Below, piece after piece: positions 1 through 36,590 of a stretch of DNA of 36,590 bases. A model generated the notes under the pieces. The model ran no database searches and was not told where the DNA came from. It was given only the letters and a program-made list of their open reading frames with translations. Every line of letters starts with the position of its first letter. Positions within the stretch are counted from its first letter, which is position 1. Source of the DNA: Octopus bimaculoides (lineage: Eukaryota); the NCBI RefSeq assembly GCF_001194135.2, contig NC_068988.1, positions 83,183,810-83,220,399 on the forward strand, written 5' to 3'. The position numbers and the translations under genes were made by a program.

Positions 1-302
1 ACTCTTAATTGCTTTATCTACCCTGGTACTATCAACTCGGATAGCTGGTCCCTCTATTGGGTCGACATAAGGCAGGCTCTCTTTCTCCCATTCATTCTCT
101 TTATTAAGCAATCTATCGTAGTGGCATCTCCAGACCTCTTTCTTTGCATCCTCATTTAATGCAAGCGTACCATCATCCATGCGAACACATTTCTCTCCTA
201 CAACATCACTATTCTCTCTCCTACACTGTCTTGCAACCCGAAATACCTCGAGTCTTTGGTCCTCACGGCGCAGAACATTGGCAAATCTTTCCTTATCTGC
301 TT
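1..302 (-). mobile_element. RTE-clade LINE fragment (region between endonuclease and RT)
   Basis: Homologous to 11310-11620 and 30140-30400 (ttaattgctttatctacc...gcaccatcatccatgc). Confidence 0.75.
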
Positions 303-429
303 CATATATATATATATATACACATGCTCCATCTACCAATTTCGTTTACATATTATGCTGTTTATATTTCTCATGCCTCTCTCTTCAAATGTTCATACCA
401 TATTGGATAAAGAAGTTGCATAAGTAGCT

Positions 430-690
430 TTGTTCAGAGATAAAAACAAAAGATATACATCTTTATCAAATATGTTATGGACACTTAAAGAGAGGGATGT
501 GTGTGAGCAATCTCCGTATAAACTGGAGCATTATAGCTAAGGCCTGCAAAGGGGACAGGACAGCAAATGCGAGCTCTGCATCACCAAAAAACTAAATATC
601 ATAAACTCAACAGTGAATGTTTTAAGCATTAACTTACTCCTGCATGCACAAGCAACAATTTATACTTTAAAATTTCAAGTGTGACCCCTA
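430..690 (+). mobile_element. Penelope-like element, GIY-YIG endonuclease C-terminal remnant
   Basis: Frameshifted translation FRDKNKRYTSLSNMLWTLKE...WSIIAKAC...SKCELCITKKLNII resembles the PLE EN tail (LSKYxWxLK / WSII / CxLCxxEK). Confidence 0.55.
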
Positions 691-954
691 CCCTTCCACC
701 CACCCTGTCGCTTTGCCACCCCTCAAACCTGGACAAGTTCTTCTCTGGACACCAATTATATGCATTATATGAAGATTATGCATAAAAGACACATTTCCCC
801 ATAAACTTATGCTGTATTCACTCATTACAGATATATTTTCATTGCATATATTCATGACATCCCATAATTCTCAGGAAAATATACACAGAATTATGAATTC
901 ACAACCCCCATGGACCAAGTTTGGTGTCAACATCTGTAAAACTTCACAGTTATG

Positions 955-1465
955 TACACATAATGCAAGTGTGTATGCATGTACGTATATATATATGCCT
1001 ATGTATGTATATATGTTTATGTATGTATACATGTGTTTGTGTGAGTGTACATGGGTGAATGTCTGTGTGCTGGTGTGTGTGTGTTCATATTTTGTATGAT
1101 GTGTATGTGCACGTGTGTATTTATATTTATATTTATCAATAATATTAAGATGCCAACTTGTTCTTTTTGTACATACCTGTAGTGTGTGTCACACTTCAAA
1201 AGAAGTGAGTGGCAAAGCGAGAGATTGGAGGACAGAGAAAGTGAAAGAGTGAGAGAGAAAGAGAGGAAGAGAGAGAGTGTGAAAGAGACAATGAGTGGTG
1301 ATGGTGTTCGTTTTGTGTTTTTAAATGTTTACCACATTGCAAGAAAAGTAGATACATAGATCGAAAGAAAAGTTAATACATAGATACATACGTTGTTAAA
1401 TTTAAAAGCGGGAGAGAAGAGGGACACAGAGGAAGAAAAAGAGAAAGAAAGCGAGAGAGACAGTA
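955..1465. repeat. Compound microsatellite / low complexity ((TATG)n, (TG)n, (GA)n)
   Basis: Directly visible. Confidence 0.85.
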
Positions 1466-1594
1466 GATACATAGATCGAAAGAAAAGTTGATACATAGAT
1501 ACATAGACACATTGTTAAATCAAAGACGAATAACTACAGCAAATATTGGATGTCACTTTCACTTTTCATTACCACACGATAAAATTAACTCACA

Positions 1595-1672
1595 GTGCGC
1601 TGCTGGGAATCGTGCTCATAACTTTACAATCATGGGCCAAATACCTCTAACCACTGAGCCATGCACCTTCAC
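1595..1672 (-). mobile_element. tRNA-derived SINE head
   Basis: The reverse complement has A-box TGGCTCAGTGGTTAGAG and a degenerate B-box GAGCACGATTCC. Confidence 0.55.
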
Positions 1673-2160
1673 TCTCTTAACTGTAGAGAAAGGGAGTGAA
1701 TTGATAGACAGTGAAAGGAAAGCCTCAGTCATTTACAATGACACTTGGACTGAAATACGATCGATCTTTTCTAGCTTTACATTTAACAACAACGAAGAGA
1801 GAGAGAGAGACATATTTAGTAATGAATAGAGGGAAAGTCTTTTAGGTGTTTATGTTTTGATTCTGGGAGTTCTAGAATGATCAACTGTTATTTCTTTCTT
1901 CTTTCTCCCACCCCCGGTACTTATTCACCATCTTTCATAGTTCTTCATGTAATTTTTTCAGACACATTTAACATTTTCTCTACAAACTACAAACAAGCCC
2001 TCCTCCCTCCCTTTTTTTCATGCAAAAACTAATGCAAATTTCAAATGGAGTATAGCTGTGAAAAGAGCCCAGATAAATGGATAACACCACCTACAAAATG
2101 GGTTGGGGAGAAAAGTTGCCAACAGACGGCTACACGAAATTCAACTCTATACTTTAAAGA

Positions 2161-2250
2161 GTCTTCTACTATAGCCTTGGGCTGACCAAAGCCCCATGAG
2201 TGAATTTGATAGACAGAAACTGAAAGAACCCTGTCATATATATATATATA
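2161..2250 (+). mobile_element. Fragment of the tRNA/CORE-type SINE family
   Basis: gtcttctactatagccttgggctgaccaaagcc...gaaactgaaagaa matches 26413-26485 and 34395-34465. Confidence 0.75.
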
Positions 2251-3499
2251 AAGGATGTGTTATAACACTATTCCACATATACAAAAACAGCCATACCAAT
2301 AATCCAACATACCTCCATCATCAGCTGCCCTGCAGATATCATTATGGTTTTGACATCTGAGGAGTACCATTCAATCCGGCAGTGTCAACGGCACTAAAAA
2401 AAGTGCTGCTTGGGAACAAACATACCAAAAAGCAAAGCACAACTTTCAAACACCTTTACCCTATGTACAATAGTATTCAATCAAATATAGGAAGGATTAA
2501 ACACTAACTTTAAAATTAAACTATAACATGAAACAAATCTATGTACATCAGCATCGGTATTAAAAGAAAAACCTACAATAACTAAATTATATGCTAAATA
2601 GCGACCAAGTCCATACGAATAATAGTCCCACCAATCTTCCAGAGTTGATACTATAATAACAGAAAGTGAAAGATTTATTTCAATTCTCTCCAAAACGAAA
2701 ACACGATTGAATTTAATGAATAATATAATTGAGTGAAATACATTATTTCATAATTCAAAAGTTAATAATAAAAACACTACATACTCTTAATATATATTAC
2801 CCTTACAAGCTATAATGTAAACTTACCAGTAACTAATAAAAACAATAAATTTATAAATAGGAACTAATAAAAGTATACTTGTAAATAACTATTATATTTA
2901 TGTGTGTGTGTGTGTTGTGACTGAATCAAGTAAAAGAATAAAAGAATACCAGAAGGACGTTCCTTACCACTAAACCAAGAAAGTTCATTGAATATTTACG
3001 ATGTATTTTAAGGCTAAATAGTAATTCTGTTTCCGTCTGCATAACGGATATTTTGGTTGGATTATATAGTTAAGTTTTACACTTCTTTCTATATTCTGTA
3101 ACTGTCACAGTATAAAAAAACATTTCTCATGGCACCAGCACACAATTTACAGATGCTTGCATTTTTTATATTTCCCGTGAATTTTTCACAGGTCCAGCTA
3201 GTATTTGTAGATTTCGACTTGCACGAATATTCTTGCATAAAATAACGTGGGAATTAATCAATCGATGATGTATACACTTCATTGTAAAGAACCAAGGATA
3301 ATGCAAGGGAAAGAACAATTAAAATTTTTCTATCGCTTACCTCCCATGATTTGTATCTTGAAATCCTGTTCGGTCTCCTGTGGCTTTGTACATTCTCATC
3401 CAAGATGGAGACAAGTACCAACATTCCTTGATCATTCTTGAGAGATTTCTTTGGTAGCCTTGTTAATCCACAAATAAAATGTGTGTGTGTGTGTGTGTA

Positions 3500-4405
3500 T
3501 GTCTCCGTACATGCAAGATTTCTTACCAATAGAGAAAGAGCCAGTTTCTAACCTAGATCCAAGGATCTTTCACTGGAATTTCAACAACATTAGCAGGGTA
3601 TTTTTGTATATATGTATGTGTGCAAATTTGTATGTTTTACTTTGTTTGTCTTCCCATGCATATACTTGAATATATCAAGACATGCTCATAGAAACTTAAA
3701 TGATAAACTTCTGGAAAGTTTTACAGTTTCAGTGATGGATTGGATCTATAGTCTTCGATTCAGCTTTCTCTTTTCTGACTTTCAGAAGCCTAATTTCTCA
3801 AGATTTGGTATTTAGACAGTGTGTTACATATCCCGGTGCCCCAATAATTACAGGTATAGACCTGAATTTGTAATCTGGGTAGAGTAACTGCAGATTTCTC
3901 AATAGTACTGCGTAGGTATTCTCTTTTTCACTGATCTTTAGCTTTATGTTAACATCCACTGGGTAGCTGATTTCTGTGCACAGTTTCTCTTCTCTATCCC
4001 AAATCATTATATCAGGTCTATTATGTTTACATTTTATTGAGGTTTTCAGTACTCCTTTTTATTATGATTGTCTATGGCTTCTATTATACTATGGGTTCTT
4101 AGTTCTTTATCCTCAGGATTATCCTTTCGATGGATTTCATTATATAGTGTCCTAGCTACAACATCATGTTTCATTGATAGATAATACTATGATGACATTT
4201 TCAGACAACTGCTTATGATGTGGGTGATATGTTCGGTGTTAACTCCAGAAAGTCTTCATCGGTTGTCACATTTTACTGCTTTTCCTGCATCTCTGTCCCT
4301 TTTGTGCATCAGGTATTTGTTGATATTTCCTGTTCCTGCATTGCAAATGCATACCCTGTAAAGTGGGAGGTAGTAATCTGGTTGTTGGTCTATGATCGAC
4401 TGCTT
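3500..4405 (-). mobile_element. RLE-type non-LTR retrotransposon 3' fragment (R4/Dong/Hero-like)
   Basis: Decayed CCHC knuckle (CRL..EHITHIISSC) followed by the restriction-like endonuclease RPDIMIWDREEKLC..EIS.PVDVN...IPVIIGA.G; abuts (TG)n. Confidence 0.8.
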
Positions 4406-4409
4406 TGAT

Positions 4410-6270
4410 GATCAATGTTACTATCATCTATGAGCTTTCTGCTAACATATCCATGCATGGTCTTCTGCTCATGTATTGTTTTCCGATTTTAATTTTGTCT
4501 TGTAAAGTAACTGGCAGTTCATGAATGACATTACACAAAACATTTTTAATTTCATTTTCTACTCGCAAAGCAGCAATCATGATATCTTCCAATGGTTCAG
4601 CATTTTTTAAAATCAGTTTTGGTAGACAATCAGCATGTCCTAATCTCTTGGATGGTATATACTCCATCTTGAAATCATAGTTTAATAATATTGTACCCCA
4701 GCTTTGATAGTGTGGATAGGAGTTGCTTTTTTCAACACAAATATTGAAAATAATGGACGATGATCAGTCTGTAGATGAAAACTTCTACTGTGTAAAAAGC
4801 TGTAAAATTTTTTTTTTTTTTTGGCAAAAATAATCGCTAGAGCTTCTATTTCAATTTGACTATAATTTTTCTCTGCTGATATCAGAGAACATGAGTCATG
4901 AACCACTGTCTTCATGTTACCGTCTTTATATTTATGTAGCATTACTGCTCCTATACCATACTCAGAAGTGTCTGAAGCTACAACAATCTCCGCTGCAGGA
5001 TCGAAGTGTGCTGACAACATGTCAGATATTAATATTTTTTTTTATTTCATCAAACGCCTTTTGACAATTTTCCAACCAATTCCATTTCATATCTTTTTCC
5101 AGCAGATTATTCAGTGGAACCCTCACCTAATGTATATTTGGAATATAATTTTGGTTATGATTTACCAATCCTAAAAATGCTTGTACGGTCACTATATTTG
5201 TTGGAGGGGTTATATTTTTATTGTGTCTGCCCTCGATGGGTCTGGTCGACGTCCATTTCTGTCAATGATTTGTCCTAAATATCTTTTTTTCCTTGAGAAA
5301 AATTCACACTTTTCTTCACCTAAAGTAAAACCATAATTTCTAATTTTTTTCAAATACATATTTTACATGCTCTCCGTGTTGTTCCCTAGATTCAATTTTA
5401 ATGAGTATATCATCCAGATATGGAATTGCGAATTCACAGTTCACCAACATTGCATCCATAATCTGTTGAAAAATCACTAGTGTGACTTTTAAGCCAAATG
5501 GTAACTTGTTGTATTTATACAGTCCTTTATTTGTGTTAATTGTTAGATATTATAGCATTCATCGTCTACTTTAATTTGTAAATATATGTCAGAGAGATCC
5601 AATTTAGAAAATATATTGTCACTGTTTAATTTTGCAAAAATATCCTCCGGAGTAGGTAGTGGATAGTGGTATGTTTTAAGATATTTGTTTAAACCAGTGT
5701 AAAAATCAGCATACACTCTGATTTTAGTATTCTTTTTCTTAATGTACCCAGTTGGTGCTGACCATTGACTATATTCCACTTTTTGGATAACTCCAATTTT
5801 TTCTAGCCTCTCTAACTCAAAGTTTATCTGTTCTAATACTGTGAATGTTACCATCCATTTTTGTTTCAATTCTGGTCTGGTGTTTTATTTGAAACTGTGC
5901 TTTTGTTTTGGTACTCAGGCCTAATTTATCAGCAGAACTTCAGGAAAAAAATTTTAAAATTTCTTTTTCAATTCGTATGACAACTTATTTGTACTGAAGG
6001 AAAAAACTTTGTTTGTAAAACAATCCTGGATCCATATTATTTTTGTTGGTTATCTACCCACTGATATAAAGCAAATTCTTGATGTTTATCAAACTTGACT
6101 GGGTTGGTTGCATGGTGATATCCTCAATCTTCGACAGCATCCTGTTTATTGTTATTGATATTTTTACATGTGAATACAGTGATTCCTACATTATTGACAT
6201 AATGTACATAATTCCTCATCTCTTAAATATAGCATTGTACAGTGATTCCTGTTTGATTCTGATGTAGTGA
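4410..6270 (-). mobile_element. Ty3/Gypsy LTR retrotransposon pol remnant (RT, RNase H, connection), degraded
   Basis: ORFs 5543..5869 (WSAP..IRVYADF...YPLPTPEDIF..LDLSDIYLQ), 4682..5020 (ASDTSEYGIGAV..YSQIEIEALAIIFA..TDHRPL) and 4428..4667 (GHADCL). Confidence 0.9.
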
Positions 6271-6356
6271 GTTATTGTCTGGGCCTCTGGCAGATATTCT
6301 TGCTATGTATGTATGTATATAGACACATACATATGTATGTTCACACACACACACAT

Positions 6357-6530
6357 ACAGCATCATCTTCACCATCATTTTATGTCCATTTTCCATACTG
6401 GCATGGATTGGACAAGAGTTGGCAAGCCAGAGGATTGCGCCAAGTTCTATTGTTTGCTTTGGCAGCGTTTCTAGGGTTGGATGCTCTTCCTAATGCCAAG
6501 CACTTTATAGAGTGCACTAGTGCTTTTTGC
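6357..6530 (-). mobile_element. RTE 3'-UTR / RTE-tailed SINE-like fragment
   Basis: catcatc...ccatactggcatgg...ggatgctcttcctaatgcca is shared with all RTE 3' ends in the window. Confidence 0.75.
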
Positions 6531-6758
6531 ACTATATATATATCTTTATATATATATATATATATATATATATTCTCTCCCCATTTTTTTTTCTTTCCTT
6601 TTTTTTTTTTTATTCTCTCTCTATTTTTGTCCACTCAGTCCTTTTCTGTTGAAGAGCATAGGCTTGAAACGGCAAAGACTTTTCTATTCTTCCTGAGTGT
6701 TAAACTTATACAACTGCTTGTTGTTCCCTCTCTTAGCTTCCTCTTTTGTAAATTTGAA

Positions 6759-6795
<37 letters not shown>

Positions 6796-7003
6796 ATAAA
6801 AAGTCAGGAGGTATGAGAGAAGTTGAATTGTTGGTATAAACAGGATGTTCTGGTGAACTGATAGAATTGTATAATGTGAAGCATGCATATTTATGCAAAT
6901 ATGTAAACAATAACTTATTTGACATTCAAATTATTACTATGTAAAAAAAGTCTGTGAAATGGTTGTAATCCTAAAGATGTCAAGTGTTTAAATAAATATA
7001 TTC

Positions 7004-7821
7004 GGATCTTTCTGATTTGGCGGGCGCCACTTTTTATCTATGTTTTATTTAGTGTGTTTTCTACCGAAACACTTTCAAACTTTGTATACTTGTATATTTT
7101 GTGTTATAGAACAAATGAAAATTTTTGTATTCAAAGTTATTTCATGTAGAAAATTGTCGTATTTCTGTAATTTCAACCAATCACTGACGTCTATTAAGGT
7201 GAAAACAATTACTGCTGTGGTTCGTCAACAAAACGTTGTGTGGTGTAATGGGATCTTTTCCCTCGAATAAAATTAGTGCCATTGTTTGTCAACAACAACT
7301 ATCGGCGGTACTGTTATTTATGACATCGTTCGTGCGTTTGTACTGGTTTTAGCTTTAGGGTTTTAGGGTTAGGGTTACGGTTACGGTTATGAGTATTGGC
7401 AAAAATACTCATAACCCTAACCCTAAATCTAACCCTAACCCTAAAACCCGAACCCTAACCCTAAAACCCTAAAGCTAAAACCAGTACAAACGCACGAACG
7501 ATGTCATAAATAACAGTATCACCAATAGTTGTTGTTGACAAACAATGGCACTAATTTTATTCAAGGGAAAAGATCCCATTACACCGCACAACGTTTTGTT
7601 GACAATCCATAGCAGTAATTGTTTTCACCTCAATAGACGTCAGTGATTGGTTGAAATTACTGAAATACGACAATTTTAACACGAAAAAACTTTAAAAAGA
7701 TAAAATTTTCTTAATTGCACTAAGAGTAAAAGATGTTTTATATGACATATTCTACCAGTGTCCCAAGTCTGAAAGTGTTTCGTTAAGAAAACAAGTGGCG
7801 CCCGCCAAATCAGAAAGATCC
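7004..7821. mobile_element. Non-autonomous foldback DNA transposon, Merlin-like, with a central telomere-like repeat palindrome
   Basis: Perfect 28-bp TIR starting GG (GGATCTTTCTGATTTGGCGGGCGCCACT); 8-bp TSD ATATATTC/ATATATTG (6996-7003, 7822-7829); inner arms about 95% identical (7151-7397 vs 7404-7678). Confidence 0.8.
7355..7475. repeat. Interstitial telomere-like repeats, (TTAGGG)n-like facing (CCCTAA)n-like, head-to-head
   Basis: ttagggttttagggttagggtt...taaccctaaccctaa directly visible. Confidence 0.85.
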
Positions 7822-8379
7822 ATATATTGGCCTCTTATACCTCCTGACTATGTATGCCTTATATACTTCTCATGAAATAATTTCATCAATTGGATCTTCT
7901 GGGTTTCAGCTGTATGGTTACTCTGCATTACACTTCTCTGTATTATATTACTATGTGGTCAGTTAGCCAAATCCATTAGAGGAGCTCTCTGTGATAGCCA
8001 CATGATTCTCTGAATTCATATCTTAGACTTCTACATTAAACCTTAAACACTTGTTTTTCTTTATATTCACCTGTTCCCCATGTCTTACTTTCCCATACAC
8101 TCATGCAACCTCTAACCACCCACACTTTGTTCTTCTGTCCTTTCTTTTATTCACCTCATACTTTGGGGAACACTCAGACACCTCATCACTACTATCTTTT
8201 TATCTGTTCCCAGCTCCACCCCAATCTCCTCCACACATTCTTGTAAAATATGAGCACCCAAGTAGCTTCTCTATAACAAAATACCTTTTCTGCTTTGGCC
8301 CCTTCTCTCATACTTTGACTTTTCATCTCCTGGCTTTAAGCTACTCCACTTTGGGCTCATTGCCTTGAAAGCTGCATGG

Positions 8380-8575
8380 TGACTTCACATGTGCTGGTGG
8401 CATGAAAGAGGCACCCAGTATAAGCTGTAAAACAGTTGGCATTAGGAAGGGCATTGAGCTGTAGAAATTGTAGCAAAGCAGACACTGAAGCATGATGCTG
8501 TTCTTGAATCCATTGTATCAAAATCAAACTGTCCAGTGCATGCCAGCATGGAACTTGGATATCAAATGATGCCAC
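8380..8575 (+). mobile_element. RTE 3'-UTR fragment, plus orientation
   Basis: gttggcattaggaagggcat...catgccagcatggaa...tgatg is the reverse complement of the RTE tail motif. Confidence 0.7.
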
Positions 8576-8642
8576 TGATTATGGCAGCAGCACAATGAAA
8601 TGTCATTCATCTTATCAGTAAAGCAATGTTGTATTGTTTCAG

Positions 8643-8746
8643 TGAATTACGGTAACTGGTTTGAATATATGCTCCAGTGGGAGAAGGATATCAAAGACCA
8701 TCCAGAACTACCCATTTTGATAGTTAAATATGAAGATCTTAAAAAG
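8643..8746 (+). CDS. SULT: SULT plus copy, exon 3
   Basis: 103/104 nt identical to the reverse complement of 19572-19675; AG/GT intact. Confidence 0.88.
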
Positions 8747-11700
8747 GTGAAATATCTTTTGTTTACTCAAATGTGAAATTTATTTTTGTTTTTTTGNNNN
8801 NNNNNNNNNNNNNNNNNNNNAATCTTTTATAAGGCATTTTTTGTATTTCTACAAATTATATGATAAAACTGTACTAAATTTTTTATTTTATTGATATTTG
8901 TGTGTGTTTGTGTAACTGTTTTTTTCATACTTTCTTTAGGATCCAGTGAGCAATGTGGCTAAAGTGGCTGAGTTTTTAGGCCTTCCTAAAAATGACCAAC
9001 TTTTTGAAGATATTGCTGACAAATGTTCTTTTGCTAAAATGAAGGCAGTAAAACCTCTTCTACCCGAATATTTTCGAACTCCTGGTGCATCATTGTTTCG
9101 AAAAGGTCCAATCTTTGATTTTTATTTTCACCATTTCTACAAATTATCATTGTCATTATTCAATACTTGCTTGAATCAAATGAAATTTACTGAGGCAGAT
9201 TCTCAATGGCCAGATTCCAATCCTGTTGCCAATTCACCCATTTCCATTCAAAGTAAACTTTACTATAGCCAAACGTGTTTTTCATGGAAGATTGGAAACA
9301 AACATCACTTGTATGTCAGTGACACTCATTTACATCCATCACATGATGTCAAGAAAAGGGTACTCGCAAACACACACACACACACACAATGAACCTCTTT
9401 CAGTCTCTAGCTATGATATCTACTCACAAGGCCTTCGTCCACCCAAGGTTATAGTAGAAGATGCCTGCCCAAAGTGCAACACTGTAGGACTGAACTCAAA
9501 ACTACATGGTTGAGAAGCAAGCTTCAACTAATTACGATATGGATATATATATATATATATCATCATTTTCCATCCTGGCATGGGTTGGATGGTTTGACCA
9601 GGCTGGCACACTGGAAGGCTGCACCAGACTCCAGTCTGATTTGGCATGGTTTTCTATGGCTGGATGCCCTTCCTAACACCAACCATTCCAAGAGTGTAAT
9701 GGGTGTTTTTACATGCCACTGGCACAGCTGCTATTTGTGAGCCACTTTGCTTCTGTTAAGTTCAAAGTTCGAAGATCAGGCTTCACCACCTCATTCCATG
9801 TCTTCCTGGGTCTACCTCTACCACAGGTTCCCTCCACAGTTAGAGATCAGCACTTCTCTACACAGCTGTCCTCTTTGATGTGCATCACATGACCATACCA
9901 GTGCAGTCTGTCTTGCACACCACATCTGATGCCATTTATGCCTAACTTTTCTCTCAAGATGCTTACACTCTGTTGTGTGTGCACACTAGCATTGCACATC
10001 CAGCGAAGCATACTGGCTTCATTTCTTTCAAGCCTACACATATCCTTGGCTGTCACAGCCCATGTTTCCCTGACATGCAGCATGGCTGTTCGCACACAGG
10101 CAGCAAATAATCTGCCTTTCACTCTGAGAGAGAGGCCCTTTGTTGCCAGCTGAGGTAGAAGCTCTCTGAACTTTGCCCAGCCTAATCTTATTCACACAAC
10201 AATGCTCTCGGAGCATCCACCTCCACTACTAACTTGGTCACCTAGATATCAGAAGCTATCTACTACCTCTAGCTTGCCCCCCTGGCAGTTGATGGAGTCT
10301 ATTTTCTGCACATTTTCAGCGTTTATTGTAACTGTGCGTCTTCCACATAGAAAAGCTAGTTTCCTTGTTAACCTTCCTCTGATATTGTATCCAAAGCTAA
10401 CACTTTTATGTGTCGAAAGCTTACACTGGGTGCATGATATAGAGTTTCTACCTACACCTTTTCTACAGATCGAGCAGAACCATCTACCTGAAGGGATTTG
10501 TGATTTGTCTGTCTTCCTACTTACTAAGACTTTTGTTTTTGCTAGGTTAACTCTAAGGCACTTTGATTCTAGACCTTGCTTCAATACCTGAAACTTCTCT
10601 AGTTCAGATAGTGATTCAACTATAAGAGCAAGGTCATCAGCATAGTGGAGCTCCCAGGGGCAGCCTGTCTTGAATTCCTCTGTTATTGCCTGGAGGACTA
10701 TGATGAACAAGTGGGGGATGAGCACTGAACCTTAGCGAACCCCTACTTGTAATCTGAATTCTATGCTGTACTCATTGGCAACCCTTGCCTTACTGGTAGC
10801 ATCCCTGTGCATAGCTTGTACAGCTCTCACCAACCACTTGTCTATCCCTAGTTTCCACATTGAACACCAGATAAGCGATTAGGGGATCCAGTCAAAGGCT
10901 TTCTCTAAGTCAACAAAGGCCAAGTACAGAAGTTTATCTTTGGCTATGTATTTCTCCTGCAGCTGCCTTACCAGAAATATAGCATCAGTGGTACTTATCC
11001 CTGGCACAAAACCAAACTGCATCTCATCTAGACTAACTCTCTTCCTAATTAGCTGGGCTATGACTCTCCCTGTGACTTTCATCACCTGATCCAACAATTT
11101 GACACCTCTGTAATCATTTCTATCCAGAGCATCACCTTTATTTTGTGGCAGTTGACTATGGTGCTGCTACACCAGTCATTGGGTATGACTTCTTTGTGAA
11201 CCACCTGATTTACAATACAGGTGACTAGACCATAACCCACATCACAAGATATTTTAAGCATCTCATTAGTGATTCCTGATGGGTTGAGGGCTGTTCCTGT
11301 CATCATATCCTTAATTGCTTTATCTACCATGGAACTGCCGATTTGGGTAGCCAGTCGCTCAATTGGGTCAACATTTGGCAGACTCTCCTACTCCCAGTCA
11401 TTTTCTATGTTCAGCAGTCTTTCATAATGGCATTTCCAAGCCTCTTTCTTTGCAGAATCATTACATGCAAGTGCACCATCATCCATGCAGACACATTTTT
11501 ATCCTATGACATCATGATTTTCTCTCATGCACTGTTTTGCGATCTGAAACACTCTCCACCTTACCCCTTGGATGCAACATGTATCAACATGCCTCTGTTC
11601 AAGCATCTCAACAATCTCGCTATACCTACCTTTCAATGTGCCTTCATTGATAATGCCAACTCTGAAAACTGGGAAAGGGATGGGAAGGAGTAATGTTATT

Positions 11701-12653
11701 CGGAACCTGAAAGTAAGGTTTTCATAATCATTTGATAACAGACATGTTACATAAGTTGTTCTCTTGCTTTAACCTATCATCATTCAAGCCAGTTAAAGAT
11801 TGTTGCCCCTATGTTGGGGGAGTGGGAGGAGTGCAATGTAAGCGTTGTAAATATAAATGTTTTGAGCATTGTAAATATAAGCGTTACTGCTGCAAATATA
11901 ATAGGTCAGTGTTAAAGTTAAGTAAATGAGCTGCTATTGGTTAGTCCTTACGTATAGACAGAGAGAGGTAGGTGGTTTGAAGGAATGGAGGTATGCAAGT
12001 TTTCTGGTACAGAAGTGAGGCAGAGCCCTGTCGGCATTTCTGGTATAAGAGAAGAGATTTCCAGTATTGGTGGTGGGGTTGGGCATGGGTGGGCGCATTG
12101 CAAACAAGCAATATCACGAACAAGCAATGGCCAGCATCACCACATACAGGAGATAGAGAGAGAGAGATAGCAATAAGGGACTTGAGGCCTTTTGCAAAGC
12201 AAGGATCATAGCAAAGTATGGAAACACGAGGGGTATGTATGACAATGTGAAAAGTTATTGAAAAATTTAAAGAATTATAAGCAACGTCCAGTATTGCCAC
12301 ACAGAAGAGATATAAAGTGAGATAGCAGTAAGGAACTTGAGGCCTTTAGTGAGGGGAGGATCATAGCAAAGTATGGAAACATGAGGGGTATGTAATATGA
12401 TTTGTAAAAGTTACTAAAAAATTTAAAGAATTATAAGCCACTAAAGTTATTTTAACTGAAAATACACATGTAAGCATGTTAGTATTACAAGTTAGATAAA
12501 AGAATGATGAGTGATTAAAAGCTAGAGAAATTTCCTAAACTTAGCTAGGCATTTTGTGTGGTATGATAGAATCAACATACAGCAGAGCAGGGATGTGAAA
12601 CTTCAGAGGACTGGAGGATTCTTTAAATAGTTTACAACCGGAGGACAGGAGGG

Positions 12654-12691
<38 letters not shown>

Positions 12692-12729
12692 NNNNNNNNN
12701 NNNNNNNNNNNNNNNNNNNNNNNNNNNNN

Positions 12730-12778
<49 letters not shown>

Positions 12779-14089
12779 TTAACAAAGGTACGTACCTGTA
12801 TATTTACACTTTTCTAGAAGTGACATGAAAACAATATATAAGTTTAGTTTATTGTATTTAATTCATTCTATTAAATTGCCTTAAACCATATTTTAACATC
12901 TCCTATCTATAGGTGGTTATATGTGAAGATGAAAGGTCAATCTTTTTCTTCATTTGATTTAAGAAGTGTATTATAACTTTTGTTTATATTAACTTAAACC
13001 AAATACCAGGCCAGATTCCCTGCAGTTTTTGTTCTGGCTTGAAATTTTGTGTTCAAATCCCATTGTAGCCCACTTGGGTGGTAGACTTAAGCCATTGCTC
13101 AGTGTAATATCAGCACTAGTTTTCCTGTTTGACAATAGCTTTTTCCCTCCCTCTTCTAAGCTTCAGAGACCCTATAAAGGTCATGGGCACAGCCTCCTCT
13201 TTTGAGTAACAGATAAAAGAAAAAACCCATATATTTGCACTTTTTTAAATGTATGAATGTAATTAGCACCAGCAGAATACACGGCTTATTTCAATATATT
13301 AATTAATTAACTCTGTTAATACATTTCCCTAAATCTTATCACTTCTAGTCTGGAGATGGTTATATGTATGCATGAAATGCCAGTCTTCCTTGTCCTCTTT
13401 AACATAGGAAATGTATTATAACCTCTGTCTATATTAACTAAATCTCTCAGTAACAACAATTCAACATTAGACCAGATACCTTGTGTTATTTGATTCTGCT
13501 CTTTGCATTCTCAGTTCAAATCCCATCATAGCCTACCATCTTCCATCTCCCCTTTCTCCAAGTTTCAGAGGCACTTAAAGCATCAAATGTTCTACCTTCC
13601 CTCCTAGCTAGACTGAAACTGTGTAGAAACCAGTTTGATGAATTGTACCTGTAATCCCATGGTACAGTTTTGTCACACACAATGTCACATTGATTCTGCC
13701 TGATAATTACATTAATGGTACATGTGTCTGTGGAATACTCAGTCACTTTTACATTAATTCAATGAGTAAGCAATTCAGTTGATTGAACAGTTGAATCCGT
13801 AGTATAAAACACCAATAGAGAATCATCAATTCATCCAGCTGTTTTGCATTGACCACATCACAGTATTTAATGTTACTCTGATTGGCAACTGATTTCATAT
13901 TAGAGAAGGTATATAAAAGACAGCTTCTACTTATTATAGACATGAAATTCTTACAGCCAAAGTATCTTCTATTTTACAGGTGTTGTTGGAGACTGGAAGA
14001 ATTGGTTCACAGTTTCTCAAGAGGAAAGATTCCAAGTGGAATGTGACAAATTTGACAAAACGTCCACGTTGTTTAGTACAAAGTACTAA
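8643..14089 (+). CDS. SULT: Second SULT paralog, 3' part only (exons 3-5: 8643-8746, 8940-9105, 13980-14089); exons 1-2 not in window
   Basis: Exon sizes (104/166/110) and phases match the minus copy, frame is intact, and no exon-2 homolog was found in 1-8642. Confidence 0.85.
8940..9105 (+). CDS. SULT: SULT plus copy, exon 4 (DPVSNV...GASLFRK-G)
   Basis: ORF 8946..; acceptor CTTTAG; weak donor GTCCAA. Confidence 0.88.
9385..9520 (-). mobile_element. tRNA/CORE-type SINE 5' half
   Basis: The reverse complement matches 26345-26485 (gttcagtcc B-box, gggcag..tcttctactataacc). Confidence 0.7.
9556..11690 (-). mobile_element. RTE (BovB-like) LINE, 5'-truncated and decayed, in intron 4 of the plus SULT
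   Basis: RT motifs QFGFVPG..TTDAIF, AFVDLEKAFD, ELHYADDL, LRVNLAKTK, RLHWYGHV; 3' tail next to (TA)n. Confidence 0.93.
12163..12440. repeat. Direct repeat of about 122 bp, 2 copies, period about 157
   Basis: gagatagca.taagg.acttgaggcctt...ggatcatagcaaagtatggaaaca.gaggggtatgta...aaatttaaagaattataagc occurs twice. Confidence 0.85.
13980..14089 (+). CDS. SULT: SULT plus copy, last exon (VVGDWKNWFTVSQEE...STKY*)
   Basis: Acceptor TTTTACAG, intact frame and TAA stop; 7 nt differ from the minus copy. Confidence 0.88.
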
Positions 14090-14589
14090 ATATCACTTTA
14101 ATGTTACTATGACTTTTTCATAGACATCTTTATACCACATTTGTTAGTATGCTTAATAGCTTTACTGAAATCTGAAAAAATCGCCTAATTCTTATATACC
14201 TTGAACATATAGTAATATCTACCATTTCAAATTAGTTCTATTTTCATATCATGGACAAATTCTGGGGACTGCATTTAATTCCAAAGATTTTATTTTTTGT
14301 ATAGTTTATATAGTTGGATGCCATTCCTGACACCAACTACGTTACAGCTGGCAAAAATGAGCTGTACCTGTAATTCAAAGGACCAGCCTTGTCATATTCT
14401 GTATCATGCTGAATTTTCCTGAGAACTACATTAAGGGCGCACATGTTGTGGAGTGCTCAGCCACTTGCATGCTAATTTTATGAGTAGACTATTCCTTGGA
14501 CTGGAACAGTTGTCATTATAACTGACAGTGCTATTTAATACAGGTATACGTGCACACACACACACACACAATGTTTTGATGGTTTGTAA

Positions 14590-15185
14590 TCATCATCATC
14601 ATCATCATCATCATCGTTTAACGTCCGCTTTCCATGCTAGCATGGGTTGGACGATTTGACTGAGGACTGGTGAAACCGGATGGCAACACCAGGCTCCAAT
14701 CTAATTTGGCAGAGTTTCTACAGCTGGATGCCCTTCCTAACGCCAACCACTCAGAGAGTGTAGTGGGTGCTTTTACGTGTCACCCGCACGAAAACGGCCA
14801 CGCTCAAAATGGTGTCTTNNNNNNNNNNNNNNNNNNNNNNNNNNNNNNNNNNNNNNNNNNNNNNNNNNNNNNNNNNNNNNNNNNNNNNNNNNNNNNNNNN
14901 NNNAAGAGCCAGTCCAGGGGCACTGGCAACGATCTTACTTGGCTTGCCGGGTCTTCTCACGCACAGCACATCTCCAAAGGTCTCGGTCAGTAGTCATCGC
15001 CTCGGTGAGGCCCAATGTACGAAGGTCTTGCCTCACCACCTCAGCCCAGGTCTTCCTGGGCCTACCTCTTCCACGGGTTCCCTCAACTGTTAGGGTGTGG
15101 CACTTTTTCACGCAGCTATCCTCATCCATTCTCACCACATGTCCATACCAGCGCAATCATCTCTCTTGCACACCACAACTGATGC
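14590..15185 (-). mobile_element. Young RTE 3' end (RT C-terminus plus 3'UTR with (GAT)n tail), contains a gap
   Basis: ORF 14935..15156 MRWYGHVVRM..GRGRPRKTW; (CAT)n at 14591; CpG-rich. Confidence 0.9.
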
Positions 15186-15424
15186 TTGTGGTGTGCAAGA
15201 GAGACGATATAAATAATATAATTTTAGAATTGAAAAATAAAATAATTTCAATGATTTATTGTTGAAATAATGTGATGTTTATTTTCTTTTTTTATTTGTG
15301 AACTTGAGTTTTGTTTCCTAAAAAATATTTTTTCATTCTTTTTAAGGTGATTAATTATGGATATGTAGTGACCTTACCTATGTGTGTGTGTGTGTGGGAG
15401 GTATATGTGTATATGTGTGTATTA

Positions 15425-17320
15425 TATATCATCATCATCGTTTAACATCTGTTTTCCCTGCAAGCTTGGGTTGAATGGTTTGATTGGAGCTGGTAAGGCC
15501 AGGCACTGCACCAGGCTCCATTATCTGTTCTGGCATGGTTTCTACAGCTGGATGCCCTTCCTAATGCCAACCACTCCACAGAGTGTACCAGGTACTTTTT
15601 ATGTGGCACCAGCACCAGTGCTTTTAATGTGGCACCAGTATGAGTGCTTTTTATGTGAGGCCAGCAACTGTATCAATTCTGCTGTGGTAGATGGATCTTC
15701 TTGAATACAGCAATGTACCAGATATCTCAGTCCTTTGTCATCTCCTTCATAAGGTTCTGTGTCTTGAGATTGGCCTTCAATACTTTGTCCTATGTTTTCC
15801 TGGGCATCTCTCTTCCACAAGTTTCATCAACTTTAAGTGATCAGCATTTCTGTTTGCAACTGTCTACATCCATATGCATCACATGACCAAACTAGTGCAT
15901 TTCTCTCTCTTGCACACTACAACTAATCCCTCTTATTCCCAACTTTTTCCTCAAAACACTACCCCTCTGTTGCACATGTACAGTGACATTGCACATCCAG
16001 TGGAGCATACTAGCTTCATTCCTCTCTAGCCTTGACGTGTCTTCTACATTCAGGGCCCACATCTCACTACCACGTAACAATGCTGTTTGCATACTTGCAT
16101 TATACAGTCCTCCATTCACTGAGAGAGAGAGAGAGACCTTTGGTTGCTAACTTTGATAAAAGTTCTCTGAATTTTCTCTATCCTATTCTTATTCTAGTGA
16201 TTACACTTTCTGTGCATCGTCCCCCACATCTAATTAGGTCTTCTAGGTAGCAGAAATTATTCACTACCTCTAAAGAACATCTAGGAAATTTGAGAAAATT
16301 GATTCCCTGAGTATCTGTAGTTTTTATGGCTCCTGTGCATCTTCCACATACAAACACTACCTTCTCTGATAACCTTCTTATTATTTTACTGCACTTTGTG
16401 TGTGCTCATAGCTTGCACTGAGTACACTGTATAGAATTCCTGCCTACACCTTTTCTACATATCAAGGGTCCTGTCCATTTTCTTGCTTTCTAGAATCTTA
16501 GTCTTTGTTAATTTAACCTTAAGGCCCTTTGATTCCAGGTTTTGCTTTCACATTAGGAATTTCTTTTCTAGTTCTGTTACACAACCTGCTCAAGATCATC
16601 AGCAGCCAGTCTTAAATTCTTTTATTATGGCCTGGAGGATGATGACAAATAGGAGGGGACTGAGAACCAAACCCTGAGGAATGCCTACCTGTACACTATA
16701 TTCATCACTATACTCATAGTTAACTCTCACCTTACTGTCAGAACCTTTGCACATGATGTGTATAGCTTTTACAAGCCACTTGTCTACCCCTAGCTTCCTC
16801 AGAGCTCACCATATCATACAACAGGGTACTCTGTCAAAGGTTTCCTCTAAGTCAACAACACCAAGTACAATGGTTTATTGGCCAAATACTTCTGCAGTTG
16901 TCTAATTATAACAATTGCATCAGTAGTGCTTCTTGGCTCAAAGCCAAACTGCATTTCATCTAATCTGATTCTGCTGCCTTAACTTTCATGACCTAGTCCA
17001 GCAACTTGATGTCTCTATAATTACTTCTATCTTAGGCATCTCCCTTACCCTTGTAGCAACTGACTATAATACTGCTACACCAGTAATTGGGAATGACACC
17101 TTGAATAACCTGATTAGCTATATGGGTGACCAAACTGTATCCTCCTCTGCCAGATATTTTAAGCATTTCAGTGAGGACACCCGATGGGCCAGGGATTTTC
17201 CCTGTCTTCTTATCCTTAATTGCCTTATCTATCATACTGCTGTCAACATGAATAGCTGGTCCTTCTGTTGCATTCACATATGGGAGATTCTTTCTCCCAC
17301 ATAATAACACTTTCACTCTT
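15425..17320 (-). mobile_element. Older RTE LINE, decayed, between the two SULT 3' ends
   Basis: ORFs 15892..16119 (RLERNEASML) and 17032..17316 (GPSG..EMLK..CYKGKGDA). Confidence 0.9.
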
Positions 17321-17449
17321 CTTTCTTTTTGGAATCACTGGTTGCAAGCATTCTATTATCCATATGTACATACTTCTCTTCTACAACATTTTGGTTCTCT
17401 TGACACATTGCCTAGCAACCTGGAACACCTCAAGTCTCTGATCTTCACA

Positions 17450-17494
<45 letters not shown>

Positions 17495-17602
17495 NNNNNN
17501 NNNNNNNNNNNNNNNNNNNNNNNNNNNNNNNNNNNNNNNNNNNNNNNNNNNNNNNNNNNNNNNNNNNNNNNNNNNNNNNNNNNNNNNNNNNNNNTTTTAA
17601 AA

Positions 17603-17639
<37 letters not shown>

Positions 17640-17644
<5 letters not shown>

Positions 17645-17795
17645 GGGTTCAAATTCTGCCAACATTGACTTTGCCTTTCATCCTTTCGGGGTCAGTAAAT
17701 TAAGTAGCAGCTGAGTACTGGGGTCAATGTAATCAACTTTCCCCCCTCCCCCAAATTTCAGGCCTTGTGCCTTTAGTAGAAAGGATTATTATTGT
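17640..17795 (+). mobile_element. Nin-domain-like tRNA SINE fragment
   Basis: gggttcaaattc B-box followed by gcctttcatcctttcggggtc..taaattaagta; homologous to 30710-30850. Confidence 0.65.
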
Positions 17796-17939
17796 TATTA
17801 CTAAACTAACAATTTTAAAACATATTCTACATATATAGGAATTAAGGGATTTTTCAGGTATCAATAAAAATATCAAGCATATTAACACATGCAGTATAAA
17901 AATGTCTGTGAGAAAGCCATAATAACACTAAAGTGATAT

Positions 17940-18049
17940 TTAGTACTTTGTACTAAACAACGTAGATTGCTTGTCAAATTTGTCACATTCCACTTGGAAT
18001 CTTTCATTTTGAGAAACTGTGAACCAATTCTTCCAGTCTCCAACAACAC
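17940..18049 (-). CDS. SULT: SULT minus copy, last coding exon (VVGDWKNWFTVSQNE...STKY*)
   Basis: Acceptor TTTTACAG; GDWKNWFTVSQNE motif; TAA stop. Confidence 0.92.
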
Positions 18050-19151
18050 CTGTAAAATAGAAGATACTTTGGCTGTAAGAATTTCATGTCTATAATAAGA
18101 AGCTGTCTTTTATATACCTTCTCTAATATGAAATCAGTTACATATGAGAGTAACATTAAATACTGTAATGTGATCAATACCAAAAAGTTAGATGAAGGGA
18201 TGGATGGTTCTCCACTGATTTTTATGATGTGGAAGATTTAGTTGTTTGATCAAGTTAATTACTTGCTCATTGAATTAATGTGTAAATGATTGAGTATTCC
18301 ACAGACACATCATCATTATCATAATTCTCAAGCAGAATCAATATGACATTGTGTGTGACAAGACTATATCTTGGAATTACAGGTACAATCCATCCAACTG
18401 GTTTCTATACAGTTTCAGTCTGGCTAAGAGGTAAGGCAGCACCTTTGATGCTTTAAAGGCCTCTGAAACTTGGGAGAGAGATGGAGAAAGGAAGGTAGGC
18501 CATTATGGGATTTGAACTCAAAAAGCAAAGAGTTGAAGCAAATACAAGGCATCTGATCTTGTTTAGTTATATTAGACTCATTTAATCATTTTAATGCTGA
18601 TCTGTTCTCACTGAGAGATTTAGGGAGGGTATAATACATTTTCTGGACATCACATGTTGGTTGTAAATGAGCATCAATATCATTCAAGAGATGTTGTTTC
18701 TTTCCAATCTTCCATGAAAAACATGTTTGACTATAGGAAATATTACCTTACTTGGAAACAGGTGAAGATTGGTGGTAAGAAGGGCATATGGCTATAAGGA
18801 ATCTATCTTAACAAATTCAATTTAACCCATCCGAACATGGAAAAACAATTGTTTAAATAATAATGATGATGATGATGGTGATGACGACAACAGTGATGAT
18901 GATTATTATTATTATTATTATTATTGAGTGAGAGAGCAACGCATGCCATCAAAGTGACACTAGGTTACATATATACAAAGCCCAATATACCCATCATGAC
19001 TATCTGTCTGATAAGGGTACACCAGGCACATGCATCACAACCATATATGCACGGCACGGTGATTTCATGTCAAGATAAACAACGCATAACCTTGCAGGTG
19101 GGGCCCAGTTAGAATTTTCTTCAGGTTGAGTAGCCCATCCTGCTCAAAACG

Positions 19152-19193
<42 letters not shown>

Positions 19194-21960
19194 CATCATC
19201 ATTATCATCATAATGAAAATATAAATCAAAGATTGTACCTTTACGGAGAAATGATTCACTAGGAGTTCGAAAAAATTCAGGGTGCGGAAGTTTTGCAGCC
19301 TTCATTTTGTCAAAAGTACATTTGTCAGCAATATCTTCAAAAAGTTGGTCATTTTTAGGAAGGCCTAAAAACTCAGCCACTTTAGCCACGTTGCTCACTG
19401 GATCCTAAAGTAAATTTGAAAAAAACATTACACATGCATACACTATAAACTATCAGCAAAGTAACTATTTTAGTATGGTTTTAACATATAAGTTGTAGAA
19501 ATATACATACATACATACACTATGAAACAGCAAAATAAATTTCAGTTTTGAGTAAACAAAAGATATTTCACCTTTTTAAGGTCTTCATATTTAACTATCA
19601 AAATGGGTAGTTCTGGATGGTCTTTGATATCCTTCTCCCACTGGAGCATATATTCAAACCAGTTACCGTAATTCACTGAAACAATACAACATAGATTTTC
19701 AGTGAGTGTGACTGTATGTGTACTTATTCATCTATGTGTGAGGATATNNNNNNNNNNNNNNNNNNNNNNNNNNNNNNNNNNNNNNNNNNNNNNNNNNNNN
19801 NNNNNNNNNNNNNNNNNNNNNNNNNNNNNNNNNNNNNNNNNNNNNNNNNNNNNNNNNNNNNNNNNNNNNNNNNNNNNNNNNNNNNNNNNNNNNNNNNNNN
19901 NNNNNNNNNNNNNNNNNNNNNNNNNNNNNNNNNNNNNNNNNNNNNNNNNNNNNNNNNNNNNNNNNNNNNNNNNNNNNNNNNNNNNNNNNNNNNNNNNNNN
20001 NNNNNNNNNNNNNNNNNNNNNNNNNNNNNNNNNNNNNNNNNNNNNNNNNNNNNNNNNNNNNNNNNNNNNNNNNNNNNNNNNNNNNNNNNNNNNNNNNNNN
20101 NNNNNNNNNNNNNNNNNNNNNNNNNNNNNNNNNNNNNNNNNNNNNNNNNNNNNNNNNNNNNNNNNNNNNNNNNNNNNNNNNNNNNNNNNNNNNNNNNNNN
20201 NNNNNNNNNNNNNNNNNNNNNNNNNNNNNNNNNNNNNNNNNNNNNNNNNNNNNNNNNNNNNNNNNNNNNNNNNNNNNNNNNNNNNNNNNNNNNNNNNNNN
20301 NNNNNNNNNNNNNNNNNNNNNNNNNNNNNNNNNNNNNNNNNNNNNNNNNNNNNNNNNNCGCCAGTAAGGTGACGCTGGTAACGATCACACTCAAATGGTG
20401 CTATTTACATGCCACCAGCACGGAAGCCAGACAGCTGCTCTGGCAATGATCATGCTCGGACGGTGCTGTTAGTGCTCCACTGGCACAGGTGCCAGTCATC
20501 GAATTTGGTTCAGTATTTCTGTGTATTTGCCTGTTAGTGTACAAGTTAATCTGTTTCTGTATGAATATATTATCTGTGCCTGTATGTCTTTATATTTTGC
20601 CTCTTCTTTTTAAATTTTGCCAACCCTTTATTCCTATTCTATATAAACTGACTTTGCTTTACTTTGAGAAAATACTTAAGCATTGAAACCATTTTACCAT
20701 TGTCAAGTATTTATTTATTTATATAAATTTTATTCACTCACTCTTTCTTGTATTGAGCCTGTTTCTTTTGGTTATTGTCTTCTCAGATATAATTCATAAA
20801 CCAATCATTATAATTCATTCACTCCTTTCTCAAACGTGTCCTTTTAACTATATCTCAAATATGCAGAAACAATATTTAGACATTTCCAGGAAGAATAATG
20901 CCATTCCAAATGGACAAGTTTATCACAGAAAGACACTGACTTCATTAAACATTAAACAAATTAAATGATGAAACTACATCCTGTAAACTCTTTTCAGAAA
21001 CGAAACTTTAAGGATGAGTTATATAAGTTAGTTTAATGCATTATATGGGGGGAAACAGTCTTTTCCACCAAGATCTACACAAGACCAAAGATATATAGAA
21101 TTCTAAGGCGATTCATATTCATTCAAATAAAACAGTTAATTATTGCCATCTTGATTTTTAAAAATCATACCATCCATTTATCTGTGATACATTAACTAAA
21201 GATCACAAAAAACTAGACTAGAACTTAATAAATTTGACAGGATCAACTACCAGAACATAAAAAGAACAACCAAACTACATGTTAGAAACCATACCTAACT
21301 CTTGGTTATAAATTGATATGTCATAAAACTCATTTTAACAAAAACCCTTCTATTTGCCTGATTAACTCTTCTAAATATATTATTTGTCACCTTCACAAGA
21401 TTATATTAGACAGGATTCTCAAAACCTTCAACTGAAACTTTGGGAAAATATCCAGGCTGTAATTCACTGTTTTAACTTTTTCCTTCATAAAAACTGTATT
21501 ACATTCATTCGGTTTAATGTATATAAGCACTATATCTCAATTCAAGCTGTGTTATGCAATAAAACTATGGAATTTGTAAAATCCTTTTTCACATATTTAA
21601 CTGTCAAATACTGATATTATTTTATTAACTACAAAAACAGTAATTAACTTGGAATATTTTCTTTGGGTTAGAAAAGCTTCTCAAATGCCTTTGAACATTA
21701 GCATAAGAGTTACTGATTTAGCAGGGCGTCTAGATATTGTGGGGGGGGGGCGACCTGCTAGGAAGGATATGTAGCACTCAATACAGGACCCCACCAACTC
21801 CCAGAAATCTTGGCATTAAGAGGCTATCTTTCAATATACAAAGGTATCTTGACTTAAAAAATGGATTCTCTTTTATGCTAGCCACTTTAGAGACACCAAA
21901 TAATTCAATGTAGTTGATGGAAAAGGGAATCAACAGAACACTCCTGAAAATGTATGTATA

Positions 21961-22003
<43 letters not shown>

Positions 22004-25000
22004 GTATAAATGTATATAAAGATAAAGTGATTGATAGAAAAATTTTATTGTCTCTTCTTTGAGTCTTGAGCTTCTCAGCCATTGTTGGGGTCTTCACTTT
22101 GTCTATTTCTTTTCTGTTTGGCTTAACCCAATGTTTGCTATGTAAAGGGCTTTTCTTGCCATCATTTTATCATGATACTTCGTTGTATCAGTTTTAGTTT
22201 GGATTTAAGTTGTTTCTTCTTTTTTTTTATAATTGTCAGGTATTATGACTTCTTTCCTTGCTTCTGAATTAGGTATTTCTGTAATCCTATGGAGGTTATT
22301 TTATAATAGTTTTCTAGCTGTATAAGGCCTCTACCATCTTCAATACGTTGTATATATAACCTTTCTATGTCAGATTCTGGATGGTGCATCCTAAATTCTG
22401 TCATTATTTTTTTTTGTTTTCTTGTCTCGTTTGGCTAGTTCATTTAGAGTTCAATTAAGAATATTGTAACTGTAACTTATAATTAAAATTCCTGAGTAGA
22501 ACTTATTATTACCTCCGTCATTGAAACTATTTTGAATGGTGACTTTATTAACTTTGGCTTGTATTAGATAAGGATAAACTATTTATTACCGTTACTAAAT
22601 TTTCTTCAGTCACCTTTACATTCCGTAACTACCATTGTGATCGATCAGGTACTGGACAAGGATTCTGGATTACTTTTCCGTTTTTTTTGCTTAATATTTG
22701 AGAACGGTCAGGTTCATTTTTAGTATTCTCGTCTGTGAGAGCATTCGAGTTTATTTCAGATATTCTCATATTAAAAATCATCTCTGGCTAATCATTGAGA
22801 GGATGTTGGTGTTGCCTTGGCAGAGGTTTGCACTCTCTGAGTTCTCTTGTTATTATTATCATTGGGGAGAATTCACAAAAAACAAAAGATGAAGACAGGT
22901 GGTGTACACAACAAACAGATGTATTAGTTTAACGCTCAGGAAGTGAAAAAGTCTTTAATGTTTCGAACCTACGCTCTTCCACGGAAAGGAACACAGAAAG
23001 AAACAAGGAAAGGAAATAAAGAATGTGTAGTGGCTAGCGATCATTCGCCATGATAGATCGCTAGCCACTACACATTCTTTATTTTCTCTCCTTGTTTCTT
23101 TCTGTGGAAGAGCGTAGGCTCGAAACATTAAAGACTTTTTCACATCCCGAGCGTTAAACTAATACATTTGTTTGTTGTCTACACCACCTGTTTTCGTCTT
23201 TTGTTGTTATTATACATTCATGTGGTTGCACCAGTTGATCCTGTCTCCTCTCATTACCCAACGAATTTTTACACCTTCTACACTGGACTATTCTACCTGA
23301 ACTTTCTATTCTCGTACACTTCAGCTGCACCTCTCCTGCCCATGGATTACACTGGACTCCTCTATTATTATCATTGTTTGGTTTAGATGTGTGTCATGTT
23401 AGCTCCTAAGGATTTGTTGAATTTTGTTGGAAATAAATTTACTCTCTTTAATCTTTGTTAGAGTTTTTTTGGGGGTGAAGAGGGAAAATCCCAAAAATAA
23501 CCTAAAGGGTACAATTATTGTAATATTTTTCCTTTTTTCTTTTTTTTTTTTTGTTTGTTTCTTGTTAGAATTATCCAATACCATGCAATCAGTCTGTCAA
23601 GGGTGCACCATCCCCTTCTGTATGTACTGACACTATAACCATTATTGCAGAAATTAAAGTCTTTGAGGGGCATCCTACAAAACCTGATGCAGATGATCTG
23701 TATTTGTCTATTCAGATGACATCATCATTATTGTGTCAGACACAAAACACATTGAGGTGATCAGTACTATCCTAAGGGAATACAAGGTGGTGATAGAAGC
23801 AAAAATTAACCAGAAGTCATTGAGCCTGCTGCTCATCACCTAGACAGGCAGATCCAATCCATCCAACAGTGTTGTTGGGTGCTGGACGAACAGACCAGTT
23901 AAATTGCTTAGGGCTTGGTTTGGTCCAGAATTCCACAGCATTTATTGACCCTCAGAAAATACATCTTCCACCACTTCACATTAAACTTGGCCTTAAGAAA
24001 ATTTCTTGAAGAGTATAGATCATCAAGGTAGTGATTTCCAATATTCAAAGGATAAATTCAAAGGGATACTGACAGATGCTAAGCTAGAAGCTGCAGTTTT
24101 CACTGGACCACAGATCTGCAGTGTCATCTATGACCCATTGTTTCCATCTAACCTAAATGAGGATGAAGTAGGAGCATAGACACCTTTTGTTGATGTTGTC
24201 AAAAAATTTTCTTAGAAACCACAGAAATGAAAACTACTGTGAATGTACTGAAAACATGCTTAAATCTAATGAAAATAGGGGATTCAGAAAGTCTTTGGAA
24301 ATGCATTTTTTACATTCTCATCTTGACTTCTTTCCAGCCAACTTTGGGGCTGTTAGTGATAAATGAGGTGAGCACTCCTACCAACAAAACTCAGGTAATT
24401 TCAACCCAAATTTGATGGGGGATTGTTGTTGGTTCGTGCCGAAGGAGAGCTCATCATCCTACAAGTGACAGAAGAAGAGGAAACACCAAAGTTTCACTTA
24501 AAAACAGAAAGTTGCCTTTCAATAGTAACAACAAAATTCTAATGTGCTTTGTGTGGATGGTTGAGTGCAGAGGTGATAGCTCTGCCAACAGAATTCTACT
24601 GTCTGTCTTAAGCCAGGAATTATTTCTGTCTGTCTTAAGCCACTAATTATTTGTGTATGCTTAACATAAAATATGGAAAAGTAGCTTAGACAGCTTTCCT
24701 AATAGAAGTGTGCAAGAAAAATAAAATGAAAAATAGAGGTTTTGAGATACACAGATCTGAAATTAGCATCAGAAATTTGGTAAGAATCAGTGGTTTACAG
24801 ATCTGTAACAAAAAAAAGTTGAAATTTGTTGCCTAGTGTAATCAATACAAAATCAAAACCCACAAATCTACAAGAGAAAGAAGAAAATGAAACAGTATAC
24901 TAAACAATTAATAGAGGAAAATGTCCTAAATACTCAACTGAGTTATTTGGAAGACAGAAAAAGTAATAACAGTATCAGCTTTTACATGATTCTAAGTATT

Positions 25001-26490
25001 GTTGTCCATTTATATAGCAACTATGTGAAGACAAACCTTTTATCAATGCAAAATGAACAGATGGAATTTTTGAGCCAAGAAAAAATGTAGAAGGGAAAAC
25101 TTTGTAAGAACCAAAAGCAGTTTTTATCATGAGATAAAATCAAGATGTTAAAAAGAAACAGTATATATCACTGCTTATGAAAAATATAGAAACAAACTAA
25201 ATTTTCCCTTGCATCAAACAAGCTCTCCAGGGCATATCAGGAGAAATTCTCTCAACTGCTAAAAGTAAATTATATGGCACAATTTGCAGTGGATTAAAAA
25301 CTAAAAATACTGCCAAAGCATGAGCTTAAATTTTAAAAAATATACCTCTGATTATACATTTGTGCCACAGTATATAGGTTGAACAAATACAAAACAATGG
25401 AAAAAACTTAGATCTATAGCTAGTCATGATTTTTGTATTACAGTAAGGACAAGTGGTCAAAATGGGCTAACAAAGGTGAGATGTTGTCAGAGGACATCAA
25501 AATGGATTTGCAAGTCCTAATGTTCCTTGAAAGTCACAGAAACATACCAGAGCTATGTCCAGTAAAATGTGCTGAGACAAAGGGTGTGAGATTAATGATA
25601 CAGGGTAGAAAGCCAAGTTATATAATTGTTAGAGTAAAAAGCTCTGAAGAACTGGGAAGACTAAGCAAAAGCAAAAAAGAGGACATCATAAAAAATGAAA
25701 ATCAACAGCAACAACAAAAAGAATAACAAACCCCAGTTTTCAGAGGATCGTCAGCCAAAACTTCAGGGATAATAAAGAAAATATCTTTAGGCTTAATCAC
25801 AAACAGATGAACAAATATCTCATCCCTTGGCAGCATCTTCATTATGTGATAAGGAAGAAATAATTACAGACAAAAATACAAAGAGAAAAAAAGAAAAAAA
25901 TCTAAATACAACAATGAAAATAGCTGAGGAGAAACAGTTTCTCTTAAATCTCTCCTCAAGAAAATGCAGATGAAGATAAACTAAGATTCATTGTTCTTTG
26001 AGAATGAAATAGTTACAGGTCAAAATTAAGCAGCAGTGATGCCACAACTTACTATAAAAGTTATAATGATACAAACATGATTAGAATTCAGAATATAAAC
26101 AACATGCAAAAGATAGATTAAAATTTAAAATATTATTTCAAACTTTAAAAAAATTGCTTTCAAGAAATTGTTGTCTTTCAGCACCAGATGCCTCAAAAAT
26201 TGCTTACTGGTTAGGTGAACTTAATTTAAACTAACCAGAACATCTTTCATGCATTTCTTCAACTTATATCTTGTTTTAATTATTGTTTTACTGTGTTGTT
26301 ATTTATTTCCATGCAAATTATTTCCAGGCGTAGGAGTGGCTGTGTGGTATGTAGCTTGCTTATGAACCACAGGTTCCGGGTTCAGTCCCACTGCATGGCA
26401 CCTTCGGCAAGTGTCTTCTACTATCGCCTCGGGCTGACCAAAGCCTTGTAAGTAGATTTGGTAGATGGAAACTGAAAGAAGCCCATCGTA

Positions 26491-26533
<43 letters not shown>

Positions 26534-26878
26534 NNNNNNNNNNNNNNNNNNNNNNNNNNNNNNNNNNNNNNNNNNNNNNNNNNNNNNNNNNNNNNNNNNN
26601 NNNNNNNNNNNNNNNNNNNNNNNNNNNNNNNNNNNNNNNNNNNNNNNNNNNNNNNNNNNNNNNNNNNNNNNNNNNNNNNNNNNNNNNNNNNNNNNNNNNN
26701 NNNNNNNNNNNNNNNNNNNNNNNNNNNNNNNNNNNNNNNNNNNNNNNNNNNNNNNNNNNNNNNNNNNNNNNNNNNNNNNNNNNNNNNNNNNNNNNNNNNN
26801 NNNNNNNNNNNNNNNNNNNNNNNNNNNNNNNNNNNNNNNNNNNNNNNNNNNNNNNNNNNNNNNNNNNNNNNNNNNNNN

Positions 26879-26923
<45 letters not shown>

Positions 26924-27193
26924 TTATGCGTCTGTGTTTGTCCCCCCAATATCACTTGACAACCAATGCTGGTTTGTTTACATCCCCGTAGCAGTTCGGC
27001 AAAAGATACCGATAGAATAAGTACTAGGCTTACAAAGAATAAGTCCTAGGGTCAATTTGCTCGACTAAAGGCGGTGCTCTAGCATGGCCACAGTCAAAAT
27101 AACTGAAACAAGTAAAAGAGTAAATATGTGTGTTTGCATACATATGTGTATATGTATGCTTGCATGTATATGTGTGCTCGTGTGTGCACATGC

Positions 27194-27229
<36 letters not shown>

Positions 27230-30200
27230 CATTGCTATAACCCTATCTAGGTTGATGGATGAATCTGCATTTGTGGATGGAACTAATAGTCAAGTTTCTT
27301 GCCTCATTGTGTATGCTAAAGATCTTAGACAATTAAGCTGATTAGTCAGCTCATCATTAATGAAGAACAAAGAAATCTACAGGAATTGAGATAAACAATG
27401 ATGATAATAATGATGACGATGATGATGATGGTGGTGGTGGTATTGGTGGCGGTGATAGTTTTGGTGGTGGTGGTGGTTTTGGTGGTGATTAACAAAATAA
27501 GCTTATCTTCAGAAAATTTTTTTAAATGATTGAGAAAAAGATTATACTCACATTTACCATCAAAAAACAACTCAAAGAAGCCATTCCAATCGCCATCATA
27601 TTGATACAGTAACTTAAGCTGAAATGTGTGATGGTAGGCAGAGGTGGCAATATCACGTGGGTTGCGTGTCATGAAAATCATTTTAGTTTTTTTGGTAAAT
27701 ATCTCTCTAGGTAAATGATGCAAGAACAGGTGGTTGTTTAGAACTCTGGGTGATGGAAGCTGGTCTAGTTGGTCTTGGTCCATCAATTCCATCATTGCAA
27801 CACTCTTGTGTTCTGGATTATATTCAGCAGAACCATTAACTAACATTCCAGCAATTTCCCACATCCAATGACAACCTATGTTGAAAAGATTGAAATCTCA
27901 AGAATAGAATGAAAACACCAAATCATATTATTATATCATCATCATCATTTAATGTCCATTGCCCATGCTGGCATGAGTTGGATGGTTTGACTGGGTTGGC
28001 ATGCTGTAAGGCTGCACCAGGCTCCAGTCTGATTTGGCATGGTTTTCTAGGGTTGGATGCCCTTCCTAATGCCAACCACTCTGAGAGTGTAATCGTTGCT
28101 TTTATGTTCCACTGGCATGGGTGCCATTTGTGTGACACCGGGATGTGTTTACATGCCACCGACATGGGTGCCAATTTGCATGACATCAGTATCTTCCACG
28201 ACTGTGATTTTGCTCAGCTTGATGGGTCTTTTTCTCAAGTATGACATAACGCCAAAGGTCTTGGTCAATGCCTCCATGAGGCCCAACACTCAAAAGGAAC
28301 TCAGCCACTTTGCCTCTGTGAGGCCCAACATTCAAAAGATGTTCTTTACATGCTACCAGCACAGGTGCACTTGGCTTGGCGGGTTCTCTCAAGCACATTG
28401 CCTCTGCGAGGCTAAAAGTTCGAAGATCATGCTTCACCACCTTGTCCCATGTCTTCCTAGGTCTACCTCTACAACAGGTTCCCTCCACAGTTAGAGATCA
28501 GCACATCTTTACACAGTTGTCCTCATCCATATGCATCACATGACCATACCAGTGCAGTCGTCTATCTTGCACATCACATCTGATTCTTCTTATACCTAAC
28601 TTTTCTCTCAAGATGCTTACTCTGTTGAACATGCACACTGACATTGCACATCCACCAAAGTATACTGGCTTCATTTCTTTCAAGCCTACACATGTCCTTG
28701 GCTTTCATAGCCCATGTTTCACTGCCATGCAGCATAGCTGTTCACACACAGGCATCAAACAATCTGCCTCTCATTCTGACAGAGGCCCTTTGTTGCCAGC
28801 AGGGTTAGGAGCTCTCTGCGCTTTGCCCAGCCTTATCTTATTCTTACAGCTATGCTCTCAGAGTATCCACTTCCACTACGAACTTGGTCAAATAGATAAC
28901 TACCTTTAGCTTGCACCCCAACCACCAGCAGTTGATGGAGTCTATTTTCTGTGCATTTTCAGCATTTACTGTATCTGTGCACCTTCCACATACAAAAGTT
29001 CGTTTCCCTGTTAACCTTCCTCTGATGTTGCTGCACCTTTCATGTGTCCAAAGCTTACATCTTATGGAGTTTCTACCTACAACTTTTCTACAGATTGAGC
29101 AGGGCCATCTACCTGAAGGGATTTGTGATTTGTCTGCCTTCCTACTTACTATGACTTGGGTTTTTGCTAGGTTAACTCTAAGGCACTTTGATTCTAGACC
29201 TTGCTTCCATACTTGGAACTTCTCTAGTTCAGGTAGTGATTCAACTATAAGAGCAAGGTCATCAGCATAGAGGAGCTCCCAGGGGCAGCCTGTCTTGAAT
29301 TCCTCTGTTATNNNNNNNNNNNNNNNNNNNNNNNNNNNNNNNNNNNNNNNNNNNNNNNNNNNNNNNNNNNNNNNNNNNNNNNNNNNNNNNNNNNNNNNNN
29401 NNNNNNNNNNNNNNNNNNNNNNNNNNNNNNNNNNNNNNNNNNNNNNNNNNNNNNNNNNNNNNNNNNNNNNNNNNNNNNNNNNNNNNNNNNNNNNNNNNNN
29501 NNNNNNNNNNNNNNNNNNNNNNNNNNNNNNNNNNNNNNNNNNNNNNNNNNNNNNNNNNNNNNNNNNNNNNNNNNNNNNNNNNNNNNNNNNNNNNNNNNNN
29601 NNNNNNNNNNNNNNNNNNNNNNNNNNNNNNNNNNNNNNNNNNNNNNNNNNNNNNNNNNNNNNNNNNNNNNNNNNNNNNNNNNNNNNNNNNNNNACCAGAT
29701 AAGGGATTAGGGGATCCAGTCAAAGGCTTTCTCTAAGTCAACAAAGGCCAAGTACAGAAGTTTATCTTTGGCTATGTATTTCTCCTGCAGCTGTCTTACC
29801 AGAAATATAGCATCAGTGGTACTTATCCCTGGCACAAAACCAAACTGCATCTCATCTAGACTAACTCTCTTCCTAATTAGCTGGGCTATGACTCTCCCCG
29901 TGACTTTCATCACCTGATCCAACAATTTGATACCTCTGTAATTATTTCCATCTAAGGCATCACCTTTACCTTTGTAGCAGTTGACTATGGTGCTGCTACA
30001 CTATTCATTGGGTATGACTCCTTCATGAGCTACCTGCTTTACAATATGGGTGACTAGACCATAACCCACACTGCCAGATATTTTAAGCATCTCAGCAGTG
30101 ATTCCTGATGGACCAGGGGCTTTCCCTGTTCTCATTTCCTTAATTGCTTTATCTACCATGGAACTGCCAATTTGGGTAGCCAGTCCCTCAATTGGGTCAA

Positions 30201-32548
30201 CATTTAGCAGGCTCTCCTCCTCCCATTCATTCTCTACATTCAGCAGCCTTTCATAATGGCATATCCAAGCCTCTTTCTTTGCAGAATCACTAAATGCAAG
30301 TGCACTATCATCCATGCGGACACATTTCCCTCCTATGACATCACAATTTTCAGTCACAAACTGTCTTGCAATTCAAAATACTTCAATTCTTTGGTCCTCA
30401 TAACACTACCATTACAAATGCTTTTGCATATTATTGAGAAATTTACAGAGAGCAAAACAAAGCTTCTTCTAAGCAAACAACTCTAGACATGTTTTTTAAA
30501 AAGAAATCTATAAGTTTGTCTATGAGAGCTTGTGAATCAGTGATTGCATCTACAAGTCATGGTGTGTGTGTGAGTCTAGTGCATCTAAAAGTGATTTAGA
30601 AAATGATTATAATAATAATGTTTTTTACTATAAAAGACAGCAAGCTGGCAGAAACGTTAGCATGCTGGGCGAAATGCTTAGCGGTATTTCGTCTGTCTTT
30701 ACGTTCTGAGTACAAATTCTGCCAAGCTCGACTTTGCCTTTCAACCTTTTGGGGTCGATAAATTAAGTAGTAGCTGCATACTGGGTTGATCTAATCGACT
30801 GTCCCCACCTCTCTAAAAATTTTAGGCCTTGTGCCTAGAGTAGAGAAGAATATTTTTTACTATAAATGATCTTGACATTTTCATTACTTTATGAGTATTA
30901 TAAATTTTATAGGTAAAATATTTTTCTGTGAATGATTTATAAAATTGCTCCTATGGGAAATTATTGCTCTGCTTTATGAATTTTCACTTTATGAGCAGTC
31001 TCCAGGCACAAATTAACTTGTCTATCAAGGCATTACTGTATACATATATACATATCATCATCCTCATTACCGTTTAATGTCTGCCTTCCATGCAAGCATG
31101 GTTTGGACAGTTTGACTGAGGACTGGCAAGCCAGGAGGCTGCACCAGGCTCCAGTCTGATCTGGCAAGGTTTCTACAGCTGGATGCCCTTCCTAATGCCA
31201 ACCACTCCTAGAGTGTAGTGGGTGCTCTTTATGTGCTACCAGCATGGGAGCCAGTCAGGTGGCACTGGCATCAACCATGCTCAAACGGTGCTTTTTATGT
31301 GCCACCAGCACAGGAGCCAGTCAGGCAGCACTGGCATAGATCACATTCAAATGGTTCTTTTTACATGCCACCAGCATGGGTGCCAGTTAGGCGGCACTAG
31401 CATTGGTCACGACTACAATTTCACTTGACTCAACACATCTTTTCAAGCACGGCATATTGCCCGACAGTTGAAAGGTACTTTTAAATGGACCAGTTATGTG
31501 ACACTGGCATCAGCCATAGCTACGATTCTCACTTGACTCACTGGGTCTTCTCAATCACAGCATATCTCCAAAGATCTCCGTTGCTTGTCATTGCCTCTGT
31601 GAGGCCCAGCATTTGAAGGTCGTGCTTCACCACCTCATCACATCTTTCTAGGTCTACCACTTCCACAGGCTCCTTCCACTGTTATGGTGTAACATTTCTT
31701 CACACAGCTATCTTCATCCATACACAACATATAACCATGCCAGCGCAGTCATCTCTCTCACACACCACATTTGATGCTTCTTATGTCCAACTTTTCTCTC
31801 AGGGTGCTTACAATCTATCGTGTATGCACACTGACATTACACATCCAGCGGAGCATACTAGCTTCATTTCTTTGAAGCCTATGCATGTCCTCAGCAGTCA
31901 CAGCCCATGTTTCACTGCCGTGTAGCATGGCTGTTCACACACATGCATCATACAGTCTACCTTTCACTCTAAGCGAGGGGCCCTTTGTTACCAGTATGGG
32001 TAGGAGCTCCCTGAACTTTGCCTAGGCTATTCTTATTCTAGCAGCTACACTCTTAGAGCATCCACCTCCGCTACTGACTTGCTCACCTAGTTAATGGAAG
32101 TTATCAACTATTTCTGGTTTTTCCCCCTGGCATGTAATGGAATCTGTTTTCTATACATCTTCAGTATGCATTGCCCCTGTGCATCTGCCACACACAAAAA
32201 CTATTTTCCCATTTAACCTTCCTTTGATATTGCTGCACCTCTTATGTGTTCATAGCTTACGTTGGGTACATCTTATGGAGTTTCTACCTATGCCTGAGAG
32301 CTGTGATAATAGCAGAAATAGTTGACTAAAGAAAGAAACACGTATGATTGTGGGATGTCCTTCTTGATAAAAGAATACCTACCAGCTTTAAAATAGCCTA
32401 GAAGTAAAACATCATCATCTCTTACTGGCATGTCTGGAAGTCTGTCCATATTTTCTTGAATATTTGGAAATGATGGCACCAAAAATTCATTGTAATCATA
32501 GCTGAGTAATTGACATCCAGCAGAATCTTTGTAGCAAACTTCAGGCAT
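17940..32548 (-). CDS. SULT: Cytosolic sulfotransferase (SULT1-like), complete 5-coding-exon gene, join(32548-32383,27875-27552,19675-19572,19404-19239,18049-17940), 289 aa
   Basis: Manually spliced with GT-AG introns and consistent phases (1,1,0,1); 870 nt open frame. Motifs: 5'-PSB loop GYFKAGCHW, catalytic His in LNNHL, 3'-PB RNPRDIATSAYHH, YEDLKKDP, RKGVVGDWKNWFTVSQNE. Confidence 0.93.
18690..18925 (+). mobile_element. RTE-tail-related repeat ending in (GAT)n/(ATT)n
   Basis: aagaagggcat..gctataag..aacccatcc..catggaaaa..gatgatg resembles the RTE 3' tail. Confidence 0.5.
18926..19158. mobile_element. Unclassified insertion of about 230 bp between (ATT)n and (AAT)n
   Basis: Higher-GC block bounded by trinucleotide repeats, with no counterpart in the paralogous intron 4. 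Confidence 0.35.
19239..19404 (-). CDS. SULT: SULT minus copy, coding exon 4 (DPVSNV...SESFLRK-G)
   Basis: Acceptor CTTTAG, donor GTACAA, 166 nt; ends at the RKG motif. Confidence 0.92.
19572..19675 (-). CDS. SULT: SULT minus copy, coding exon 3 (LNYGNWFEY...YEDLKK)
   Basis: Acceptor TTTCAG, donor GTGAAA, 104 nt; YGNWFEY and YEDLKK SULT motifs. Confidence 0.92.
20359..20495 (-). mobile_element. RTE 3'UTR tandem-repeat fragment
   Basis: atggtgct..tttacatgccaccagcac..gccag..ctggca unit, as in 31221-31420. Confidence 0.7.
22050..22480 (-). mobile_element. R4/Dong-type non-LTR retrotransposon fragment
   Basis: Reverse translation ..KIMTEFRMHHPESDIERLYIQRIEDGRGLIQLE..WQEKP; homologous to 36190-36590. 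Confidence 0.8.
22630..22858 (-). mobile_element. Possible helentron-associated (HINE/DINE-like) element end
   Basis: The reverse complement begins AACAAGAG next to a (TAA)-rich site; class inferred from the terminus only. Confidence 0.3.
22879..23208. repeat. Palindrome of about 330 bp, two inverted Penelope-type terminal repeats
   Basis: Arms 22879-23042 and 23056-23208 are about 90% reverse-complementary, with a 13-nt spacer. Confidence 0.85.
23097..23134 (+). ncRNA. Minimal type-I hammerhead-ribozyme-like motif (variant or degenerate core)
   Basis: TCTTT-CTGTGGA-A-GAGC(GTAG)GCTC-GAAA-C-ATT-AAAGA: stem I 5 bp, stem II 4 bp, loopless stem III; core A6 is replaced by U. Confidence 0.5.
23580..23930 (+). 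mobile_element. L1/Tx1-clade LINE RT fragment
   Basis: SVCQGC..PLLYVL (for QGCPLSP) and YSDDIIIIVSD..AKINQK motifs. Confidence 0.7.
23958..24838 (+). mobile_element. Chapaev3 (CMC) DNA transposon 3' part with right TIR
   Basis: PPLHIKLGL..F.GPQI..VKNFL.NH..MHFLHSHLDFFPANFGAVSD.GE..NLMGDCCW; ends AAATTTGTTGCCTAGTG followed by TAA (CAC...GTG termini, TWA TSD). Confidence 0.85.
26326..27120 (+). mobile_element. Full-length tRNA-derived CORE-type SINE with internal microsatellite (gap inside)
   Basis: A-box ggagtggctgtgtgg, B-box gggttcagtccc, CORE-like ggcacct..ggcaagtgtctt; 3' half shared with 34550-34738. Confidence 0.85.
27395..27490. repeat. (GAT)n/(GGT)n compound trinucleotide repeat in SULT intron 2
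   Basis: Directly visible. Confidence 0.85.
27552..27875 (-). CDS. SULT: SULT minus copy, coding exon 2 (CHWMWEI...FFDGK)
   Basis: Acceptor CATAG, donor GTGAGT, 324 nt; contains PSPRVLNNHL and RNPRDIATSAYHH. Confidence 0.93.
27935..30370 (-). mobile_element. RTE LINE, 5'-truncated, in intron 1 of the minus SULT (gap inside)
   Basis: ORFs 29707..29925 (AFVDLEKAFD), 30001..30357 (GKAPGPSGITAEMLK) and 28498..28683 (RLHWYGHV). Confidence 0.93.
30645..30850 (+). mobile_element. Nin-domain-like tRNA SINE
   Basis: gctggcagaaacgttagc head; gcctttcaacctttt.ggggtcgataaattaagta core; homologous to 17640-17795. Confidence 0.7.
31055..32290 (-). mobile_element. RTE LINE 3' fragment with 3x66-bp tandem repeat in the 3'UTR
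   Basis: RT C-terminal homology to 9760-10460; repeat units start at 31221, 31287 and 31353. Confidence 0.88.
32383..32548 (-). CDS. SULT: SULT minus copy, coding exon 1 (MPEVCYK...DDDVLLLGYFKA-G)
   Basis: ORF 32288..32548; donor G|GTAGGT after GYFKA; VRDDDVLLLGY is typical of the SULT N-terminus. Confidence 0.9.
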
Positions 32549-32619
32549 GCTGTGTAACTCTGTGAATCTCTGTGAAAATAAAATATTTCATGTATGAGTC
32601 AATATATATATACATATAT

Positions 32620-32905
32620 ATCATCATCATCATCATCATCATTTAACGTCCGCTTTCCATGCTAGCATGGGTTGGGCGATTTGACTGAGGACTGGTGCAA
32701 CCGGATGGCTACACCAGACTCGAAATGGTGTCTTTTATGTGCCACCCGCACAAGAGCCAGTCCAGGGGCACTGGCAACGATCTCGCTCGAAAACCTTACA
32801 AGGCCAGTCAGGCGGTACTGGCAATGGTCACGCTCAGGATGGTACATCTTATGTGCCACACGCACAAGAGCCAGTCCAGGGGCACTGGCAACGATCTCAC
32901 TTGGC
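32620..32905 (-). mobile_element. Young RTE 3' end with tandem units, truncated by a gap
   Basis: catcatcatcatcatttaacgtccgctttccatgctagcatgggttgg is near-identical to 14600-14680. Confidence 0.85.
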
Positions 32906-33610
32906 NNNNNNNNNNNNNNNNNNNNNNNNNNNNNNNNNNNNNNNNNNNNNNNNNNNNNNNNNNNNNNNNNNNNNNNNNNNNNNNNNNNNNNNNNNNNNNN
33001 NNNNNNNNNNNNNNNNNNNNNNNNNNNNNNNNNNNNNNNNNNNNNNNNNNNNNNNNNNNNNNNNNNNNNNNNNNNNNNNNNNNNNNNNNNNNNNNNNNNN
33101 NNNNNNNNNNNNNNNNNNNNNNNNNNNNNNNNNNNNNNNNNNNNNNNNNNNNNNNNNNNNNNNNNNNNNNNNNNNNNNNNNNNNNNNNNNNNNNNNNNNN
33201 NNNNNNNNNNNNNNNNNNNNNNNNNNNNNNNNNNNNNNNNNNNNNNNNNNNNNNNNNNNNNNNNNNNNNNNNNNNNNNNNNNNNNNNNNNNNNNNNNNNN
33301 NNNNNNNNNNNNNNNNNNNNNNNNNNNNNNNNNNNNNNNNNNNNNNNNNNNNNNNNNNNNNNNNNNNNNNNNNNNNNNNNNNNNNNNNNNNNNNNNNNNN
33401 NNNNNNNNNNNNNNNNNNNNNNNNNNNNNNNNNNNNNNNNNNNNNNNNNNNNNNNNNNNNNNNNNNNNNNNNNNNNNNNNNNNNNNNNNNNNNNNNNNNN
33501 NNNNNNNNNNNNNNNNNNNNNNNNNNNNNNNNNNNNNNNNNNNNNNNNNNNNNNNNNNNNNNNNNNNNNNNNNNNNNNNNNNNNNNNNNNNNNNNNNNNN
33601 NNNNNNNNNN

Positions 33611-33658
<48 letters not shown>

Positions 33659-34304
33659 TGCCTAAACATCAGAAACAAAATTTTTAGTCCATGCCCACGT
33701 GAGAAGGTACATTTGGCTTACTTACAGGTCCTACCATGATTATAAACACTCAGATCACCATCATTGGTCATACCACCATCACATCCTGAGATGTATCTGC
33801 ACGTGTACCCAAACATCAAGTTAAAGCTCTTGGCACTCACTCTTTTCCTCCATCCCAAAATTCCCTACATAGATACCAACACTACACACATTTGAACCCC
33901 TTCAAGCACCCCTTACACATAGATTTACTGTCCAGACACTTGATGCACATCAATTTGGTTAGATTTTTTTAAGGGGGCAAAGGGACATAATGTTTGATAA
34001 GTCCTTCACTTATTTGTCTCGTTTCATCTCTTTCAAAATACCCACAAACCAGATGAGACAATTCCTCTCACCTCCAATAACAGAGAGCAGTGACAATATA
34101 TTTTTTCCAGATTTACCAACCCTAAAAAGCCTGTGTATTAGATAACTGTCACATTATCTAAAATCCAGTATGAAACTGATTGATAAAATTAGCTGTAATG
34201 GACCTACAGTACAATATGCTTCAATTAATATACCCCCTCTATAGACAAATATATGAACACCTATTTTCACTGACTTACATATTCTTAATCGAATATATAT
34301 ATAC

Positions 34305-34738
34305 AGGTGTGTAGGAGTGGCTGTGTAGTAAGTAGCTTGCTTACCAACCACATGGTTCCAGGTTCAGTCCCACTACGTGGCACCTTGGGCAAGTGTCTTC
34401 TACTATAGCCTTGGGTAGACCAAAGCCTTGTGAGTGGATCTGGTAGACCAAAACTGGAAGCCCATTGTATGTATGTATGTATGTATGTATGTATGTATGT
34501 ATGTATGCATGTATGTGTGTGAGTATGTGTGTGTGTGTGTGTGCGTGTGTTTGTTCCCCCACCATCGCTTGACAACTGATGTTGGTGTGTCTACGTCCCC
34601 GTAACTTAGCGGTTCGGCAAAACTGACCGATAGAAAAAGTACAGGCTTACAAAAAAATAAATCCCGGGGTCGATCTGTGCGACTAAAGGCGGTGCTCCAG
34701 CATGGCTGCAGTCAAATTCCTGAAACAAATAAAAGAAT
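34305..34738 (+). mobile_element. Full-length tRNA-derived CORE-type SINE with internal (TATG)n(TG)n
   Basis: Colinear with 26326-27120. Confidence 0.88.
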
Positions 34739-34739
34739 A

Positions 34740-35645
34740 CATACATGTATGTATGTATGTATGTATGCATGGATGCATGTATGTATGTATGTATATTTAC
34801 ATACATATTCGTGTGTGCGTGTTGACATGTGTGTAGATATGTATGTTAGTGAGTACGTACGTTACGTATGTATGCATACATACAGGCATACATACATACA
34901 TACATACATACATACAAGTTGTTTGAGACAGACAAGCAAAAGTATGTGACACCATTATTTGACCTATATATAAATGTCAATATGTGTGTATGTGCACATG
35001 TCTGTATGCATATGTGGAAGTGTATACATTCATATATACATAGGACATACATACATTACATATGGTATACCTACACAAATGTGTCCCCTGACTTTAATTC
35101 CTAATAACTTTGTTGTGAAACATTTGGGGGGGGGGGCAGAAATGTTTGGGACCCGACTTTGTCTCATCATAACTTTCAGAAAATGCAATTTTCTGCTAAT
35201 TCGTTTCAAATGATGTAGCTTACAATTATATCAAAATTTGATGCACAAATACTTGGTGGGAGTAAACACTTACATACTGATACGTATCATACGTCAACAA
35301 AATAAACTTGAAATTTTGTAAAAATTATATGATGTCTGATCAAAATGTATGTGTGCATTCTCACGTTTCTTTTTCTCACATAACCATAATCTACACCATC
35401 TAGAAGATACTTGTAGAAAATTTCATTCAAAAATACCCAAATTAGGTGGGTGGTGGGGTGGCACACTATGTATGTATGTATGTATGTATGATGTATGTAT
35501 GTATGCATGCATGCATGTATGTATGTAGAGTGAGAGAAAGAGAGAGAGAGATACATACATACATGCAAACAGATGCATACATACATCTGTGTGTATGAAT
35601 GTGACAGACAGAAAGACAGACAGATAGATACATACATACATACCT
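34740..35645. repeat. Dense (TATG)n/(TACA)n/(GA)n microsatellite field
   Basis: Directly visible. Confidence 0.85.
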
Positions 35646-36106
35646 TATGCCTGTTAAAATCACGACTCGAAAACTTCGATTATCTTTAACTTTCTCAGTC
35701 TCCTTAACTGAACGAAGTGAAATATTAATGTTCAATTAAATAGTTTCTAGCATAGGTACAAGGCCCAGTAAGTTATAGCAAGGGGAACAAGTCAATGCTT
35801 AAATATATACTATATTTTTAACATCTTCAGTAAAACAATTCACAATTACAAGGAATCTTTCGAGGGACGCAACTCTGCCATCATGACAGCTTTTCATGTT
35901 CTAATATTAATATAACGTGAACTTTTATGGTTGACTAGATGTCTCTTTACTGCGGGTTTTGTTCTTAGTAAAGTTCAATTACATGACAGAATGTCTGAAA
36001 CTGTTGATCTGTTCATTAATTGATGCATAGCATGTGGATCTTACCTGTAGCTGTGACAGATTTTGAAATTAAGAGAAAATTTTCAAATATGTTATATTGA
36101 TACATA

Positions 36107-36189
36107 TGGCGTAGTGGTTAAGAGCGCGGGCTACTAACCCCAAGATTCCGAGTTCGATTCACGGCAGCGATCTGATTAATAATAGTAAT
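36107..36189 (+). mobile_element. Short tRNA-derived SINE or tRNA pseudogene with (TAA)n-like tail
   Basis: A-box TGGCGTAGTGGTTAAGAGC, B-box GAGTTCGATTC, no good acceptor stem, tail attaataatagtaataata. Confidence 0.7.
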
Positions 36190-36590
36190 AATAGAAAACT
36201 ATTATAAAATAATAGAAAACTATTATAAAATAACCACCATAGGACTGCAAAAATACCTACTCCAGAAGCAAGGAAAATTAATACAAATAGCCACAAAACA
36301 CGAGCAAAACAAAAAACTGTTTTCAGTATTTAAGGAAGCTGACAAATACAAACAAGAAATCAATCTACCTAACAAATACGAAGAAGAAGAAGAAGAAGAA
36401 GAACAAACAACAAAAGCTATAAAACAAATGAAATCCAAACTAAAACTAGAACAGCAACGGACCATGATAAAACGATGGCAAGAAAAGCCCCTACATGGTA
36501 AATACTGGGCTAAACTAAATGCGAAAGAAATAGACAGAGAAAATCCCAGCAATGGCTGAGAAGCTCAGGACTCAAAGCAGAGACTGAAGG
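36190..36590 (+). mobile_element. 5'-truncated R4/Dong-type non-LTR retrotransposon running off the window end
   Basis: ...RWQEKPLHGKYWAKLNAKEIDREK(fs)QQWLRSSGLKAETE; colinear with the reverse complement of 22050-22320. Confidence 0.85.

Follow-up and report, generated by a model that had tools for sequence, protein, structure and literature searches.

Sulfotransferase genes in the window

The analyzed stretch of 36,590 nt (the window) comes from a Hi-C-scaffolded Illumina short-read shotgun assembly of Octopus bimaculoides (chromosome CM046608.1). It contains two cytosolic sulfotransferase (SULT) genes: gene A on the plus strand, with only exons 3–5 inside the window, and gene B on the minus strand, which is complete. 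The spliced coding sequence of gene B translates into an exact match of XP_014784698 (P0125). Gene A is the O. bimaculoides "sulfotransferase 6B1" (P0127/P0128); its exon 3 translation matches P0127, and exons 1 and 2 lie upstream, outside the window (L008, 17956 and 22722). The two genes are convergent in the deposited assembly, with 3.85 kb from stop codon to stop codon. The following features were located:

8643–8746, plus strand: gene A exon 3 (AG/GT splice sites and translation)
8940–9105, plus strand: gene A exon 4 (AG/GT splice sites)
9747–11554, minus strand: decayed non-LTR retroelement in gene A intron 4 (RVT_1 fragment at 10249–10725)
13916–13979, plus strand: conserved end of intron 4 (every paralog lineage, A to D, in three species)
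13980–14089, plus strand: gene A exon 5, coding portion with stop codon (splice site and CDS)
17495–17594, no strand: assembly gap of 100 N, the sole physical connection of the A and B sides
17940–18049, minus strand: gene B exon 5, coding portion with stop codon (splice site and CDS)
19239–19404, minus strand: gene B exon 4 (AG/GT splice sites)
19572–19675, minus strand: gene B exon 3 (AG/GT splice sites)
27552–27875, minus strand: gene B exon 2 (not homogenized, clusters with orthologs)
32383–32548, minus strand: gene B exon 1, coding part

The exons are free of gaps (0/4 window gaps fall in an exon). By ortholog comparison, the true length of the gap at 8797–8820 is approximately 0–2 nt; the flanks of the gap at 14819–14903 are collinear with O. 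sinensis, and the gap at 12692–12729 lies within an O. bimaculoides–specific insertion in intron 4. The intron 4 retroelement is shared with the O. sinensis ortholog of A, and further copies were found at 28394–30400, 31591–32290, and 15767–17428.

Genes A and B and a third paralog, C, encode predicted cytosolic sulfotransferases. Paralog C (L009, 83.287–83.300 Mb) is located approximately 85 kb from the A/B pair, in an orientation relationship that differs from that of the pair. All three proteins match PF00685 (Sulfotransfer_1) over its full length (B, P0125, 198.6 bits; A, P0127, 194.6 bits; C, P0129, 196 bits; curated cut-off, 22 bits). A full-length domain of 289 aa is shared with known cytosolic SULTs. 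The nearest solved structure was human SULT1B1 (3ckl, 1.5e-41), and the nearest named cephalopod homolog was the Watasenia scintillans sulfotransferase (P0010, 56% identity). Compared with 3ckl, the proteins keep the catalytic residue and the PAPS-binding motifs: the 5′-phosphosulfate-loop Lys (the K of FKAGCHW against PKSGTTW), the catalytic His (lnnHL against vktHL), the 3′-phosphate motif RNxxDxxxS (RNprDiatS against RNakDvsvS), and RKGxxGDWKN (RKGvvGDWKN against RKGtaGDWKN), but their loop reads FKAGCHW where SULT1B1 has PKSGTTW. The labels "SULT1B1" and "SULT6B1" are automatic names and imply no orthology.

Near-identical blocks and their history in three species

Near-identity between A and B was limited to three blocks of approximately 90–145 nt, and the counts of the preliminary description were reproduced. 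Exon 3 differed at 1 of 104 sites (GAT/GAC, synonymous), with identity continuing for 17 nt upstream (8626–8642) and 24 nt downstream (8747–8770). The first 87 nt of exon 4 also contained a single difference (AAT/AAC, synonymous), and the 93 nt preceding exon 5 were identical except for a 3-nt indel (13927–13929). The first 41 nt of exon 5 were identical and were followed by 7 differences. The background, previously judged to be roughly 70–80% identical, amounted to 72% in intron 3 (36/129 sites differing), 77% in distal intron 4 (97/428), and approximately 75–88% in the 3′ UTR. Three inverted blocks could be aligned between A and B, with an overall identity of 71–84% (81%, 71%, and 83%). The last part of exon 4 was paralog-specific:

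9027–9105, plus strand (gene B 19317–19239): 3′ part of exon 4, 18 of 79 nt and approximately 11 of 27 residues differing

This segment encodes the loop directly before the RKGxxGDWK motif and was aligned to the pre-RKG loop of SULT1B1.

We compared the A, B, C, and D paralogs of O. bimaculoides (bim), O. sinensis (sin), and O. vulgaris (vul). Orthology was established by intron collinearity: window positions 2939–17494 correspond to the sinA locus (87–92%), and positions 17653–36071 correspond to the sinB and vulB loci (89–93%). Per-segment trees, which the preliminary description had proposed as a check, clustered the exon 3 block and the intron 4/exon 5 junction by species, and clustered exon 2, the 3′ part of exon 4, and the 3′ UTR by ortholog. 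Exon 2 of bimA differed from that of bimB at 36 sites vs. 23 from that of sinA, and ortholog clades received 88–99% bootstrap support (NJ). Exon 3 showed 1–2 differences among bimA, bimB, and bimC vs. 6–8 between orthologs, 11 between sinA and sinB, and 13 between vulA and vulB; in the exon 3 block, bimA, bimB, and bimC clustered with 66% support, and support for ortholog clades was 0%. The intron 4 tail and exon 5 start united bimA and bimB (88%), and the last 79 nt of exon 4 recovered ortholog clades (86–100%). When exon 3 was taken as an a priori unit, 0 of 9 lineage-unique changes fell on the bim side (P = 0.004); for exon 2, the proportion was 16 of 25.

Purifying selection on exons, splice-proximal introns, and synonymous sites would keep blocks identical without any conversion, and some of the observations fit such constraint. 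The same blocks are the least diverged in sinA–sinB (15/145, 6/87, and 7/113 differences), so part of the mosaic goes back to long-standing constraint or to earlier conversion. Intron 3 begins with 24 nt that A, B, and C have conserved in every species. Exon 5 and the ~62 nt of intron 4 that adjoin it are conserved in every one of the four lineages, including D, whose introns otherwise cannot be aligned, and this conservation accounts for most of the "93 identical nt." In all species, intron 2 of the A type cannot be aligned with that of the B type until approximately position −20. Two of the conversion edges first proposed are ancestral features common to all species, namely the edge of exon 3 at −17 and the greater part of the 93 nt that precede exon 5. 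The conserved intron 4 tail and exon 5 could mark a conversion hotspot or an unrecognized nucleotide-level function; a search for an RNA-structure signal in the conserved intron 4 end and at silent sites found none (z-scores, −0.2 to +1.0), which speaks against constraint on silent sites. Moreover, constraint cannot bring paralogs closer to each other than orthologs are, as is the case in exon 3, and the 145-nt block accumulated 13 lineage-unique changes in the sin and vul lineages but 0 in the bim lineages. Together with the permutation result for this region (P = 0.0016), these data make selection without conversion highly improbable.

Proposed exchange tracts among A, B, and C

Three tracts were delimited, the first two of which are also present in C:

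8626–8736, plus strand (gene B 19692–19582; also in C): tract I, bounded by discordant sites 8625 and 8737
8940–9026, plus strand (gene B 19404–19318): tract II, 5′ part of exon 4, recognized from site states
13930–14020, plus strand (gene B 18099–18009): tract III, intron 4 end and exon 5 start, limited by the lineage-specific 3-nt indel (13927–13929) and sites 14021/14023

The GENECONV analysis suggested earlier was run as a permutation test of the GENECONV type (own implementation, 5000 permutations, zero mismatches allowed), and two bimA–bimB runs were significant. Tract I comprised 16 consecutive concordant polymorphic sites, with the concordant run at 8631–8704 yielding P = 0.0016; the intron 4/exon 5 run at 13906–14020 comprised 13 sites (P = 0.013). 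Other pairs were also significant (bimA–bimC, P < 0.0002; bimB–bimC, P ≤ 0.005). In tract II, bimB and bimC carried A-lineage states at 8943, 8944, 8948, 8949, and 9006; its tree signal was weak, most of the stretch being conserved in every lineage. In tract III, bimB carried the A-type state at 13958, 13990, and 14020.

Derived states unique to the bim paralogs that share A–B tracts were found at two sites: an "A" at 8704 in bimA, bimB, and bimC only, and an "A" at 13964 in bimA and bimB only. In the strict quartet of bimA, bimB, sinA, and sinB, species-grouping sites numbered 2 vs. 3 of the homoplasy pattern, so the A–B signal is carried by missing paralog-diagnostic sites and lineage asymmetry, with few shared derived states. 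The B/C quartet gave 34 species-grouping sites vs. 1 of the alternative pattern, and identity between bimB and bimC reached 96–98% over L007 21887–23338 vs. 72–82% elsewhere.

From these sequence comparisons, we consider it likely that interlocus gene conversion has acted among A, B, and C of the clustered SULTs in the O. bimaculoides lineage; conversion had been put forward in the preliminary description and is supported by the species-clustering exon 3 block as opposed to the ortholog-clustering exon 2. The cluster would comprise at least four paralogs (A, B, C, and D) older than the split between O. bimaculoides and O. vulgaris/O. sinensis. The recombination we infer would consist of short, nonreciprocal exchanges between A and B/C, with tracts of approximately 60–110 nt, and, for B and C, of longer exchanges of 0.8 kb or more. 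Such exchanges would have homogenized exon 3, the first ~66–87 nt of exon 4, and the intron 4/exon 5 junction, and paralog identity would have been retained in exon 2, in the introns, and in the 3′ part of exon 4 that encodes the loop. Tracts may be halted at 9027 by selection acting on this substrate-gating loop. Exchange appears to have been bidirectional, with bimB and bimC carrying A-lineage states at 8943–9006 and 13958–14020 and bimA carrying B/C-type states at 8650–8686. The direction of some tracts is only probable, since at a few sites the sister lineage may instead have been converted by D, and at several sites a further outgroup would be needed to polarize the direction and lineage of conversion.

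Identity could also have been exaggerated during assembly, if, within blocks that were already similar, reads from the three paralogs were joined in the de Bruijn assembly and their variants popped like allelic bubbles. The source assembly is a short-read shotgun assembly with Hi-C, in which sparse paralog differences could be merged, so the single difference counted per block may be too low. Contigs break near the blocks (in A, block I is followed after 26 nt by the gap at 8797; in B, the gap at 19748 precedes it by 55 nt), and a search of the protein collection found no O. bimaculoides transcripts or contigs that represent these genes independently. However, each block lies in one contig with paralog-specific intron on both sides, and lineage-diagnostic differences persist at the edges (8737, the 13927–13929 indel, and 14021/14023). 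By our estimate, merging would require true copies that are approximately 97% alike or more, which still exceeds ortholog identity. The long-read assembly of O. vulgaris showed tracts of the same kind in the vulB–vulC pair (P = 0.0004), indicating that conversion operates in the cluster independently of short-read assembly. An origin of the blocks in assembly is therefore very doubtful, and conversion remains the preferred explanation.

Gene conversion in a gene cluster is an ordinary, textbook phenomenon, with gamma-globin and opsin pairs among the examples, and the case described here is a new instance. Interlocus (ectopic) gene conversion, or concerted evolution, in a clustered family is also documented for the primate class I ADH genes (PMC3409193). 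The octopus genes share with such families short tracts with greater similarity among the paralogs of a species than between orthologs, tract flanks that follow orthology, detection by GENECONV-type run statistics, and exon-centered, bidirectional exchange among more than two cluster members. They differ in locus and taxon (a cephalopod cytosolic SULT cluster), in the very short A–B tracts (~60–110 nt) that end where exon 4 begins to encode the loop, and in being known here from a single genome. Gene trees of the SULT cluster will mislead unless split by segment (exon 3 by species, exon 2 by ortholog), which is relevant to the annotation and evolution of cephalopod detoxification and sulfation genes. 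Evolution of these genes is mosaic: core-coding exons are homogenized, and the loop before RKGxxGDWK stays paralog-specific.

Orientation of the A–B pair

The preliminary description attributed the blocks to an old inverted, tail-to-tail duplication whose two arms convert each other intrachromosomally. The convergence of A and B in the deposited assembly agrees with this model, as does tract III, including its unique "A" at 13964, which A and B have in common and C lacks. Arm-to-arm conversion is reportedly known from palindromes P1–P8 of the human and ape Y chromosomes, and is said to have been described by Rozen et al. in 2003. Inverted copies, a short spacer, and identical blocks are common to those palindromes and the deposited octopus assembly. 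However, the octopus arms are only 71–84% identical, and so not near-identical, over approximately 1.3 kb of alignable sequence, and are interrupted by a retroelement of approximately 4 kb; exons 1 and 2 show no homogenization. A third, nonpalindromic copy shares the tracts: paralog C carries the homogenized exon 3 and 5′ part of exon 4 to the same degree, and its position ~85 kb away points to cluster-wide concerted evolution rather than homogenization between palindrome arms.

The inverted adjacency itself depends on the gap at 17495–17594; of the 27 gaps in approximately 150 kb, no other measures 100 N. The left flank of this gap is collinear with DNA downstream of sinA and vulA up to 17494, its right flank is collinear with DNA downstream of sinB and vulB from 17653, and collinearity with the relatives breaks exactly at the gap. 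In O. sinensis and O. vulgaris, B lies upstream of A on the same strand, 23–40 kb apart, and in O. bimaculoides, A is still preceded by over 14 kb of the intergenic DNA that ancestrally lay between B and A. Synteny with two relatives thus argues for a tandem layout: the tail-to-tail arrangement may be apparent only, and with a cluster that is tandem or divergent in the relatives, the A–B duplication was not inverted in origin. The apparent palindrome of the short-read O. bimaculoides assembly hinges on one 100-N join with which two long-read sister genomes disagree. We conclude that an old inverted duplication homogenized arm to arm is most unlikely, and that the proposed interlocus conversion would operate independently of the tail-to-tail layout.

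A left breakpoint of an A/B rearrangement was searched for and not found. A real, O. bimaculoides–specific inversion of at least 40 kb is a less probable but conceivable reading of the junction. Such an inversion would have turned the tandem B-to-A order into a convergent pair, the A–B-only intron 4/exon 5 tract would be its product, and selection on the loop (9027–9105) would keep the enzymes distinct. If true, the inversion would represent a young "proto-palindrome" forming inside a detoxification-gene cluster.

Gene models and identity pattern

The window (37% G+C, eight runs of N) lies at about 83,183,810-83,220,399 of CM046608.1 in GCA_001194135.2, an earlier Illumina shotgun assembly that was scaffolded with Hi-C (PMC9068888). 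Self-comparison returned three inverted homology blocks: 8620-9160 with 19698-19182 (81% identical), 9156-9357 with 18845-18639 (71%), and 13458-14218 with 18568-17812 (83%). Translated, these blocks are the three C-terminal exons of a cytosolic sulfotransferase (SULT), present on both strands and belonging to two neighbouring paralogs, A and B.

Exons of genes A and B in the window
8643-8746, plus strand, gene A exon 3
8940-9105, plus strand, gene A exon 4
13980-14089, plus strand, gene A exon 5
32548-32383, minus strand, gene B exon 1 (coding sequence)
27875-27552, minus strand, gene B exon 2
19675-19572, minus strand, gene B exon 3
19404-19239, minus strand, gene B exon 4
18049-17940, minus strand, gene B exon 5

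Protein searches assigned the window to Octopus. It contains the whole of gene B, whose spliced model reproduces O. bimaculoides XP_014784698 (P0125) exactly. Only exons 3-5 of gene A are included, and these match the 3′ end of the "sulfotransferase 6B1" isoforms (P0126-P0128). No exon 1 or 2 of A was found by tblastn in 1-8600; both are located upstream of the window start, at 3.2 and 8.2 kb (22722 and 17956 of the fetched upstream locus L008), and A is therefore not a partial duplicate. All splice sites of both models are AG/GT, and no exon is touched by a gap. Both proteins are bona fide SULTs: PF00685 scores were about 195-199 bits, human SULT1B1 (3ckl) was matched at E = 1.5e-41, and the PAPS-binding Lys, the catalytic His, RNxxDxxxS and RKGxxGDWKN were all kept in the alignment to it.

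The preliminary description had reported near-identical exons inside diverged introns, and every one of its A-versus-B counts was reproduced. Exon 3 differs at 1 of 104 sites (synonymous), with identity extending 17 nt upstream and 24 nt downstream. The first 87 nt of exon 4 contain one synonymous difference, whereas the last 79 nt contain 18. A 3-nt indel is the sole difference in the 93 nt preceding exon 5, which is itself identical over its first 41 nt and then differs at seven sites. Intron 3 is 72% identical and distal intron 4 is 77% identical.

Probable exchange among three paralogs

Ortholog loci of lineages A, B, C and D were fetched via exact-protein look-ups: sinA (L003), sinB (L005) and sinD (L004) from O. 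sinensis, vulA (L010), vulB (L006), vulC and vulD (both L002) from O. vulgaris, and bimC, the third O. bimaculoides paralog (P0129, L009). Window 2939-17494 matched the sinA locus at 87-92%, and 17653-36071 matched the sinB and vulB loci at 89-93%. This collinearity of the introns makes the orthology assignments secure.

Nucleotide differences between gene pairs (exon 2, over 321 nt; exon 3)
bimA-sinA: 23; 7
bimB-sinB: 16; 6
bimC-vulC: 25; 8
bimA-bimB: 36; 1
bimA-bimC: 44; 2
bimB-bimC: 33; 1
sinA-sinB: 29; 11
vulA-vulB: 31; 13

In neighbor-joining trees, exon 2 recovered the ortholog clades (bootstrap 88-99%). The exon-3 block did not recover them (0%) and grouped bimA, bimB and bimC (66%), and sinB, vulB and vulC (98%). 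Intron 3 supported the A clade (100%) and bimB with bimC (99%), the last 79 nt of exon 4 supported ortholog clades (57-100%), the intron-4 tail with the start of exon 5 joined bimA to bimB (88%), and the remainder of exon 5 with the 3′ UTR again gave ortholog clades. The candidate blocks thus group by species, as the conversion model proposed in the preliminary description has it, and this clustering contradicts an explanation by pure constraint, with no conversion. Interlocus gene conversion (concerted evolution) within the SULT cluster is the best explanation, and we regard it as probable. The process is well known, and genes A, B and C add a new example; the literature search returned no publication describing it for octopus sulfotransferases.

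A Fisher test of lineage asymmetry on the blocks of the preliminary description (P = 1.4e-9) was set aside as circular, because the blocks had been chosen for A = B, and was replaced by tests using exons as a priori units and by a permutation scan. With exons as units, the O. bimaculoides side had none of the nine lineage-unique changes in exon 3 (P = 0.004) and 16 of the 25 in exon 2. The GENECONV-type permutation over 417 polymorphic sites identified the following tracts.

Tracts from the permutation scan (global P values)
bimA-bimB, 8631-8704, bounded by 8625 and 8737, P = 0.0016
bimA-bimB, 13906-14020, P = 0.013
bimA-bimC, 8631-8695, P < 0.0002
bimB-bimC, several tracts within 8583-9035, P ≤ 0.005
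vulB-vulC, P = 0.0004

Grouping by species was shown by 34 sites of the B/C quartet, and the alternative pattern by one. Identity between bimB and bimC reaches 96-98% in a stretch that runs from the intron 2 end through exon 4 and comprises about 0.84 kb of sequenced DNA (window 19211-20662, including the gap 19748-20358, versus L009 20557-21809); elsewhere it is 72-82%. This conversion tract is much longer and more recent than any A-B tract. Comparable but older tracts, at 88-90% identity, were observed between vulB and vulC. Short-read co-assembly of paralog copies may have exaggerated the identity, but the copies would have needed to be roughly 97% alike or more beforehand (our estimate), and the same process is visible in a long-read genome.

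In the exon-3 block, only bimA, bimB and bimC have an A at 8704, where the other genes have T, G, T or C. At 8689, 8692, 8695, 8740 and 8768, bimB and bimC have the A/D-lineage state and not that of sinB, vulB and vulC, while at 8650, 8674 and 8686 bimA has the B/C state and not the state common to sinA, vulA and D; 8737 is still lineage-diagnostic and bounds the tract. In exon 4, bimB and bimC carry A-lineage states at 8943, 8944, 8948, 8949 and 9006, and from 9027 on each gene follows its own lineage. At the exon-5 junction, bimB is A-type at 13958, 13990 and 14020, and an A at 13964 occurs in bimA and bimB only; the 3-nt indel (13927-13929) is still B-lineage-specific, as 14021 and 14023 are still lineage-specific. 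These site states point to exchange in both directions that involved three genes.

Tract boundaries and family-wide conservation

Part of the identity does not stem from recent conversion. In all three species, intron 2 of the A lineage cannot be aligned to the B/C/D type upstream of about position -20 of exon 3, so that the 17-nt edge described earlier is an ancient structural boundary. Conservation of the first 24 nt of intron 3 extends to each A, B and C gene. Lineages A-D in three species show almost no nucleotide variation over a stretch made up of the last ~62 nt of intron 4, exon 5 and about 25 nt of 3′ UTR (gene A 13916-14115, gene B 18113-17914; also in L002, L003, L004, L005, L006, L009 and L010), with vulD and vulB differing at 2 of 105 sites in exon 5 versus 54 of 321 in exon 2. 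Most of the 93 matching nucleotides before exon 5 thus reflect family-wide conservation and not recent conversion. Divergence between sinA and sinB is also low in the three blocks (15/145, 6/87 and 7/113). The near-invariance of the intron-4 tail and exon 5 reflects either a hotspot of conversion throughout the family or a nucleotide-level constraint that has gone unrecognised. Rfam returned no match, and folding gave no RNA structure signal (z-scores +0.98, -0.19 and +0.32); RNA-level constraint (an editing duplex or intronic ncRNA) behind the silent-site and intron conservation is unsupported by either.

The A-B/C tracts measure about 60-110 nt. They are probably this short because high identity of A to B and C is confined to small islands, separated by unalignable intron sequence and retroelements. 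B and C, whose introns can still be aligned with each other, exchange tracts of 0.8 kb or more. The exon-4 tract stops abruptly at 9027, at the segment (9027-9105) coding for the 27-residue loop before RKGxxGDWK, which is the substrate-gating loop of SULT1 enzymes. Selection may keep the loop from 9027 onward paralog-specific.

Orientation of gene A, gaps and other loci

O. sinensis has sinB (31.730 to 31.7195 Mb) upstream of sinA (31.6796 to 31.6519 Mb) on one strand. In O. vulgaris, vulB (42.916-42.927 Mb) and vulA (42.950-42.979 Mb) are laid out in the same way, and C and D lie on the far side of B, opposite in direction. The O. bimaculoides assembly retains the B-C relation of its relatives and has A inverted. 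Collinearity with the downstream flank of sinA and vulA ends at 17494, and that with the downstream flank of sinB and vulB starts at 17653, placing the break inside the 100-N gap 17495-17594. DNA 10-14 kb upstream of bimA exon 1 is orthologous (85-93.5%), in the same orientation, to DNA 8-10 kb downstream of vulB, so the ancestral B-to-A intergenic region is still joined to A. As assembled, gene A thus sits in a block of at least 40 kb that is inverted relative to both relatives (CM046608.1 83,148,467-83,201,303; loci L011 and L008). A true inversion in O. bimaculoides and a scaffolding mis-orientation are about equally probable.

Gaps around gene A and the collinearity break
8797-8820, intron 3 of A, inside a T-run, 0-2 nt in orthologs
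12692-12729, intron 4, within a 1.5-kb O. bimaculoides-specific insertion flanked by microsatellites
14819-14903, downstream of A, in an O. bimaculoides-specific repeat insertion, both flanks collinear with O. sinensis
17495-17594, 100 N, differing in kind from the others, at the collinearity break

The O. bimaculoides assembly has 27 gaps in the approximately 150 kb inspected, and of these 17495-17594 alone measures exactly 100 N, which fits a Hi-C join if such joins are given a fixed size. The left breakpoint was not found: a further 9 kb leftward contained TE-to-TE matches only and no second 100-N gap. A reverse match of 83,150,154-83,151,191 to L003 48363-49423 was rejected as the breakpoint; it pairs two TE copies and is not orthology, because its start coincides exactly with a 3-kb insertion missing in O. 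vulgaris. A match to L005 21825-22417 was also rejected, being missing in O. vulgaris and partly repetitive. The evidence for conversion is independent of the A/B layout. Of the earlier reading of A and B as an inverted duplication homogenised arm-to-arm, gene conversion stands, on the species-wise clustering of the blocks, and the palindrome is not supported, having failed on two of its defining features.

The introns contain several repeats. ARAGORN returned no tRNA-derived SINEs, and an origin of the repeats from such elements was rejected. Two self-complementary repeats, 6995-7828 (about 830 nt, 78% complementarity) and 22878-23208 (about 330 nt, 85%), are probably foldback or MITE-like elements. 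Decayed retroelement ORFs lie on the minus strand at 4682-5020, 10249-10725 and 30001-30357, and include a fragment of an LTR-type RNase H (PF17917, 71 bits) and, from a ~1.8-kb repeat, a reverse-transcriptase fragment that scored below the cut-off (RVT_1). Copies of this repeat are found at 9747-11554, 15767-17428, 28394-30400 and 31591-32290, and the copy in gene A intron 4 is also present in O. sinensis.

The annotated O. vulgaris protein P0004 (OX597821.1, L002 10001-62190) is a chimeric gene model that joins vulC exons 1-2 (10001-12906) to vulD exons 3-5 (52599-62187), 34 kb downstream. In a more distant O. bimaculoides SULT paralog (CM046608.1, 93.78 Mb; L001 4734-11255), the exon-3 equivalent is interrupted by an in-frame stop (VSYGN*FQYM, L001 8811-8864), and the annotation splits the gene into two fragment proteins of 167 and 140 aa. 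This paralog may have become a pseudogene; alternatively, the stop may result from misassembly, as it adjoins a 491-N gap. In sinB exon 4 (L005 18477-18656), the genome encodes FFRNG at the position where RKG opens the conserved RKGxxGDWK motif in all other family members. Either a PAPS-binding residue has truly been substituted, or the long-read consensus is in error.

What the first reader, a model, noticed from the sequence alone, without database searches (positions are those of the whole stretch)
9027..9105. Paralog divergence is concentrated in the SULT substrate-gating cap (loop 3)
Seen: the last 26 codons of exon 4 carry 18 nt and 11 amino-acid differences (plus SFAKMKAVKPLLPEYFRTPGASLFRK vs minus TFDKMKAAKLPHPEFFRTPSESFLRK at 19317-19239). 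The preceding 63 shared codons have no amino-acid differences. Known: in cytosolic SULTs the segment just before RKGxxGDW is loop 3, which caps the acceptor pocket and shapes specificity. Inference: this block escapes conversion or is diversified, giving two enzymes with one scaffold but different acceptor specificity (xenobiotics, amines, steroids). This is the most biologically suggestive signal in the window.
Basis: partly seen in the sequence, partly recalled or inferred. Interest (0 to 1): 0.8.

Follow-up and report, generated by a model that had tools for sequence, protein, structure and literature searches.

The report
Gene-conversion edge at octopus sulfotransferase cap loop
Two neighbouring octopus sulfotransferase genes look identical right up to the flexible loop that caps the substrate pocket because recent gene conversion erased their differences upstream of it and stopped at the loop, a familiar mosaic in clustered enzyme genes and not a sign of fresh adaptive change.

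Summary
Plus 9027-9104 and minus 19317-19240 differ at 18 nt and 11 of 26 aa. The preceding 63 codons differ at 2 synonymous sites only.

The window is Octopus bimaculoides chr CM046608.1. It holds exons 3-5 of a 'sulfotransferase 6B1' gene (plus) and a complete 5-exon paralog (minus, XP_014784698.1). The block maps to SULT Loop 3, the active-site cap.

The block is not unusually diverged. Its 23% nt divergence is no higher than unconverted introns (25-31%), and dN/dS is 0.46.

The unusual part is the flank. Exon 3 and the first 87 nt of exon 4 were homogenised by short gene-conversion tracts. A third O. bimaculoides paralog shares them. Two of the matching O. sinensis/O. vulgaris paralogs were homogenised independently.

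All the tract edges fall at 9027-9055, the 5' edge of the loop. Each loop type is kept in its O. sinensis ortholog (2 and 6 aa changes).

Over the full length the two proteins differ at 41 residues, 28 of them in exons 1-2. 'One scaffold, different cap' is therefore overstated. 'Escapes conversion' is supported. Positive selection and different substrate specificity remain unshown.

This is a known kind of mosaic and of modest interest.

The parts
9027..9105 (+). Loop-3 (active-site cap) block at the 3' end of exon 4 of the plus gene (O. bimaculoides 'sulfotransferase 6B1', XP_052826179). It consists of 26 codons plus the first base of the Gly codon of RKG.
   Evidence: Translation. Alignment to SULT1B1/1C2 structures. 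It differs by 2 aa and 3 nt from the O. sinensis ortholog.
19239..19317 (-). Loop-3 block of the minus gene (XP_014784698.1).
   Evidence: Translation. It differs by 18 nt and 11 aa from the plus block. Its closest loop is that of O. sinensis XP_029640360 / O. vulgaris CAI9726724.
8643..8746 (+). Exon 3 of the plus gene.
   Evidence: The splice model reproduces RefSeq protein P0126. It has 1 nt difference from minus exon 3.
8940..9105 (+). Exon 4 of the plus gene: E4a 8940-9026 plus the loop block 9027-9105.
13980..14089 (+). Exon 5 of the plus gene (GVVGDW... to the stop codon).
32383..32548 (-). Exon 1 of the minus gene (ATG at 32548).
   Evidence: The protein is identical to P0124.
27552..27875 (-). 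Exon 2 of the minus gene. It carries the PSB loop remainder, the catalytic His, RNPRD, and the loop 1 and loop 2 regions.
19572..19675 (-). Exon 3 of the minus gene.
19239..19404 (-). Exon 4 of the minus gene.
17940..18049 (-). Exon 5 of the minus gene, including the stop codon.
8626..8771 (+). Conversion tract 1: exon 3 plus 17 nt and 25 nt of flanking intron. It has 1 mismatch (8737) to minus 19692-19547. Copy-specific, orthology-following sequence resumes at 8625 and 8772.
   Evidence: The longest plus=minus run covers 14 variable sites (8631-8704) between mismatches at 8625 and 8737, permutation P = 0.00015. The tract as drawn extends this run across the single mismatch at 8737 and was not tested as a whole. 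Shared-derived synonymous site 8704.
8934..9026 (+). Conversion tract 2 (E4a). It has 1 mismatch (8954) to minus 19410-19318. The minus copy carries G1-type derived Ser (DPVS) and Glu (LFED).
   Evidence: In O. sinensis the corresponding paralogs differ at 6 nt and 3 aa here.
19301..20662 (-). Stretch of the minus gene (intron 2 3' part, exon 3, intron 3, E4a and the first 17 nt of the loop block) that is 96-100% identical to the third paralog P0128 about 70 kb away. It is interrupted by the N gap 19748-20358. Identity collapses at the position equivalent to plus 9044.
17495..17594 (.). Assembly gap of 100 N between the 3' ends of the two genes. Collinearity with the O. sinensis locus stops here.

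Best explanation
The window carries two members of a clustered, cephalopod-specific family of cytosolic sulfotransferases in Octopus bimaculoides. The plus gene belongs to orthology group G1 (O. sinensis XP_036361208). The minus gene belongs to G2 (O. sinensis XP_029640360). The duplication predates the split of O. bimaculoides from O. sinensis/O. vulgaris.

Since that split, short interlocus gene-conversion tracts have overwritten exon 3 with its immediate intron flanks and the first 87 nt of exon 4. These tracts involve the plus gene, the minus gene and a third paralog (G3, XP_014783124). That is why 63 codons are identical even at synonymous sites.

The tracts end at 9027-9055. The last 26 codons of exon 4 and intron 4 lie beyond that edge. 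They keep the old, paralog-specific sequence, so they show the true age of the duplicates.

Those 26 codons encode SULT Loop 3, the flexible cap over the acceptor and PAPS sites. The loop tolerates change more than the rest of the fold (omega about 0.45-0.8 versus 0.2-0.3). It is one of the three variable substrate-loop regions of the family.

Shown: the gene models, the orthology, the conversion tracts and their edges, the mapping to Loop 3, and the absence of omega > 1.

Inferred: tracts stop at the loop because its dense mismatches and indels block heteroduplex extension, because homogenised loops are selected against, or both. Also inferred: the two loop types give different acceptor preferences.
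For: Identity of the locus. The minus model equals XP_014784698.1, and the plus exons 3-5 equal the C-terminus of XP_052826179. The window maps to CM046608.1.

Family membership. PF00685 scores 198.6 bits. PDB SULT1B1/1C2/1A1 match at E = 1e-41 to 1e-39. The AlphaFold model of the ortholog has pLDDT 94.6 and TM 0.81-0.84 to SULT1 structures.

Orthology. Window 2933-17494 is collinear with the O. sinensis P0002 locus at 89-93%. Intron site patterns follow orthology at 20:0:0, 14:1:1 and 43:3:1.

Conversion.
- Plus versus minus shows E3 1/104 and E4a 1/87, against intron divergence of 25-31%.
- dS of E3+E4a is 0.06, against 0.30-0.36 in E1/E2 (P = 0.007).
- The run-length permutation test gives P = 0.00015.
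- The shared-derived synonymous site 8704, and the derived Ser and Glu in the minus E4a, point the same way.
- In O. sinensis the same paralogs differ by 11 nt (E3) and 6 nt (E4a).

Recurrence.
- Ob_minus versus Ob_P0128 shows 1/70, 1/104, 6/167 and 0/87, then 11/75 and 17/60.
- Os_P0121 versus Ov_geneA shows 2/70, 4/104, 2/164 and 2/87, then 19/78 and 19/60.
- Orthologs differ by about 8% in intron 3.
- The switch points are 9027, 9044 and 9034-9055.

The loop is old and not hot.
- Loop divergence of 18/78 is not above intron divergence of 109/381 (P = 0.40).
- Omega is 0.46.
- Plus versus its ortholog shows 2 aa and 3 nt differences. Minus versus its ortholog shows 6 aa differences.

Family variability. 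The three most variable windows are residues 67-92, 226-253 and 139-164.
Against: - The direction of tract 1 (minus-type into plus) rests on few sites.
- The E4a tract alone is not significant in the run test, because one mismatch breaks the run. It rests on shared-derived states and on the contrast with O. sinensis.
- Exon 3 and E4a are also under strong purifying selection in all paralogs, so part of their identity is constraint and not conversion.
- With 26 codons, omega = 0.46 cannot be distinguished statistically from 1 (P = 0.1-0.3). A few positively selected sites inside the loop cannot be excluded.
- The O. bimaculoides assembly has gaps 25 nt and 56 nt from tract 1, so an assembly contribution there cannot be fully excluded.
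Confidence: 0.78

Rival explanations
1. Positive, diversifying selection drove rapid amino-acid change in Loop 3 after duplication and created two enzymes with new acceptor specificities.
For: - Amino-acid differences are 4-fold enriched in the loop relative to the unconverted exons: 11/26 versus 30/198 (P = 0.002).
- Five of the 11 differences lie in the N-terminal half of the loop, which overlays the acceptor site.
- Group-specific residues (S/T, A/D, V/A, LL versus PH) are kept in the orthologs.
- Loop omega is higher than elsewhere.
Against: - Omega is 0.43-0.82 in all nine pairs tested and never exceeds 1.
- Synonymous divergence in the loop is also the highest of any exon segment (dS 0.49).
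- The N:S ratio equals that of the other exons (P = 0.59).
- Nucleotide divergence does not exceed that of the introns.
- The sharp left edge coincides with conversion-tract ends, not with a structural boundary. The first 9 codons of the block are helix and are mostly conserved.
Confidence: 0.15
2. One copy, for example the plus copy whose 5' exons are absent from the window, is a decaying partial duplicate or pseudogene, and the loop differences are neutral drift.
For: No exon 1 or exon 2 of the plus copy lies in the window. Loop divergence is close to the neutral intron level.
Against: - Exons 1-2 exist 3-8 kb upstream of the window.
- The full ORF is intact with canonical splice sites and is annotated with three RefSeq isoforms.
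- Omega against the O. sinensis ortholog is below 1 in every segment except exon 2 (1.57).
- The plus loop has changed at only 2 of 26 residues since the species split, while introns changed by 7-10%.
- Drift would not spare the other 99 codons.
Confidence: 0.04
3. The identity of the 63 upstream codons is an assembly artefact. Short-read collapse or gap filling copied one paralog's exon 3/E4a into the other, which makes the loop look like a hot spot.
For: The assembly is short-read based, with N gaps 25 nt downstream of tract 1 in the plus copy and 56 nt upstream of it in the minus copy. The placement of the minus gene differs from O. sinensis, and the difference begins exactly at an N gap.
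Against: - Each tract is embedded without gaps in copy-specific sequence on both sides.
- Single copy-specific mismatches (8737, 8954) persist inside the tracts.
- The same pattern, with the same edge, is seen between G2 and G3 in the gap-free O. sinensis and O. vulgaris loci.
- A third O. bimaculoides copy about 70 kb away shares the tracts.
Confidence: 0.03

Closest known systems
Vertebrate cytosolic sulfotransferases (SULT1 family; e.g. human SULT1B1 3CKL/2Z5F, SULT1C2 2AD1, SULT1A1 1LS6) and their Loop 3 / active-site cap
   Same: - Same Pfam domain and same fold (TM 0.81-0.84).
- Conserved catalytic Lys and His, the 3'-phosphate Arg/Ser, RKGxxGDW, and the KxxxTVxxxE dimer motif.
- The variable block aligns to SULT1B1 229-259, overlapping Loop 3 (235-263). 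The N-terminal half of that loop overlays the acceptor and the C-terminal half overlays PAPS.
   Different: - Only about 30% identical.
- The loop is 5 residues shorter.
- The PSB loop reads K[AS]GCHW instead of KSGTTW, and 'NNH' replaces 'KTH'.
- The NCBI names '1B1' and '6B1' are similarity labels. The family is a cephalopod-specific cluster, not an ortholog of either.
- Substrates are unknown.
Hominoid SULT1A expansion (SULT1A1/1A2/1A3/1A4; Bradley & Benner 2005, PMC555591)
   Same: Clustered recent SULT duplicates on one chromosome. After duplication, changes at a few substrate-site positions are thought to alter acceptor preference (dopamine sulfonation).
   Different: In that case positive selection at specific sites was inferred (per the paper's abstract). 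Here omega stays below 1, and the striking pattern comes from conversion of the flanks.
Concerted evolution with islands of divergence in duplicated genes (e.g. primate L/M opsins; theory of Teshima & Innan).
   Same: Interlocus gene conversion homogenises most of the aligned sequence, introns included. A short segment carrying function-determining residues stays paralog-specific, and tract edges recur at its border.
   Different: In the opsin case the protected sites have demonstrated functional effects. Here the functional difference between the loops is only inferred. A purely mechanical barrier from mismatch density and indels explains the edge equally well.

Membership tests
Cytosolic sulfotransferase (Pfam PF00685 Sulfotransfer_1) | Domain match above the curated threshold | tested here: met
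   The minus protein scores 198.6 bits (cut-off 22). The plus exon 3-5 fragment scores 92.1 bits.
Cytosolic sulfotransferase (Pfam PF00685 Sulfotransfer_1) | 5'-phosphosulfate-binding loop PKSGTTW with catalytic Lys | tested here: inconclusive
   K54, G56 and W59 are conserved, but the loop reads FKAGCHW with TT replaced by CH. The molluscan consensus is PKSGTHW. The core residues are present and the motif is non-canonical.
Cytosolic sulfotransferase (Pfam PF00685 Sulfotransfer_1) | Catalytic His (His108 of SULT1A1) and the 3'-phosphate binders (Arg130, Ser138, RKGxxGDW) | tested here: met
   H104, R126, S134, R252-K253-G254 and G257-D258-W259 are invariant or nearly invariant in a 62-sequence alignment. 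Both window copies read RKGVVGDW.
Cytosolic sulfotransferase (Pfam PF00685 Sulfotransfer_1) | SULT fold | tested here: met
   The AlphaFold2 model of the O. sinensis ortholog of the plus gene has pLDDT 94.6. Foldseek gives TM 0.80-0.84 to SULT1B1, 1D1, 1A1, 1E1 and 1C2. The window proteins themselves could not be submitted.
Cytosolic sulfotransferase (Pfam PF00685 Sulfotransfer_1) | PAPS-dependent sulfonation activity | not testable with these tools
   This needs recombinant enzyme assays.
SULT Loop 3 / active-site cap | Position: the segment between the helix after the 'TSF' adenine contact and RKGxxGDW (SULT1B1 aa 235-263) | tested here: met
   HMMER alignment maps the 26 codons to SULT1B1 S229-K259. 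Nine of the 11 variable residues fall within 235-259.
SULT Loop 3 / active-site cap | Flexible, non-regular structure over the active site | tested here: met
   In the model, residues 244-265 are coil, and pLDDT of 82-88 is the lowest apart from the N-terminal residues 1-10. Contacts with an acceptor could not be measured because no coordinates or ligand were available.
SULT Loop 3 / active-site cap | Determines acceptor selectivity | not testable with these tools
   This is a literature-based expectation only (PMC4492763).
Interlocus gene conversion (concerted evolution) with an unconverted island | Paralogs within a species are more alike than orthologs between species inside the tract, while the flanks follow orthology | tested here: met
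   For example, in intron 3 Ob_minus versus Ob_P0128 is 6/167 and Os_P0121 versus geneA is 2/164, while orthologs are 13/161. The last 400 nt of intron 4 follow orthology.
Interlocus gene conversion (concerted evolution) with an unconverted island | Abrupt tract boundaries, statistically longer identical runs than expected, and shared-derived states | tested here: met
   The run test gives P = 0.00015. Boundaries are 8625/8626, 8771/8772 and 9026/9027, with 9044 and 9034-9055 in the other pairs. The clean shared-derived synonymous site is 8704 (CCA in the three O. bimaculoides copies, CCT or CCG elsewhere). At 8650 the O. sinensis G2 ortholog also carries C, so that site is not specific to O. 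bimaculoides. Derived Ser and Glu occur in the minus E4a.
Interlocus gene conversion (concerted evolution) with an unconverted island | The island is maintained by selection and not by a mechanical barrier | tested here: inconclusive
   Three independent tract ends fall within 28 bp. Each loop type is conserved in its ortholog. Omega below 1 and dense mismatches and indels in the loop core fit either cause.
Positively selected (diversifying) specificity loop | dN/dS > 1, or nonsynonymous excess relative to neutral sites | tested here: not met
   Loop omega is 0.46 for plus versus minus and 0.43-0.82 in eight other pairs. The N:S ratio is not different from the other exons.

The most novel reading that the evidence does not exclude
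Loop 3 of these octopus sulfotransferases is a selection-protected specificity module inside a gene cluster that is otherwise being homogenised. On this reading, conversion tracts in at least three independent events, in two octopus lineages, stop within the same 28 bp because alleles with a homogenised cap are purged. The cluster would then keep several acceptor specificities on a shared, concertedly evolving catalytic core.
Probability: 0.3. Interest if true: 0.45.

Novelty: new member of a known kind. Interest (0 to 1): 0.3.

Why it matters
The result changes what the signal means. A reader who sees '0 of 63 versus 11 of 26' would infer a burst of adaptive change in the substrate cap. The data show instead that the cold flank is the recent event and the loop merely shows the duplicates' true age.

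For cephalopod biology, it documents a clustered SULT family evolving by frequent short gene conversion. The family has at least 4 groups in Octopus and relatives in Argonauta and squids, including a Watasenia sulfotransferase. It also shows that the three substrate-loop regions are where the paralogs stay different, so these are the residues to target in specificity experiments.

For annotation, orthology calls and dN/dS scans in this cluster will mislead unless they are made segment by segment.

Tried and rejected
- I searched the window for plus-copy exons 1-2 by tblastn with human SULT1A1 and with Octopus proteins, and by self-blastn. None were found. They were later located upstream of the window in L005.
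- My first exon 2 donor (27558) was wrong. It was corrected to 27552 after seeing 'DGKLNYG' in the homologs.
- I first treated O. vulgaris 'gene A' as the ortholog of the minus gene. Cluster members then showed that the true ortholog is XP_029640360/CAI9726724, and that gene A is the ortholog of a third O. bimaculoides paralog. The four-taxon counts still hold, but the gene A 'singletons' are partly paralog differences.
- The blastn figure of 84-86% intron identity understated the neutral paralog divergence. It covers only the alignable parts and includes exons. Global alignment gives 25-31%.
- P0001 and P0126 were not on record as gene products.
- An Rfam scan of the window found nothing.
- A simple pseudogene reading and an assembly-collapse reading were considered and rejected. 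See the rival explanations.
Full report
**1. What is at the coordinates**

Plus 9027-9104 translates to SFAKMKAVKPLLPEYFRTPGASLFRK. Minus 19317-19240 translates to TFDKMKAAKLPHPEFFRTPSESFLRK. Base 9105/19239 is the first base of the Gly codon of RKG, which is split by intron 4.

I built gene models from the sequence. I then checked them by requiring GT-AG splice sites and exact reproduction of RefSeq proteins.

- The minus gene is complete: E1 32548-32383, E2 27875-27552, E3 19675-19572, E4 19404-19239, E5 18049-17940. Its 289-aa product is identical to XP_014784698.1 of Octopus bimaculoides.
- The plus gene has only E3 8643-8746, E4 8940-9105 and E5 13980-14089 in the window. These equal the C-terminal 125 residues of O. 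bimaculoides 'sulfotransferase 6B1' isoforms (XP_052826179 and others).
- The window is CM046608.1, about 83.184-83.220 Mb, of GCA_001194135.2.
- The plus gene's exons 1 and 2 lie 8.3 kb and 3.2 kb upstream of window position 1.

**2. The observation**

Over the 125 shared codons there are 27 nt and 13 aa differences.

| Segment | nt differences | aa differences |
|---|---|---|
| First 63 codons | 2 (8737, 8954; both synonymous) | 0 |
| Next 26 codons (the block) | 18 | 11 |
| Exon 5 | 7 | 2 |

Finding 11 of 13 differences in 26 of 125 codons has P = 2.5e-7.

**3. What the proteins are**

Both are cytosolic sulfotransferases.

- PF00685 scores 198.6 bits (minus) and 92.1 bits (plus fragment).
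- The best solved relatives are human SULT1B1, 1C2, 1A1 and 1A3, at E = 1e-41 to 1e-39.
- An AlphaFold2 model of the O. sinensis ortholog of the plus gene has mean pLDDT 94.6. It superposes on SULT1 structures with TM 0.80-0.84.
- The catalytic Lys and His, Arg126/Ser134, RKGVVGDW and the KxxxTVxxxE motif are present.
- The PSB loop is non-canonical (K[AS]GCHW).

The 26-codon block aligns to SULT1B1 S229-K259 and is 5 residues shorter. Loop 3 is defined there as aa 235-263. Its N-terminal half lies over the acceptor site, its C-terminal half lies over PAPS, and R258 contacts the 3'-phosphate (PMC4492763).

In the model the block's first 8 residues are helix. The rest is coil, with the lowest confidence of the fold apart from the N-terminal residues (pLDDT 82-88).

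Nine of the 11 variable positions fall in Loop 3. Five lie in the acceptor half (V/A, P/L, L/P, L/H, Y/F) and four in the PAPS half (G/S, A/E, L/F, F/L).

**4. Relatives and orthology**

The protein search found a cephalopod-specific clade. It includes O. vulgaris, O. sinensis, Argonauta hians, a squid transcript and a Watasenia scintillans sulfotransferase. Other molluscs are at most 44% identical.

With cluster members and their loci four Octopus orthology groups emerge.

| Group | O. bimaculoides | O. sinensis | O. vulgaris |
|---|---|---|---|
| G1 | plus gene | XP_036361208 (locus L001) | - |
| G2 | minus gene | XP_029640360 (L007) | CAI9726724 |
| G3 | XP_014783124 (L004, about 70 kb away) | - | 'gene A' (L003) |
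| G4 | XP_014780678 | XP_029640190 (L002) | 'gene B' |

- Window 2933-17494 is collinear with the O. sinensis G1 locus at 89-93% identity.
- Intron site patterns group plus with the O. sinensis G1 gene, and minus with the G2/G3 type. Counts for orthology: species-wise: other are 20:0:0, 14:1:1 and 43:3:1 in three intron segments.
- The duplication is therefore older than the species split.
- Each loop type already exists in the other species. The plus loop differs from its ortholog at 2 aa (3 nt). The minus loop differs from its ortholog at 6 aa (8 nt).

**5. Is the block hot, or is the flank cold?**

Raw plus-minus divergence in unconverted non-coding sequence:

| Segment | Differences | Percent |
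|---|---|---|
| Intron 3, 3' part | 28/113 | 25% |
| Start of intron 4 | 9/36 | 25% |
| Next part of intron 4 | 72/232 | 31% |
| 3' UTR | 49/160 | 31% |
| Last 280 nt of intron 4 | 43/275 | 16% |

The block's 18/78 (23%) is not above the combined intron figure of 109/381 (P = 0.40).

Nei-Gojobori estimates for the block are dN 0.222 and dS 0.486, giving omega 0.46. In eight other paralog or ortholog pairs, loop omega is 0.43-0.82 and never exceeds 1. The ratio of nonsynonymous to synonymous changes in the loop (11.5:6.5) does not differ from that in exons 1, 2 and 5 (35.5:28.5; P = 0.59).

By contrast, exon 3 and E4a show 1/104 and 1/87 differences. Their dS is 0.06, against 0.30-0.36 in exons 1-2 (P = 0.007). 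The anomaly is the flank.

**6. Gene conversion**

*Tract 1.*
- From 8626 to 8771 (exon 3 plus 17 and 25 nt of intron) the two copies differ at one site.
- At 8625 and 8772 the sequences revert abruptly to the orthology pattern.
- A permutation test on runs of concordant variable sites gives P = 0.00015.
- At 8704 all three O. bimaculoides copies share A, while the O. sinensis and O. vulgaris copies have T or G.
- At 8650 the three O. bimaculoides copies share C, but so does the O. sinensis G2 ortholog, so that site is not diagnostic.

*Tract 2.*
- From about 8934 to 9026 (E4a) the copies differ at one site.
- The minus copy carries Ser (DPVS) and Glu (LFED). These are derived states of G1. 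Its own relatives (O. sinensis/O. vulgaris G2 and G3) keep the family-wide Gly and Lys.
- The direction here is therefore plus-type into minus-type.
- In O. sinensis the corresponding G1 and G2 genes differ by 11 nt/3 aa in exon 3 and 6 nt/3 aa in E4a. The homogenisation is therefore specific to the O. bimaculoides lineage.

*The third paralog and the other lineage*:

| Pair | Intron 2 end | E3 | Intron 3 | E4a | Loop | Intron 4 start |
|---|---|---|---|---|---|---|
| Ob_minus vs Ob_P0128 (G2 vs G3) | 1/70 | 1/104 | 6/167 | 0/87 | 11/75 | 17/60 |
| Os_P0121 vs Ov_geneA (G2 vs G3) | 2/70 | 4/104 | 2/164 | 2/87 | 19/78 | 19/60 |

- The Ob_minus/Ob_P0128 tract extends about 1 kb into intron 2.
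- Orthologs differ by about 8% in intron 3, more than the within-species paralog pairs do.
- G2 and G3 were therefore homogenised independently in the O. sinensis/O. vulgaris lineage.

*Edges.*
- The switch points are 9027 (plus/minus), 9044 (minus/P0128) and 9034-9055 (O. sinensis/O. vulgaris G2/G3).
- All lie within 28 bp, at the 5' edge of the hypervariable loop core.
- Downstream, the last 400 nt of intron 4 follow orthology. Exon 5 is simply conserved in all paralogs.
- The only coding sequence inside the unconverted island is the Loop 3 block.

**7. How concentrated is the divergence over the full length?**

Using the full-length O. bimaculoides proteins, plus and minus differ at 41 of 289 residues.

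| Segment | aa differences |
|---|---|
| E1 | 11/55 |
| E2 | 17/108 |
| E3 | 0/34 |
| E4a | 0/28 |
| Loop 3 | 11/26 |
| E5 | 2/35 |

- Loop 3 has the highest density: 42% against 15% in the unconverted exons (odds ratio 4.1, P = 0.002).
- It holds only 27% of the differences.
- Across nine cephalopod sequences, the three most variable 26-residue windows are residues 67-92, 226-253 and 139-164. By alignment to SULT1B1 and my own reading of the SULT literature, these correspond to the loop 1, loop 3 and loop 2 regions (loop 1 is aa 85-92 in SULT1B1).
- Among Octopus paralogs, loop 3 ranks first.
- 'One scaffold with two caps' is therefore overstated. The paralogs also differ in the other substrate-loop regions.

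**8. Mechanism and what remains inferred**

Shown:
- The duplication is old.
- Short conversion tracts are recent and recurrent.
- The tract edges lie at the loop.
- Each loop type is retained across species.
- Constraint in the loop is relaxed, but omega stays below 1.

Inferred: the reason the tracts stop at the loop. The loop core has dense mismatches and one-codon indels (P0128, G4). These should abort heteroduplex extension, which makes the island self-maintaining. Alternatively or additionally, alleles with a homogenised cap are removed by selection. Three independent edges within 28 bp, together with the cross-species conservation of each loop type, lean towards some selective maintenance. 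They do not prove it.

Also inferred: the loops confer different acceptor preferences. This rests only on the role of Loop 3 in vertebrate SULTs.

**9. Comparison with the known, and novelty**

These are ordinary members of the cytosolic SULT superfamily, belonging to a cephalopod-specific cluster. Variable substrate loops among SULT paralogs, and post-duplication change at substrate-site residues, are known (for example hominoid SULT1A, PMC555591). Concerted evolution with unconverted islands is a classic pattern in tandem gene families.

I found no paper on this octopus cluster. This is a new instance of a known kind. Interest is modest. The recurrent tract edge at the cap loop is the most notable part.

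**10. Caveats**

- The O. bimaculoides sequence has gaps close to tract 1.
- The convergent placement of the two genes rests on a 100-N gap and disagrees with O. sinensis. There the G2 gene lies 32 kb upstream of G1 on the same strand.
- Counts in a 26-codon block are small.
- No expression or enzymatic data were available.

Noticed in passing
window 17495-17594 and flanks: Collinearity with the O. sinensis G1 locus ends exactly at this 100-N gap, which is flanked by (TA)n and (TAT)n. In O. bimaculoides the minus gene lies 3.85 kb downstream of the plus gene and is convergent with it. In O. sinensis its ortholog lies 32 kb upstream on the same strand. This is either a real rearrangement or a scaffold placement or orientation error.
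   Followed up: partly
window 7004-7821: An 818-bp foldback/MITE-like insertion lies in intron 2 of the plus gene. It has perfect terminal inverted repeats of at least 29 bp (GGATCTTTCTGATTTGGCGGGCGCCAC), an apparent target-site duplication of about ATATATT, and a telomere-like (CCCTAA)n core at 7412-7472. The site is empty in O. sinensis (L001 about 39054). A related copy lies elsewhere in L001.
   Followed up: partly
L005 22723-23046 (plus gene exon 2, upstream of the window) versus L001 22159-22482: Exon 2 of the plus gene differs from its O. sinensis ortholog at 19 aa, with about 20 nonsynonymous and 3 synonymous changes (omega 1.57). The plus gene shares the stretch PKEIFTKKSKMIFMTRNPRDIAASA with the third O. 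bimaculoides paralog. This suggests another conversion patch and not positive selection.
   Followed up: partly
L003 10001-19699 and 44083-62190 (O. vulgaris): The annotated O. vulgaris protein P0003 is a chimera of exons 1-2 of gene A and exons 3-5 of gene B, which lies about 24 kb downstream. The O. vulgaris G1 model P0123 (245 aa) skips exon 4 and runs out of frame.
   Followed up: partly
L007 18477-18642 (O. sinensis G2 exon 4): The O. sinensis ortholog of the minus gene reads RNG instead of the nearly invariant RKG (AAC for AAA). This changes a conserved residue (Lys259 of SULT1B1; my reading: a PAPS contact). O. vulgaris keeps RKG. It may be a sequencing error or an impaired allele.
   Followed up: no
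minus gene exons 1/2 junction (window 32383/27875) and all cephalopod homologs: The PSB loop is K[AS]GCHW in place of the canonical KSGTTW, and 'NNH' replaces 'KTH' before the catalytic His. Both are conserved across cephalopods.
   Followed up: no
window 20514-20662 (minus strand, intron 2 of the minus gene): A 150-nt A-rich intronic piece is 96.7% identical to O. vulgaris gene A intron 2 and 98% identical to the third O. bimaculoides paralog. This is above the roughly 90% intron norm. A SINE-like sequence (20359-20510) lies next to it, abutting the N gap. There is no Rfam hit.
   Followed up: partly
window 4682-5020(-), 10249-10725(-), 30001-30357(-); repeats 9560-11550, 28394-30400, 31500-32290: Reverse-transcriptase-like ORF fragments and several copies of dispersed repeats (75-91% identity) fill the introns and the intergenic space.
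   Followed up: no
protein P0009 (Watasenia scintillans A0A3T0XDC1): A firefly-squid sulfotransferase belongs to the same cephalopod clade (56% identity). Watasenia luciferin is coelenterazine disulfate, so members of this clade are candidates for luciferin sulfation. The link was not examined here.
   Followed up: no
Argonauta hians P0005 versus P0007: The two Argonauta paralogs are identical in exon 3 (0/35 aa) and nearly identical in exon 5 (1/36). They differ at 12/28 in E4a and 18/26 in loop 3. This suggests a similar mosaic with a different tract edge in that lineage (protein level only).
   Followed up: no
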